Origin: Actinomycetota bacterium
Lineage (GTDB): Bacteria > Actinomycetota > CADDZG01 > JAHWKV01
Assembly: GCA_039929185.1 (NCBI GenBank)
Contig: JBDSRR010000140.1
Span: forward strand, 1-50,696
Length of the DNA: 50,696 nucleotides
Reading direction: 5' to 3'
Each line of letters begins with the position of its first letter. Within the stretch, counting starts at the first letter, position 1. Position numbers and translations under genes: made by a program. This document shows, one piece after another, positions 1 through 50,696 of the stretch. Under the pieces are notes generated by a model. That model worked only from the letters and a program-made list of their open reading frames with translations. It did no database searches and was not told where the DNA came from.

Positions 1-1691
1 CCAACGGGCAGATCGTCGACTCCGATCTTTATAGCCAACTGTTCACTACACATGGCATCACCATGATCTTCCTGGTTGTGATGCCGCTGGGGGCCGCGTT
101 CTTTAACTATCTGATTCCCCTGATGATTGGCGCGCGCGACGTTGCGTTCCCGCGACTAAATGCGCTGTCTTACTGGATCTTTCTTTTCGGTGGAGTGTTC
201 ATCTATTCAAGTTGGTTCTTGGGTGGCGCACCCGATGGTGGGTGGTTCAACTACGCTCCCTTATCGAGTCAATTCTCGCCGGGCAATCGTATCGATTTTT
301 ACTCCATGGGTTTGCAGATCTTGGGTGTTGCTTCGCTGGTAGCGTCCGCCAATTTCATCGTGACGATTTTGAATATGCGCGCCCCTGGCATGACCCTTTT
401 GCGCATGCCGGTTTTCATCTGGATGGCCTTGGTTGTGAACTTCCTTCTGCTGTTCGCCATGCCCGTCATCGCTGTGGCTTTGTTCCTGTTGACCTTCGAT
501 CGCACGATCGGCACGAATTTCTTCAATCCTGCGGCTGGCGGCGATCCGATCTTGTGGCAACATCTGTTTTGGATATTCGGCCATCCCGAGGTTTACATCC
601 TCATCCTTCCGGCGATGGGTATCGTGTCCGAAGTTCTACCCACGTTTAGCCGCAAACCCTTGTTCGGCTACTCTGCGGTCGTTTTTGCGGGGGCAGCCAT
701 CGGCTTCATGGGCTGGGGCGTATGGGCCCATCACATGTTCGCTGTGGGGCTCGGACCGGCTGCCAACTCGGCTTTCGCAGTTTCGACCATGCTTATCGCC
801 GTGCCAACAGGCGTAAAGGTTTTCAACTGGATAGGTACCCTGTGGGGCGGCTCGCTGCGTTTCAAGACCCCCATGTTGTTTGCTATCGGCTTCGTTGCCA
901 TGTTTGTCATCGGCGGGCTGTCAGGAGTAACCCACGCGATCGTTCCCCACGACGCTCAGCAGACAGACACTTACTATGTTGTGGGCCATCTTCATTACGT
1001 ATTGTTCGGGGGCGCGATGTTTGGAATCTTCTCTGGCTTCTACTATTGGTTCCCCAAGTTCACTGGACGCATGATGAATGAGAGCATCGGAAAGATGCAG
1101 TTTTGGCTCATGTTTATCGGGTTCAATCTCACCTTCGGCCCCTTTCATATCCTGGGCCTGAAAGGTATGTCGCGACGTTATTACCGTTACGATTCTGGAC
1201 GAGGTTGGGATCTGTGGAACATGGTGTCAACGGTGGGGGCGTTCATCATCGCGGTTTCGGTACTTCTGTTCATGTACAACTACGTGTACAGCAAACGCAA
1301 AGGCCGCAAGGCGTCAGCCGATCCGTGGGATGCAAGAACATTGGAATGGACCATCCCGTCGCCCCCACCCGAATACAACTTCGCAGTGATTCCGCAGGTT
1401 CATGCCAGAGACGATTTTTGGCATCGCAAGTACACGGAAGACTCTAAGGGTCGACCGGTACCTATCCCGGTGGGCGGGTCTGGCGATTATGCCGAAAGCG
1501 GATCGGAAGAGACCCATGACATACACATGCCCTCGCCTTCTTACTTCCCGCTCATAGCAGCGGCGGGGCTTCCGATAATGGCTTACTCCGTTATGTATCG
1601 AGCGTGGGCATTGGCTATCGTCGGCGTCATCGTGATGCTGACCGGCTTCTATGGATGGATCATCGAACCTGCCACCGCTGAGGAGCATTGA
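1..1691 (+). CDS. ctaD: cytochrome c oxidase subunit I (heme-copper oxidase), 5' end cut by window edge
   Basis: The frame is open from the window edge (codons from nt 3: NGQIVDSDLYSQLFTTHGITMIF...) to TGA 1689-1691. Subunit I hallmarks are present: HLFWIFGHPEVYILILPAMG, WAHHMFAVG and VVGHLHYVLFGG. Extra C-terminal TM helices follow HMPSPSYFP. Confidence 0.95.
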   Translation, partial: NGQIVDSDLYSQLFTTHGITMIFLVVMPLGAAFFNYLIPLMIGARDVAFPRLNALSYWIFLFGGVFIYSSWFLGGAPDGGWFNYAPLSSQFSPGNRIDFYSMGLQILGVASLVASANFIVTILNMRAPGMTLLRMPVFIWMALVVNFLLLFAMPVIAVALFLLTFDRTIGTNFFNPAAGGDPILWQHLFWIFGHPEVYILILPAMGIVSEVLPTFSRKPLFGYSAVVFAGAAIGFMGWGVWAHHMFAVGLGPAANSAFAVSTMLIAVPTGVKVFNWIGTLWGGSLRFKTPMLFAIGFVAMFVIGGLSGVTHAIVPHDAQQTDTYYVVGHLHYVLFGGAMFGIFSGFYYWFPKFTGRMMNESIGKMQFWLMFIGFNLTFGPFHILGLKGMSRRYYRYDSGRGWDLWNMVSTVGAFIIAVSVLLFMYNYVYSKRKGRKASADPWDARTLEWTIPSPPPEYNFAVIPQVHARDDFWHRKYTEDSKGRPVPIPVGGSGDYAESGSEETHDIHMPSPSYFPLIAAAGLPIMAYSVMYRAWALAIVGVIVMLTGFYGWIIEPATAEEH

Positions 1692-1692
1692 A

Positions 1693-2295
1693 GTGACTAC
1701 CGCTGACGTGACTACCGCCCACACCGAAGAGCACCCGACTTATACAGGTCTCAACAACGTCAAGATGGCCATGTGGGCCTTCCTTGGGTCGGAATGGCTT
1801 TTCTTCGGCTCACTCATCTCGACATACCTGCTCTTCAAGAACCGCACTGGCTCTGGCCCAAAGCCTCAAGAGATCTATGACATCCCTTTCACGTCGGTCA
1901 GTTCGTTCGTTCTTTTGATGAGCAGTCTCACTATGGTTCTTGCACTGGCAGCCATACAGCGTGGCGACCATAAAAAGCTGCGAGTGTGGCTTGTCGCCAC
2001 CGCCCTTCTTGGTTGCATATTCATAGGTGGTCAGATATTTGAGTTCACTACATTCGTGCACGAAGGACTGACGTTGAAGACAAGTCCTTTCGGGTCGGCG
2101 TTTTTCGTTCTTACTGGTTTCCACGGTGCGCATGTAACCATCGGCATCTTGATGTTACTTTCGTTGGCGGGCATGTCATCGTTGGGCAAACTTCCGCAAC
2201 GCGACGCGAACAAAGTTGAAATGGTTGGTCTTTATTGGCACTTCGTTGACATCGTTTGGATCGTCATCTTTACCGTCGTTTATCTGATCCCTTAG
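1693..2295 (+). CDS. ctaE: cytochrome c oxidase subunit III (short 5-TM type)
   Basis: I prefer GTG 1693 over the track start at 1651, which overlaps ctaD. GTG 1693 is in frame, lies 1 nt after the ctaD stop, and has AGGAG at 1681-1685. Motifs FHGAHVTIG and YWHFVDIVWIVIF are present. Confidence 0.9.
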   Translation: MTTADVTTAHTEEHPTYTGLNNVKMAMWAFLGSEWLFFGSLISTYLLFKNRTGSGPKPQEIYDIPFTSVSSFVLLMSSLTMVLALAAIQRGDHKKLRVWLVATALLGCIFIGGQIFEFTTFVHEGLTLKTSPFGSAFFVLTGFHGAHVTIGILMLLSLAGMSSLGKLPQRDANKVEMVGLYWHFVDIVWIVIFTVVYLIP

Positions 2296-2304
2296 GAGAA
2301 ATAC

Positions 2305-2610
2305 GTGGCACAGGCGCACGAACACAAGCACCCCGGAGAAAAGGAATACATAAAGATAGCGGTGATCCTTGCGGTGATCACTGCCCTTGAAGTTGCCGTG
2401 TACTACATCGAATCACTGCGACCCTTGCTCGTGCCGGTGCTTCTATCGATGGCTTTCGTTAAGTTCGTTCTGGTAGCGGGATGGTTCATGCACTTGAAAT
2501 TCGACTCCCGCATATTCCGGCGCTTGTTCATAGTGGGTATCGTCACCGCGCTTGGAGTTTTTACGATCCTATTGGTGACTCTGTTGGTTGCTTTTCCTGC
2601 CCACTCTTAG
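2305..2610 (+). CDS. ctaF: cytochrome c oxidase subunit IV family protein (Bacillus CtaF-like small membrane subunit)
   Basis: GTG start at 2305 follows AGGAG at 2294-2298. The product is a 101-aa, 3-TM protein with WFMHLKFD. Its position directly after ctaE matches the Bacillus order ctaC-D-E-F-G. Confidence 0.7.
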   Translation: MAQAHEHKHPGEKEYIKIAVILAVITALEVAVYYIESLRPLLVPVLLSMAFVKFVLVAGWFMHLKFDSRIFRRLFIVGIVTALGVFTILLVTLLVAFPAHS

Positions 2611-2614
2611 TCTC

Positions 2615-3469
2615 ATGTTCGAATTCCCTCTGCAGCGGCATCCACACCCGGAAGTTTGGCTACTGATGGTTGGCATTTTCGCGCTTTATCTGGGCGCTCT
2701 TCGGTGGTGGGGGCCGCACCATGTTTCATCGGGCGAACGGCCGGCTAGCTACAGGCAGGTGGCTTGTTTTGCCGCAGGTCTGGTTTTATTGATCGTGGGA
2801 GCAACTTGGCCCATACACGAACTGGCTGAACGCTACTTATTCAGTGTTCACATGTCGCAGCACTTCATCTTTTCGCTCATGGCACCGCCGTTGCTATTGC
2901 TCGGAACTCCAAGTTGGCTGGCACGTAGATTGCTGAGGCCTCGGCCAGTCTTTGCGGCCATGAAGGTGCTGACCCGGCCACTTCTTGCTATGGCGATCTT
3001 CAACGTCTTTTTCGTATTCAGCCACTGGCCAACATTCGTTGAGTTCACGCTCAAGTTTCAGCTCGCTCACTTTTTCGCTCACTTCGCTCTGGTGGCGACC
3101 GCCCTTTTGATGTGGTGGCCAGTCCTTAGCCCGCTTCCCGAGTTCGCCAGGATCTCGAATCCGGCCCAATTGCTTTACCTGTTTGGTCAAACGATCCTTC
3201 CGACCGTTCCAGCATCGTTTCTAACGTTTTCTGAGACAACTTTTTACAAGACCTATGCCGAGGCCCCACGCATATTGTCCGGCATCACCGCGCTTTCAGA
3301 TCAGCGCATCGCTGGTGTAGTCATGAAACTTGGGGGTGGGGCATTGCTTTGGACGGTTATCACGGTGCTATTCTTCCGCTGGTCTTCCAACGAGGAGAAG
3401 GGGACTGTCGATGCGATCGATTGGCAGAACCTTGAGCGCAGCGTGAACCGGACTGGATCGGTTAGATGA
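2615..3469 (+). CDS. ctaG: cytochrome c oxidase assembly factor CtaG (caa3_CtaG family membrane protein)
   Basis: ATG 2615 is the first start after the ctaF stop; the track start at 2588 overlaps ctaF. The product is polytopic with HMSQHFIFSLMAPPLLLLGTP and WWPVLSPLPE, typical of Bacillus-type CtaG. Confidence 0.8.
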   Translation: MFEFPLQRHPHPEVWLLMVGIFALYLGALRWWGPHHVSSGERPASYRQVACFAAGLVLLIVGATWPIHELAERYLFSVHMSQHFIFSLMAPPLLLLGTPSWLARRLLRPRPVFAAMKVLTRPLLAMAIFNVFFVFSHWPTFVEFTLKFQLAHFFAHFALVATALLMWWPVLSPLPEFARISNPAQLLYLFGQTILPTVPASFLTFSETTFYKTYAEAPRILSGITALSDQRIAGVVMKLGGGALLWTVITVLFFRWSSNEEKGTVDAIDWQNLERSVNRTGSVR

Positions 3470-4065
3470 ATCAACAATTTCGAGACCGTGTCGTATTGCC
3501 GTTTGCGATACCGGTGGGGGCCCTGGCCTTTATCGGCGTGTTGACTTTTGGGATGTCTCGGGTGCTGCTCAACGTGTCGCCGCTGATAGCCACTGCTGTT
3601 GCCCTAATGACAGCTTTTAATATCGTCGTAGCGGCCTTTATCATCGCGGCCAGAGCCAAAGTCGATCTTGCACAGTTGGCAGCGATGACAGCGGTGGCAC
3701 TCTTGCCATTGGCTATCGGTGGGGCGGTTGCCGCCGGCGTCGTAAAGGTCACCGTTAGTGAAGAACACAAAGATGCGGCGCCGCAGGCCAAGGTGGTTGC
3801 AATATCCGCTAAGGATTTGAAGTTCGACACCTCCACCCTGGCCATTCCTTCCGCCGTCAAGTTCAGTTTGAAATTTACGAATGGCGATGAAGATCCACAC
3901 AACGTTGAGATTTTGCGCGCCAAGGGCGGCGAGAAACTCTTCAGCGAAAAGTTTTTCGCTGGACCGAAGACGGTTGAATGGGGGGTGGCCCCCATCGAAG
4001 CGGGGGAGTACTACTTCCAATGTCAGGTTCACCCGAGCATGAATGGCAAGGTCACGGCCAACTAG
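3466..4065 (+). CDS. membrane-anchored cupredoxin (type-1 blue copper) domain protein
   Basis: The start forms an ATGA overlap with the ctaG stop. About three N-terminal TM helices precede a C-terminal cupredoxin domain. Candidate ligands are His in DPHNVEI and the amicyanin-like short loop C-x2-H-x2-M in YYFQCQVHPSMNGKV. Confidence 0.8.
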   Translation: MNQQFRDRVVLPFAIPVGALAFIGVLTFGMSRVLLNVSPLIATAVALMTAFNIVVAAFIIAARAKVDLAQLAAMTAVALLPLAIGGAVAAGVVKVTVSEEHKDAAPQAKVVAISAKDLKFDTSTLAIPSAVKFSLKFTNGDEDPHNVEILRAKGGEKLFSEKFFAGPKTVEWGVAPIEAGEYYFQCQVHPSMNGKVTAN

Positions 4066-4070
4066 GCGCC

Positions 4071-5954
4071 ATGAACAGGCGTTTTCAGAAACTTTCCGTC
4101 GTCACCACAGCAACCACCCTCTTGCTGGTTGTCGTCGGGGCTATTGTGCGTGTTACCAAGTCGGGGCTTGGGTGTGGAACCGATTGGCCGCATTGTCACG
4201 GCAAGCTCGTGCCGACCATCGAACGTGCCACGGTTGCCATCGAATACTCCCATCGCCTTTTGGCCGCAACGGTCGGATTGCTGGTTCTTTCGTTGACGAT
4301 ATTCGCCTGGCTCAAGATGCGGCAGTTCCGGTCGGTATTTTGGCCAGCGCTGGCAGCATTGGTTATCGTGGTCGGGCAAGGCTGGATAGGTCGCAACGTC
4401 GTTATTTTCGAGCTTCGTCGTTTAGATGTCGTTGTTCACTTCATGACCGCTATGACGCTGTTGGGCATTTTGACTGTGCTGTCGGTGAACTCATTCATGC
4501 CGCGGGGCGGCCGCTCCACTTCGATCTTTAGGCATGGACTCGTCGGATGCTTTGCCACAGTAACTGTGCTTGTTGTAGGGGCACTGGTTTCACAATACGA
4601 GGCGGCTGGCGTCTTTCGAGACTGGCCTTTGATGAACGGTGGCATGCTTCCGCGATTCAGCGACTCTGGTGAAGTCCTTCATTTCGGGCACCGCGTTCTT
4701 ACGCTTGTTTTGGGAGCGATCTTGGTTTCACTAGTCGTCAAGGGTATCGTTAAGGCGACTGACCGACTCTTGGTGAAACTTGCTAAGAGTGCTCTAGTGA
4801 TCTGGGCTTTGCAGGTTGCCATAGGTGCGCTGAATGTCTTCACGAGGTCAGATGGCTGGGCCGTAGTCGCTCACGTTGGTATGGCTGCAAGTTTGTGGGT
4901 GACTGTTGTCTGGTTCACCGCCGCTTCTTACAGACGCTCTACCCAGCCCAGCCATGAATCTGGCCCAGTTGGCCCAGTTGGAACCTTGCGCCAAACGGCG
5001 ACCGCCTTCTTCATGTTGACGAAACCGCGCATCGTCGAGTTGCTTCTCATCACGACTGTCCCCGCGATGCTGCTTGCCGGTAAACCCTCATGGTGGCTGG
5101 TTGTTGCAACGCTCGTAGGTGGCACTTTGTCCGCTGGGTCGGCAAACTCGATCAATTGCTACTTCGATAGAGACATCGACGTAAAGATGGAACGAACTTC
5201 TGGCCGACCCCTGCCGCAGCATCAAGTAACGCCTCGCGCTGCGGGCATTTTCGGAGTTGCCTTGGGCGTCGCTGGTTTCGTTTGGCTTGCGCTACTCGTT
5301 AACCTGCTTGCCGCGGCTTTGGCGACCTCAGCTATCGTGTTCTACGTTTTCATTTATACCCTTTGGCTCAAACGTACGTCACCTTCCAACATCGTGATCG
5401 GCGGGGCTGCGGGGGCGGTTCCCGTTCTGGTTGGGTGGGCAGCGGTAACGGGCAAGGTCGAGGCATCCGCTTGGGTTATGTTCGCCATCATCTTTTACTG
5501 GACACCTCCGCACTTTTGGGCGTTGGCATTGAAATATAGGGAAGACTACGAGCGGGCCGGAGTCCCGATGCTGCCCGTGGTTAAGGGGGTCCCGGAAACA
5601 GCGCGACAGATCTTGTTGTATTCAGCCGTGCTCGTTGCGGTGAGTTTGGTAATGCTGCCGGTCGCTGGGTTGGGCTGGCTTTACTTGACGAGCGCTTTGG
5701 TTCTGGGTGGAGCGTTCATTGGCTACGCGTGGCGTCTAAAGATCCAGCCTGACGTTAAACGGGGAATGGCTTTGTTCCACTTCTCGTTGGCATATCTAGT
5801 GCTTTTGTTCGCAGCGATGGCGCTTGACCGAAGGATGGGTCTTTCGGCCGCCCCGATCGTTGATCGTTCGGCCTTCATCTCAGCAGTTCTGTTGTTTGCT
5901 GCAGCGCAGGCCGCCATATTGATCCGGGGCAACAGGAGAGTCGTATCGTCCTGA
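4071..5954 (+). CDS. ctaA/ctaB: fused heme A synthase (CtaA/COX15) and protoheme IX farnesyltransferase (CtaB/COX10)
   Basis: I chose ATG 4071 (MNRRFQKLSVV) because the track start at 3978 overlaps the cupredoxin gene. The N-terminal half has GLGCGTDWPHCHG and four conserved His-containing helices (EYSHRLLA, VVHFMTA, HFGHRVL, VAHVGMA). The C-terminal half has MLTKPRIVELLL and NCYFDRDIDVKMERTSGRPLP (UbiA-type). The linker SGPVGPVGT is encoded by a 9-bp tandem repeat. Confidence 0.85.
   Translation: MNRRFQKLSVVTTATTLLLVVVGAIVRVTKSGLGCGTDWPHCHGKLVPTIERATVAIEYSHRLLAATVGLLVLSLTIFAWLKMRQFRSVFWPALAALVIVVGQGWIGRNVVIFELRRLDVVVHFMTAMTLLGILTVLSVNSFMPRGGRSTSIFRHGLVGCFATVTVLVVGALVSQYEAAGVFRDWPLMNGGMLPRFSDSGEVLHFGHRVLTLVLGAILVSLVVKGIVKATDRLLVKLAKSALVIWALQVAIGALNVFTRSDGWAVVAHVGMAASLWVTVVWFTAASYRRSTQPSHESGPVGPVGTLRQTATAFFMLTKPRIVELLLITTVPAMLLAGKPSWWLVVATLVGGTLSAGSANSINCYFDRDIDVKMERTSGRPLPQHQVTPRAAGIFGVALGVAGFVWLALLVNLLAAALATSAIVFYVFIYTLWLKRTSPSNIVIGGAAGAVPVLVGWAAVTGKVEASAWVMFAIIFYWTPPHFWALALKYREDYERAGVPMLPVVKGVPETARQILLYSAVLVAVSLVMLPVAGLGWLYLTSALVLGGAFIGYAWRLKIQPDVKRGMALFHFSLAYLVLLFAAMALDRRMGLSAAPIVDRSAFISAVLLFAAAQAAILIRGNRRVVSS
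4962..4979 (+). repeat. perfect 2 x 9-bp in-frame tandem repeat (GGCCCAGTT) in the CtaA-CtaB interdomain linker
   Basis: Read directly from the sequence: 4962-4970 equals 4971-4979, encoding GPVGPV. Confidence 0.95.
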
Positions 5955-5971
5955 GATTCGGCCTTGCAGCA

Positions 5972-6433
5972 TTGTTGGTGTTGTTGCCGCTCGGCTGCGA
6001 ACGCCCGGCCGAAGTAAAAAAGGCGGCTATCGGTCAGGTCGCGCCAGAGGTTGGTGACCTAAAACTGTCGGGATTTGCAGGTCAGCCAGTGATCGTCAAC
6101 TTCTGGGCGTCGTGGTGCATACCGTGTCGCAAGGAGTTTCCATTGTTCGCCGATGCCACCCTCAAATATCCCGACCTCGTAGTTCTGGGAGTCGTCTTCG
6201 ACGACTCATCGAAGGCGGCCGAAGGCTTCATGCGCCAGCAAGGGGCATCTTGGAGGGCGATCGCTGATGCTGATGGCACCATTGCGAAAACCTATGGGGT
6301 GGGACGGCCCCCAGGTATCCCGCAGAGTTTCTTCGTCGATAGCGGGGGAGTCCTTGTAGCCCGCGCATTCGGTGAACTGACCGAGGCGACATTGGCTGCC
6401 AACCTCAACAAGATCATTCCCAAGAAAACTTAA
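5972..6433 (+). CDS. TlpA/ResA-like thiol:disulfide oxidoreductase (thioredoxin fold)
   Basis: The WASWCIPCRKEFP CxxC motif is present. The N-terminus LLVLLPLGCE looks like a signal or lipoprotein peptide. The start is TTG at 5972, and the true start could lie a few codons upstream. Confidence 0.85.
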   Translation: MLVLLPLGCERPAEVKKAAIGQVAPEVGDLKLSGFAGQPVIVNFWASWCIPCRKEFPLFADATLKYPDLVVLGVVFDDSSKAAEGFMRQQGASWRAIADADGTIAKTYGVGRPPGIPQSFFVDSGGVLVARAFGELTEATLAANLNKIIPKKT

Positions 6434-7100
6434 ACGAGGCTATCCCTGCTGCGATGAACCCCCAGCAACTAAGGACTGCCATTGCCTGCACGGGCGCAGC
6501 ACCCCCATGCAATGCCCAATCTAACGACTGGTTAAGCGCCCTTGCCGGCAGGTAACTCATAGCAGCAGCGACGTTGGGTGGTCCTTCCGGAACAAGCAAT
6601 CCGCCGGAAACCATCAGTAAAAGAAAAAGGGCATTCAGAACGGCAAGGTTCAGTTCAGCTCGCAAGGTGCCAGCCATCAACAGACCGATGCTGGCGAATG
6701 CGAAAGTCCCCAGCAGGCAAATGGCAACCAGGCGCGCAAGGTGGATCTCCGCAGTCATCCCCAAGATCGCTATACCCACAACCAGCAAGATGCTCGATTG
6801 AAGGACCTGCACTACTAGGGTCGATGTCGCCTTCGCTGCGAGCAGTGTGGGACGCCCTAGCGGAGTGCCTCCCAGCCTTTTTAGCACCCCGTAGTGCCGC
6901 TCATATCCTGTGCCGATCCCCACCGAAAGCATCGCGCTTGCAACAAGGGCCGCCGTTAAAACTCCGGCTAACAAGTTGGAGTGCGATGAGCCGAAGAAGA
7001 TCAAGGCACCGAGTGGTATGAGCAGATTTACCAGAACGCTATCTCCGCGTCTAAGCGTTAGTACGGTCTCGACCCTGGTTTGAGCTAGGAACTTTTTCAT
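6414..7100 (-). CDS. ABC-2 type transporter permease
   Basis: The product is a 228-aa, 6-TM protein. Its start forms an ATGA overlap with the upstream ATPase stop. Its 3' end overlaps the convergent tlpA-like gene by 20 nt. Confidence 0.75.
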   Translation of the reverse strand: MKKFLAQTRVETVLTLRRGDSVLVNLLIPLGALIFFGSSHSNLLAGVLTAALVASAMLSVGIGTGYERHYGVLKRLGGTPLGRPTLLAAKATSTLVVQVLQSSILLVVGIAILGMTAEIHLARLVAICLLGTFAFASIGLLMAGTLRAELNLAVLNALFLLLMVSGGLLVPEGPPNVAAAMSYLPARALNQSLDWALHGGAAPVQAMAVLSCWGFIAAGIASFKFSWE

Positions 7101-7756
7101 CCGAGCATTTTCATGTACGCCTCTTCCAACGATCCACTATTGGTCAACTCGACCAACGAACCCGCATTCAAGATCGCTACTCGATCTGCCATGCGCTCCG
7201 CCTCTTGAAAATCATGGGTCGTTAGCACGATGGTCACGTCCTCAAGCGATCTGAGGTGCGACCAGATCGCCACCCGTGCTTGAGGGTCCATCCCCGAGGT
7301 GGGCTCGTCCAGGAACAAGATCTGTGGCCGCCCGATGAGAGCAAGCGCAAGGTTCAACCGCTGCTTTTCTCCACCTGACAAAGTCCTGACCTTTCGGCCA
7401 GCCATGTCCTCAAGGCCGACTATGCCCAAAGCATCCTGGGGCAGGAGTGGGTGCGAATAGTAAGCGGCGAAGAGCCGGATGGCCTCCGACACTCTGATTC
7501 CTGGGTAGAGGCCACCCTCTTGCAGCATCAGCCCCATCTGAGGGCGAAGTGCAGCAGCGTCCTTGATAGGGTCAAGGCCAAGGACCTTGGCACTTCCCGT
7601 GTCGGGACGACGATATCCCTCTAGGATCTCAACGGTAGTTGTCTTGCCCGCTCCGTTGGGTCCCAAAAGGGCGAAGCACGACCCGTGGTCGATAGTTAGG
7701 TCGATCCCGTCGAGGATGGTCCGTGCGCCGTAGCTTTTGCCGAGCCCCTCACACAC
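7097..7756 (-). CDS. ABC transporter ATP-binding protein
   Basis: Walker A is GPNGAGKTT, the signature is LSGGEKQR and Walker B is ILFLDEPTSGMD. The start is GTG at 7756, and the N-terminus is short, so the start is uncertain. Confidence 0.9.
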   Translation of the reverse strand: MCEGLGKSYGARTILDGIDLTIDHGSCFALLGPNGAGKTTTVEILEGYRRPDTGSAKVLGLDPIKDAAALRPQMGLMLQEGGLYPGIRVSEAIRLFAAYYSHPLLPQDALGIVGLEDMAGRKVRTLSGGEKQRLNLALALIGRPQILFLDEPTSGMDPQARVAIWSHLRSLEDVTIVLTTHDFQEAERMADRVAILNAGSLVELTNSGSLEEAYMKMLG

Positions 7757-7764
7757 GATCGCTT

Positions 7765-8445
7765 TCAGTCTGCCCCCTGAGGGTGCGAGGCGTCGGTGAA
7801 TTCGCGAAATTCACCGGTGATCAGATATGCGACCTGTTCGGCGATATCGACAGCGTGGTCACCGATACGTTCTATCTGTCGTGACACGACATGCATGCGG
7901 ATGCCCCATTCCAGCAAACGCTTGTCGTCCGAGATGGCAAGCACCTCTTGAAGCATCCCGCGGTTGAGGCGATCGATGGGGTCATCCATCCTGGGTAATT
8001 CAAGACAAAGGTCGAGGTCTCTGCGTGCAAAAGCATCCATCGTCGCGCCGATCATCTTTAGCGCGATCCCACCCATCTCTTGCAGATGAGTAAGCACTGA
8101 ATCGTTGCGGGGCAGTTCTTCCGCGAGGGCGCCGATCTTTGCCATATTGACGGCCATATCAGCAACGCGTTCGAGATGTAGGTTGATGTGCAGGAGCACC
8201 GTAAGAAGGCGAAGATCGGATGCAACCGGCGTCTGCAGGGCAAACAGATCGACTACGGTGCGCTCGATCTCAAGGTAGTAAGTGTCGATCAGGTCGTCGC
8301 CTTCTACGACTTTGGAGAATAGATGAGATTCGTCTTCGATCAGACCCTTCAATGCGAGCCCGACCTGAGCTTGGACATCTCCGCCCATGGCAAGCATCTT
8401 GATCTCAAGATCGTGCAGTTCATCGTGGAAATGCCTCTTAGCCAT
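7765..8445 (-). CDS. phoU: phosphate transport system regulator PhoU
   Basis: The product has the two-repeat PhoU helical pattern (ERVADMAVNMAK and ERIGDHAVDIAE). The gene sits directly downstream of pstB. Confidence 0.92.
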   Translation of the reverse strand: MAKRHFHDELHDLEIKMLAMGGDVQAQVGLALKGLIEDESHLFSKVVEGDDLIDTYYLEIERTVVDLFALQTPVASDLRLLTVLLHINLHLERVADMAVNMAKIGALAEELPRNDSVLTHLQEMGGIALKMIGATMDAFARRDLDLCLELPRMDDPIDRLNRGMLQEVLAISDDKRLLEWGIRMHVVSRQIERIGDHAVDIAEQVAYLITGEFREFTDASHPQGAD

Positions 8446-9233
8446 TATCCGAACCTTCCTGTGATGTAGGCCTCTGTCCGTGGGTCTTTAGGACGAGTGA
8501 AAATCTGGCTTGTCTCAGCATATTCGACTAATACCCCAGTGCGGCGAGACTCAGTTTCGTCCACATCGACAGTCAGAAAGGCCGTAAAGTCGCTTAACCT
8601 CGCAGCCTGTTGCATGTTGTGGGTGACGATGATGATGGTGTACTGATCTTTCAGCTCGCGTGCAAGGTCTTCGATGCGGGCAGTGGCTATCGGGTCGAGG
8701 GCCGAAGCTGGTTCGTCCATCAAGATAACGTCTGGCTCTACCGCTAGCGCACGAGCGATACAAAGTCGCTGTTGTTGGCCACCGCTCAGTGAAAGTGCGT
8801 TGGTCTTGAGGTCGCGCTTAACTTCGTCCCAGAGGGCTGCTCGCTTAAGGGCTTCTTCGACTCTTGTTGGCATGTTGTCGGTCATGCCGTTTGCTCGTAA
8901 ACCGAATGCAACGTTTTCGTATATCGATTTCGGGAACGGGTTGGGCTTTTGGAAGACCATTCCGATGCGCTGACGAACTTCTACGGGGTCCACTTCTGGA
9001 AGGTACAAGTTTTGATCGCGGTACAGGATCTCGCCCATGACTTTGGCTGACGGGATCAGGTCGTTCATGCGATTGAAGCATCGGATAAGCGTGCTCTTTC
9101 CGCACCCACTTGGACCGATCAGAGCTGTGATTTGGTTCTCTGCGATGTCCATGGTTATGCCCGCAACGGCTACGTTATCTGCGTAGCGCACGCCCAAGTC
9201 GCGGGTCTTAAAGACAGGCTTATCAGTACTCAT
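8445..9233 (-). CDS. pstB: phosphate ABC transporter ATP-binding protein PstB
   Basis: [23 protein letters not shown] and [12 protein letters not shown] are present. The C-terminal tail YITGRFG is typical of PstB. Confidence 0.95.
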
Positions 9234-10102
9234 GAGCGTGGGACTTTCTCGAAACGGTGACGCAGTAAAACGGCCGCAGTGTTCATAGTAAGCAGTACGA
9301 CCAAAAGAACAACTATCCCGGCGGCAGCGGTATCGAGGAACTCTGCTTGCGGTCGAGATGTCCAGTTGAAGATCTGTATTGGTAGCGCCGTGAAACGGTC
9401 GCCCAGTGCTTTGGGAACGAAGGTTACGTATGTCAGTGCCCCCATCGCGATCAAGGGTGCAGTTTCACCGATCGCTCTTGATATAGCCAGGATCACGCCT
9501 GTCATGAAGCTCGGTAGGGCAACAGGGAGCACCTGTCGGCTGATGGTCTGCCATTTCGTTGCACCCAGCGCCAGCGCGCCTTCTCGGATCGAACTCGGTA
9601 CTGCCCTCAAGGCCTCGCGCCCTACTATGACTATCACCGGAAGAACGAGCAGCCCGAGCGTTAGACCGCCCGCCAAGACCGAGCGCCCCATCGCGAACAT
9701 GCGTACAAATAATGCCAACCCTAAAAGTCCGTAGATTATCGATGGCACTCCGGCAAGGTTGGCGATGTTTACGTCGATCAGCGTTGAAAGCCTTCCCTTC
9801 TTAGCGAATTCTTCAAGATATATGGCCGCACCTATACCAACGGGCACGGAAAACAAAGTGCAGACGCTGATGATCCACAACGTTCCGAAGATAGCCGGCC
9901 GGGCACCAGCCTTTTCTGCGAAGCGGGAGGGCAAAGATGTGAGGAATTCGATCGACAATCGAGGAATGCCCTGGCTAAGAACACTGATAACGAGCGCGGC
10001 CAACGCTGCGACACCGATGAGCACCGCCAACAGCAAGGCGCCGACGAACAAAGTCTCGCTCAGGCGTCCTTTCCTTGAACCGGCGGATAAGGCTGGTCTC
10101 AT
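9230..10102 (-). CDS. pstA: phosphate ABC transporter permease PstA
   Basis: The product is a polytopic permease with an EAA-like loop ([16 protein letters not shown]). The gene overlaps pstB and pstC by 4 nt at each end. Confidence 0.9.
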
Positions 10103-10992
10103 TGATATGTCTCTCGGAACTTGCGAACGATCCGGATGCTTAAAAGGTTAAGAAGAAACGTGATCGCGAACAACGTGGTGCCGACGGCGAAGATGGTCCT
10201 GTAAGCGATGCTCCCAGTGGGAGTGTCTCCAAGACTGACTTGAACGATGTATGCGGTCATCGTCTGGATACCTTCCAGGGGGTTAAAGGACATCCGCGGC
10301 TGGTTGCCAGCTGCGATCGCAACGATCATGGTCTCGCCGATAGCGCGGCTCATGGCCAGGATCACGGCAGATGCGATTCCCGACAAGGCGGCAGGAAGTA
10401 TCACGCGCAGCGCCGTTATCCGCTTCGTTGCTCCAAGTCCGTAAGCCGCTTCGCGCAAACCCTGCGGGACCGAACGCATAGCGTCTTCAGAAAGCGACGC
10501 GATCAGCGGAACTATCATCAAGCCAACTACCAAACCTGCTGATAGTGCATTAAAACGTTCGACGCCGGGAATGCCCTTTTCGAGCAGGCGGATCGTAACG
10601 AAGTTTAGGGCGAAAAATCCCAGTACTACCGTTGGAACTCCGGCGAGTACCTCAAGACACGGTTTCAGGGCGCTTCGCACTCTTTTGGGCGCGTACTCGC
10701 TCAAATACACAGCGATGGCCAGGCCAATAGGGGTTGCGAAGCCTACTGCGATCGCCGTGACCATCAAGGTTCCGTTGATCAAGGGAAGAACTCCGAATGC
10801 TGCGTTGCTGCCAAACGTTGGTGCCCAAACCGTACCTGTGAAGAATCGGAATGGGGATATCTGCTTGAAGAAAGCCAGCGTTTCCGAAGCAAGCGCCAGG
10901 ATGATGCCTGCGGTTGTGGCTACCGATATAAGCGCGCAGGCCGCGAGCAGCCCCTTGATGGCCGTTTCGTGGTGCCGACGCCGACCTCGCAA
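10099..10992 (-). CDS. pstC: phosphate ABC transporter permease PstC
   Basis: The product is a polytopic permease with AAYGLGATKRITALRVILPAA. The gene lies between pstS and pstA. Confidence 0.9.
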   Translation of the reverse strand: MRGRRRHHETAIKGLLAACALISVATTAGIILALASETLAFFKQISPFRFFTGTVWAPTFGSNAAFGVLPLINGTLMVTAIAVGFATPIGLAIAVYLSEYAPKRVRSALKPCLEVLAGVPTVVLGFFALNFVTIRLLEKGIPGVERFNALSAGLVVGLMIVPLIASLSEDAMRSVPQGLREAAYGLGATKRITALRVILPAALSGIASAVILAMSRAIGETMIVAIAAGNQPRMSFNPLEGIQTMTAYIVQVSLGDTPTGSIAYRTIFAVGTTLFAITFLLNLLSIRIVRKFRETYQ

Positions 10993-11009
10993 TGAGGTCG
11001 CTGCATCTA

Positions 11010-11966
11010 CTATTTCGAAGCTCCCACGAACGACTCGAACTCCTGCCTTTCGATCTTCAACGCGTCTTCGGCGAGTGGAGTGTAGCCGACGTCCTTGAGC
11101 AAGGCACTCACGTTTTCAAGGTAGAAATCTATGAAGGCTCTTACCTCGGGTCGGACGGTGGAGGACTTCTTAACATAAAGAAATAGCGGCCGAGATAAAG
11201 GAACATATGTTCCGGACTCCACGGTCTCGTCGCTTGGCGAAACGCAGCCAGAGCCGCCGTCGATGGCAACAAGGTTGAGTTTGTCCCGGTTCTGGGTGTA
11301 GTAAGCGAACCCGAAGTAGCCAAAGGCACCTTCGGCCCCCGCTACACCTTGGACCAACGTGTTGTCGTTTGTGTTTGGGCTGTAGTCGGTGCGGCTCGCA
11401 CCCTCTTCACCATTGATCTCGTTCGTGAAATAGTCGAAAGTCCCTGAATCGGTGTCGGGCCCAAAAAGAGTTAGAGGTTTGTCGGGGAAACCCGCCTTGA
11501 CGTCTTTCCAGTTCGAGATCTTCGATGACGGTTCCCATATCTTTTTCAACTCAGCAGTAGTGAGGCATTTGGCCCAGGTGTTCTGCTTGTTGACAACAAC
11601 TGCCAGGCCGTCCTTGGCGATCGATAGCTCGACGTATTCGATAGCGTTTGCGGCGCATGCCTGCTTTTCAGTGTCCTTGATGGGGCGAGATGCGTCTTGT
11701 ACGTCGGTTTCGTCGTTACAGAACTTCTTGAACCCTCCGCCGGTTCCGGCTTCTCCTACGGTTACCTGAACTGCGGGGTGTGCCCTTTGGAACTCCTCGG
11801 CGACAGCCTCGGATATCGGAAAGACCGTTGAGGATCCGTCGCCAGAGATAGTGCCGCTCAATCTTGATCCATCGGATTTCTGCCCCCCACCCCCGCATGC
11901 GGCAGTACTTACGGCCAACGTCAACAGGATGCCAACTGTCTTGATCAAGTGTTGCCTCCTTTTCAT
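11010..11966 (-). CDS. pstS: phosphate-binding lipoprotein PstS
   Basis: The N-terminus MKRRQHLIKTVGILLTLAVSTAACGGG has a lipobox-like TAAC, followed by the PstS core GSSTVFPISEAVAEEF. An alternative start is TTG 11948, preceded by AGGAGG with a 6-nt spacer. The track extension to 12116 is rejected because it crosses the divergent promoter and regulator gene. Confidence 0.9.
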   Translation of the reverse strand: MKRRQHLIKTVGILLTLAVSTAACGGGGQKSDGSRLSGTISGDGSSTVFPISEAVAEEFQRAHPAVQVTVGEAGTGGGFKKFCNDETDVQDASRPIKDTEKQACAANAIEYVELSIAKDGLAVVVNKQNTWAKCLTTAELKKIWEPSSKISNWKDVKAGFPDKPLTLFGPDTDSGTFDYFTNEINGEEGASRTDYSPNTNDNTLVQGVAGAEGAFGYFGFAYYTQNRDKLNLVAIDGGSGCVSPSDETVESGTYVPLSRPLFLYVKKSSTVRPEVRAFIDFYLENVSALLKDVGYTPLAEDALKIERQEFESFVGASK

Positions 11967-11996
11967 TTGTTTGAACAGTAGCCGTGATGGAGGCTG

Positions 11997-12029
11997 ATAT
12001 GGTGTCCTCAAACTGAACTTTGCGTGAAC
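11997..12029 (-). promoter_or_regulatory. PHO-box-like array of three 11-nt direct repeat units upstream of pstS
   Basis: On the minus strand the array reads GTTCACGCAAA | GTTCAGTTTGA | GGACACCATAT. The 11-nt phasing and GTTCA core resemble the actinobacterial PhoP direct-repeat unit GTTCACC. The array lies in the 78-bp divergent spacer between pstS and the PhoP-like regulator. A TANNNT-type hexamer TACTGT (plus-strand 11975-11980) sits 8 nt before ATG 11966. Confidence 0.4.
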
Positions 12030-12044
12030 TCCTGGAAGGTTGTC

Positions 12045-12749
12045 ATGACTAAGATTCTCGTGGTCGAGGACGATCCCACGATGGCGGAGATGCTCTGTTA
12101 CAACTTGCGTCGACACGGGTTTGCTGTCGAAACTACATCCGATGGCACCTTGGGCCTGAAGAAGGCGAGGTCCGCAGACATCACACTAATAGTCCTGGAC
12201 CTGATGCTTCCTGGACTCGATGGCATGCAGATCAGCCAGGAACTGAGACGCAGTCGACCCGATGTTGCCATCTTGATGCTGACTGCCAAAGGTGACGAAA
12301 AGATCAAGCTGCAAGGGTTCGCAGCAGGTATCGACGACTTTCTGCCCAAGCCATTCTCGATGGATGAATTGATCGCACGCGTAAAGGCGTTATTGCGCAG
12401 ATCACGAGCCGAGGCAATCCGTCTAGACGCGCCGGACGAATTGATATTCGGTGATCTAAGGATCGTTCCACGCGACCTTCTTGCTTGGGTGGCCGAGCAA
12501 GAAGTGATTTTGCGCCTAAAGGAGTTCACCCTGCTCGTCACGCTCGCCCTTGAGCCCGGTCGCCTATTGTCGAGGCAGGACATCGCGGAGAAGGTCTGGG
12601 GCTACGGGGCAATGACCGATACCCGCACCATCGACACGCACGTCAAGAATCTACGGCGCAAGATAGAAACCCCATCCTCATTCATGTACATCGAAACTGT
12701 GAGAGGCGTTGGCTATCGCTTTCGCGTCCGACCAAAACGCGTCGCGTGA
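12045..12749 (+). CDS. OmpR/PhoB-family response regulator (PhoP/RegX3-like)
   Basis: The receiver domain starts MTKILVVEDD and includes LDLMLPGLDG. The C-terminal winged helix ends IETVRGVGYRF. The gene is divergent from pstS. Confidence 0.9.
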   Translation: MTKILVVEDDPTMAEMLCYNLRRHGFAVETTSDGTLGLKKARSADITLIVLDLMLPGLDGMQISQELRRSRPDVAILMLTAKGDEKIKLQGFAAGIDDFLPKPFSMDELIARVKALLRRSRAEAIRLDAPDELIFGDLRIVPRDLLAWVAEQEVILRLKEFTLLVTLALEPGRLLSRQDIAEKVWGYGAMTDTRTIDTHVKNLRRKIETPSSFMYIETVRGVGYRFRVRPKRVA

Positions 12750-13945
12750 TTCGGCGGAGTCTGTTCTCACGTCCTTTCTCAACATATCTGTTGGCTGTGT
12801 TGGGAGGAGCTGCAGTGTTGGCGATCGTCGTCGATGGGCAGTTAGAAAGATGGGCCGTGGGAGTTCTAGCCGCCTTGCTGGTGATTGCTACAGGCATCCT
12901 TGCCCGGGGAATTTCTGGCCCTCAAAGAGCTGAAAGTGCTGCGCTAGTTGAGGATGCCGATCGTCCGTTCGATCAGTTGCAACTTGAGACCGACCTTCGT
13001 GAACAGATCCTCGAAGCTCTCGATGACGGGATATTGCTGGCTGATAGCTCGTTTCGCATCCTTTATTCGAATTCCGCTGCAGCCACGTTACTTGGAAGTG
13101 ACGTGATCGAGGATCTACCGGATCAACTCCGAGAGGCAGATCAAGGTGTTGAGTTCACCCTGCACTATCCGAAGCGAAGGGAACTTCGAGCTGTTTCGAG
13201 CAAGCTGAGAGATGGCAGACGACTAGCGGTCGTGAGGGACGTTACTGAGGCAAGGCAACTCGACAAGATCCGTACCGATTTCGTCTCGAATGCATCGCAC
13301 GAACTAAAAACGCCCGTTGCGGCGATCTTGGCAACCGCAGAAACTCTTTCATCCGCCGCCCGCGATGACGTTGGCAACGTTGCTCGTTTTTCGGATTCGC
13401 TAGTTTCCGAGGCGACTCGTTTGGCTCAATTAGTTGAAGATCTCCTGCACCTTGCCAAGCTTGAGGGAGGCGGCCCGGCTTCGGATCCTGTCCGGCTGGA
13501 TCAGGTCGTGAGTGACGAGCTAGTCGTGTTTCGTCATCTAATGGAACAAAGAGGACTTGAGATGCAGCTCGATCTCGAACCGACGCTGACGCGCGGCGAT
13601 AAAGAGTCTTTGGCGCTGCTTGTTCGCAATCTCTTAGAAAATGCGATCCGTTATACCAACCATGGATCTGTCGCTGTGCGGGTGCTAAATGCCGACGGAG
13701 ATGCTGTGCTTGAAGTACAGGACACGGGGATCGGGATACCAACCGACGCTAGGGATCGTATATTCGAGCGTTTCTATCGGGTCGACAGCACGAGAAGTCG
13801 AGCCACCGGGGGCACTGGACTTGGACTGTCTATCGTGAAGCATGTCGTTGAAACCCATGGAGGGAACATCAGTGTTGTGAGCGAGCTTGGCAGTGGTTCG
13901 ACCTTCACTGTTCGATTGCGCGGCGAAAATGGCGTAAGTGGTTGA
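12746..13945 (+). CDS. sensor histidine kinase (PhoR/SenX3-like)
   Basis: The start forms a GTGA overlap with the regulator stop. There are N-terminal TM helices, an H-box FVSNASHELKTPVAAI, an N-box LLENAIRYT, G1 DTGIGIP and G2 GGTGLGLSIV. Confidence 0.9.
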   Translation: MIRRSLFSRPFSTYLLAVLGGAAVLAIVVDGQLERWAVGVLAALLVIATGILARGISGPQRAESAALVEDADRPFDQLQLETDLREQILEALDDGILLADSSFRILYSNSAAATLLGSDVIEDLPDQLREADQGVEFTLHYPKRRELRAVSSKLRDGRRLAVVRDVTEARQLDKIRTDFVSNASHELKTPVAAILATAETLSSAARDDVGNVARFSDSLVSEATRLAQLVEDLLHLAKLEGGGPASDPVRLDQVVSDELVVFRHLMEQRGLEMQLDLEPTLTRGDKESLALLVRNLLENAIRYTNHGSVAVRVLNADGDAVLEVQDTGIGIPTDARDRIFERFYRVDSTRSRATGGTGLGLSIVKHVVETHGGNISVVSELGSGSTFTVRLRGENGVSG

Positions 13946-13956
13946 GAATTGACCAA

Positions 13957-14772
13957 ATGCCTGAAGCTAAGCTCGCCGCACTGCGGTTAAGTCTTGCCAA
14001 ATTGCCTGGTGCGATCGTGGCTTATTCAGGCGGCGCGGACAGCGCTTTCCTGGCTGAAGTCGCCCATGAGGTTTTGCAGGAGCGCTGCCTCGCAGTGACG
14101 GCCGATTCCGCATCGCTTCCTCGCTCTGAATTGCATGAGGCGATTCAACTGGCAGTGGACCGAGGCTGGCGTCACGAGATGGTGGCAACAGATGAGTTGA
14201 ATGATGAACGCTATGCGGCTAACCCGACCAATCGCTGCTATTTCTGTAAGAGCGCTCTTTTTGATCGACTTGAAGACATGAGCCTTCGCCTGGGCTGGCC
14301 GGTACTGCTGGGCACCAATAGCGACGATCTTAGCGATTGGCGTCCAGGCCAGAAGGCATCGCAAGAGCGAGGGGGTCTACATCCGATGGTGGACGCGGGG
14401 TTGACGAAAGATGAGATCCGCAGCCTCTCTAAGGAAATGGGACTCGTCACCGCCGACAAACCAGCATCAGCCTGCCTTGCCAGTCGATTTGCATATGGGG
14501 TAAGGGTTACTTCAGCGGGCCTCGAACGCATCGAACGCGCCGAGGCCTGGATGCACTCGCAGAACTATCCGATCGTTCGCATCCGCGATCTGGGCAAAGA
14601 TCGCGCTCGCGTGGAAGTCGACCCGAAAGATGTGGCCCGCGCATCGAACCAGTCAAACGAGATCGAACGTCAACTGCTTGCTCTCGGATTTTGTGAGGTG
14701 ATGGTCGATCCTGTGGGCTATCGGCAGGGAGCATTGAATGAGGTGCTGATCCCGCTGGGCGTGTCTCGATGA
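13957..14772 (+). CDS. LarE-like PP-loop ATP-dependent sulfur transferase (TIGR00268-type)
   Basis: The PP-loop AYSGGADSAFLA is present, along with CYFCK and ASACLASRF. I prefer ATG 13957 (MPEAKLAALR), with TTG 13942 (TTGA overlap with the kinase stop) as an alternative. Confidence 0.8.
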   Translation: MPEAKLAALRLSLAKLPGAIVAYSGGADSAFLAEVAHEVLQERCLAVTADSASLPRSELHEAIQLAVDRGWRHEMVATDELNDERYAANPTNRCYFCKSALFDRLEDMSLRLGWPVLLGTNSDDLSDWRPGQKASQERGGLHPMVDAGLTKDEIRSLSKEMGLVTADKPASACLASRFAYGVRVTSAGLERIERAEAWMHSQNYPIVRIRDLGKDRARVEVDPKDVARASNQSNEIERQLLALGFCEVMVDPVGYRQGALNEVLIPLGVSR

Positions 14773-15758
14773 ATCTCGTCGACGTCCTCTTCATCCTTTT
14801 CATCGGCTTCTATTCCTATCGGGGTTTTCATCGGGGCTTCGTGCGCGAGGGGCTGGATCTGATGGGTTTCGGGCTCGGCATCGCTGCGGCATTGCGTCTG
14901 TACCCTTTGTTTGCGAAACCTCTGATATTCATCGGCATTGGTGCCGCACCGGCCAAAGTCGCCGCAGGGATACTGATCTTCGTGGCATTCGTCGCAGCTG
15001 CTGGTCTGTTGGCCGCTCGTGTCGAGAGGATCTTCGGCAATCATCTGCGTTCCAAGCCGCTTAAGGTAAGCGGGGCGGCGTTCGCGTCCTCGTGGTCGAC
15101 GCTGTTCGCGGTTTTTCTCATGATCGTCGTTACGGTCATTCCATCGCCGCGTGGCGTGCAATCGCAGGTTCGCGACTCCTTCGTTGGTGGCACCGTCCTT
15201 ACCTCAGACTCGCGCGTATACCCGCTGCTCGAGGACTACGCGAAGAACGACGCGCGTAACCTGCTCTTTTATGTCCGGCAATTCTTTACTCAGTTAGATC
15301 CCCAGCCGACAACGCGATCCGACGGTGGCGAGGATGAGTACTTCGAGATCCAGGCTTCGAATGACATCGCTCTTGACCTTGGGGCAGAGAAGGCGATCCT
15401 AGATCTGGTCAACAAAGAGCGAGCCGAGCGCGGGTTGGGGGTTCTTAAAGCCCACGAACCTATACGGCGCGTTGCGCGTAGCCATTCGGCGGACATGTAT
15501 CAGCGTGGCTACTTCGCCCATAACAACCCCGATGGCAAGGACCCATTCGACCGGATGGCAGTTGGCGGCGTCACCTTTAGTTTTGCGGGAGAAAATCTTG
15601 CCCTAGCCCCGACCATCACCTTGGTGCATCAGGGTCTTATGAATTCTCCTAAACACAAGGCGAACATCCTGAAACCCGAGTTTACGGACTTGGGCATCGG
15701 TATCTACAAGGGGCCCTATGGGTTGATGGTCACCCAGAACTTCTGTGCAGGCTGCTAG
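14769..15758 (+). CDS. CvpA-family membrane domain fused to a C-terminal CAP/SCP (YkwD-like) domain
   Basis: The start forms an ATGA overlap with the upstream stop. The N-terminus MNLVDVLFILFIGFYSYRGFHRGFVRE plus 4 TM helices is CvpA-like. The C-terminus has YFAHNNPDG, GENLA and GLMNSPKHKANIL, which is CAP-like. Confidence 0.75.
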   Translation: MNLVDVLFILFIGFYSYRGFHRGFVREGLDLMGFGLGIAAALRLYPLFAKPLIFIGIGAAPAKVAAGILIFVAFVAAAGLLAARVERIFGNHLRSKPLKVSGAAFASSWSTLFAVFLMIVVTVIPSPRGVQSQVRDSFVGGTVLTSDSRVYPLLEDYAKNDARNLLFYVRQFFTQLDPQPTTRSDGGEDEYFEIQASNDIALDLGAEKAILDLVNKERAERGLGVLKAHEPIRRVARSHSADMYQRGYFAHNNPDGKDPFDRMAVGGVTFSFAGENLALAPTITLVHQGLMNSPKHKANILKPEFTDLGIGIYKGPYGLMVTQNFCAGC

Positions 15759-15782
15759 TTACCTTGTAGACTCCTTAGCGAT

Positions 15783-16595
15783 ATGACCCTGTTTATGGAT
15801 CGCCATGAAAAACTAGAGGGCGTTACTGCCGAGGACATAGCGGCTGCTCATCTGAGCGACGTTGCGGTTCAGGATAAATACGGCGTGAAGTACATCACGT
15901 ATTGGTTCGACTCCGACTCTGAGTCGGCATTCTGTTTGGTCGATGCCCCAAGTAAGGAAGCGGCGGAAGCCGTGCATAAGGAGGCTCACGGTCTTGTTGC
16001 GAGTCGCATCATCGAGGTCGATCCTCGAAGAGTGGAAGACTTCCTTGGCCGCATCGAGGAGCCTCACCCCGGGGAGCCGATCGCAAACAGTGGCTTACGA
16101 GCGATCCTGTTTACTGACATGGTCGATTCTACGAGCATCACCCAGCAGCTTGGAGATGAAAAGTCGATGGAGGTCCTGCGAGCGCACAACTCGATCGTCC
16201 GCGCGGCCTTGGAAAAGACCGGTGGCCGCGAGATCAAGCATACGGGTGACGGCATCATGGCCTGCTTCAACTCGGTCGTAGGTGCGGCTCAATGTTCGGT
16301 TCATATTCAGAAGGGGTTCGAGGACTACTCCAATGATGGATCGTTTCCCATAAGCGTCCGAGTAGGCCTAACAGCTGGCGAGCCGGTGACCGAGAACGAC
16401 GATCTGTTCGGAGCATCGGTTCAACTTGCCGCTCGGATCTGCAATGCGAGCGACCCCGGTGACATCCTTGGTTCAAATGTGGTGCGGGAGTTGTCCTTGG
16501 GTAAGGATCTGGTTTGGAAGGACCGAGGAGCAACTCCCCTCAAAGGCTTCGATGAACCCGTTAGCTTGCACGAACTCGTTTGGCGAGCCAACTGA
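15783..16595 (+). CDS. DUF4242 (SCO4226-like) domain fused to a class III nucleotide cyclase domain
   Basis: The N-terminal ~85 aa (MTLFMDRHE...GVKYITYWFDSDSESAFCLVDAPSKEAAEAVHKEAHG) are DUF4242-like. The cyclase part reads LRAILFTDMVDST, IKHTGDGIMACF and FGASVQLAARI. Confidence 0.8.
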   Translation: MTLFMDRHEKLEGVTAEDIAAAHLSDVAVQDKYGVKYITYWFDSDSESAFCLVDAPSKEAAEAVHKEAHGLVASRIIEVDPRRVEDFLGRIEEPHPGEPIANSGLRAILFTDMVDSTSITQQLGDEKSMEVLRAHNSIVRAALEKTGGREIKHTGDGIMACFNSVVGAAQCSVHIQKGFEDYSNDGSFPISVRVGLTAGEPVTENDDLFGASVQLAARICNASDPGDILGSNVVRELSLGKDLVWKDRGATPLKGFDEPVSLHELVWRAN

Positions 16596-16611
16596 GGACG
16601 GAAGCATAAGG

Positions 16612-17988
16612 TTGCAGATTTATGACAACTTGCTTGCGCTGGTCGGTAATACGCCTTTAGTTGGTCTTGATCGGATCGGCCAGGGACTGCCCGGCCGTAT
16701 CGTTGCGAAGATGGAGATGTTGAACCCTGGGGGCAGCGTCAAAGATCGCATCGGTGAAGCCATGATCGAGGCAGCAGAACAGGCGGGAACTCTGAAACCG
16801 GGGGGAGTCATAGTAGAGCCGACAAGCGGAAATACGGGTGTCGGGTTGGTCATCGCTGCTGCTCGGAAGGGGTATCGCTGCATCTTCGTGATGCCGGACA
16901 AGATGAGTCAGGAAAAGATCAGCCTGCTGCGTGCGTATGGAGCCGAAGTGATCGTCTGCCCCACCGATGTTGCGCCCGATTCGCCGCGTTCTTATTACAG
17001 CGTGGCGAATCGATTGGCTGCGGATGTTCCCGGAGCGGTTCAACCGAATCAGTATTACAACCAGGCCAACCCCGAGGCTCACTATCGTTCAACTGGGCCC
17101 GAGATATGGAAACAGACCGACGGTCAAGTCACAGCATTCGTTGCTGGCGTTGGAACCGGCGGCACGATCAGCGGTGTGGGGCGTTATCTGAAAGAGCAGA
17201 ACCCGGATGTGCTTATCGTGGGGGCCGACCCTGAGGGTTCGATCTATACATCGCCCGAGGACATCCATCCCTACCTGACTGAAGGTATCGGCGAAGACTT
17301 CTGGCCAGGAACATTCGACCCTGGGGTAGTAGATCGGTGGGAGAAGGTTTCCGATCGCGACGCGTTCGCTATGACCAGGCGGATCACTCGTGAGGAGGGC
17401 ATCTTGGTGGGTGGATCTTGCGGAACTGCGGTGGTTGCGGCCCATCGAGTTGCAAGTGACTTGCCTAAGGGTTCTTTGGTGGTTGTCCTTCTTCCCGATG
17501 GTGGCCGTTCTTATCTATCCAAGGTCTACAACGACGACTGGATGGCTCAGAACGGGTTCCTGGAACGCCCAGCCGCAGAAGCGCGCGTCAGGGACATATT
17601 GAAAACCAAGTCAACGGAGTTGCCTGGTGTGGTGCATGTTCACCCTCATGAACACGTGGGCGCAGTCATCGACATCCTGCGCGAGTTCGGTGTTTCGCAA
17701 GTTCCCGTATTGCGTACCGACGACGTTGCGTCACCGGGCGAGATAATCGGGTCGATACGTGAACGGGACCTGTTGGAAGTTGTGCTCAATCAGCACGATG
17801 CATTCGAGAAGCAAGTAGCTGAGGTGATGCAGCCCCCCATGCCGATGGCTGACATAGGTGACGAGGTCGAATCGTTGGTCGCTATCTTTGGCTCTGGTGC
17901 TCCGGCGATCGTTGTGATCGAGTCTGGCAAGCCCGTTGGAGTTATCACACGCTCTGACCTCCTAACGTTTTTCTCGCAAAGGAATTAG
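16612..17988 (+). CDS. cbs: cystathionine beta-synthase (PLP domain plus C-terminal CBS/Bateman pair)
   Basis: I chose TTG 16612, which is 16 nt after the upstream stop; the track start at 16426 overlaps the cyclase gene. MEMLNPGGSVKDR and PTSGNTG are present, plus two CBS motifs at the C-terminus. Confidence 0.9.
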   Translation: MQIYDNLLALVGNTPLVGLDRIGQGLPGRIVAKMEMLNPGGSVKDRIGEAMIEAAEQAGTLKPGGVIVEPTSGNTGVGLVIAAARKGYRCIFVMPDKMSQEKISLLRAYGAEVIVCPTDVAPDSPRSYYSVANRLAADVPGAVQPNQYYNQANPEAHYRSTGPEIWKQTDGQVTAFVAGVGTGGTISGVGRYLKEQNPDVLIVGADPEGSIYTSPEDIHPYLTEGIGEDFWPGTFDPGVVDRWEKVSDRDAFAMTRRITREEGILVGGSCGTAVVAAHRVASDLPKGSLVVVLLPDGGRSYLSKVYNDDWMAQNGFLERPAAEARVRDILKTKSTELPGVVHVHPHEHVGAVIDILREFGVSQVPVLRTDDVASPGEIIGSIRERDLLEVVLNQHDAFEKQVAEVMQPPMPMADIGDEVESLVAIFGSGAPAIVVIESGKPVGVITRSDLLTFFSQRN

Positions 17989-17992
17989 GCAG

Positions 17993-19117
17993 ATGAAGTT
18001 CGAAACCCGAGCCATCCATGTTGGACAGGATGCCGATCCGACCACGGGAGCGGCGGTGGTTCCCATCTACCAAACGTCAACCTACGTGCAGGACGAAGTT
18101 GGTCAGCATAAAGGCTATGAATATTCTAGAACCGGTAACCCCACGAGAACTGCACTTGAGCAGGTTCTGGCATCGATCGAAGAAGCACGGTTCGGACTAG
18201 CTTTCGCATCCGGCATGGCGGCAGAAGATGCAGTGCTGCGACTTCTGAGCGCCGGTGATCATGTAGTACTTGGAGACGATGTCTATGGCGGCACTCGACG
18301 CCTTTTCGAGAAAGTCCTGGTGCGCTTCGGCATCACATTCACTGCGGTCGACACCGCTGATGTCGCTAAAGTCGAGGCTGCCATCCAGGCCAACACGAAG
18401 ATGCTTTGGGTCGAGACACCAACCAATCCATATCTGCGAATATGCGATATAGCCGCTGTCGCGCAGTTAGCTCATCATCACGACTTGCTCGTGATCGTCG
18501 ACAATACATTCGCAACTCCGTATCTTCAGCGTCCGCTAACCTTGGGTGCCGACATCGTTGTGCATTCCACGACCAAATACCTTGGCGGTCATTCCGATGT
18601 TGTTGGGGGCGCCGCGTGTCTCAATGATGAAGCCTTGAACGCGAAGTTGGCCTTTATCCAAAACGCCGTAGGTGCTGTGCCAGGGCCATTCGATTCGTGG
18701 CTTGTGCTGAGGGGCATCAAGACCCTGGGCATCCGTATGCGCGAGCATTGTCGCAACGCCATGCAGGTCGCCGAGTTCTTGAACGAACATCCTTCGGTAC
18801 TCAAGGTCTGGTATCCCGGATTGACAGAGCACCCCGGCCATGACATCGCTGCTAGGCAGATGGACGATTTTGGGGGAATGGTGTCGTTCGAGCTGAACTC
18901 GCGCGAAGAGGCGCTGCAGATGGTTTCGAAAACCAAACTGTTTTTCCTTGCCGAATCGCTCGGCGGCGTTGAGTCGCTCATCGAACACCCAGCAGCTATG
19001 ACTCATGCGAGTATCGCCGATACTCCATCGGCTGTTTCGGAAAATCTGGTTCGCATCTCCGTTGGCATCGAAGATGTGGACGACCTTATCGATGACTTGA
19101 AATCGGCTTTAGGCTAA
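17993..19117 (+). CDS. cystathionine gamma-lyase/gamma-synthase family PLP enzyme
   Basis: Cys/Met-metabolism PLP family motifs are present: YSRTGNPTR and HSTTKYLGGHSDVVGG (PLP lysine). The pairing with cbs points to reverse transsulfuration. Confidence 0.9.
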   Translation: MKFETRAIHVGQDADPTTGAAVVPIYQTSTYVQDEVGQHKGYEYSRTGNPTRTALEQVLASIEEARFGLAFASGMAAEDAVLRLLSAGDHVVLGDDVYGGTRRLFEKVLVRFGITFTAVDTADVAKVEAAIQANTKMLWVETPTNPYLRICDIAAVAQLAHHHDLLVIVDNTFATPYLQRPLTLGADIVVHSTTKYLGGHSDVVGGAACLNDEALNAKLAFIQNAVGAVPGPFDSWLVLRGIKTLGIRMREHCRNAMQVAEFLNEHPSVLKVWYPGLTEHPGHDIAARQMDDFGGMVSFELNSREEALQMVSKTKLFFLAESLGGVESLIEHPAAMTHASIADTPSAVSENLVRISVGIEDVDDLIDDLKSALG

Positions 19118-19126
19118 GGAGGACAA

Positions 19127-19894
19127 TTGAATATCAAAGGCAAGACGGCATTGGTCACCGGGGGCGCCTCCGGTCTGGGCAAAGCCACTATCGAGCAAAT
19201 GCTAGCTGCAGGAGCATCGGCGGTGATCGTCGACCTTCCCCATACCGATGGGCAAACTCTCGCTAAGGAACTGGGAGAACGAGTTCGGTTCGCACCCGCC
19301 GACGTTACGTCCGAGGAGGAAGTTTCCGCAGCTGTTGCCCTAGCCGCCGAGACGTTTGGTGGGCTTCATATAGTGGTCAATTGTGCTGGGGTTGGTTTTC
19401 CTGGAAGGGTGCTTGATAAGCAAGGTGAACCATTACCGTTGGAGCAATTCGAACTTGTTGTAAAGATCAACCTTATCGGGACGTTCAATGTCATCCGTTT
19501 GGCTGCGGCTCAGATGGCCAAGCAAGAGCCTGACGGCGAAGAGCGCGGCGTGATCGTTAACACCGCGTCGGTGGCAGCGTTCGATGGGCAGATAGGCCAG
19601 AACGCATATGGGGCTTCGAAAGCGGGCGTGGCTGGGATGACGCTGCCTTTGGCACGCGACCTGTCTTCGCAGAAGATCCGAGTGGTCACAATCGCACCCG
19701 GGACATTCGACACTCCGATGCTTGCGATGTTGCCTGAGCATATGCGCGACGCGTTGGCGGCACAGGTTCCGCATCCTCGAAGGCTGGGTCGAGCCGATGA
19801 ATATGCTGCCCTAGTCAAACACATCGTTGAAAATCCCATGCTCAACGGCGAGGTCATTCGTTTGGACGGGGCCCTTAGAATGCCCCCCAAGTGA
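19127..19894 (+). CDS. SDR-family 3-hydroxyacyl-CoA dehydrogenase (type II/HSD10-like)
   Basis: TTG start. [10 protein letters not shown] is present, the catalytic motif is YGASKAGV, and the C-terminus [15 protein letters not shown] is typical. Confidence 0.85.
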
Positions 19895-20583
19895 GCGACT
19901 TAACGGTTACATTGGAGCCCATGGAGGACGATTCCCAACCCAAGCCGGTGCGAGTGATCCTCGCTGACGATCATCAGGTTATTCGCCAAGGTCTAAAGGC
20001 GATGCTCGATTCGGTGTCCGAGGTTGAAGTAGTTGCCGAGGCTTCGAGTGGACGAGAGCTCCTGGGTCTAGTCAAGGCCCATTCGCCAGACGTTGTCGTT
20101 GTCGACATCCGCATGCCGGACATGGACGGACTTGAGGCCGTGCGAACCATCCGGCAGGAGCACCCCAACGTGAAGGCCATGATGTTGACGGTGCACGATG
20201 AAGAGTCTTACGTGCATGAAGCCATCAGTGCTGGTGCTTCTGGTTATCTATTGAAAACAGTTACAACGGATGAACTAGTTCGAGGCATCCTGACCGTTGC
20301 GTCGGGCAAGGCCATGCTCCATCCCTTAATCACCCGCCACTTGATCGACGAATTTGCCGCGATGTCCAAACGTTCGCCAAAGCCTGTTAAGCAGCTCTCC
20401 AAGCGCGAACAGGATGTTCTACAACTTCTTGCCTATGGAAAGTCGAATAAGGAGATCGCGCGGGAACTGGCCATCGGGGCACAAACCGTTAAGACTCACG
20501 TTTCTCACATCTTCACGAAGTTGGGTGCTGCGGACCGTACGGGGGCAGTTGCGCTCGCGCTTCGTCAAGGTTTAGTCGAATAA
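19891..20583 (+). CDS. NarL/LuxR-family response regulator, with no cognate kinase adjacent
   Basis: The receiver domain reads [14 protein letters not shown]...[12 protein letters not shown]. The LuxR HTH reads [40 protein letters not shown]. Confidence 0.9.
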
Positions 20584-21196
20584 CCGTTGCCTCACTGATC
20601 ACCCGGTCGACAAGGTCGATCAACACTGCCTCAAACACCCTGCCCAGCGGCCCCCCTTCACCGGCTGCTCCGGCGGTGACCCATGCAGGACTATGGGTCT
20701 GGTCCACGACGGTCTTGTGCAGGTGTCCCGACAGGACGAGCACCGTGTTCGGCCCGGCATCGCGCACCATCTTGCGATTGTGAACCGCCACGACGTCCAC
20801 TCCTTCGGGCACCGGGTTTTCGGTTGCGGCATGTTCACAGGCTGAGTTGTCGTACGGCTTGCCGAACAGTTTGGTTCGGTTGGGATCGCGATATCCCCAG
20901 AACTTGAGTCCGGCGACCTCCACCACACCTGAATCATCGAGCACATTGGCACCTCGACGTCTCATTGCTTCGATAGTTACGCGGCCGTCGTGATTGCCCG
21001 GCGCGAACACAAGAGGGCATGCTGGCTCTGGGACCAGCAAGAGAAAAAACCTCTCCCACCATCCGCCGATACCCGATAGATCTCCGGTGTCGACTACGAC
21101 GTCGCATCCCGATGTCAGCGCAAATTTCATAGCGAAGCGGGCTGCGCGCAGGTTGTTGTGGATGTCTGAGACGTGAAGGATCCTAACGTTGCCCAA
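20513..21196 (-). CDS. metallophosphoesterase (calcineurin-like; candidate cyclic-nucleotide phosphodiesterase)
   Basis: I chose TTG 21196, which is 2 nt after the NTF2-like gene stop and gives MGNVRILHVSDIH. MPE motifs are DIH, TGDLSG, GNHD and SGHLH. The track N-terminal extension to 21514 is Arg-rich and overlaps the upstream gene, so I rejected it. The 3' end overlaps the convergent regulator gene by 71 nt. Confidence 0.7.
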   Translation of the reverse strand: MGNVRILHVSDIHNNLRAARFAMKFALTSGCDVVVDTGDLSGIGGWWERFFLLLVPEPACPLVFAPGNHDGRVTIEAMRRRGANVLDDSGVVEVAGLKFWGYRDPNRTKLFGKPYDNSACEHAATENPVPEGVDVVAVHNRKMVRDAGPNTVLVLSGHLHKTVVDQTHSPAWVTAGAAGEGGPLGRVFEAVLIDLVDRVISEATVIRLNLDEARAQLPPYGPQHPTS

Positions 21197-21198
21197 CG

Positions 21199-21660
21199 TT
21201 ACCTGCTGATGTATTTGTCGAGTCGATTCATCGCCGTGGCTCGGATCTTGTTTTGCAGGAACGGTAAGCCGCCGAAGAGTCGGCCTGGCAATCCGAGCGC
21301 TTGCGAAGCCCACGAATGTAGGTCGAACGAATCGCGATGGACGATGATCTTGTCGTCCATGAACTCGAAGCTGGCGTCGATGCGGTTGTGTACTTTGCGT
21401 CCAGTGGTGAAGGTGTATCTGGCTTCCCAATGGGCGCTGCCGTTGCTGCCATCTGTCGCAACGTCGCCGAGCTCGATGCTCAGATCCGACCCGCCTTCGC
21501 AAAGCATCTTCCACATAGCCCCAGCGCGCGGACCCTTAAGATCGGTGAAAACGGGGTCGGAGAACTGAACCTCTGGGTGATAGCAAGCGGCCATTCCGTT
21601 ACCGTCGCGCGCCTGAAATGCTGCATAGAAGTTCCTGATCGTAGTTTCATTCTGTTCCAC
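21199..21660 (-). CDS. NTF2-like / SnoaL_2 family protein
   Basis: I chose GTG 21660, with AGGAGG (21667-21672) 6 nt upstream. This start overlaps the cyclase-STAND stop by 14 nt. The NTF2-fold pattern is IRNFYAAFQARDGNGMAACYHPEVQFSDPVF ... HWEARYTF ... DKIIVHRDSFD. Confidence 0.75.
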   Translation of the reverse strand: MEQNETTIRNFYAAFQARDGNGMAACYHPEVQFSDPVFTDLKGPRAGAMWKMLCEGGSDLSIELGDVATDGSNGSAHWEARYTFTTGRKVHNRIDASFEFMDDKIIVHRDSFDLHSWASQALGLPGRLFGGLPFLQNKIRATAMNRLDKYISR

Positions 21661-24600
21661 TATCCACCTCCTGGGATCTAAGATTCGTTGAAGGGCCGAG
21701 CGCGAATTCCACAGCTTCGTCAATAGTCATCGCCTTGCCCTCATGCCACGCTTTATCGAACAAGGCTTCGTCTAAGCCATTGTGCAACAAGGCTACGTCA
21801 TTGTCGTAATCTCCCCGGCTGACGGGAGGGATCGAAGAGTGAGCGGTTTGCCGCATAGTTTCCGCGGCACCAAACAAGCGTGCGGCGCGTTCAAGTTCGC
21901 CTTTGTCAGCCGCCAGTCCTGCAAGTAGCTCCAGGCTTTCGGGGATCTGGGGGCGCAATCCTGCGTCGCGCACCAAGGTCAACGCTTCACGTAGCAAACT
22001 ATCGGCTTGCAATGTGTTTCCTTCGGCCCTGGCCAACAACCCCAAGCTCGCGAGGGGTCCAGCGATCAAGATCGGTATACCTAACTCGCGAGATATCGCA
22101 AGGGATTCACCGAGCAGCGGGCCTGCCGCGACAAGATCGTTCTGCGCTCGCGCGGTTTCTCCCAAACCGTGAATAAAAGCGGCCGCGAGCCTCCTGTTAT
22201 CCGTGGGTCGCACCATCGAAACGCACTCTTCCCAGAGTGCGCGTGCTGCGGGTAAGTCGCCTTGATAGTACGCGATCCCTCCAGTCAAACCGAGCGCCGC
22301 CGCAGTAGTCAGATCGCCGCTAATCTCGCGGTAGATGGTGAGGCACTCCTCGGCGATGGCCCGGGCCTCGTCATAGTCCTGGTTCGCCAGAGCCGCATTG
22401 GCGAGTCCGGTCAGCCAGGCAACCTCCCCTGAATCCCGTACGATCGAAACTGCTTCTGCCCACGAGGAAGCCGCAGATTCATGGTCACCCCGCATCCTCG
22501 CCAGGGGGACACGTTGGGCGAGCAACAGTCTCATGCCTTGTCTGTCTCCTATTTCCCGGGCGATCGCCAGCCCTTCCTCAAGCAGATCGTGCTCTTTTTT
22601 GAAGTCCCCATCTTCATGGGCAAGAAAGGCAAGGATGTACGTGAACCTGGTGGTGGCCACGGCTCCCTTCTGCTTGCGAGACAGACCCAACCCCTCTTCG
22701 GCCAATAGGTGTGCCGTGGCGCGGTCTCCGGTTGCTAAAGCAACTTGGATCAGTCCCCCAAGCGTCGTTCCTTGCAAGAACAGGTTGTCAATTTCTCGGG
22801 CAAGCACGAGGTTCTCAGCTAACAACAACCGCGCTTTGGTCATATCTCCTTCGTAAAGTGCGACGAGGGCGCGGTCCCTTTGGGCAGCCGCAATCCCCCA
22901 TTTGAATCCAGTGGCGGTGGAGATCTCCAGACATTCGCCGGCGAGTTCGGATGTCATCCGTAGGTCTCCGGTGAGGAGCGCCAGCCAGGATCGTGCAGCA
23001 AGCGCTCTGGCGCGGACCTCTGGCAAAGGCTCTCCCGGTTTTGAGAGTGCTTGATCGAGCCAACTGGCGCCCTCACTTAAGTAGCCACTGATCGACCAAA
23101 AATGCAGGAGGTCAGCCGCCAACAGCAGCGCTGGTGTCGGATCTGCCTCGCCGAGACTCCATTCGAAAGCCGCACGGATGTTGTCATGTTCGGATTCAAG
23201 AACCTTGAGTGATTCTCCGACCGCTGCACCCGGCAACTCCTCCTCCCAAGCTTGCTCCGCAACGGAGAGGTAGTAATCCCGGTGGGCGATCCGAAGTGCC
23301 TCGGCACCTTCCGACTCGTAGGCTTTCTCTCGGCCGTATTGGCGGATCGTTTCCAATAACTTAAAACGCGCAGCGGAGCCGATGGTGTCCTTCTGCACGA
23401 GCGACTTGGAAACAAGGTTCGTAAGGTGTTGCAGTATCTCCTGAGCATTCAGTCCACCGCCAGCACAAACGGCCTCAGCTGCTTCGAGGGTGAAGCCACC
23501 AGCGAATACTGAGAGCCTGGCTAGCAGAAGTCGTTCTTGATCGTTAAGGAGTCTGTAACTCCAATCGACAGCGGCGCGCAGAGTTTGCTGGCGCTCGAGT
23601 GCGGTCCTGCTGCCTCCGATCAGCAAGCGAAACGTGTCATCGAGGCGCGCAGCTATCTGTTGTGGTGTAAGCGCAGTGACTTGGGCGGCGGCCAGTTCGA
23701 TCGCAAGCGGAATGCCTTCGAGCCTGCGACAGATCTGCGCGATCGCGGGAGCGTTATCGGCACTTACAACGAAATCGCTTTGCACTTGGGCTGCTCGGTC
23801 TTCGAACAGAAGGACCGCTTGGTAACTACTCATCTCATGCACAGCAGGCATATGGTCAGGGTCGGGCGTCGACAGTGATGGGACTCGAAAACTTGTCTCG
23901 CCCGCAACCCCAAGCGGTTCGCGCGAAGTCGCGACGATCCGCAGATTCGTGCATGAATGCAGAAGCATGTGTGACAATTCCGCGCAGGCTGAAATGAGGT
24001 GCTCGCAGTTATCCAAAACCATGACTGTGGATTTCGAGCGGATGTGGTCGGCAAGTCTCTTGGCCGAATCTCTGTTGTCGTTGGGGCTCTCGCCGGTTTC
24101 GATCATCGATCCGGATTGACGTAAACCTAAGGCGTGGGCGGCACTTTGGGCAACGAGGGCTGGGTCAGACACGGGGGCAAGGTCGACGAACCAAACGCCC
24201 TGCGACTCGGAGTCAAGAAGGTCCGCAGCAGCGTGAACAGCAAGACGAGTCTTGCCGCAGCCAGCCGCGCCGGTGAGTGTCACCATCCGGCTGTTCGAAA
24301 GGATCTTCTTGAGATCGATCATCTCCTGTTCCCTTCCGACGAACGATGTGAGCTGTACCGGCAGATTATTCGGAAGGGACTCAAGAGAATTGAGTGAAGG
24401 GAACTTCTCAAGCAGGTCTGGGTGGACCAATTGGTAAACGCGCTCCTTGCTGGCAAGATCCTTCAGAAGGTGCATACCAAGGTCCTTCAGGTGTGAACCA
24501 CCGGGAAGCCTGTCGCCCACAACCTCGGATGTGGCCTGAGAAACGAGTACTTGTCCTCCATGTCCTATGGCGCGAAGCCGTGCGGCGCGGTTGAGGGCTG

Positions 24601-24967
24601 GCCCGAAGTAGTTGCTCTCGTCGCGTAGTTCGATCTCGCCGGTATGCACCGCCATTCTTACGCGCAGCTCGATGTCTTCGGGCCAAGGCTCGTGAGCAAG
24701 GGCGCGCTGGAATTGCACTGCACATGCGAGAGCGTCGGTTGCGCGAGCAAAAGCACACAGGATGCTGTCTCCTTCTCCCTGATCTTTCGGGCGTTGTCCG
24801 CCCGTTTCGCTGATTGCAGCCTGCGCTATCTCATCGTGACGCGACACAACCTTGCGCATCGCTGCAGGATGTGCTTCCCATAGCGAGGTAGATCCCTCGA
24901 TGTCGGTCATGAGAAAAGTAACGGTGCCGGTAGGGAGCACGGAGAGGTCTGGTGTGCCGGGTGCCAT
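21647..24967 (-). CDS. class III nucleotide cyclase - STAND (NB-ARC/AfsR-type) NTPase - TPR array protein, 1106 aa
   Basis: Cyclase domain: VTFLMTDIEGST, GEGDSILCAF and FGPALNRAARL. Walker A is LTGAAGCGKT (24248-24271) and Walker B is VMVLDNCEHL. More than 500 aa of TPR-like repeats follow. I see no C-terminal LuxR HTH. Confidence 0.9.
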   Translation of the reverse strand: MAPGTPDLSVLPTGTVTFLMTDIEGSTSLWEAHPAAMRKVVSRHDEIAQAAISETGGQRPKDQGEGDSILCAFARATDALACAVQFQRALAHEPWPEDIELRVRMAVHTGEIELRDESNYFGPALNRAARLRAIGHGGQVLVSQATSEVVGDRLPGGSHLKDLGMHLLKDLASKERVYQLVHPDLLEKFPSLNSLESLPNNLPVQLTSFVGREQEMIDLKKILSNSRMVTLTGAAGCGKTRLAVHAAADLLDSESQGVWFVDLAPVSDPALVAQSAAHALGLRQSGSMIETGESPNDNRDSAKRLADHIRSKSTVMVLDNCEHLISACAELSHMLLHSCTNLRIVATSREPLGVAGETSFRVPSLSTPDPDHMPAVHEMSSYQAVLLFEDRAAQVQSDFVVSADNAPAIAQICRRLEGIPLAIELAAAQVTALTPQQIAARLDDTFRLLIGGSRTALERQQTLRAAVDWSYRLLNDQERLLLARLSVFAGGFTLEAAEAVCAGGGLNAQEILQHLTNLVSKSLVQKDTIGSAARFKLLETIRQYGREKAYESEGAEALRIAHRDYYLSVAEQAWEEELPGAAVGESLKVLESEHDNIRAAFEWSLGEADPTPALLLAADLLHFWSISGYLSEGASWLDQALSKPGEPLPEVRARALAARSWLALLTGDLRMTSELAGECLEISTATGFKWGIAAAQRDRALVALYEGDMTKARLLLAENLVLAREIDNLFLQGTTLGGLIQVALATGDRATAHLLAEEGLGLSRKQKGAVATTRFTYILAFLAHEDGDFKKEHDLLEEGLAIAREIGDRQGMRLLLAQRVPLARMRGDHESAASSWAEAVSIVRDSGEVAWLTGLANAALANQDYDEARAIAEECLTIYREISGDLTTAAALGLTGGIAYYQGDLPAARALWEECVSMVRPTDNRRLAAAFIHGLGETARAQNDLVAAGPLLGESLAISRELGIPILIAGPLASLGLLARAEGNTLQADSLLREALTLVRDAGLRPQIPESLELLAGLAADKGELERAARLFGAAETMRQTAHSSIPPVSRGDYDNDVALLHNGLDEALFDKAWHEGKAMTIDEAVEFALGPSTNLRSQEVDSGTE

Positions 24968-25005
24968 GCTGAGGAGTCTAGTGCCCCGCGCCTAACCACG
25001 ATGTC

Positions 25006-25042
25006 CGCGTCAGGATGCACGTGTCACGTGCGGATCGACGCG
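25006..25042. promoter_or_regulatory. nested inverted repeat, possible operator, upstream of the cyclase-STAND gene
   Basis: The core is a perfect 7-1-7 palindrome, GCACGTG-T-CACGTGC, at 25017-25031. It is flanked by CGCGTC (25006-25011) and GACGCG (25037-25042). It lies 50-64 nt upstream of start 24967, in the 87-bp spacer after the MFS gene. Confidence 0.3.
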
Positions 25043-25054
25043 CACCTCGTGAAA

Positions 25055-26338
25055 CTATGGTGCTTGGCTGATCACCTCAAGTTCTTTGCCAGCAGTTTCG
25101 GGGAGTTTGCGCAAAACGAAGATGGCCGGTATGTACGCGAGAGCGGCTAACGTCACTGCTCCCGCGAGGTTGCCAACGACTGGGCCTATCAAGGGCAAGT
25201 CCGGCAATCTTCCTGTCATCCTTCGGTCCGCTAGCAGGCCAACCATTACCGGACCCGCGATAGCGCCTAGGGTGCCAAGAACTGAGCGCGCGAATGCCAC
25301 GGCCGTTGCCCGGATTTCGGTTGGGAACAGTTCCGAGGAGATGGCGCCAAGCACTGGTGCTATCCCGAAACCGAAGAAAACCGCAAGAACCATCACTGGA
25401 AACATCGTCGCCGGGGTGGGTACATGGAACGTGGCCACCCCGAATACAAGTCCTGCAGACATGAACAGGGTTCCGGTTCTCCTGCGCCCTATGCGGTCTT
25501 GCAGTCTTCCGGCTACGAAGAAACCGGAAACTCCCAAAGGATAGGCGGTGGCAAGAAGCCAAGTTATGGTCGACTCTGAGAAGTGCCGCTGCTCTTTCGC
25601 GAATAACGGCCACCATGTTGCGCCCCCAAGCAGGGCGAAATGAACTAAGAAGAAAACGGCGCCAACAGTGAACAGTTCTCTGCGGTGAGGGCCACGCAGC
25701 ACTTTAGAAGCTGGGGTGTGGGCGAGTTTTACGCCCGCTTCCTTGGCCGCCACATAGCGTTTGGTTTCCCTTAGTTTCGTCCTGAGGAAAGCAGTTACTA
25801 CCAAAGGGAGTAAGCCAACCAGGTAGACCGCTCTCCATCCGAGGGCAGTGTTGCGAACGAGCAGATGAACTATCGCTACTACGGGCAGACCAAATGCCCC
25901 GAATGCAGTAAGGGTTCCGAGCGCCCGTCCGCGCCTTTGTGCGGGGAACTCCTCGGTGACCATCGTGATCGCTGTCGCATATTCAGCGATCAAGAAGGCG
26001 CGCGCGAAGAATTGAAAGACGATAAAGACCGTAAGGTTTTGCGCCGTGGCGGTTAGGCCCGTGAAAAGGGCGTACATCAGAGTCGTGCCTATCAGCAGAG
26101 GCTTACGACCAAAGCGATCGCCGAGAGCCGTTATGAAGATCGCACCGAAGGATCCGAGGCCTATGGCGATCAAAGGTCCGGTAAGCCTTGTCGTTTCTGT
26201 GACATCGATGCCGAAGTCGCGGGCAAGATCGCGAAGCACTATCGCGTTGACTGCTGAGTCGTAGCCTTCGAAAAATGTTGCAGTCGCTAGAAGGATGATG
26301 AGTCGTCGCAGATAAGATGACTCTTGTTGCGCCTCCAA
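25055..26338 (-). CDS. MFS transporter
   Basis: The product is 427 aa with about 12 TM helices. The MFS loop motif GDRFGRKPLL is present, and the second half has RLQDRIGRRRT. Confidence 0.9.
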   Translation of the reverse strand: MEAQQESSYLRRLIILLATATFFEGYDSAVNAIVLRDLARDFGIDVTETTRLTGPLIAIGLGSFGAIFITALGDRFGRKPLLIGTTLMYALFTGLTATAQNLTVFIVFQFFARAFLIAEYATAITMVTEEFPAQRRGRALGTLTAFGAFGLPVVAIVHLLVRNTALGWRAVYLVGLLPLVVTAFLRTKLRETKRYVAAKEAGVKLAHTPASKVLRGPHRRELFTVGAVFFLVHFALLGGATWWPLFAKEQRHFSESTITWLLATAYPLGVSGFFVAGRLQDRIGRRRTGTLFMSAGLVFGVATFHVPTPATMFPVMVLAVFFGFGIAPVLGAISSELFPTEIRATAVAFARSVLGTLGAIAGPVMVGLLADRRMTGRLPDLPLIGPVVGNLAGAVTLAALAYIPAIFVLRKLPETAGKELEVISQAP

Positions 26339-26626
26339 CTAGCTGCGGGAGCGATTCGCCCTGCGAGCTTTGATCGCAGCGAACCGTCGCCGAACCTGAA
26401 ACAACGTTCGCTTTGCCCATTTGAACTCCCAAGACAAAACTGTCAGGCCAGCAAACAGCAGGGGTAGAGTAAAGGGGCCGGGCAGGGGGATCAAGAGCAG
26501 ACCGGCTACGATCAGCGCGCCTCCCAATATCCCGATCGCAACTCTTCGGGTGTGCTTGATAGCCACTGTAAGTGGAAGTTCCTGCGTATCGTCCCGTCGG
26601 AACTGCTGAGTATCGTTTGGGCCCAT
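26339..26626 (-). CDS. PGPGW-family small membrane protein
   Basis: [31 protein letters not shown] matches the PGPGW family pattern. I chose ATG 26626 because the track start at 26776 overlaps glpX. The start is uncertain because GGAGG sits only 1 nt from the ATG. Confidence 0.6.
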
Positions 26627-26660
26627 GCCTCCAAGGATTACATGCTTTAGGATTTCCCAA

Positions 26661-27662
26661 ATGGATACTAAGCCGGGCCCCGGTATGGCTGCTGATCGCA
26701 ACCTTGGTATGGAACTTGTCCGAGTTACCGAGTCGGCTGCTTTGGCCGCAGCTCGCTTGATGGGGCGGGGTGACAAAGAGGCCGCGGATCAGGCGGCAGT
26801 CGACGCTATGCGATTGATGATCTCAACCGTGCAGATGGACGGGATCGTAGTGATCGGCGAGGGCGAGAAGGACGAAGCCCCCATGCTTTACAACGGGGAG
26901 CGGGTTGGTACCGGCGAGCCTCCCCGGGTCGATGTGGCAGTCGACCCTATCGACGGAACCACGCTGACTTCTAAAGGGCAGCCCGGGGCGCTTGCGGTAA
27001 TCGCGGTGGCTGAGGCTGGCGCTATGTTCGATCCTGGCCCCAGCGTTTACATGGAAAAGATCGCAACCGGCCCCGAGGCAGCCGACCTGATCGACCTGGC
27101 CGCACCGGTAGGCGACAACGTTCGAGCTGTCGCCAAGTCGAAGGGATGCGATGTGCGCGACGTGACAGTCATCATTTTGGATCGCGACCGGCATGCGAAA
27201 ATCATCGAAGAGGTGCGTGCGGCGGGGGCCCGCATAAAACTGATCAGCGATGGTGACGTCGCGGCGGCGATCTCGGCTGCCAAACCCGGCACTGGTGTTG
27301 ACCTTTTGATCGGGATAGGTGGCACTCCTGAGGGAGTCATTGCAGCGGCGGCTATCAAATGTCTGGGTGGGGTGATCCAAGGAAGGATGTATCCACGCAA
27401 CGAACAGGAACGACAGGCTTCGATCGATGCCGGCTACGACCTAGACCGTGTCTTAACTACCGAAGACTTGGTTCGCGGTGATTGCTTTTTTGCGGCAACT
27501 GGAATCACCGATGGCGAACTGCTTCGCGGTGTCCGCTACGTGTCTGAGGGTGCCACAACGCAATCGATCGTGATGCGATCGCGCAGTGGGACCATCCGTA
27601 CCATCGATAGCGAACATCATTGGAGCAAACTCATGCAGTTCTCAGGTGTCGACTACGAGTAG
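26661..27662 (+). CDS. glpX: class II fructose-1,6-bisphosphatase GlpX
   Basis: [39 protein letters not shown] and [10 protein letters not shown] are present. The start is ATG 26661 (AGGA upstream) or ATG 26685. Confidence 0.92.
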
Positions 27663-28521
27663 CCGCACATTGCTGGTTGATTCATCTAGTCTGATCTATC
27701 GCGCGTTCTTCTCATCGCCAAACACCATAAAGATGAATGCTGCACATGGTTTTTTAAACATGCTTGCTCGGTTGGTCATCGATCGCGATCCGACGCATCT
27801 CGCTTGTGCTACCGATGAAGACTGGCGGCCGCAATGGCGAGTCGATCTTGTCAGCAGCTATAAGACCCACAGGGTCGGTTTGCCGGAAGAAGACCTTGAC
27901 CCGCAGATCCCGGTCATCTTCGAACTGCTGGAACTGATGGGCGTTGCTGTAGTCGGTTGTGCAGACTACGAGGCAGAAGATGTTATCGGAGCCCTCATAC
28001 CGTTTGCCGAAGGCAAAGTCGAGATCGTGTCTGGTGACCGCGACTTGTTTCAGTTGGTTCGTGATCCTGACATTGTGGTGCTTTATCCCAAACGTGGAGT
28101 CTCCGAATTGCTCGTCGTAAACGAAAGAGAAATAACCAACAAATATGGCATTCCAGGTCGCGCATACGGCGATTTCGCGCTTTTGCGGGGCGATCCTTCG
28201 GACGGCTTGCCGGGAGTCCCGGGGATCGGCGAAAAAACCGCTTCGATGTTGATCGCCAAATACAAGAGCCTCGCAGCAGTTATCGAAGCGGCGTTGACCA
28301 ATGGTGCCACGGGTCCTTTGGCTAAGGTGCGGATGTCGATCGATTATCTCGATAGGGCTGCCAGATGTGTCCTCATATCGCCGGATGCGCCGGTAGGGAC
28401 TCATGACCTCATCCGCCCTCGCATCTTTGAGAATGAAACGAAGGTGAATGAAGTCGCGGGAGAGTATGGTCTTGAAGGGGCAGTCAGCCGTTTGATCAGT
28501 GCCCTCAAAGGGGCTGCATGA
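27646..28521 (+). CDS. 5'-3' exonuclease (FEN / Pol I N-terminal-like)
   Basis: [24 protein letters not shown] and the H3TH motif [18 protein letters not shown] are present. The start is GTG 27646 (17-nt overlap with glpX) or TTG 27670. Confidence 0.85.
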
Positions 28522-29783
28522 TGTCGTCGATAAAGATCGTCACCGAGATCCCCGGCCCCCGGTCGCGCACTTCATCGGCAGGTGCCGCCACATCGATAGC
28601 GCGTCCATTGGTGCCGGGAGGAAAGATCTTTGCGGCATCCGGTGAGGGTGCCTTGTTGACGGATGTCGACGGGAATCGATTCATCGACTTTATCGGCGGG
28701 GTCGGGTGCCTGGTCGCTGGTCACAGCCACCCTCGTGTCGTCAAGGCGGTTCACGATCAGGTCGATGCGTTCATGCATACAGACTTTTCGCTCTTGCCCT
28801 ACCAGTCGTACATCGATCTTGCGACCCGACTCTCGCAGTTGTGTGGCGGAGGGCGTAAAGCTGGCTTTTTCAACTCGGGGGCCGAGGCTGTCGAGAACGC
28901 GGTGAAGGTCGCGAAGGCGGCAACCGGCCGGAGCGGCATCGTGTGTTTCGAGGGCGCTTTCCATGGAAGAACCCTGATGGCGATGTCGCTGACGCACCGC
29001 GACGTCCCTTACAAGGATGGTTTCGGTCCCTTCGCCCAACAGGTCTATCGGGCCCCTTACGCAGGCTTGTTCGGTGCATCCTTAAAGGATTCCGTCGATG
29101 CGCTGACAGCTATTTTTGCGCAACATGAAATCGCTGGGGTGATCGTCGAGCCGGTTCTTGGTGAAGGTGGGTTCCTGCCTGCCGCAGAAGGCTTTCTCGA
29201 AACCATCGCCACGATGTGCAATAAGCATGGTTCGGTATTCATCGCCGACGAGATCCAATCTGGTTATGGCCGAACGGGAACCTTCCTTGCCACAGACCGA
29301 TTGGGAGTTCGTCCTGATCTCATAACGCTCGGCAAGTCCATAGCGTCTGGGCTGCCTTTGTCGGCGATCGTTGGCGATGAGCGTTGGCTCGACGCGCTTT
29401 CTCCGAACACGTTGGGTGGCACCTACGTGGGCAACCCCGTTGCATGTGCCGCTGCGCTGGCTGTGCTCGATGTTATCGATGATGAACGCCTTGTTGATCG
29501 GGCGAAACTGATTGGTGAGCAGTTGTTCGAGGGCTGGACGAAGATAGCTGCGTCTGGGTCCGTTATCCGCGAGGTGCGCGGGCTAGGTGCGATGGTCGGC
29601 GTTTGTTTCAACGATGCCAAGACCACTGCAGATGTCATAGCAAAGGCTTTGCAACGCGGAGTGCTGTCGATGTCTGCGGGTCGAGAGGGTGACGTCCTTC
29701 GACATCTCATGCCGCTAGTCATAACCGATGACCAGGTTGCCGAAGCCCTGGAAATCTTCGGGGCATGCGTCGAAGAGTCTTGA
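28518..29783 (+). CDS. gabT: 4-aminobutyrate aminotransferase (class III PLP aminotransferase)
   Basis: The start forms an ATGA overlap with the upstream stop. FNSGAEAVENAVK, DEIQSGYGRTG and the PLP-lysine region ITLGKSIASGLPLSA are present. Confidence 0.88.
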   Translation: MMSSIKIVTEIPGPRSRTSSAGAATSIARPLVPGGKIFAASGEGALLTDVDGNRFIDFIGGVGCLVAGHSHPRVVKAVHDQVDAFMHTDFSLLPYQSYIDLATRLSQLCGGGRKAGFFNSGAEAVENAVKVAKAATGRSGIVCFEGAFHGRTLMAMSLTHRDVPYKDGFGPFAQQVYRAPYAGLFGASLKDSVDALTAIFAQHEIAGVIVEPVLGEGGFLPAAEGFLETIATMCNKHGSVFIADEIQSGYGRTGTFLATDRLGVRPDLITLGKSIASGLPLSAIVGDERWLDALSPNTLGGTYVGNPVACAAALAVLDVIDDERLVDRAKLIGEQLFEGWTKIAASGSVIREVRGLGAMVGVCFNDAKTTADVIAKALQRGVLSMSAGREGDVLRHLMPLVITDDQVAEALEIFGACVEES

Positions 29784-30742
29784 ATTCCCTAGAAGAACTC
29801 ATTGAGTCTGGTGAACCGAACCCACTTCTTCACCGAGTAGACGGACTTTGCTCGGCGCGAGCCTGGGATGATCTGGTTGCTCTTGCCGACAGATGTCGCG
29901 TAGAGACAGAACGTGGCAAGCAGTTGTGGCCCATAGCGGAGCACATCGAATATCGGCTTGCACTCGAAGCTCCTGGTGCGATAGCTGCAAGCGTCCTTGG
30001 CCCCGAGGCGGGGCGTTTTGCGTTGGGTCCTTTGACCGAAGTTGTGGCATCTACTCATCGCTTCGAGGAGCTTGAGCCCCATCTATCTGTGCCCCAGATT
30101 CTGGGAGCATTGGCCGCTGAAAGGGTCATAAGAGGAGAGGACCTGACCGATCACGCTGGCGCACATCCTGAGGTCATGGAACTGCCGCTTATGTTGATGA
30201 ACTGGGAGCCTGAGTATCCCCTACCTGTTTATCGCAGTGACAAAGCGACGTTTCCAGATGCCCCGCTTGTGCAAACCAAGCGTGTTCGCCTTGGTGATCC
30301 GGGCGATGAGCGTCACCTTAGTGACCCCGATCTCGAACGTGCCATGCTCGATCTCGTTGCCCCTTGGGTGACTCAAAGCAATGGCGACGTGGTGTTTCAT
30401 ATCGTCGAAGGTTCAGTCGAATCCGCGATCGATGGGCGCTGGCTGATGCGCATCGATTCGTCTGAAGCCCTTGCGCACATGGCTTGGGCGGCCGCTAGTG
30501 GTGGTGCTTATGGGCGGCGACGCGGAGGTGCGTATGGACGCTTCGCGGCATGGTGGTCGGCTTCCGAGTTGACGGGACTGGCGTGGCCGCCGGTGCCCGA
30601 TGAACTTCACGAGGCCATGGACGAGGTTCATTGGTACCTATGGGAACCCGAGGATCTCAAGCCCGGCTGGAATCTGCACCTTGCGGTTCACGATCCCGTA
30701 GACGGTTGGACCGCCAGTGTTTCCGCACACGATCACTTGTAA
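29765..30742 (+). CDS. hypothetical protein, no recognisable domain
   Basis: The ORF is a long open frame translationally coupled to gabT. The start is ATG 29765, or TTG 29780 forming a TTGA overlap. It contains a GGAYGRR/GGAYGRF internal repeat. Its 3' end overlaps the convergent permease gene by 86 nt. Confidence 0.6.
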   Translation: MRRRVLNSLEELIESGEPNPLLHRVDGLCSARAWDDLVALADRCRVETERGKQLWPIAEHIEYRLALEAPGAIAASVLGPEAGRFALGPLTEVVASTHRFEELEPHLSVPQILGALAAERVIRGEDLTDHAGAHPEVMELPLMLMNWEPEYPLPVYRSDKATFPDAPLVQTKRVRLGDPGDERHLSDPDLERAMLDLVAPWVTQSNGDVVFHIVEGSVESAIDGRWLMRIDSSEALAHMAWAAASGGAYGRRRGGAYGRFAAWWSASELTGLAWPPVPDELHEAMDEVHWYLWEPEDLKPGWNLHLAVHDPVDGWTASVSAHDHL

Positions 30743-31583
30743 ATATGAATGCAGCTAAGAAGAATGCAGAATCGGTCAAAACGACCGCAGCACCCGAGGC
30801 TATGTCGAGGAAATAGGAACCGTAGACCCCCAGGAAACCCGAGACAGCCCCTATGCCAACCGCGATGACCATCATGCGGCTGAAACGGTCGGTCAAAAGA
30901 CGCGCGGTGGCGGGTGGAGCAACCAATGCCGCCGCGATGAGCGTTACGCCCAGCACCTGCATGGTCGCCACCACGGTTGCTGCCAGCAAGAAGGAAAGCA
31001 ATGCGTCGTTTGAGCGTACGGAACGGCCTACTATGTCGGCTACTTCAGGATCGAATGTCGAGAACAAGAGTGGCCGATATCGAAAAAAGATCGTTGCTGA
31101 AACTGCGACGCCTACGCATGCCACCACTAAAACATCTGTGCTTGTGACACCAAGAACATTGCCGAATAAGGCCGCCTCGAAGTTCCGCGAGAAAGAGCCG
31201 ATTCGTGAAACCAGCGCAACGCCCAGCGCGAATACCGCCGTAGTTACGATTCCGATGGCCGCATCGGCACCCACTATCTTGCGGCGTGCGACCCCGTTGA
31301 TCATTAGCGTGGAAACGAACCCTCCGATGCCCGCGCCGACATAAAAGTTGAGTCCTCCGGCGAAACTGACGACTGCCCAGCCGAAGATGGCGTGCGACAG
31401 TCCATGGCCTATGTAGCTCATTCCCCGAAGGACAACGTAAATGCCTATGAGTGCGCAAAGCGCCCCAGCGATGGTGGCAACTGCGATCGCGCCACTGAAG
31501 TACCTGAATGGCTCGAGGAGGCTATCGATGTTCGTGGTGTACCTCGAGTGTCGATTCGTCAGTAGATAGGGCGACGTGGTCAA
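30657..31583 (-). CDS. metal ABC transporter permease (ABC-3 / ZnuB-MntB-TroC family)
   Basis: LLEPFRYF and GMSYIGHGLSHAIFGW are present, with 8-9 TM helices. The start is unresolved. No ATG, GTG or TTG lies near the expected N-terminus after the ATPase stop. TTG 31583 is the nearest canonical start and overlaps the ATPase gene by 62 nt. Confidence 0.8.
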   Translation of the reverse strand: MTTSPYLLTNRHSRYTTNIDSLLEPFRYFSGAIAVATIAGALCALIGIYVVLRGMSYIGHGLSHAIFGWAVVSFAGGLNFYVGAGIGGFVSTLMINGVARRKIVGADAAIGIVTTAVFALGVALVSRIGSFSRNFEAALFGNVLGVTSTDVLVVACVGVAVSATIFFRYRPLLFSTFDPEVADIVGRSVRSNDALLSFLLAATVVATMQVLGVTLIAAALVAPPATARLLTDRFSRMMVIAVGIGAVSGFLGVYGSYFLDIASGAAVVLTDSAFFLAAFIFTSDRVRKHWRSNRLRDREPQGADSSRA

Positions 31584-32313
31584 CGACGATGGGCATCCCG
31601 CCGTGAGATAGGACATCGAGAGGTGCCCCGTACGTACGTTCAAGGACCTGCGGTGTAAGTATCTCGCGCGAGTCGCCAGCGGCAATGACGCTGCGGTTGA
31701 GGCAAACGAGTGTGTGGGTATGGGCCGCTATCCCGTTTAGATCGTGAGTCGTTAGAACAACGGCGATGCCCTCAGTGTGATTGAGGTCGTGTAACAGGTG
31801 CAGCACATCGTGCCGCGTTGCCACGTCCACGCCCGATATGGGTTCATCGAGCAGAAGCAGTCGCGGGTGCCCCATAAGTGCCCTTGCGATAAACACCCGC
31901 TGCTGCTCGCCACCAGACAGCGTCCGTATGTGACGGTCGGCGAGGTTGCCGATGCTGAGTTCGTCAAAGACGTGCTTGGCGCGTTTTTTGGCATCGCGCG
32001 ACGACCATGGCCAGATGTTCTTCTGGTCGGCCGCCATCAACACGACTTCCAATGCTGTTACTGGGAAGTACCAATCGATACGGTCGACCTGCGGGACATA
32101 TCCGGTGGTTAGATCATCGGCTCTGTAAACGGTCCCAACTTGGGGCACCAGCACACCCGCTAATACTTTCAGAAGAGTCGTCTTTCCTGACCCACTGGGA
32201 CCCACGATCCCGGTGAAGTCGCCTGCGCCTATCGTTAGATCCGTGTCGATCAAAGCCGGTTCTTTCGAATAGCGAAAGGTTGCGCCTCGAACGCGTACGA
32301 GTTCGTCGGTCAT
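31522..32313 (-). CDS. metal ABC transporter ATP-binding protein (ZnuC/MntA-like)
   Basis: GPSGSGKTTLLK, LSGGEQQRVFIARAL and LLLLDEPISGVD are present. The gene overlaps the binding-protein gene by 4 nt. Confidence 0.9.
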   Translation of the reverse strand: MTDELVRVRGATFRYSKEPALIDTDLTIGAGDFTGIVGPSGSGKTTLLKVLAGVLVPQVGTVYRADDLTTGYVPQVDRIDWYFPVTALEVVLMAADQKNIWPWSSRDAKKRAKHVFDELSIGNLADRHIRTLSGGEQQRVFIARALMGHPRLLLLDEPISGVDVATRHDVLHLLHDLNHTEGIAVVLTTHDLNGIAAHTHTLVCLNRSVIAAGDSREILTPQVLERTYGAPLDVLSHGGMPIVVDHVALSTDESTLEVHHEHR

Positions 32314-33260
32314 GGCTGAATGCTTTCGAGCGCAGAGGCGTCGCCGCCCATCGCTGTGATCATCGTTATGAGATTGAACTTCATCAGGCCTATGTAGTTG
32401 TGCTGGGGGTCGCCAGTGTTTCCAGGAAGATCATCGTCGCGCAAGTCGTCTATGTAGCGAGCGCCGCTGTGTTTGGCGATCTGTTCCAAGACCTTGCTAG
32501 GGAACACTTCCGAACCGAAAATGGCGGGGATGTTTTCTGCCCGTATCTGGTCGATGAGCCGCGTGATTTCTGAAGCGGTGGGCTCGGAGAAATCCGATGG
32601 CTGTATAGCGCCGATGACCTGCCATCCGTATTCGCGAGCGAAGTATGGAAACGAGTCGTGGTAGGTAAGCAGCTTGCGCTTATTGGGCGAGACCGTCTTT
32701 GTGGATGCGCGAGTGGCTTTGTCTAGTTCATCGATTTTACCCGCTATGCGAAGGTGGTTCTTGCGGAAGTCCTTGGAGTGGGAGGGGTCTGCAAGAGACA
32801 GTTCGTCTCGGATTATCTCGATATATCTGGTGGCGTAAACGGGGTTTGTCCATAGATGCGGATTGGGGTCGCCTTTGGCCAGGGGGAACGAAAAGTCGAA
32901 GATCCACTCTTTCCGCGAGATTGCAGCATCGCCAAGTTCAACGATCCGAGCTCCCTTCTTCAAGTTCTTTCGCGCGAGTTTGAGGATCGGTTCTTCAAGG
33001 TGCAGACCATTTACGAAGATGATGTCTGCCTCGCGCAACAGTCGTGACGCAGAGGGCTTAGGTTCGAACGTGTGAGAGTTGATACCTTCCGGGACTAGCC
33101 CGGAAATGTTGGCAGCCTGTCCAGCAACATCGCTCACGAGGCTGGTTATCGGAGCCACACTCGAAACGATGCGCAAGTTGTCATTCGTTTGTGGTGGCCG
33201 ATCAGTACATGCGGCCATGATGACTGCCAAAGCGCAAAGAGTTGAAAAGAGTCTGGGCAT
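32310..33260 (-). CDS. metal ABC transporter substrate-binding lipoprotein (ZnuA/TroA family)
   Basis: The signal peptide is MPRLFSTLCALAVIMAAC. NPHLWTNP and LLTYHDSFPYFAREYG are present. There is no His-rich loop, so the metal (Zn or Mn) cannot be assigned. Confidence 0.9.
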   Translation of the reverse strand: MPRLFSTLCALAVIMAACTDRPPQTNDNLRIVSSVAPITSLVSDVAGQAANISGLVPEGINSHTFEPKPSASRLLREADIIFVNGLHLEEPILKLARKNLKKGARIVELGDAAISRKEWIFDFSFPLAKGDPNPHLWTNPVYATRYIEIIRDELSLADPSHSKDFRKNHLRIAGKIDELDKATRASTKTVSPNKRKLLTYHDSFPYFAREYGWQVIGAIQPSDFSEPTASEITRLIDQIRAENIPAIFGSEVFPSKVLEQIAKHSGARYIDDLRDDDLPGNTGDPQHNYIGLMKFNLITMITAMGGDASALESIQP

Positions 33261-33276
33261 CGGGTGAGCCTACCCG

Positions 33277-33300
33277 CGGTGAGTTATCCGGTGAGTTATT
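33277..33300. repeat. 2 x 12-bp tandem direct repeat (CGGTGAGTTATC / CGGTGAGTTATT) immediately upstream of the metal ABC operon
   Basis: Read directly from the sequence: 33277-33288 and 33289-33300 match at 11 of 12 positions. Degenerate copies flank them, CGGGTGAGCC at 33261 and CGGTCGCTGC at 33301. The repeat lies 17-40 nt upstream of start 33260 and overlaps the stop of the HATPase gene. Confidence 0.9.
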
Positions 33301-33799
33301 CGGTCGCTGCCAGCATCGTGAAACTGAAAGTACTTCCCCGACCGGGGCAGCTTTCCATCCAGACCGCTCCGCCCAAGTCCTTCGCAAACTCCTTAACGAT
33401 CGAAAGGCCGACTCCAGTACCTGGATTCAAGGAATCGTGCCCCGAGTAGAAGGGTTCAAAGATGCGCTCACTGTCTTCCACGGGGATCCCAATGCCTGTG
33501 TCCTCAACCGATACGATGACCTTGCCTCGGCTGAACCTCTGTGCCCGGATGCATATCGTTGAGCCGCTGGGTGAGAATGCGTGGGCGTTCAACAGTAGAT
33601 TCTCAAGCACTCTAGTAAGTGCGCGTGAGTCGCATATTGCCGTCAAGTCGGGGTCGGCTTCTACGTAGACGTTGTGCGTGTGCAGAACCGGTCCTAGGCG
33701 ACGGATGACTGATTCGATCTGATCGGCCACGACGGCTTCTCGTGGGGATCCGTCGGTTCGTATAGGTTCCACTTTGCTCATGCTTCTGTTGTCGGCCAC
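33296..33799 (-). CDS. stand-alone histidine-kinase catalytic (HATPase_c) domain protein, lacking DHp/His and sensor regions
   Basis: The N-box is ENLLLNAHAF, G1 is DTGIGIP, the F-box is FEPFY and G2 is GTGVGLSIV. The product is only 167 aa and has no H-box. The next upstream gene is egtD, 72 nt away. Confidence 0.7.
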   Translation of the reverse strand: MADNRSMSKVEPIRTDGSPREAVVADQIESVIRRLGPVLHTHNVYVEADPDLTAICDSRALTRVLENLLLNAHAFSPSGSTICIRAQRFSRGKVIVSVEDTGIGIPVEDSERIFEPFYSGHDSLNPGTGVGLSIVKEFAKDLGGAVWMESCPGRGSTFSFTMLAATE

Positions 33800-33871
33800 G
33801 GACAGTGAACATTAGATAGCCAGGCCGAGTCATTCTTGTTCCCCCGTTTGGTAATGACTCGAAGTGACTAG

Positions 33872-34840
33872 TTACCGAAATGAAAGGGACACGCCGAAGT
33901 CGCCTGCCGTGTCGGTCCACCAATGTCGCATCTCAAGTCCTGCCTCAGCCAATTCGCCCTCTAGGGACTCGCGGCGGAACTTGGCGCTGATCTCTGTAAG
34001 GAGACGCTCGTCCTTTGCGAATGCGATATCTAGCCCGATAGATGAAAGCCTCACTTCCTGGTCGACCGTTGATCGCAGCGACATCTGCATCCACTCGTGG
34101 TCTTCATCGAACCGAGCAACGTGCTGAAACTTGTTGACGTCGAAGTTCGCCTGTAGCTCCTTGTTCAATACGCGCAGTACATTGCGGTTGAACTCGGCTG
34201 TCACTCCGGCTGGGTCGTCATATGCAAGTTCGAGCCTCCGCTGGTCTTTCATGAGATCCGCACCGAGCAAGAAGGCGTCGCCGGGTTCCAGGACTTCCGC
34301 GACTTCAGCTAAGAATCCTTTTCGCTGTTCGCCAGTGAGATTGCCGATGGTGCTTCCGATAAAGGCGAGGACCCGACGACCACCGTGCGGTATTTGCGAA
34401 AGATGGCTTTCGAAATCACCTACAACGGCATGAACGCTGACATCGTGGTACCGAGCCATGATGGTTTGAGCGGCGGCTCGCATCGTTTTTTCGTCGACAT
34501 CAAACGGGATGTATCTTTGCAGCGAGCCCGCCTGGGAGAAGGCGTCAAGCAGGATCGTGGTCTTGTTCGAAGTGCCCGAGCCGAGTTCGATGAAAGTATC
34601 TGCACCTGTCAGTTTCGATATGTCGTCCGCACGGGCTAGGAATATTTCGGTTTCGCGTCGAGTCAGATAGTACTCATCGAGGCGCGTGATCTGATCGAAT
34701 AGATCTGCGCCGACCTCATCGTAGAAGTACTTGGAAGGAATGCTCTTGGGGGTGCAAGTCAACCCCTCTAAGGCATCGCGCTCAAGGGTTGCCCTTTGTT
34801 CGTCTGGCCCGAGATGAACATCGATGTGAAACTGCGCCAT
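33872..34840 (-). CDS. egtD: L-histidine N-alpha-methyltransferase EgtD
   Basis: ATG 34840 forms an ATGA overlap with the egtB stop. PKYFYD-type motifs are present: IPSKYFYDEVGADLFDQITRLDEYYLTRRE, ELGSGTS and FLGSTIGN-like FIGSTIGNL. The product is 322 aa, about the size I recall for mycobacterial EgtD. Confidence 0.9.
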   Translation of the reverse strand: MAQFHIDVHLGPDEQRATLERDALEGLTCTPKSIPSKYFYDEVGADLFDQITRLDEYYLTRRETEIFLARADDISKLTGADTFIELGSGTSNKTTILLDAFSQAGSLQRYIPFDVDEKTMRAAAQTIMARYHDVSVHAVVGDFESHLSQIPHGGRRVLAFIGSTIGNLTGEQRKGFLAEVAEVLEPGDAFLLGADLMKDQRRLELAYDDPAGVTAEFNRNVLRVLNKELQANFDVNKFQHVARFDEDHEWMQMSLRSTVDQEVRLSSIGLDIAFAKDERLLTEISAKFRRESLEGELAEAGLEMRHWWTDTAGDFGVSLSFR

Positions 34841-36120
34841 CAGGCATCGCGGGCGCAGCGCAAGCCTGCGAATATCTGCCGACGGACCGGGAAGTCCCAA
34901 TTGCGAAAGGTGTTCCGTATGGCAAGCGGATGCGTTGCCCAGGATCCACCTCGAAGGACTTTGTATCCCCGACCGAAGAAAACCTCGGAGTATTCTCGGT
35001 ATGGAAACGAGTTGAACTCCGGATAAGCCTCGAATGGTGACGATGTCCATTCCCAAACATCGCCGATCATTTGATGACATCCCAAGGGACTGACCCCCCC
35101 CGGAAAGCTCCCTACCGCCGTTGGCTTGAACCGTGCTTCGCCAAGGTTTGCAAGATCTGGTGTTGGCTCACCGTTGCCCCAGGGAAAACGCCGCTTGGTT
35201 TTGGTCTTCGGATCCCATGATGCTGCGGTTTCCCACTCCTGCTCCGTCGGGAGTCGCTTGCCCGCCCATCGGGCATAAGCATCGGCTTCGTGCCAGCACA
35301 CATGCTGAACCGGCTCATCCATGGGAAGAGTTTCTTTGCGACCAAAGCGTGTCCTTGACCAAGTTGCACCATCAAGGTCCCAGAATTCAGGGTGTTCAAG
35401 CGATGCCTCCATGCGCCAAGCCCAGCCTTCGTCTGTCCACCATCTTCGGTCGCCATAGCCGCCCTCTGCCATGAATGACAAGTAGCGCTCATTCGTTACC
35501 GGGGCAGTGTCGATGTAAAACGGAGGGAGCGTCACCTGATGACAGGGACGTTCGTTGTCGTAAGCCCACGGCTCGATGTCGGTGCCGACGGTAAACGTTC
35601 CACCATCGACCAGCACTTCTTCGGTGGTTATCGAAACGGGTTTCGGGTCCGATGCGAGCCGGACTGGATATTCACCAGGACGCAGTTGCAATGTTGCCAG
35701 CATGGTCTCGTCGTGCTGATGCTCATGCTGAACCACCATTCCGTAAATGAACCCTTCGTGTAGCAGTGGGTTGGTAGGGTCGAACTCCACGTCTTCGAGG
35801 ATGTCGAAGACCCTGCCGCGAACGTTGCCGATGTATTGCCGTGCTTCGTTAGGGTTCAGCAACGCTAGGCGGGTTCGTTGCCTTCTAGCGTGTTTGAAAG
35901 CATCGTAGATGTCGTCGAGTTCGGGGTTCGAAGCCGGAACCCCTGCCACCATTCGCAGAAGCCAGATCTCTTCATAGTTGCCTACGTGCCCCAAGTCCCA
36001 AACAAGCGGCGACATCAGTTCCGAATGCTGCACGATCTGGTCTTCCTCAGACACGGGGGAAAGCAGCCCCAGGGATCGTTGCCGCACCTCTTCGAGTTGT
36101 CTTGCGATCTGTTCCTTCAT
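34840..36120 (-). CDS. egtB: ergothioneine sulfoxide synthase EgtB (DinB-like plus FGE-sulfatase domains)
   Basis: LMSPLVWDLGHVGNYEEIWLL and HEHQHDETM form the 3-His iron site region. The C-terminal FGE-like domain reads RGGSWATHP. The gene overlaps egtA by 4 nt. Confidence 0.92.
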   Translation of the reverse strand: MKEQIARQLEEVRQRSLGLLSPVSEEDQIVQHSELMSPLVWDLGHVGNYEEIWLLRMVAGVPASNPELDDIYDAFKHARRQRTRLALLNPNEARQYIGNVRGRVFDILEDVEFDPTNPLLHEGFIYGMVVQHEHQHDETMLATLQLRPGEYPVRLASDPKPVSITTEEVLVDGGTFTVGTDIEPWAYDNERPCHQVTLPPFYIDTAPVTNERYLSFMAEGGYGDRRWWTDEGWAWRMEASLEHPEFWDLDGATWSRTRFGRKETLPMDEPVQHVCWHEADAYARWAGKRLPTEQEWETAASWDPKTKTKRRFPWGNGEPTPDLANLGEARFKPTAVGSFPGGVSPLGCHQMIGDVWEWTSSPFEAYPEFNSFPYREYSEVFFGRGYKVLRGGSWATHPLAIRNTFRNWDFPVRRQIFAGLRCARDA

Positions 36121-37334
36121 GGGCCGATCTTTGCGCTCATCAGGTCGATCTGTTCATCCGCAGGCGTCCTTCGCCGTGCTATGAATCGTTCGTAGTAGTC
36201 GCTAATCGCTGACGCGGTTGTTATGTCCACCCGCGACGTTGGCATCGCGTCCATGACGGCGACGAAACATGCATCGGCGGCTTGGGCGAGTGTGGGGTGG
36301 TCTAGCCCCGATGACCAAGCTTCGGTCCAAAGATCCTTGCTTTTTGAGATCAAGTCGGCCGCCTTGTCTAGCGCGTCAGCATCTTGCAGTAGTACGCACG
36401 TAAGTGCCGTGGCAACTCGCCACCAGGGGGCCGGTAGGCTGTCGATCACGCGTATCTCGAGCCATCCCTTGGCACGCACCGGAGGAAACAGGGTGGTCAA
36501 GTGGTAGGCGAAATCGTCTTCGGTCGGGTAGCCAAGTTCGTGTCCCTGTTCGATCCAACGCCGAAAACTGAAGGCAGAAGTAATCGGTACGAAACGGGTC
36601 TCGGTTGCCTTCATGAAAAGCACTTGCGCGGCCAGGGCGAAATTTGTCCAATCAGCGACGTAGCCAGACGCGCCGAGCGCTGGCATGGTTCGGGATGGGT
36701 CGATGGCTGACCAGATCGCCATCCGAGTCGACTTCCAAGGAGTCGGCCTGCCTGCGGCCATCGGTGAGTTCGCGAATGCAGCGATAAGCATGGGGCCGAT
36801 GTTGTGCGCCGTTTCCCAGCGAGTCTGACCATCGCCGCCAAGGTCGATGTTGACTTGAAGCGCGGCAGTGTTTCGCATCATCTGTCTTCCGAACCGATTC
36901 CGAGAGTCGAATCCGCGTTCCATCGCCTCGTAGCGCTGCCCACCAACGACGCGGGGCCTGTCGAGAATGGGATCTATAGCCGTCGAGTGCACTGAGAATC
37001 CACCTTCGCTAAGGCGCTTTAGCAGTTCTCGTTCGTCTTTGGCGGTGGCCATGCACGCGGATGCGGCCCCAGCATGCGGGACCGAACTCACTTCGACTTG
37101 ACCTCCGGGTTCGAAGCTGATGATCGAACCCGCTCCCAATGGCCCCCTTGATGTCGCTGATGTCGCTGCGGTTTTGAGAGCGGGGAAGTCGACGATTTCG
37201 GATGGGTTATGAGACGGGTAAGTGATCAACTCTAGCTCGATCCCCACGCGCTCAGAACCGGTTGATGTGAAACAGTGCTCGCTTACATGACGCAGCGCAG
37301 CATCGGTGTCAAAGCTTCTCTTAAGACCCGGCAT
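36117..37334 (-). CDS. egtA: glutamate-cysteine ligase EgtA (GCS2 family)
   Basis: The product shows GCS2-type carboxylate-amine ligase motifs (RVGIELELI, FEPGGQVE). The gene sits directly upstream of and overlaps egtB. Confidence 0.85.
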   Translation of the reverse strand: MPGLKRSFDTDAALRHVSEHCFTSTGSERVGIELELITYPSHNPSEIVDFPALKTAATSATSRGPLGAGSIISFEPGGQVEVSSVPHAGAASACMATAKDERELLKRLSEGGFSVHSTAIDPILDRPRVVGGQRYEAMERGFDSRNRFGRQMMRNTAALQVNIDLGGDGQTRWETAHNIGPMLIAAFANSPMAAGRPTPWKSTRMAIWSAIDPSRTMPALGASGYVADWTNFALAAQVLFMKATETRFVPITSAFSFRRWIEQGHELGYPTEDDFAYHLTTLFPPVRAKGWLEIRVIDSLPAPWWRVATALTCVLLQDADALDKAADLISKSKDLWTEAWSSGLDHPTLAQAADACFVAVMDAMPTSRVDITTASAISDYYERFIARRRTPADEQIDLMSAKIGP

Positions 37335-37364
37335 CGGTCTAGAAAAGATAACCCAATGTGGAAG

Positions 37365-38162
37365 TTATGGAGTCGCCGCTGCCTCGGATATGTCTTCGAT
37401 CAGGGATGCGAGTAGGCGTTGAACCGCATCAAATCCTTTATTTGCTTTGCCCGTTTCTTCATCGCAGTAAGTGTCGCGCCTGACCTCGATCATGATCGAA
37501 GTCACGCGAGGGTCTTTGTTCCAAAACCTTATAGGGGTGTAGGTGCCTTTGAATGGAATATCAACCAGGACATCGCCCCCAGCGCGTCGAGTCAAGTTTT
37601 CGACCAGGTTTCGAGGGGTGTGGAATCCGTCTGTCCCGAAACATAACGATGGCCGTTGGGCGTCGGGGTGCAATTCCCACCCGAGCGCCACTTTGGGAAA
37701 TGAGTGGCAATCGATGATGGTGCATCGCCCAAAACTATCCAATATGTCTGAAACCGCATTCTCGAAGCCTAAGGCGTAAGGGTCGAAATACTGGATGAGT
37801 ATTTGCTCGCGTTCGTTGTTCGTAAAATTCGCATCGCGAAGGTCGTGTCCTAGTGAGGTTTTGCGATAAACGGCCCCCGCACCGCGCGACGCCATGTATT
37901 CATCCTCGTCCTTGCGGAACCGCTCCGGGTCGAAAACTAGGCGGCTCAGGCCGTTTACGAACATCGCTCCTCCCACGTGCAGGACGTGTTCGTACAGTCG
38001 ATCGGTCAGATGGTCGGTGACGCGCATCTTCTCGACGTGCAAATCATCATCGGCCAGTAGGATCGTGGAGCGAACTTCGGCTGGAATGGCTGTGGCGCTA
38101 TGTGGAACATGGCCGATCACTGGAACCGTTGGCGCCCAGCCCTTTAGCTCGAAAGGGGTCAT
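37365..38162 (-). CDS. N-formylglutamate amidohydrolase (FGase, PF05013-like) family hydrolase
   Basis: The family pattern is visible: IGHVPHSATAIP, SRLVFDPER, YFDPY, IIDCHSF and IMIEVRRD. The gene lies 30 nt upstream of egtA on the same strand. Confidence 0.8.
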   Translation of the reverse strand: MTPFELKGWAPTVPVIGHVPHSATAIPAEVRSTILLADDDLHVEKMRVTDHLTDRLYEHVLHVGGAMFVNGLSRLVFDPERFRKDEDEYMASRGAGAVYRKTSLGHDLRDANFTNNEREQILIQYFDPYALGFENAVSDILDSFGRCTIIDCHSFPKVALGWELHPDAQRPSLCFGTDGFHTPRNLVENLTRRAGGDVLVDIPFKGTYTPIRFWNKDPRVTSIMIEVRRDTYCDEETGKANKGFDAVQRLLASLIEDISEAAATP

Positions 38163-38198
38163 CTCCGAAGTAAACCACGAACGAATAGCATCTATGAA

Positions 38199-39764
38199 GT
38201 GAGCGTTCTGAAACTCGTAGCCGACATTGCTCGTCCTGCAACTTTGAGGGGGCTGCGCAATGCCGGGATGTTCGAAGCGAAGTCACCTTTGGCCGTAGCC
38301 ATCTCGTTGCCATGGGTGATTGGTCGGGGGGTTTCGATAGGACTTCTCAGCCAGATGCATGCGTTCGTCATGGGTGACAAGACGGCACTCGTTGACCGAG
38401 AGGGCGAACTTACCTGGAGGCAGCTTGATCAGCGAACCAATCAGGCTGCACGCGTGTTGGCAGGCAAGGGTCTTATCGGAGGGGACCGCGTGGCGCTGCT
38501 GCTTCGCAATACGCGTCACACGGCAGAGCTGTTTCTAGCCGCGCAAAAAACGGGCCTTGGCGCGTGTCCGCTGAACACCTGGGCGAAACCTATGGAATTA
38601 GAAACGACCATCAACAGAGCCGCGCCGAAACTCATCATCTATGACCCGCGTCATCGCGATCAATTAGATGAGGTGAACCTAGGGGGAGTGCCCACTATCG
38701 ATCTCGACTCATATAACGAGCTTCGAGATCAGCAATCGGTGTCGGCACCGTTCCCTTTCACGAAACGCCGCGGTTCACCTCAGTTCATAATCCATACGTC
38801 TGGCACGAGTGGCAAGCCCAAGGGTGCGGCAAGGAGCGCTGCATCGACCGGGCTGGGTGCGATGGCCGAGCTTTTCAGCGTCGTTCCCTATCGTCGGTCT
38901 GATGTCATTTATTGCCCCGCACCGATGTTTCATTCATTCGGCCTTGCAACTTTTACGTTTTCGACCGTGTTGGGAGCGACTATCGTCTTGTCGGACAGAT
39001 TCGATGCTGAGGACAGTCTTGCTGCCATCGAAAAACATCGCGTGACGGCAGCATCTTTTGTCCCGGTCATGTTGCGACGGATCTTGGCATTGCCTGAGAA
39101 AGTACGTTCGCGATACGACCTTTCGAGTTTACGTATCGTCCTCGTCAGTGGTTCAGCTCTATCCGACGAATTGCGCGCCCAGGCTAATGAGTGTTTCGGC
39201 CCTGTTCTGTACGACTTATATGGATCAACGGAGGTTGGGTGGGTTGCCATCGCGACGCCTGAGGACATCCGAACCCACCCCGGGAGCGTCGGTAAGCCGA
39301 TGCCTGGCTTGAATGTAAGGGTCGTGGGTGGTCGGCTGATGATCAAGACCGGCATCGGATTCGAGGGATATACAACTGGCGAAGTGATGCCCGAGGCTGA
39401 CGGTTATCTAGAGATCGGCGACTCCGGTCACATCGATGATGACGGATACATCTACGTCGAGGGCAGAGCCGATGACATGGTTGTCGTTGGCGGTGAGAAT
39501 GTTTACCCAGCCGAGATCGAAGCGATGATAGAGACCCTCGATGGTGTAGTTGAAGCCGCGGCATTCGGAGTTGTGGATCACGAGTTTGGCCATGTAATGG
39601 CTGCGTGCGTCGAAGGAACCGCGTCGGTCGAACAGATCGACGAATTGTGCAAGCGAGGTTTGGCCTCCTACAAGGTTCCGCGATACATCCATGTGATGGA
39701 GTCGATGCCACGCACAGGTTCAGGCAAAGTCATCAAGGCAGAGTTGCGAGCCCTTATCCCCTGA
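38199..39764 (+). CDS. AMP-dependent acyl-CoA synthetase/ligase (FadD-like)
   Basis: The AMP-binding motif is IIHTSGTSGKPKGA. YGSTE, the GD-x-G region GDSGHIDDDGYIYVEGRADD and the C-terminal SGKVIK are present. The start is GTG 38199 and could be further downstream. Confidence 0.85.
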   Translation: MSVLKLVADIARPATLRGLRNAGMFEAKSPLAVAISLPWVIGRGVSIGLLSQMHAFVMGDKTALVDREGELTWRQLDQRTNQAARVLAGKGLIGGDRVALLLRNTRHTAELFLAAQKTGLGACPLNTWAKPMELETTINRAAPKLIIYDPRHRDQLDEVNLGGVPTIDLDSYNELRDQQSVSAPFPFTKRRGSPQFIIHTSGTSGKPKGAARSAASTGLGAMAELFSVVPYRRSDVIYCPAPMFHSFGLATFTFSTVLGATIVLSDRFDAEDSLAAIEKHRVTAASFVPVMLRRILALPEKVRSRYDLSSLRIVLVSGSALSDELRAQANECFGPVLYDLYGSTEVGWVAIATPEDIRTHPGSVGKPMPGLNVRVVGGRLMIKTGIGFEGYTTGEVMPEADGYLEIGDSGHIDDDGYIYVEGRADDMVVVGGENVYPAEIEAMIETLDGVVEAAAFGVVDHEFGHVMAACVEGTASVEQIDELCKRGLASYKVPRYIHVMESMPRTGSGKVIKAELRALIP

Positions 39765-39941
39765 AGTTTGGTTGACAAGCGCGTCTACGCCTACTCATCG
39801 ACCAAGGTCGCGAATAAATCTTTCGGCAAATCCGACAGAATCCACACAAGCCGGACTTCTTATTCTTGTGGGCGAGCAGGAATGAGCCCCAGTACGTCGA
39901 ATGTATTAGTCATCTAGACCTATTTCTCAGGGGGGCCAACT

Positions 39942-42900
39942 TTGTTTTCAAACGTTTCTACCGCGCGCGCATCTTGGCGTCGAACGGGCTGTATCTCGAT
40001 AGCTTTGCTGTTGTCTGCGTCATTGCTGACTATGGATGGCAGTTCCAACCAAGCCAAGGCTGCATCATCTTCAACCGGATTGACCGTCGCTGACGAGTAC
40101 AGTGCCGATTTTTCATCTTCGACGAGCCGCGGTATCGGGCTTCGCTACATCAACAAGGCAACCGATCTATACGTCGACCTTCGCCTGCATGGATACGAAG
40201 GCAAAGACCCCACCATCAGCGGCAAGAAAGCATCGTTCTCAGCCCCCGGGATGAAAGTGAACTACGAGACCGGCGTCGAATCTGTCAAAGAAACCATCGT
40301 CTTAGAAAAGCGTTCGCCCTCGACACTCAGGTTCAACTTCTCCGCTCCTGGGCTCAAAGCAAGTATGGAAAACGATCAGATCGTCTTCTCACCGCCGGGT
40401 GAGACTTGGATGTTTCGCTTGGGCAAGCTGGAAGCCAAAGATGCGCTCGATATCCCGATCCCAGGAACCATGCAGATCGAAGGCAGCACAGTGGTGATTC
40501 GGCTAGACCAAGCTGCACTTGCCAATGCCACCCTGCCGGTCACGATAGACCCCACCATCGAGGGCGTGCCTTCGGGGGCTACTTCGGGCACTTATGGCAA
40601 GAGATTGTTTCGAACCTCGGATGGTCGCTTCATCTTTTTCTATCGTGAGCTACCCACTTCTGGTCCAAGGCTCGTATATCGCACATCTGCGGACCAAGGC
40701 AAGACATGGACACCGGTCGTTGTCATCGGACCAGCTGGATCTTCAGCGGATCTTTCAGTCGCCTCTTTGCCAGATGACGGCTTCGCCATTTCCTACTCGT
40801 CCGGTACTGTTGATCTTCCCAAGGTGTCGTTTCGCCGCCTTACCCGCTCGGGTACCTCTTGGGATATCGGTGCTGACAGCCAAGTCACCAACGTGGCCGT
40901 GTACTTGTACCCGCTGCCGAGCGTCGTTGCTCTTGACGTTGGTCCTTTAGGCCAGCGCTTCGCCGTGGGGTATGCCCAGTTCAACAAAGTGTTCAACCGA
41001 TTTGAGTATGGCACGAGCTTGTCGCAGGACTCGGGTACGACCTGGCTTCCTGCACCTGCATGTTCTACCCAAACGGGTGCCGGCATGCTGGTCGCCCAAG
41101 GCTCGCGCCTTATCTGCATAACCGCGCATCCCGGTGGCGTTGATGCGCGGATTTACAATGGCACCACCTGGGGTACCCCCGTCGTTGTATTCGACTGCTG
41201 CATCAACGATATCCCGAGCGCCGCGACTACTAAAGATGGACGTTTGCACTTGGTCACGAGCAGGGCCAGCTCGGTGCGCTACTCGAGCCTGGCACCGGGT
41301 GCTTCGACTTGGCAACCCCAAAAGACACTTGGTTCTGGGAAATTGCCGGTCATCACCACCGACGGTACCGCACTGTTCGTACATGCTGAATACAGGTTGT
41401 CTAACAAAGAGTCGCAAATCAATTCCTTCGTCGCCACAGATGGCATCAACTTCAACGCCGGTAAACCCTTGGGGGGCAAGGCGTTCGATTACGTATTGGA
41501 TTACAACGAGAAATTCGATTTCCAAGACCTTGCAGGCGACGCATTGTTCGGTTTGGTTGCAACCGGAACAGTCGTCGGTAACCGCATCGGAAGTTCCTCG
41601 ATCTTTCACCGCTTAGATTCGCCCACTAAGAAGTTGTCATTCGGCTTTACAGCATCGGCTGCAGAGACGGTCACGGGTATCAAATTGTGGGCTACCGCAA
41701 ATGTCGTAAATACCTTAAGGGTCGGGATCCAGTCGGATTCAGGCAGCGCGCCTGGTATGCCAAGTGGTAACTGGCTTCAGGGCACAGGCACAGGAGGACT
41801 TCAGGTGAACTCGTTTACCAATATGACAACAGTTGCATCTCCAATCGACCCGATACCGCTCACGACCGCTTCGCTTCCGGTGACCCAGCTCTACGAGAAT
41901 GTGCGCTATCACCTTGTAGTTGAACCCGACGCCGCACAAAGCACAACCAAATGGGCAGCGATCCAAGCGGTTGGAACTGACGCTGGCTTGCAAACCCATC
42001 AGGACGTACTCGATTACGGGGTTACTTCGACCGCTTGGGTGGTGGCGGCTGCCGAGGTCCCGCGATTCGCTTTATCGGGTCCATCGGCAGAGATCATCGA
42101 ATCTCAGCTCATCGCCTTGGCTACCTCATATGCAGTGCGTGATTACCAAGGCCTTGATTACCAAGGCGTTGGGGAGTCTTTCCTGGCAACGAGCACCGCT
42201 ATCTCCCCAACCAACCTTCGAATGCATCTGACCAAGGTAGGAAACCCCCACACCATCAAGATACGCATGATTGAAGATCAAACCAACACCGAGATATGGT
42301 CAACCGAGTACACTCCGCCTTCTAGCGGTGGATGGGTGTCAGTTCCGATAACTGGGCTTACTCTCACGCCCGGAGCGAGGTACCGCTATACCGTTGAAGC
42401 GCTCACGTACTCCGCAGCCGACCATTGGTTGATGAGTACCTCCGGTGACATGGCCGTTTCTTGGGATGGGATTCTGAGCACAGCTACGCGCTATCTTGAC
42501 CGGCCCGGATTCGCTGACAAGACCGCTCGATCTGCCGACTCGGCCTGGGGCACCCCCGACTTCTGGGCGTTCAACACCGACGACAACGATGCCTTGTATC
42601 TGGGCAACTCAGAGCCATTTGACTTCGCCGTCCTCACCCGTTTGTCCGCCGATGTGGGCGTAAAGCCCGATGCCACCTGGTCCTATTACAACGGCGTGGC
42701 GGATACAGCGCTTGTCATGACCCGAAACGAACTCACCAAGACCTCGGGAGAGGCATCTTTCAACATGCCCGACGACTGGGCGATGTCGACCGTTGACGGC
42801 AAGAACGCCTACTGGGTGAAGGTGAAGGCGGCCTACCCGTCCATAGCATCGATCCTGGTTGACCGGTTGACCTCGATAAGAAACTTGTCAGCCCCCACCG

Positions 42901-45779
42901 CGACTCCGATCTTCGACGACCCCGTCCAGGGCTCACCCATTGCATACGCCGATCTCAACCTGCCTCCCAAGGTGGCCTTCACTCTGTACGACGCCGTAGG
43001 TCCGGCCGGCACTCCAGAGGTGCGCCCCAATCCCTTCGACCTGGGAGTCGGAGGAGTAACCCAGACGCATATCGGATTCTTCTTCCCCGAGCACGTTTCA
43101 TACACACTTTCGATCAAGAGGGCGTCGACCGACGAGGTGGTTCGAACCGTCAGTGGATCGGGTACCGGAGTGAGCTTTTACTGGGACGGCAAGGACTCCT
43201 CAGGGGGGACCGTTGGAAATGCTACATACAAGGCCGTCGTGTCCGCCGTGGACGATCAGGGAAACCAACAAACGGACGGAGTGTGGGTGACTAAGGGTCC
43301 GGGTCCTTTGATCACATCAACCTCGAAGACCAAGGTGCAGATCGGCGAGCTATTTACTGTCACCGGCACTGGGTTCGACACGGGGCTCGGCGTCTACGGG
43401 GTGAACTTCGAGGGAGGCTCCTTGGAGGTCTCATCTTGGAGCCCGACTCAGATCGTCGCGCGCTTTCCTGCTGGGACTCAAACTGGATCTCACTCGATAA
43501 ACGTGTTGGAAGCCGATACGACAAGTCCACCCTTTTTGATCGACGTCGCAAACTACATCGTACCCACCTTAGGGCAGGAGATCCTGGCTGGGATCATGAC
43601 CTTCAAGGTGACCGCATCAGCGGACGCCTTCGCTATCGCTTCGTCTCACGGTGTTCCTACATCATCTGTGTCGGCGATGTTTGCGGGAACTTCCGACACC
43701 GATCTGTCCCGTTGGTATGTCGCGCAAGTCAACCCGACGACCGAAGCCTCCTTAGTGACGGCGTTCGCCGCCGACTCGCAGGTGGTGTGGGCTGAGGTAG
43801 AAACACCGGCCTTCCCGGCTGCAACCATCCCCAACGACAAGGCCTACACCGACGGCAAGCAATGGGGCCTGGACGATCTTTCAGGCACGACCGACAACGA
43901 CATCGATGCCGCACGGGCATGGGACGTTTCCACGGGTGTTACTTCCACGACGATCGCCGTCATCGATTCAGGAATCTCGCCCCACTGGGACCTTGTTTCC
44001 AACCTGGTTGCAGGAAGAAACTACACAACGTCAACCTCTACCGACGACGGTTGCATCGGCACAGACATCGGATCGCACGGCACCGAGGTGGCGGGCATCT
44101 CTTCTGCGGCGACCAACAACGGCAACGTAAATCAGCCTGATTCGATGGCGGGGGTGTCATGGATTGGTAAGGTGCGCCCCTACAAAGTGCTGTCCAACAT
44201 CGGGGGCCACTGCCGTTGGGCGACAGCGACGCCCACGACCACACTTGCAAATGTGATCTACCAAGCTGCTGTTGACGGCAGCGACGTGATCAACATGAGC
44301 CTCACGCAGTCGATGTACTCGGGATCTGAGCAGGACGTAATCACCGGCGCCTGGAACCTGGGAAGAAGCCTCGTCGCACCCTCCGGCAACGATGGTGCTG
44401 CCGTCACCTCCTTCCCGGCGGCATTCAAGCACGCGATCGCAGTCGGAGCGATAAACAGGGCGGGAAATATCATTTCATCCTCAAATAAAGTCGACAAGGG
44501 CAAAGGTGTGTATGCCCCCGGGGCCGACATCTACACAACGCAGGCAACATCATCGGGATACGGATTCGCTCAGGTCACGGGGACTTCGTTCGCGTCGGCA
44601 TTCGTGGCGGGAGTTGCCTCGCTCATCCGCAGTAAGGGCCAAGACAACGTCTACACATTCCATGCAATCGTGGATATCGCCATCCAAAGAAAAACCGACG
44701 GCCCTCAGTTGTTGTGGGCTGACGGCTCTCTGATCCTATTTAGAAACGTAACCATTCCCGATGGCGTGTTCGTTCGCAATCAATCTTCCTGGTATTTCCT
44801 TGATCGAGGAAAGAAGCGGCTAATAGCCGATGCCAACATCCTTCATTCGTGGGGTATATATGATCAGCTGAACGACAACAGCCGCAGGACCAACGTGGTC
44901 TATGTCAACGACGAACGTCTGCCATTAGCAAAGGGAGATCTCCTTGGCTTTCGTCCCGGCGTTCTTTTAAAGTCAGACGTGACAACCGACACCAACGTTT
45001 ACGTCGTCTCCAATGACATCAATCCCAACCCGGGGCTCGATACGAGCGAGTTTGGTCGCTGGACCAGGGGCGATCTCAAATCGCTCGACCCGGCAAGACT
45101 TGCCTGCCTTGGCTACAAGATCGACAGGGCCATAACTGTACCGGTGGCCCTCCTTACCGCCCTCTACTCCACCCCGACTGTCTACAATTCGTGCGACAAC
45201 CATCCCAACGGGTCGATCCTTGCCAACACGACGCCGGCCGTGGGCAAGACCTTCTGGATGAGAGACCTCGGCACCCTGCGCACCGTCGCTGGAACCAACG
45301 AGACAGCGTCATTAGAAGGGCAAGTAAACGGGCAAAGTACACGAAACGCAGGGGTCTTCACCTCCTGGGGTATGGGTGACTTTGACGACCCGCTCGCCAA
45401 CGACGCCATCATTCCCAACTCCTCCGCCGACTTGGAAATACAGCGGCTGCAACCCAGCCAGCTCGTGACCGAAGGACGTACTTGGCTGGGGTATCGGTCT
45501 GGAACAACGGTCAAGCTCACTTATAAGGACGGCTCTCAAGAATTGTTCGTGATCACACTTCCAAACGCCAACGGGATCGCACCCGACTTTGGTGCCGCGA
45601 ATCGTCGGGTATTGGACAGCTACCGCACCCTAACTTGCTATGGCTTCTCCTGGCTTGCAATCCAGGCAAGAGGGGATTGGAACACTGTTAACGGGATCCA
45701 TCACGTCCAGGTGAACGTTGAGACTTACAAGAACCAGAAGGCTATTAATATACCCAACGTATTTTTGCCTTGCCCTTGA
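39942..45779 (+). CDS. 1945-aa secreted multidomain protein: Asp-box (BNR/sialidase-like) region, beta-sandwich modules, FlgD-Ig-like and IPT/TIG-like domains, I9-like propeptide plus S8 subtilisin-family protease, and an unassigned C-terminal region
   Basis: TTG 39942 follows AGGGGGG. The signal-peptide-like N-terminus ends AKA/A. Asp-boxes are TSADQGKTW (40683-40709) and SQDSGTTW (41022-41045). The S8 triad is D1342 in VIDSG (43965-43967), H1379 in HGTEVAG (44076-44078) and S1549 in GTSFA (44586-44588), with the oxyanion Asn in SGNDG. Confidence 0.85.
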   Translation: MFSNVSTARASWRRTGCISIALLLSASLLTMDGSSNQAKAASSSTGLTVADEYSADFSSSTSRGIGLRYINKATDLYVDLRLHGYEGKDPTISGKKASFSAPGMKVNYETGVESVKETIVLEKRSPSTLRFNFSAPGLKASMENDQIVFSPPGETWMFRLGKLEAKDALDIPIPGTMQIEGSTVVIRLDQAALANATLPVTIDPTIEGVPSGATSGTYGKRLFRTSDGRFIFFYRELPTSGPRLVYRTSADQGKTWTPVVVIGPAGSSADLSVASLPDDGFAISYSSGTVDLPKVSFRRLTRSGTSWDIGADSQVTNVAVYLYPLPSVVALDVGPLGQRFAVGYAQFNKVFNRFEYGTSLSQDSGTTWLPAPACSTQTGAGMLVAQGSRLICITAHPGGVDARIYNGTTWGTPVVVFDCCINDIPSAATTKDGRLHLVTSRASSVRYSSLAPGASTWQPQKTLGSGKLPVITTDGTALFVHAEYRLSNKESQINSFVATDGINFNAGKPLGGKAFDYVLDYNEKFDFQDLAGDALFGLVATGTVVGNRIGSSSIFHRLDSPTKKLSFGFTASAAETVTGIKLWATANVVNTLRVGIQSDSGSAPGMPSGNWLQGTGTGGLQVNSFTNMTTVASPIDPIPLTTASLPVTQLYENVRYHLVVEPDAAQSTTKWAAIQAVGTDAGLQTHQDVLDYGVTSTAWVVAAAEVPRFALSGPSAEIIESQLIALATSYAVRDYQGLDYQGVGESFLATSTAISPTNLRMHLTKVGNPHTIKIRMIEDQTNTEIWSTEYTPPSSGGWVSVPITGLTLTPGARYRYTVEALTYSAADHWLMSTSGDMAVSWDGILSTATRYLDRPGFADKTARSADSAWGTPDFWAFNTDDNDALYLGNSEPFDFAVLTRLSADVGVKPDATWSYYNGVADTALVMTRNELTKTSGEASFNMPDDWAMSTVDGKNAYWVKVKAAYPSIASILVDRLTSIRNLSAPTATPIFDDPVQGSPIAYADLNLPPKVAFTLYDAVGPAGTPEVRPNPFDLGVGGVTQTHIGFFFPEHVSYTLSIKRASTDEVVRTVSGSGTGVSFYWDGKDSSGGTVGNATYKAVVSAVDDQGNQQTDGVWVTKGPGPLITSTSKTKVQIGELFTVTGTGFDTGLGVYGVNFEGGSLEVSSWSPTQIVARFPAGTQTGSHSINVLEADTTSPPFLIDVANYIVPTLGQEILAGIMTFKVTASADAFAIASSHGVPTSSVSAMFAGTSDTDLSRWYVAQVNPTTEASLVTAFAADSQVVWAEVETPAFPAATIPNDKAYTDGKQWGLDDLSGTTDNDIDAARAWDVSTGVTSTTIAVIDSGISPHWDLVSNLVAGRNYTTSTSTDDGCIGTDIGSHGTEVAGISSAATNNGNVNQPDSMAGVSWIGKVRPYKVLSNIGGHCRWATATPTTTLANVIYQAAVDGSDVINMSLTQSMYSGSEQDVITGAWNLGRSLVAPSGNDGAAVTSFPAAFKHAIAVGAINRAGNIISSSNKVDKGKGVYAPGADIYTTQATSSGYGFAQVTGTSFASAFVAGVASLIRSKGQDNVYTFHAIVDIAIQRKTDGPQLLWADGSLILFRNVTIPDGVFVRNQSSWYFLDRGKKRLIADANILHSWGIYDQLNDNSRRTNVVYVNDERLPLAKGDLLGFRPGVLLKSDVTTDTNVYVVSNDINPNPGLDTSEFGRWTRGDLKSLDPARLACLGYKIDRAITVPVALLTALYSTPTVYNSCDNHPNGSILANTTPAVGKTFWMRDLGTLRTVAGTNETASLEGQVNGQSTRNAGVFTSWGMGDFDDPLANDAIIPNSSADLEIQRLQPSQLVTEGRTWLGYRSGTTVKLTYKDGSQELFVITLPNANGIAPDFGAANRRVLDSYRTLTCYGFSWLAIQARGDWNTVNGIHHVQVNVETYKNQKAINIPNVFLPCP
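42141..42170 (+). repeat. in-frame 2 x 15-bp tandem duplication (GATTACCAAGGCCTT / GATTACCAAGGCGTT) inside the giant gene
   Basis: Read directly from the sequence. The copies match at 14 of 15 positions and encode DYQGL-DYQGV. Confidence 0.95.
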
Positions 45780-45849
45780 GGAATTTCCCCAGGAAAGAAG
45801 GAGATCAGGGTTCTATGACGAACTATTTAGGAGAAGGAAAGAGCGAGGG

Positions 45850-47226
45850 ATGGGAATGAATATCAGCAGCGGCCTTAGAAGAATCAGTTGGCGAGGGACA
45901 TCTTTGGCTTTGCTAGTGGTAATCACGACTGTCGCGCTGCCAGGCCTTTCTGCGACAGCGGGCCCGGGGACTATCTCTCAGATTCCCCTTGCTGGTTACT
46001 CCTGTGGGCTAGCAATCGACCCTACTCGAAATCTTGCCTATACCCTCACCGGGTGTTACGGAGCGCTGGACATTATCGACCTCTCCCAAGGAAAAGTTGT
46101 CCATACGATCTTTCTTCCCGAGCCAGATGCATGGGCAGTGGATGTGAACCCGGTAACCAACCGAATCTATGTGGCGACAAGTCCGGGTGGCGCTGGCTAC
46201 CAGGGGCGACTGATGGTTGTCGACGGAAACTCACGACAAGTGATTGCAAACATTCCAGTAGGCGATGGTGTCGTGTCGGTTGCAGTAAACAGCGTCACCA
46301 ACCGCATCTATGTGTCTAACGCCAACTCTGCCTACGTCAGTGTAATCGACGGTGCCACCAACACTGAGATCGCACAGATTCGGCCTTATCCCCATGGGAC
46401 GGTTAACTACCCCTACGACTTTGCTGTCGATCAGGACTCGAATCTCATCTACGTCTCATTGGCTTATCCTGTAGCCGTGGCTGTTGTAGACGGTGCCACG
46501 AACCAACTCCTTGGGACCATTCCCACCCCACCCGGCCCGGATCCATATTTAGCCCTCGATAATTCCACGCATCGACTTTTTGTCATTCATTCAGGCTCGA
46601 ATAACATGCAGGTAATTGATACGAACACCAGAACAGTCATTGCAGACTTCAAAGTGGGCGCCAATCCCCTTGACGTGGTGGTGAGCCCCTTGACGCATCG
46701 GGTCTATGTGTCGCGGCTTGGCTCGAGTGTCTTTGGCCAAGGTTATCTGCTCACTATCGACCAGACCACGAACTCCATAATCGACACTTCGCGCTCGATC
46801 GGTTCGGTTCCGTGGTATCTGGCCGCTGCCCCCACGGGTTATCGTCTATATGCTGCCGATGCTTGGGGTAGCTCGCTCAGCGTCATTTCCGAGGATGTCG
46901 TTGCGCCAGTTTCAACCATCTCCACCCCTAACGCTTCGATCCGATCCCCGGGACAGACCATCTCGGGCAGCGTCACAGAGGACTTCTCGGGGGTGGCCAA
47001 AGAACAAATCACGTTCACGGGGGCTCTCGGGGCAGCAACGCAGACAGCGACCCTGACCTGCACACCGAACCGACTTTCATGCACCTGGCAAGTCCCCGCA
47101 CCGACAACCCCAGGCGCTTACCTGGTGCAGGTACAGGGGGTGGACAACGCTGGGTCGACAGAAACCGCGGGCCCATCGACCTCCGATCCCAAAGCAGGTC
47201 CGTACATCGCTATCACGGTGGTCTGA
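45850..47226 (+). CDS. secreted YVTN-family beta-propeller repeat protein with a C-terminal Ig-like domain
   Basis: The start is ATG 45850 or 45856 (GAGGG upstream); the track start at 45718 overlaps the giant gene. The signal peptide is RRISWRGTSLALLVVITTVALPGLSATA. Repeated ~40-aa units read NRIYVATS, NRIYVSNANSAYVSVIDGATN, NLIYVSLAYPVAVAVVDGATN, HRLFVIHSGSNNMQVIDTNT and HRVYVSR. Confidence 0.8.
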   Translation: MGMNISSGLRRISWRGTSLALLVVITTVALPGLSATAGPGTISQIPLAGYSCGLAIDPTRNLAYTLTGCYGALDIIDLSQGKVVHTIFLPEPDAWAVDVNPVTNRIYVATSPGGAGYQGRLMVVDGNSRQVIANIPVGDGVVSVAVNSVTNRIYVSNANSAYVSVIDGATNTEIAQIRPYPHGTVNYPYDFAVDQDSNLIYVSLAYPVAVAVVDGATNQLLGTIPTPPGPDPYLALDNSTHRLFVIHSGSNNMQVIDTNTRTVIADFKVGANPLDVVVSPLTHRVYVSRLGSSVFGQGYLLTIDQTTNSIIDTSRSIGSVPWYLAAAPTGYRLYAADAWGSSLSVISEDVVAPVSTISTPNASIRSPGQTISGSVTEDFSGVAKEQITFTGALGAATQTATLTCTPNRLSCTWQVPAPTTPGAYLVQVQGVDNAGSTETAGPSTSDPKAGPYIAITVV

Positions 47227-47479
47227 AAGGCCAAATTTGGCCCTGTGTGTTGCCTGACATTGTCTTGGCCCCGTGGTACCCACATCGGAATCGATGATGG
47301 CATTGGGCGATACTTTCCTTCGGGGGGACGCGGGCACTGGAACACCGACTGGCTGCCACGGAACCACCCGAATGGAAAGCGATTCGCTCCACCGTCGCTG
47401 GCACGGGCACTGCCGACCTCCAAGAGCCTAAGGTACGCCTCCGACCTCGAAAACGTCGAGTGGGCAGATTTGCGGAGTC

Positions 47480-47902
47480 TTATCCCCTGAAGTGTTGGGT
47501 TTCTGGTGATATGACCAAGATGACTCGCTCGCTGGTTATGCTCTGGTCGTTGTATGCCTGGCCCGTGTATTTCTGAGCCAGAAAGTCGATGTGTGCCCGC
47601 GCCTCGGGGCCTTTGATGGTCTTCACTACGGTTCCTCTTACTTCACCGAACTTGTAGGGATTGTCTAGGTCCCAAACGGTTACCGTGACTTGGGGTCGTT
47701 CCTCGATGTTTAGGAATTTGCGCCGATGTACTTCGGTATTCATCAAGATCGACTCTTCGTCGCAGTCCACCCACATGACATGGCTCTGTGCTCGTCCACT
47801 TGGAAGGATGGAAGTTATGACAGCGAAATTCGGTGCCTTGCAGAGTTCACGTACGTCGGGATTTAGGGTCACGCTGACACCGTCGGCCGATGGCCATCCC
47901 AT
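47480..47902 (-). CDS. PPOX-class (pyridoxamine 5'-phosphate oxidase-like) probable F420-dependent enzyme
   Basis: NFAVITSILPSGRAQSHVMWV ... RPQVTVTVWD is a split-barrel pattern. An alternative start is GTG 47872, forming a GTGA overlap with the amidase stop. Confidence 0.8.
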   Translation of the reverse strand: MGWPSADGVSVTLNPDVRELCKAPNFAVITSILPSGRAQSHVMWVDCDEESILMNTEVHRRKFLNIEERPQVTVTVWDLDNPYKFGEVRGTVVKTIKGPEARAHIDFLAQKYTGQAYNDQSITSERVILVISPETQHFRG

Positions 47903-49290
47903 GGCGCAGCCTCTTCGAGTTGAGCGGAGACCCGAATGAGTAAGTCTTCAGCCCCCAGGTCTGCAACAAGTTGAACACCGATGGGCAGACCACCAAGGCT
48001 GCGTTGCAATGGCAAAGAGATGGCGGGTTGGCCAGTGATGTTGAACGGCCTGGCGAAACAACGAACCTTGCGGTAACGGATGTCGATCGACCACGGGTCG
48101 TCCGCCGGGGGGATCAGTTCTTCCAACAGCGCTGGAACTTCACCGGTTGTGGGCGTGAGCAGTAGGTCGAAGTCGCGCCACCAGGAAACTATGCGGCTTG
48201 CATAACGCTGCAGCCACGCTGCAGCCTTGATGTGCTCGACGGCCGTTACGCCCTCGATCCGCTGCATCCGCGCCCAACTGTACGGCTCGATATCCTCTTC
48301 GCGAAGCTCTCGTCCGAGCGATGCCCATAATCCTTCAGCGGTAGTGCGCATGTTGCATGCATAGTCGAGTTCTGCGCGTGACAGAAGTTCCTCGTTGAAT
48401 AGCATCGAAGGACCGGATTCCTCGACGTGGTGCCCCAATGATTCCAACAGTTTGGCTGTGCGTTGCGTTGCTTGAACGACTTCTTCGTCTACTTCGGTGG
48501 CTTCAACACTGGTCAGTATTCCGATGCGCAGTCGACCTGCGTCGCTTCCGACTTCTTCGATGTATGGGCGTGCTGGTGGCCGTGCTAAATAGAGGTCGCC
48601 TAACTCGGGGCCATGGAGAGCATCGAGTATGGCTGCGGTGTCGCGAACGGTGTGACTTACAACATGCTCGGCCCCCAGTCGCCCGATGATGGCGCCGCGC
48701 GATGTGCGACCCCGCGACGGCTTGAGCCCTACCAAGCCGCACCATGCTGCCGGCATGCGGATGGAGCCGCCCCCGTCGCTTGCATGAGCAACCGCAACCA
48801 TGCCCGACGCAACCGCGGCAGCAGAGCCGCCGCTTGATCCGCTCGTTGAGCGCGCCGTGTCCCAAGGGTTGCGGGTTGGTGCGAAAGCTTTGGGGCTGGT
48901 TGTGGGCTGCGCGCCGAACTCGGGTGTTGCGCCTTTTCCTAAGACGATGAAACCAGCCTTGGTGATGCGCTTTCCCATGGGCGAGCTTTGCGTTGGCCGC
49001 CAGTCGAGTTCCTTCAATATCCGATTGCCTTGGTATTGCGGAACTCCCGCCTGCTGCGCCCCCAGGTCTTTCAAGACGATGGGAACCCCCCTGAAAGGGC
49101 CATCCGGAAGGTGCGGGTCGAGCGCTGCCGCTCGTGCTTCATCGAATAAGGGAACAACGATGGCGTTCAACTCGGGGTCAAGCTTGTCGATCCTTGCTAT
49201 CGCAGCGTCCACGGCTTCTATGGGGGATATCTGGTTAGTGCTGATCAGCGCAGCGGTCGCCACGGCATCGAGTCGAGAAAGATCATCCAT
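47869..49290 (-). CDS. amidase (amidase-signature family)
   Basis: The AS signature reads [45 protein letters not shown] prefer ATG 49290 ([10 protein letters not shown]...). The track start at 49323 shares an ATGCAT palindrome with the divergent gene. Confidence 0.9.
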
Positions 49291-49317
49291 TGGAAGCCAT
49301 ACGATAACCTGGTCGGC

Positions 49318-50247
49318 ATGCATCCGGGAGCGTCGATCCAGGCTCGCGGTCTGATCAAGCGCTTCGGCGGGTTCACGGCTGTTGATGGGATCGATTTCGA
49401 CGTTTACCCCGGCGAAGCTTTCGGCTTCCTGGGGCCCAACGGCGCGGGCAAAACCTCAACGATGCGTATGATCGGGTGCGCTTCGCCCATCACCGAAGGG
49501 TCGCTCGTGGTACTGGGGATGGATCCAAAGCGTGTGCCATCGTCGATTAGGGCCCGGCTTGGAGTTGTTCCGCAGACTGACAATCTTGATATCGAGTTGA
49601 CCGTGCGTGAGAACTTGCAGATGTATGCCCGTTACTTCGATGTTCCCAAGACGGTGGCTCGTGAGCGTGCAAACGAACTGCTCGACTTTGTTCAGCTAAC
49701 CGAACGTGCCGACGCGAAGGTCGAACCCTTGTCGGGAGGGATGAAGCGCAGGCTGACCATAGCGCGCGCTCTGATAAATGAACCCGATGTGATGCTCCTC
49801 GACGAACCCACGACAGGCCTTGACCCGCAAGCTAGACATCTTCTTTGGGATCGCCTGTATCGCCTGAAACAGCAGGGCAAGACTCTTGTGATCACAACTC
49901 ATTACATGGACGAGGCCGAACAATTATGCGATCGCTTGGTGGTCATGGACAAAGGAAAGATCGTGGCGGAGGGGGCCCCGCGTCAATTGATCGAAAAGTA
50001 TGTGACCAAGGAAGTTTTGGAACTGCGAATGTCCGACGAAGTTCGTCAGCGACTGGACGGCCGACTGGAAGGGGTTGCCGAACGGGTCGAGCGACTTCCC
50101 GATCGCCTTCTTGTTTATGCAGACAATGGCGAGGTTGCGCTGGCGCGCATACATGAACAGGGAATCGAGACCGAAACGGCGTTGGTCAGGCGCGCTTCCT
50201 TAGAGGATGTGTTCTTGAACCTGACCGGGCGAACCCTGATCGAGTGA
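49318..50247 (+). CDS. ABC transporter ATP-binding protein (DrrA/NodI-like)
   Basis: GPNGAGKTSTMRMI, LSGGMKRRLTIARAL and MLLDEPTTGLD are present, with a C-terminal DrrA-type extension. Confidence 0.9.
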   Translation: MHPGASIQARGLIKRFGGFTAVDGIDFDVYPGEAFGFLGPNGAGKTSTMRMIGCASPITEGSLVVLGMDPKRVPSSIRARLGVVPQTDNLDIELTVRENLQMYARYFDVPKTVARERANELLDFVQLTERADAKVEPLSGGMKRRLTIARALINEPDVMLLDEPTTGLDPQARHLLWDRLYRLKQQGKTLVITTHYMDEAEQLCDRLVVMDKGKIVAEGAPRQLIEKYVTKEVLELRMSDEVRQRLDGRLEGVAERVERLPDRLLVYADNGEVALARIHEQGIETETALVRRASLEDVFLNLTGRTLIE

Positions 50248-50696
50248 GAGCATCGAAGATGGTGATGCGCGAGGTTCTGGTCTTCAAACGGACCTGGGTT
50301 CAGAGCCTGTTCTTCTCCTTCTTGCAACCCACGATGTTCTTGACCGCGATGGGCTTGGGTCTCGGATCGTTGATAAATCGGTCAGGGTCGGACCTCGGTG
50401 TTCCCTATGTGCACTTCTTGGCCCCCGGCATCTTGGCATCGACCTGCATGCAAACAGCAGCATTTGCGACGAGCTACCCGATCTTGATGAAGATCATCTG
50501 GCAACGCAACTACGAAGCCATCATGGCAACGCCTCTTCGCGTAATCGACATACTCTTTGGCGAGGTTGGAGCGGTTGCTCTTCGTTTGTCGATGGTTGCT
50601 TCAGCCTTCTTGCTTGTCATGTTTGCATTCGGCATAGCCACATCCCCGTTGGCTCTGGCAGCGCTTCCAGCGGCTGTGCTTGTGGGCCTGGCTTTC
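50244..50696 (+). CDS. ABC-2 type transporter permease (DrrB/NodJ-like), 3' end cut by window edge
   Basis: This ORF is not in the supplied track because it has no stop inside the window. The start is GTG 50244 (GTGA overlap with the ATPase stop) or ATG 50259. The frame stays open to 50696: ...REVLVFKRTWVQSLFFSFLQPTMFLTAMGLGLG...HFLAPGILAST... Confidence 0.75.
   Translation, partial: MRASKMVMREVLVFKRTWVQSLFFSFLQPTMFLTAMGLGLGSLINRSGSDLGVPYVHFLAPGILASTCMQTAAFATSYPILMKIIWQRNYEAIMATPLRVIDILFGEVGAVALRLSMVASAFLLVMFAFGIATSPLALAALPAAVLVGLAF

Follow-up and report, generated by a model that had tools for sequence, protein, structure and literature searches.

The described proteins closest to this locus are thermitase-type subtilases, an archaeal surface-layer propeller, the Sec-dependent Rhs/YD toxins (WapA-like) and the T7SS mycosins. 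The propeller, 1L0Q from Methanosarcina mazei, is part of a large S-layer protein of this archaeon; in it a PKD domain comes after a YVTN propeller, and we propose the same layout for the second gene. To our knowledge, neither YVTN nor PD40 propellers have been described as partners of proteases, and giant secreted proteins, as far as we know, take a surprising share of the small genomes of uncultured bacteria and are almost never understood. Zhang et al. (2012, PMC3482391) list, for Sec-exported polymorphic toxins, subtilisin among the processing proteases and beta-propellers among the repeats.

The locus lies in a 50,696-nt window (the whole stretch of DNA that was analysed) of a 2.0-Mb Actinomycetota MAG from an uncultured actinobacterium. 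Its 7.7-kb interval holds only two genes, one encoding a giant pre-pro-subtilase and the other a YVTN beta-propeller protein, and the neighbouring genes are metabolic (ergothioneine, ligase, PNPOx, amidase and ABC). We propose that a lineage-specific cassette, composed of a leader, the giant subtilase and a YVTN-Ig partner, has undergone three or more duplications as a whole in this Actinomycetota lineage, and that the locus is one of its copies. The whole explanation, from cassette history and insertion to function, has in our estimate a probability of roughly 55%; its structural and evolutionary part, taken by itself, appears highly probable from the sequences. The features are the following.

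39737..39771, plus strand: left copy of the flanking direct repeat, made of the last 9 codons, the stop and 7 nt beyond of the AMP-ligase gene (38199-39764)
39805..39941, plus strand: conserved leader of the giant gene, ~76% nucleotide identity to the leader of paralog C
39942..45779, plus strand: gene 1, giant pre-pro-subtilase, 1945 aa, secretion predicted, TTG start
40062..42971, plus strand: trunk, aa 41-1010, predicted from sequence profiles to hold an N-terminal beta-sandwich, a sialidase-like BNR propeller and beta-sandwich domains
40584-41501, plus strand: trunk propeller, about aa 215-520, sialidase-like BNR
43089..43520, plus strand: Ig-like FlgD_ig (aa 1050-1104) and TIG (aa 1122-1193) domains
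43554..43826, plus strand: propeptide-like segment, about aa 1205-1295, proposed from position and conservation
43947..44675, plus strand: peptidase S8 catalytic domain, aa 1336-1578, thermitase-like, PF00082
44709..45776, plus strand: orphan C-terminal domain, ~355 aa, with conserved Cys and an apparent internal repeat
45780..45849, plus strand: 70-bp gap within the pair, GC 0.47, containing the ribosome-binding site of gene 2
45850..47226, plus strand: gene 2, YVTN beta-propeller protein, 458 aa, secretion predicted, ATG at 45850
about 46912-47223, plus strand: probable Ig/PKD-like C-terminal domain of gene 2, weak profile matches
47229..47242, plus strand: palindrome GGCCAAATTTGGCC, weak terminator candidate, 2 nt past the stop codon of gene 2
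47394..47471, plus strand: relic of a giant gene of the paralog C type, with the end of the propeptide (...YASDLENVEWA), which runs in frame into the 3' end of the ligase
47463..47498, plus strand: right copy of the flanking direct repeat, a relic of the AMP-ligase 3' end that overlaps the last codons of the PNPOx-family gene

Three collinear pairs of a giant gene (~1950 aa) and a YVTN gene were found in the genome, with 41-44% identity. They are located on contigs C140 (the copy described here, A), C251 (44% and 43% identity) and C142 (41% and 41%), and such pairs take ~22 kb, or ~1%, of the 2-Mb genome. The same junction is present on contig C40 of a genome from the sister genus (G005), where one pair is complete and further fragments lie at contig ends. 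The propeller gene follows the giant gene in 4/4 junctions whose 3' side was assembled, and order, orientation and a short gap (70-110 nt across copies) are kept in all of them despite ~60% divergence and different chromosomal neighbourhoods. The three paralogous pairs and the complete sister-genus junction support the idea, put forward in an earlier sequence-only reading, that the two genes form one unit. The paralogs are homologous from end to end, with identity falling smoothly from ~45% to ~25% and the C-terminal domain being the least conserved. Third codon positions are saturated (0.33-0.35 identity between copies), indicating that the duplications are old. A tree of the YVTN proteins places paralog C with the G005 copies (support 91/95), so that two or more cassette types must have existed before the two genera separated. 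Among the other genomes of the same family that were searched, the pair was found in just 1 of 19, and it was not found in 17 of the 18 beyond G005.

The leaders of copies A and C are ~76% identical at the nucleotide level, versus just ~49% for the coding regions. The leader starts with the block AGGTCGCGAATAAATCTTT (39805-39823) and carries a G6 ribosome-binding site at 39930-39935; the TTG start lies 6 nt past this GGGGGG run. Paralog C has the same start, and the protein is 1945 aa long in its NCBI-derived database entry as well. Since the core of AGGTCGCGAATAAATCTTT is also present upstream of rpsL and pyrG, the block has the look of a promoter element, and we consider it a putative one. 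No terminator-like site was predicted within the 70-bp gap between the two genes, and an Rfam search of the locus found no family.

The giant protein is organised, in order, as a signal peptide, a ~1000-aa trunk, two Ig-like domains, a propeptide-like segment, an S8 domain and an orphan 355-aa tail. Judged by eye, both products of the locus carry Sec-type signal peptides with an AxA-like site, from which export is predicted, in agreement with the earlier view that both are extracytoplasmic. The trunk propeller is predicted to be of the six-bladed BNR/Asp-box type of the sialidase (GH33) fold: its profile reaches sialidases in the PDB with an E value of 6e-7 and a weak alignment to the solved structures, BNR_2 matches 14 of the 18 trunk family members, and two SxDxGxTW boxes are present. 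DUF4082 gave weak matches in 3/18 trunk relatives. The propeptide-like segment of ~90 aa ends in a conserved ...V(E/V)WAE directly before the catalytic domain and matched no Pfam family, I9 included. The catalytic domain belongs to S8, with 95.1 bits to PF00082 (gathering score 21.8), and the best solved matches of its profile are AK.1 protease (1DBI, E 3e-49) and thermitase (1THM, E 1e-44). The catalytic D (DSG) and H (GSHGT), the oxyanion N (GN(D/N)) and the catalytic S (GTS) occur in canonical order and are kept in copies A, B and C, in the G005 copy and in P0187. The tail shows an apparent internal repeat (SWG...GFRPG / SWG...LGxRPG), and a search for relatives in Pfam and PDB or for a toxin family returned none. 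Because two AlphaFold models gave pLDDT values of 32 and 47, the folds of trunk and tail are assigned from sequence profiles.

Like the thermitase-type subtilases 1THM and 1DBI, the giant has a homologous S8 domain with intact triad and oxyanion Asn, predicted Sec export and an upstream propeptide-like segment. Unlike them, it holds its pro-protease ~1200 residues inside a chain of 1945 aa, behind what may be a binding trunk, and has the orphan 355-aa tail and the constant pairing with a propeller gene. The T7SS mycosins share with it the actinobacterial host, and their model TIGR03921 matches the S8 domain better than any other in NCBIfam, but the score was 105.2 bits against a cutoff of 278.75, and neither a C-terminal anchor nor nearby ESX genes were found.

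For the second gene, the YVTN repeat model TIGR02276 gave 60.5 bits (cutoff 27.85), and the best solved relative is 1L0Q (E 3e-26). Its description as a signal-peptide-bearing YVTN propeller thus stands, while the Ig-like C-terminus that had also been claimed is weakly backed (Big_13, E 0.058; PKD, E 0.12). Both products do combine propeller and Ig-like parts, as had been suggested, if this weakly detected tail is accepted. Compared with 1L0Q, which shares the proposed propeller-then-Ig-like layout, gene 2 encodes a stand-alone bacterial protein of 458 aa. The YncE equivalog model (NF052280) scored 76.3 bits versus 400, and the searches of the partner returned propeller models and no immunity family. 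The fixed partnership of protease and propeller is directly testable for binding or inhibition.

An exhaustive profile search recovered the trunk from ~40 representative proteins in which it bears other C-terminal heads; the S8 head on this trunk was confined to this lineage. Heads found on the full trunk are RHS+DUF6531, PD40+DUF6531, an Exo_endo_phos-like domain (weak Pfam match) and unassigned sequences, and fusions of the trunk to DUF6531 plus RHS shells were detected in other bacteria (P0140 and P0177). In an acidobacterium, 20 nt separate a trunk gene from the gene behind it, which encodes a secreted PD40 propeller lipoprotein, showing that the association of trunk and propeller recurs. 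These results define a reusable trunk of ~1000 residues that links degradative proteases with Rhs-type toxins.

The locus had been considered an accessory insertion without flanking repeats. The second statement was wrong, since an imperfect direct repeat of 35/36 nt (39737-39771 and 47463-47498) brackets the locus, the right copy touching the PNPOx-family gene (47480-47902, minus strand), which is convergent. The score of this repeat (22.5) was reached by 0 of 3000 random window pairs of the genome with the same spacing, the best of which scored 22.0 (empirical p < about 1/3000). The repeat was spotted post hoc. Inside the 253-bp spacer after gene 2, a relic of a giant gene is joined to the ligase 3' end at a 9-nt microhomology, GGCAGAGTT. 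The relic agrees with the giant gene of paralog C in 62/80 aligned columns overall and in 35/39 nt at its 3' end, and its alignment score is 43 to paralog C versus 15-17.5 to the other paralogs, so that the match to C is not due to chance. This chimeric junction marks an insertion scar. With the duplicated ligase 3' end, the junction and the presence of the pair in few relatives, an accessory insertion is better backed than the sequence-only reading had assumed. The direct repeat lies at a gene 3' end, as in integrase-mobilised islands, but the integrase and the deviating composition of such islands are missing: no tRNA was found, and no recombinase is present within or beside the insert, whose interval holds two genes among metabolic neighbours, as had been noted before. 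Paralogs B and C have no flanking repeats, and no empty site, with the ligase directly convergent on PNPOx, was found among the relatives, whose only ligase orthologs are located elsewhere or at a contig edge.

We suggest that illegitimate recombination mediated by microhomology inserted this copy between the AMP-ligase gene and the convergent PNPOx-family gene, probably through homology-facilitated illegitimate recombination or template switching and with no integrase. Two traces would have remained of the event: the doubled ligase 3' end (35/36 nt) and, downstream, the chimeric fragment of a C-type giant gene. The locus would then offer a clean integrase-free example of cassette movement, with a microhomology junction and a duplicated target end. 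Both proteins would be exported by Sec, and the ~1000-aa trunk may be a carrier that binds surfaces or glycans. Folding of the thermitase-type S8 domain would depend on the internal propeptide, and autocleavage past the propeptide could detach a head of ~650 aa (S8 plus C-terminal domain) from the trunk. The YVTN-Ig protein, presumably made from the same transcript, would be an extracellular binding partner of the giant; whether scaffold or inhibitor is a guess, and, if it is an inhibitor, it would be a secreted protein of a new type, serving protease control or immunity. Extracellular proteolysis at the cell surface, for nutrient scavenging or surface remodelling, is the most likely role.

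A different function, resembling that of a polymorphic toxin system, is conceivable, in which the trunk serves Sec-dependent delivery or target binding, the S8 domain frees itself or the tail as an antagonistic effector, and the co-secreted YVTN-Ig protein shields the producer as an inhibitor or immunity protein, the three pairs being three effector-immunity sets; we consider this unlikely. The trunk is a conserved N-terminal region combined with varied C-terminal domains, as in polymorphic toxins, since elsewhere it bears RHS/DUF6531 shells and one head is weakly similar to Exo_endo_phos (nuclease/phosphatase-family), and both subtilisin and beta-propellers are named for Sec-exported polymorphic toxins (Zhang et al. 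2012, PMC3482391). A co-diverging partner lies strictly behind each giant and would enter the same export compartment, the C-terminal domain of the giant is the least conserved, and giant-gene fragments behind two pairs are reminiscent of displaced orphan modules. With the Rhs/YD toxins the giant has in common the trunk, a gene of its own that follows it and gene fragments downstream; unlike them, it lacks RHS repeats, a recognised toxin or immunity family and a C-terminal swap among close copies. Against this reading, homology of the heads extends from end to end in A, B, C and the G005 copy, with no abrupt C-terminal switch among the paralogs; neither the tail (Pfam, PDB) nor the partner (propeller models only) gave a toxin or immunity match; the partner is large (458 aa) and 70-110 nt away; and the downstream relics measure just 80-200 nt and include no orphan head or partner. 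Also unlikely is the broader idea that the trunk is an undescribed Sec-dependent carrier for swappable extracellular effectors in uncultured bacteria, with Rhs shells, nuclease-like heads or self-releasing subtilases as its loads; here the S8-CTD heads would be antagonistic, the YVTN-Ig protein would be a new extracellular immunity protein or inhibitor, and the three pairs would have been shuffled between loci by illegitimate recombination.

Improbable in our judgement is a structural role, with the giant and the YVTN-Ig protein as abundant building blocks of the envelope or S-layer, S8 serving only to mature them and the diverged copies varying the surface, as a defence against phages for instance. 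The best structural match of gene 2 is indeed an archaeal surface-layer fragment, several old and diverged copies are kept in the genome, and the long conserved leader shares its motif with the upstream regions of rpsL and pyrG, which suggests strong expression. However, no SLH, LPXTG or C-terminal transmembrane segment was recognised in either protein, the subtilase domain has the full equipment of a degradative-type enzyme, and a core envelope layer would be odd for a pair that is missing in most genomes of the family. That the two genes are co-duplicated neighbours with no functional coupling, and spacers and repeat are due to chance, is very improbable: YVTN propellers are common and generic (686 matches, mostly in unrelated contexts) and the repeat is short and was noticed after the fact, but the conserved arrangement of all four junctions and the specific match of the relic to paralog C argue against it.

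Analysis of composition showed a GC3 of 0.65 for the giant gene and 0.59 for the YVTN gene versus ~0.61 in the flanks, and the overall GC matches too. Codon-usage z values are 1.7 and 3.5, respectively, other genes ranging from -3.1 to 3.1. This agrees with the earlier statement that no compositional shift is present, and suggests either an old insertion or a closely related donor. Flank-like composition together with presence in all relatives had been named as the signs of a core locus; the composition is flank-like, but the pair is not found in all relatives. The two genes and their spacers of 177 bp (before gene 1, GC 0.50), 70 bp and 253 bp (after gene 2, GC 0.60) are real, but, contrary to what had been claimed, these spacers are not strictly the longest in the window, since candidate gaps between the longest ORFs reach 292 bp (2296-2587) and 286 bp (26339-26624). 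Besides these two, gaps of 132, 87 and 72 bp are also above the 40 bp below which almost all other junctions had been said to stay. Both the 292-bp and the 286-bp gap contain small unverified ORFs.

Whole-genome searches revealed two more pairs of a giant subtilase gene and a YVTN propeller gene in the source genome, a metagenome-assembled genome of 2.02 Mb in 279 contigs (85% complete) of which the window is one entire 50.7-kb contig, C140. The window copy is referred to here as paralog A and the other two as paralogs B and C.

Giant-YVTN pairs of the source genome and spacers of the window copy
C140, 39942-45779, plus strand: gene 1, giant of paralog A, 1945 aa, TTG start 6 nt after a GGGGGG run
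C140, 45850-47226, plus strand: gene 2, YVTN partner of paralog A, ATG start at 45850
C140, spacers around and within the pair: 177 bp (GC 0.50), 70 bp (GC 0.47) and 253 bp (GC 0.60)
C251, 4306-10197: giant of paralog B
C251, 10275-11705: YVTN partner of paralog B
C142, 8033-1893: giant of paralog C
C142, 1783-464: YVTN partner of paralog C

Both proteins of paralogs B and C are 41-44% identical to those of the window copy, the order and orientation of the genes are the same with an internal gap of 77-109 nt, and the three giants can be aligned end to end with few gaps. The same giant-YVTN junction was found on contig C40 of G005, a sister-genus genome with several additional giant and YVTN fragments located at contig ends, a pattern suggestive of assembly breaks within repeated genes. 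The linkage of the two genes proposed in the sequence-only reading was thus borne out in other genomic contexts, the YVTN gene coming next in four of the four giants whose 3' side is assembled. The pair was absent from the other 17 genomes of the same family that were searched, where we found just ordinary S8 proteases of 350-550 aa and, for the partner, nothing stronger than weak hits to generic YVTN repeats (one genome reaching E 3e-7). Sampling of the lineage is thin, its protein clusters having 1-3 members, and a word-based search with the whole giant as query missed even the paralogs.

The housekeeping neighbourhoods of the three copies are mutually unrelated: the window copy, with egtD, egtB and egtA among its neighbours, lies between an AMP-dependent ligase gene and a PNPOx-family gene, and copy B between selA-selB and a DUF222 gene. 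The egt genes and the DUF222 gene both indicate an actinomycetote host. Third codon positions are saturated between the paralogs (identity 0.33-0.35), and the YVTN tree places paralog C with the G005 copies (91/95) and A with B (83/88); from this we infer that the multi-copy state is old, at least partly older than the split of the two genera. Taken together, the comparisons argue strongly for a lineage-specific, anciently multiplied cassette composed of a leader, a giant pro-subtilase and a YVTN partner. In G005, two near-identical YVTN partner genes (C105, 15-1235; C48, 15-1229) both begin at contig edges, indicating that they were duplicated recently and that the assembly collapsed or broke the giant genes of the sister genus. 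Directly upstream of paralog B are selA (selenocysteine synthase) and selB (its elongation factor; C251, 894-3990), which makes selenoprotein synthesis probable in this small genome. One TGA and one TAG interrupt an S8-like open frame on contig C40 of the source genome (3053-4030), a candidate pseudogene or possibly a gene whose TGA is read as selenocysteine.

The giant starts with a Sec-type signal peptide, then AKA/A, followed by a trunk (residues ~41-1010) that is a protein family in its own right. When 1.84 billion representative proteins were scanned in full by HMMER with an N-terminal profile, ~40 of them matched the whole trunk, with E-values down to 1e-291. The C-terminal parts carried on it vary, comprising DUF6531 with RHS repeats (in proteins of 3163 aa and 1945 aa), PD40 with DUF6531, a weak Exo_endo_phos-like match and others without assignment; outside the three paralogs, an S8 head was seen in just two cases, the G005 fragment and one further fragment. 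A match to sialidase propellers (PDB profile E 6e-7) spans residues ~215-520, which contain two Asp-boxes; BNR_2 matches were found in 14 of 18 trunk relatives, and weak DUF4082 matches to later parts of the trunk in 3 of the 18. Scans of genome collections and metagenomes for the trunk returned only distant matches with one common subdomain, plus one acidobacterial locus. AlphaFold2 models, for which the three paralogs were the only input alignment, had a pLDDT of 47 for the trunk and 32 for the half with S8 and tail, and Foldseek with the low-confidence trunk model gave TM-scores near 0.1, which are not meaningful.

C-terminal to the trunk are a FlgD_ig and then a TIG domain, followed by a conserved segment of ~90 aa that ends in VEWAE, has no Pfam match and is a putative propeptide. 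The S8 domain is of thermitase type (95 bits; top solved match AK.1 protease 1DBI, E 3e-49) and keeps D, H, N and S in all copies; its best NCBIfam match is the mycosin model, far below the cutoff of that model. The final ~355 aa are conserved across five heads, with conserved cysteines and an apparent internal repeat, and nothing in Pfam or PDB matched this domain. Gene 2 encodes a signal peptide (ATA/GPG) and a YVTN propeller, and its ~100-aa C-terminus shows weak Ig-type matches (Big_13, E 0.058). In a set of 5.8 billion clustered proteins, no non-self sequence is closer to it than its own paralog (40% identity), the remainder being generic YVTN proteins. In another phylum, a trunk-family protein of 1170 aa is followed after 20 nt by a PD40 beta-propeller lipoprotein (Acidobacteria MAG JACQXY010000049, 9968-15113), an arrangement parallel to the giant and its YVTN partner. 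PD40 is also fused to the trunk in one relative, so a trunk-propeller association recurs outside the source lineage.

The function that we rank first, with a probability of about 0.45, is that of a surface-associated protease that acts outside the cell together with an accessory partner. Both proteins would be exported; the trunk would act as a surface- or glycan-binding carrier, a role consistent with its being used in Rhs-type proteins as well; self-cleavage past the internal propeptide may free the head of S8 and tail; and the partner would work with the giant outside the cell. An effector-immunity pair in the style of polymorphic toxins comes next and is a good deal less probable. Subtilisin and beta-propellers are among the components listed for Sec-exported polymorphic toxins (PMC3482391), but the heads display no cassette-like switching, and neither a recognisable toxin family nor a recognisable immunity family was found.

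An S-layer-like structural role is ranked third and seems improbable. Among solved structures, gene 2 is closest to 1L0Q, an S-layer fragment from Methanosarcina (E 3e-26) in which a PKD domain comes after a YVTN propeller. Mere adjacency of two genes is ranked last, as very unlikely.

With regard to the locus itself, the three spacers of the pair measure as the sequence-only reading stated and are long for a compact contig. They are not the longest in the window, since longest-ORF gene models leave two larger ones, of 292 bp (2296-2587) and 286 bp (26339-26624); three further gaps are above 40 bp. The same reading was right that the window has no tRNA, that no integrase is present (we found no recombinase gene inside or beside the 7.7-kb interval) and that composition shows no obvious shift, as both genes have a GC of 0.56 and a GC3 of 0.65 (giant) and 0.59 (YVTN), as in the flanks. 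Synonymous codon usage is ordinary in the giant (z 1.7); that of the YVTN gene deviates slightly more than in any other gene of the window (z 3.5, the maximum of the others being 3.1). No Rfam family was found in the window. The NCBI-derived database entry for the gene 1 protein likewise has 1945 aa, and the locus is present in Logan run SRR26386592. The two other long gaps contain unannotated candidate ORFs of 101 aa (2305-2610) and 145 aa (26339-26776).

The TTG start and G-run of gene 1 are kept in paralog C, and the sequence upstream (39805-39941) is 76% identical to the paralog C leader, versus ~49% in the coding regions. The leader begins with AGGTCGCGAATAAATCTTT (39805-39823), and its core CGCG(A/T)A(T/G)AAATCT is found at distances of 35-130 nt ahead of rpsL, pyrG and two of the giants, across two genera: in the source genome on C34 (pyrG), C239 (rpsL) and C166 besides the window, and in G005 on C6, C102 and C88. 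In G005, too, it precedes pyrG. Genome-wide there are six near-matches, not above chance (~9 expected); it is because of their locations, and not their number, that the motif looks like a promoter element of housekeeping type, probably followed by a conserved 5' leader of ~120 nt. A consensus scan of promoters and terminators gave no more sites than in shuffled sequence, and an RNA fold in the leader was unconvincing (consensus -11.6 kcal/mol, one covarying pair, two sequences). The giants of A and C are more alike over the first ~200 codons (39942-40540) than over the remaining gene length, with a third-position identity of 0.42 versus 0.18-0.25 for the pairs with B, which together with the common leader hints at an old gene conversion of the 5' end between A and C.

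Flanking repeats, described as lacking, do exist: 39737-39771, the end of the ligase gene with its stop codon and the 7 nt past it, has a second copy at 47463-47498 that agrees with it at 31 of 36 aligned positions and shares an exact 15-mer. In 3000 random pairs of genome windows at equal spacing the best score was 22.0, just short of the 22.5 of the repeat. The right copy overlaps the final codons of the convergent PNPOx-family gene, so the ligase and PNPOx genes likely had overlapping 3' ends in the ancestral state. Immediately to its left, at 47394-47471, lies a piece of a giant gene. Its counterpart in paralog C is ...LEYASDLQNVEWAE, where the propeptide-like segment ends, and the two match in 62 of 80 aligned columns, with 35 of 39 nt at the 3' end; the alignment scores 43 against paralog C versus 15-17.5 against A and B.

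Sequences at the right joint
Paralog C giant: ...GAGTGGGCAGAGTTcgagg
AMP-ligase: ...caaGGCAGAGTTGCGAGCCCTTATCCCCTGA
Giant-gene relic in the 253-bp spacer: ...GAGTGGGCAGATTTGCGGAGTCTTATCCCCTGA

Comparison of these three sequences shows that the right boundary is chimeric, its two parts being joined at a microhomology of 9 nt, GGCAGAGTT. Such a joint is a signature of illegitimate recombination, not of integrase action, and the window copy was in all probability inserted by microhomology-mediated recombination. The route may have been homology-facilitated illegitimate recombination with the ligase gene as anchor, or template switching. The empty ligase/PNPOx junction was not found in G005, G003 and G002, where the ligase orthologs are next to different genes or at the edge of a contig, and around copies B and C no flanking repeats rose above background.

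A longer relic of the ligase C-terminus in the spacer was considered and rejected: DNA and protein comparisons show no significant similarity past the 35-nt repeat, and the stretch is the giant-gene relic. A second possible giant-gene relic at 47327-47365 (plus strand, frame 2), DAGTGTPTGCHGT, resembles the catalytic-His motif of paralog B, DGCIGTPTGSHGT (9/13, E 0.01). It is out of order relative to the propeptide relic, which suggests that the 253-bp spacer is a patchwork of fragments. The spacer after the paralog C pair opens, directly past the YVTN stop codon, with a fragment of the C-terminal domain of its own giant (C142, 396-461 versus 2633-2693; 66 nt, or ~200 nt at the protein level; 78-92% identity).

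Follow-up and report, generated by a model that had tools for sequence, protein, structure and literature searches.

A putative secreted S8 protease precursor with an internal prodomain and an Rhs-shared N-terminal head in an Actinomycetota bacterium

Related subtilase systems and the architecture of the 1945-residue protein

Comparative genomics has already recorded subtilisin-type peptidases as parts of Sec-exported polymorphic toxins (Zhang et al. 2012, PMC3482391). In B. subtilis, processing of the characterised S8 precursor WprA yields two stable products that are bound to the wall (PMC8767453), namely an N-terminal propeptide-derived protein and the protease (CWBP23 and CWBP52). In the S8-PTS of Gram-positive bacteria (Li, Tan & Zhang 2022, PMC9424270), an S8 peptidase is coupled to secreted partners, and processing of a co-secreted protein was proposed as its function. 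Those thermitase-like subtilases that have a fervidolysin-type prodomain (PF22148 + PF00082; 1THM, 1DBI) carry it next to the signal peptide, and any extensions are C-terminal.

Here we analysed a stretch of 50,696 nucleotides from an Actinomycetota bacterium (assembly GCA_039929185.1, contig JBDSRR010000140.1; hereafter the window). The Open Reading Frame (ORF) under study had been singled out in the initial annotation as the largest of the window, and it is, with 1945 codons against 1106 aa for the runner-up. It begins with TTG, and a GGGGGG run ends 7 nt upstream of the start. The start codon in the NCBI record agrees and gives a 1945-aa product, while in an independent assembly the gene is called from M31 and the signal peptide is lost. 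The features of the locus are collected in Table 1.

Table 1. Features of the protease gene and its downstream neighbour, with positions in the window
Feature	Residues	Position	Strand	Evidence
Whole gene, secreted multidomain S8 protease precursor (MEO7804041.1)	1-1945	39942..45779	+	ORF, NCBI record
Predicted Sec-type signal peptide	1-40	39942..40061	+	Hydropathy; layout kept in paralogues
Domain D1, beta-sandwich ending LPVTIDPT, first module of the Rhs-shared head	53-208	40098..40565	+	AF2 all-beta, pLDDT ~90; on RHS proteins P0132, P0151, P0180, P0183
Six-bladed sialidase-like (BNR) beta-propeller	222-522	40605..41507	+	Weak Pfam BNR_2, Foldseek, Asp-boxes
Asp-box 1, SxDxGxTW	249-256	40686-40709	+	Conserved across 23 relatives
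Asp-box 2, SxDxGxTW	361-368	41022-41045	+	Conserved across 23 relatives
Three beta-sandwich modules	527-730, 740-835, 845-1016	41520..42989	+	AF2
FlgD-Ig-like domain	~1027-1115	43020..43286	+	Pfam 19.3 bits, below gathering score 27
IPT/TIG domain	1122-1193	43305..43520	+	Pfam E 5e-7, 30.1 bits vs gathering score 20.9
Internal subtilase prodomain, fervidolysin-NPro-like (PF22148-type), I9-like fold	~1208-1290	43563..43811	+	hhalign, BLASTP, AF2
Linker FPAATIP, putative autoprocessing region	1291-1297	43812..43832	+	pLDDT <50 at aa 1290-1294; position by analogy
Peptidase S8 domain (D1342, H1379, N1483, S1549)	~1320-1580	43899..44681	+	Pfam, PDB sequences, Foldseek
C-terminal domain, 356 aa	1590-1945	44709..45776	+	Alignment of six members, self-hhalign
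Partner gene, 458-aa secreted protein, YVTN/cd1-like beta-propeller and C-terminal Ig-like domain		45850..47226	+	70 nt past the protease gene; weak Pfam matches only
Terminator-like hairpin just 3' of the partner gene		47229..47242	+	Consensus match only; such sites are no commoner than in shuffled sequence

The N-terminus looks like the Sec-type signal peptide that had been proposed before. By hydropathy, it has arginines at positions 9, 13 and 14, a hydrophobic core at aa 15-29 and an AKA-A cleavage motif at 38-41, and the same layout is found in the paralogues P0002 and P0003. This points to export of the protein via Sec. No LPXTG or transmembrane anchors were found in the 1945-aa sequence.

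Compared with the thermitase-like subtilases, the catalytic domain is 29-33% identical (TM 0.84-0.88), with the same D-H-S triad and oxyanion Asn, and the homologous prodomain is likewise followed by a PNDxxY..QW start. However, about 1170 residues precede the prodomain here, so a large and stable N-terminal part would remain after its cleavage. In addition, the GTSMAxPH motif of these enzymes reads GTSFASAF in our protein. The Rhs/YD Sec-dependent polymorphic toxins (PMC3482391) resemble it in having a signal peptide, a large shared N-terminal region and an internal subtilisin-type peptidase. Alternative tails are seen across the head family as a whole. In contrast to these toxins, the C-terminus is constant among the S8-bearing members, no small cytoplasmic-type immunity gene lies downstream, and the protease has its own prodomain and looks like a cargo rather than a releasing device. 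No Pfam match to RHS repeats or DUF6531 (PF05593, PF20148, PF25023) was found in the 1945-aa protein itself.

WprA is an analogue in that both of its products are wall-associated, but its N-terminal part is only ~23 kDa and has no propeller, beta-sandwich or Rhs-type head, and WprA also lacks a duplicated C-terminal module and a partner gene. The S8-PTS is similar in the genetic linkage of an S8 peptidase to a secreted partner and in its conflict-type locus. However, its peptidase is a separate small protein with a BetaH-toxin substrate and an immunity gene, whereas our peptidase is part of one chain with the 1000-aa head in front of it, and the adjacent gene encodes a propeller+Ig protein without a recognised toxin domain. 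With the GH33 sialidases and BNR propellers (2W38, 7LBU, NanH), the protein shares the six-bladed fold and canonical Asp-boxes, but the BNR_2 match is below threshold and the FRIP-like Arg is not conserved.

It had been claimed that no characterised protein has this arrangement. We likewise found none with exactly the same arrangement, and the relatives are unnamed or automatically annotated proteins from Actinomycetota metagenome-assembled genomes (MAGs); the claim is softened, however, by the S8 peptidases in polymorphic toxins and by WprA. Nothing relevant on internal prodomains or propeptides in subtilases came up in the literature searched. The protein is built from known blocks in an uncharacterised variant and does not represent a new type of system.

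The N-terminal head and its cargoes

Residues 41-1030 form an all-beta N-terminal block (AlphaFold pLDDT 85, pTM 0.74). Its first module, D1, is closed by LPVTIDPT at aa 198-205. The initial annotation described a beta-rich module ending in this motif and associated it with Rhs-type surface proteins, and both statements hold: the AF2 model is all-beta, and there are proteins with DUF6531 and RHS repeats that start with the ~1000-aa block or with the first two of its domains.

The BNR/sialidase-like region with two Asp-boxes was also placed correctly, at coordinates that agree with ours. The AlphaFold model (pLDDT 85) gives a propeller there, which matches the sialidases 2w38, 7lbu and NanH by Foldseek; the head model also matched phage tail-fibre-like proteins. 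These searches used whole multidomain models, and their results are dominated by the propeller and the S8 domain. By Pfam, BNR_2 reaches 17.8 bits against a gathering score of 31.4 in the 1945-aa protein, which is below threshold, while it is above threshold in the relatives P0135 (40.3) and P0136 (35.7). Of the sialidase catalytic positions, the FRIP-like one was compared, and R224 is R in 7 of 23 relatives, Q in another 7 and E in 4. Canonical sialidase function was not adopted, as this Arg varies within the family. The propeller is probably a binding module according to its modelled fold, and a glycan-binding role of the head would follow from fold resemblance only. Since R224 is not conserved, the ligand class of the head is uncertain.

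Three further beta-sandwich modules follow the propeller and have no Pfam or PDB assignment. Two of them had been described as paralogous. Both are indeed beta-sandwiches, but their kinship in sequence is weak: between aa 527-730 and 740-835 pairwise BLASTP is not significant, and hhalign gives E 1.7e-4 over 33 columns. The third module (DFWAFN...YWVKV) is frequent in other proteins, with many partial matches to profile positions ~820-950.

In a full HMMER scan with a profile of the N-terminal block, the full-length head was found on at least 25 cluster representatives, and the tails behind it fall into at least 13 unrelated classes. The N-terminal block is thus a reusable, cargo-swapping head, which was missed in the initial annotation. 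The head family as a whole has ~50 members. The tail classes include toxin cages with DUF6531 and RHS domains, for example in P0132, P0151, P0180 and P0183, and the profile covers positions 12-993 in P0132 and 8-973 in P0151. RHS cages with an Amidase_6 tip occur as well, and the other cargoes include an EEP-like domain and, in P0148, what may be an S1 protease precursor whose prodomain is of the alpha-lytic type. The S1 assignment is tentative: BLASTP of the P0148 tail against an alpha-lytic protease sequence gives E 0.003 over 37 aa, and among PDB sequences the tail has a spurious nucleoporin match only. The named head-bearing members all come from Actinomycetota MAGs, and three S8-bearing paralogues, MEO7804041, MEO7804055 and MEO7804815, probably share one MAG. 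Pattern scans taken from the head alignment found no relatives in GTDB species genomes or JGI metagenomes, which is weak evidence of rarity as two short peptides were used in each.

It is conceivable, though we consider it rather unlikely, that the ~1000-aa head is an undescribed, Sec-exported effector platform of uncultured Actinomycetota with interchangeable warheads, in which the prodomain serves as the release or arming device and the co-diverging partner as the cognate inhibitor or immunity protein. The warheads of such a platform would comprise the Rhs cages, the S8 precursor, the possible S1 precursor, the EEP-like domain and several unknown tails. Once at the target surface, the 70-kDa protease, still latent, would then be released from the targeting head by self-cleavage.

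Internal prodomain, catalytic domain and C-terminal tail

Two spacer-like domains stand between the head and the prodomain, and they had been read as a FlgD-Ig and a TIG domain. The TIG domain is above the Pfam threshold. The FlgD_ig domain is below it in our protein, though the equivalent domain is clear in the relative P0199 (E 1e-12, 48 bits).

An I9-like propeptide before the subtilase had also been suggested. There is no direct Pfam match to PF22148 or PF05922 in the 1945-aa protein at E<=1, but profile homology and the predicted fold both support the suggestion. Against eight PF22148 prodomains, hhalign gives a probability of 88% and E 2.8e-6 over 68 columns, and BLASTP alignments to P0117 and P0053 stay colinear across the PF22148 region of both. 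In the AF2 model, aa 1218-1286 adopt a beta-alpha-beta-beta-alpha-beta fold with pLDDT 92-97, directly ahead of the catalytic domain. Foldseek against unprocessed pro-subtilisins spans the prodomain only at rmsd ~25 A. The linker FPAATIP just precedes PNDxxY..QW, the typical mature start of thermitase-like enzymes, and by analogy with them the autoprocessing site may lie near aa 1291-1297.

The catalytic domain matches PF00082 over aa 1336-1578 with 95.1 bits against a cut-off of 21.8 (E 6e-27). Its matches among PDB sequences are 1dbi (AK.1 protease) and 1thm (thermitase), and Foldseek finds the same fold (1thm, TM 0.84, rmsd 3.2 A; 1dbi, TM 0.88). Its closest relatives among S8 enzymes are thermitase-like and bear PF22148 prodomains. 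The triad D1342, H1379 and S1549 and the oxyanion Asn, which were reported as intact, are exactly the residues that align to the catalytic residues of AK.1 protease and thermitase; with N1483 as the Asn, all four are invariant or nearly so in 45 sequences. The protein is a predicted protease precursor with an intact active site. The best NCBIfam match, the T7SS mycosin family TIGR03921, was rejected (105 bits against a cut-off of 278.75, without ESX context); the Pfam scan of window ORFs revealed no genes of an ESX/T7SS.

The last part of the protein had been described as an unassignable tail with two divergent SWG modules and several Cys, and this description is borne out. The tail contains two tandem copies of one module (aa ~1603-1677 and ~1772-1858), both of the form '...SWG ... 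G[FY]RPG', and self-hhalign recovers this duplication with a probability of 94.5% and E 7e-8. Four Cys are conserved in the six-member alignment (C1722, C1751, C1899 and C1944). The same tail follows the S8 domain in all the S8-bearing members (6 of 6), including the distant P0199. None of the six tails has a Pfam match, and the tail profile found a chance match only among PDB sequences (6jls, E 0.26). The last 371 aa gave no match in a word-index homology search either, but this is uninformative, since the query aa 1195-1583 missed its own protein. AF2 is of moderate confidence for aa 1604-1784 and poor beyond, and the last ~160 residues are poorly modelled. The tail is probably a disulfide-containing duplicated module that binds substrate or cell wall.

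Partner gene, proposed mechanism and alternative readings

A conserved gene for a secreted partner lies directly downstream of the protease gene, which the initial annotation did not notice. Its orthologues, 34-40% identical, lie directly 3' of P0002, P0175 and P0277, so that the partner follows each of the close S8-bearing genes (4 of 4). The hairpin behind the partner gene is possibly the end of a two-gene operon. The other gene neighbours are chromosomal housekeeping genes, and neither secretion-system genes nor mobile genes lie close by.

Our best reading, which we hold with modest confidence, is that of a Sec-exported, surface-targeted S8 protease precursor that would cleave itself, stay latent for a time and work with a partner protein. 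The gene product would be an extracellular protease of the subtilisin type, made as a modular precursor of ~200 kDa. The first ~1000 residues past the signal peptide would serve as a surface-binding, probably carbohydrate-binding head, and the cargo behind it would consist of two Ig-like spacers, the fervidolysin-type prodomain, the thermitase-like S8 domain and the duplicated C-terminal module, in this order. From the way subtilases mature, a prodomain in the middle of the protein makes autoprocessing into two halves a reasonable inference. After export, the prodomain would chaperone folding of the S8 domain, which would then cut at the C-terminal boundary of the prodomain (~aa 1291-1297) and give a ~133-kDa product of head and prodomain and a ~70-kDa product of protease and tail. 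The fragments may stay associated, with the protease inhibited by the prodomain until the latter is degraded or displaced, and the protease would thus reach the head-bound surface in a latent state. Alternatively, both ends of the prodomain might be cut, or neither. The co-encoded propeller/Ig protein would act with the protease as a substrate, docking partner or inhibitor. The most likely biological role would be action on surface proteins of the cell envelope or of neighbouring cells. In this reading the data show the domain composition, the intact active site, the sharing of the head and the conservation of the partner gene, whereas export, cleavage, latency, binding target and role are predictions.

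An assembly or annotation artefact, in which an Rhs-type N-terminus had been joined to an unconnected protease gene, was also considered. The source is a MAG contig, and the gene caller of the other assembly picked a different start. However, an identical protein (P0001, 100% identity) is present in an independent Logan assembly, the same colinear architecture is seen in two paralogues and in members from other samples and assemblies, and the frame is open across 5.8 kb with no stop or frameshift; this explanation is effectively refuted. An ordinary nutritional or housekeeping exoprotease is a less favoured but still tenable account, with the head as an anchor to the cell's own wall or to a polymeric substrate and with the usual removal and breakdown of the prodomain. 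Rhs proteins would then have the head in common with it as a mere wall-anchoring device, and the housekeeping neighbourhood, the closeness of the S8 domain to generic thermitase-like degradative enzymes and the precedent of WprA fit this account, as does the lack of an LPXTG or transmembrane anchor, which calls for a head or tail that binds the wall non-covalently. But the other cargoes on this head (the RHS cages with an Amidase_6 tip and the EEP-like domain) are of toxin type and not nutritional, and three paralogues that have diverged together with their own partners are unexpected for a bulk degradative enzyme.

That parallel divergence of the three protease-partner pairs, to 35-41% identity, speaks for another explanation, a true polymorphic toxin in which S8 is a 'releasing peptidase' that frees the 356-aa tail as a warhead and the downstream gene is the cognate immunity gene. 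The head is common to RHS-type toxins and many alternative tails, the tail lacks a Pfam or PDB assignment, and subtilisin is listed as one of the internal peptidases that process Sec-dependent polymorphic toxins, with Ntox32 co-occurring with peptidase S8 (PMC3482391). Nevertheless, we regard a polymorphic toxin as improbable. Across the whole head family the C-terminal part is variable, while within the S8 subgroup the tail is constant, even among the three probable same-genome paralogues and P0199, and it resembles a binding module that is duplicated and disulfide-bonded. The S8 domain comes with a chaperone prodomain of its own, like free-standing secreted proteases. The partner, a secreted propeller+Ig protein of 458 aa, does not look like the known immunity families; according to Zhang et al., propeller and Ig domains had not been found among immunity proteins. 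The partner gene is missing at the locus of the divergent member P0199.

Each part of the protein, as well as cargo swapping on a constant head, is already known, and the current understanding is not overturned. If the latent-protease reading is true, the locus would represent a different build of extracellular effector, a self-activating protease precursor behind a targeting head shared with Rhs proteins, in which self-cleavage of the zymogen would be activation and release at once. With the conserved partner gene, there is also a protein-protein interaction that can be tested. Moreover, this compact unnamed family from Actinomycetota MAGs, with one head and at least 13 tail classes, could be a source of new toxin or enzyme domains and of a new surface-binding module.

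The protease gene and its catalytic half

The window is an entire 50,696-bp contig from an 'Actinomycetota bacterium' MAG, and none of its other ORFs is as long as that of the window protein (the runner-up has 1106 aa). By every criterion tested, this protein belongs to peptidase family S8, and a prodomain homologous to known ones sits immediately upstream of its active-site domain. The ORF length claimed in the initial annotation was borne out by ORF analysis and by NCBI record MEO7804041.1, which holds the same 1945-aa product, annotated as 'S8 family serine peptidase'. In P0001, an identical protein from an independent Logan assembly, the gene is called from Met31 (40032), a start that would drop the signal peptide. 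The TTG at 39942, with a GGGGGG run ending 7 nt upstream, is favoured because the NCBI record and the alignment of paralogues P0002 and P0003 agree on the longer form. The predicted export signal, earlier read as Sec-type, consists of basic residues, a hydrophobic core of ~13 residues and an AxA site, and the same layout is found in both paralogues.

The S8 domain aligns with AK.1 protease and thermitase, and the proposed triad and oxyanion Asn (D1342, H1379, S1549 and N1483) fall on the catalytic positions and are conserved across a 45-sequence alignment, so that the active site is, at the level of sequence, intact. The AlphaFold model of this domain reaches a TM of 0.84 against thermitase, and the closest S8 relatives in a 5.8-billion-protein collection are short thermitase-like enzymes, many with an N-terminal PF22148 domain. 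T7SS mycosin was the best NCBIfam model, yet its score was far under the cut-off and it was rejected.

No prodomain family was matched in the window protein by the Pfam scan. When aa 1195-1583 are compared by BLASTP with two thermitase-like relatives, the alignments stay colinear through the PF22148 domains of both. A profile built from three sequences over aa 1200-1300 aligns with one built from eight PF22148 prodomains (probability 88%, E 2.8e-6, 68 columns), and AlphaFold models a beta-alpha-beta-beta-alpha-beta unit (pLDDT 92-97) followed by a low-confidence linker. From these three results an internal prodomain is present; the I9-like propeptide proposed before the subtilase thus holds in its position, while its type is that of fervidolysin and not Inhibitor_I9 proper. 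Of the FlgD-Ig-like and IPT/TIG-like domains proposed, the TIG domain was recovered and the FlgD_ig match was sub-threshold in Pfam.

The tail (the C-terminal 356 aa) matches nothing in Pfam or among PDB sequences, and its second half is poorly modelled by AlphaFold. It is kept in all six S8-bearing members, with four conserved cysteines, and the two divergent module copies noticed by eye were confirmed as a tandem duplication within the tail (probability 94.5%, E 7e-8).

Coordinates of the features in the window, the window protein and related loci
Feature	Sequence	Position (strand)	Description
Protease gene	window	39942-45779 (+)	1945 sense codons, TTG start
Stretch dropped by the Met31 start	window	39942-40031	
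Head	window protein	aa 41-1030	all-beta
LPVTIDPT motif	window protein	aa 198-205	end of first beta-sandwich
Asp-boxes	window	40683-40709, 41022-41045	propeller
TIG	window protein	aa 1122-1193	Pfam, E 5e-7
Prodomain unit	window protein	aa 1218-1286	AlphaFold
Linker	window protein	aa 1290-1294	AlphaFold
Peptidase_S8	window protein	aa 1336-1578	Pfam, E 6e-27
Partner gene	window	45850-47226 (+)	458-aa ORF
Cytochrome oxidase subunit I	window	63-1691	
Haem A/O synthase ORF	window	3978-5954 (+)	658 aa, COX15/CtaA joined to UbiA/CtaB
Cyclase/NTPase protein	window	21647-24967 (-)	1105 aa
Apparent ergothioneine cluster	window	33872-38162 (-)	just upstream of protease locus
P0004	L003	334-4148	head and ~140-aa Cys-rich tail
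P0144 and P0183	L008	6027-17915	tandem head-family genes
P0148	L010	1199-5053	propeller onward of head, own tail

The head and its cargoes

The head is confidently all-beta in the AlphaFold model (pLDDT 85, pTM 0.74; 23-sequence alignment), with a first beta-sandwich, which is the beta-rich N-terminal module described before, a six-bladed propeller and three further beta-sandwiches. The modules once called paralogous are indeed beta-sandwiches, with a weak profile-profile signal for their kinship (E 1.7e-4, 33 columns). The best PDB matches by Foldseek are sialidases and pseudaminidases (2w38, E 8.5e-10; 7lbu and NanH, TM ~0.5 on target), the BNR_2 match is under the Pfam threshold, and both predicted Asp-boxes are present in the sialidase-like propeller and conserved among relatives. 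The FRIP-like arginine is not conserved among relatives, so a sialidase identity is not demonstrable and a binding role of the propeller is more likely than sialidase catalysis. Among BFVD viral models, the best matches are large phage tail-fibre-like proteins, such as Bacillus phage G gp427/gp425, the Vibrio phage JSF7 tail fibre and a marine-virus 'sialidase domain' protein, with E-values of ~1e-13 and a TM of only ~0.2, and these models suggest alike domain types with no global superposition.

In the first search, only two full-length relatives (41% and 37% identity) were found, and P0004 shares only the first ~1030 aa with the window protein. A profile of the head, searched in full against 1.84 billion cluster representatives by HMMER, gave 1380 matches at E<=0.001, of which 51 stay at or below 1e-30, and about 25 representatives, 987 to 3163 aa in total length, carry the whole head. 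The regions C-terminal to it fall into at least 13 classes, mutually unrelated by BLASTP. The S8 class from BLASTP clustering contains the window protein, P0002, P0003, P0175 and P0177; P0199, more divergent and outside this clustering, also bears the S8 half. A DUF6531+RHS class contains P0132, P0133, P0142 and P0151, P0141 has a weak Exo_endo_phos tail, and several other classes have no domain assignment. The first two head domains alone also precede RHS proteins, among which P0180 has an Amidase_6 tip. The head is common to the window protein and toxin-type proteins.

P0148, with a weak alpha-lytic-protease prodomain match and the motifs SSAGHC and GDSGSP in its tail, is a possible S1 protease precursor, which would make it a second and unrelated protease cargo of this head. 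In L008, P0144 (full head and an unassigned 519-aa tail) is directly followed by P0183 (first two head domains and an RHS shell). The end of the P0004 gene overlaps by 4 nt with a 172-aa ORF that has a signal peptide, and the two could be a small effector/partner pair.

Every head-family member with a named source comes from an Actinomycetota MAG, and no characterised protein was found among them, in line with the earlier remark that such an arrangement had not been characterised. Scans of GTDB species genomes and JGI metagenomes with patterns from the head, two short peptides in each scan, found no relatives. Word-index searches with sub-fragments of the window protein missed even the protein itself and its paralogues, so empty results of that search for fragments of long proteins are not readable as absence.

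Partner gene and surroundings

The partner gene begins 70 nt past the protease stop codon and is followed by a terminator-like hairpin. Its product has a predicted signal peptide of its own and combines YVTN/cd1-like propeller repeats with an Ig-like domain at the C-terminus; its Pfam matches are weak. This gene for a secreted partner is conserved: orthologues of 34-40% identity lie directly 3' of the P0002, P0175 and P0277 genes (L001, L005 and L006). No partner-like gene adjoins the divergent P0199 (L002). The accessions of the window protein, P0003 (MEO7804055.1) and P0002 (MEO7804815.1) are close, in two parallel series, and sequencing run SRR26386592 is the source of both P0002 and the P0003-like P0277. 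From this, the three are probably diverged paralogues (37-41% identity) in one MAG, each with a partner gene.

The remaining window holds chromosomal housekeeping genes (cytochrome oxidase, haem A/O synthesis, a phosphate-binding-protein-like (PBP) gene, transsulfuration, ergothioneine egtA-D and an amidase), and it showed neither secretion-system nor mobile genes. The haem A synthase/haem O synthase ORF adjoins the oxidase subunit I gene. The apparent ergothioneine cluster comprises GCS2/EgtA-like, DinB_2+FGE-sulfatase/EgtB-like, Methyltransf_33/EgtD-like and N-formylglutamate amidohydrolase-like genes, and the 1105-aa protein combines an N-terminal adenylate/guanylate cyclase domain, a STAND-type NTPase and MalT-like TPR repeats.

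Alternative readings and proposed processing

An assembly artefact is excluded, because the same protein occurs in independent assemblies and the paralogues are colinear. The catalogue of Zhang et al. (PMC3482391) and the head shared with toxin-type proteins suggest a polymorphic toxin, with S8 as the releasing peptidase, the tail as the toxin and the neighbouring gene as immunity. However, this fits poorly with a tail that is non-polymorphic, duplicated and apparently disulfide-bonded, a protease with its own chaperone prodomain, and a neighbour that is a 458-aa propeller/Ig protein. A housekeeping or nutritional wall-bound protease is a possible reading, favoured by the housekeeping surroundings and the generic catalytic relatives.

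Three known kinds come closest. Sec-dependent Rhs-type polymorphic toxins with embedded peptidases have the head and the cargo-swapping logic in common with the window protein, but differ in cargo, and their tip is variable; the window protein itself, having neither RHS repeats nor DUF6531, was rejected as an Rhs protein. Among characterised proteins, the S8 precursor WprA of B. subtilis gives two stable wall-bound products (PMC8767453), and two products are also proposed here, although the N-terminal part of WprA is unrelated. In thermitase-like pro-subtilases the prodomain is N-terminal, whereas in the window protein it is internal. Parts and modular logic alike are familiar. Within the reach of these searches, no description was found of the specific combination, the many-tailed head family, the unassigned tail domain or the conserved partner.

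During subtilase maturation, the prodomain first acts as an intramolecular chaperone and afterwards inhibits the enzyme by tight binding, and the mature chain of thermitase-like enzymes begins just before PNDP. By analogy, the prodomain of this S8 precursor would fold the S8 domain, and a cut at its C-terminal boundary, around aa 1291-1297, would release a ~133-kDa head and prodomain fragment, whose size reflects the roughly 1170 residues N-terminal to the prodomain, and a ~70-kDa protease and tail fragment. Non-covalent contacts would keep the two together for as long as the prodomain persists. Bringing the latent enzyme to a surface would be the task of the head, with the duplicated tail assisting in the binding of substrate or wall.
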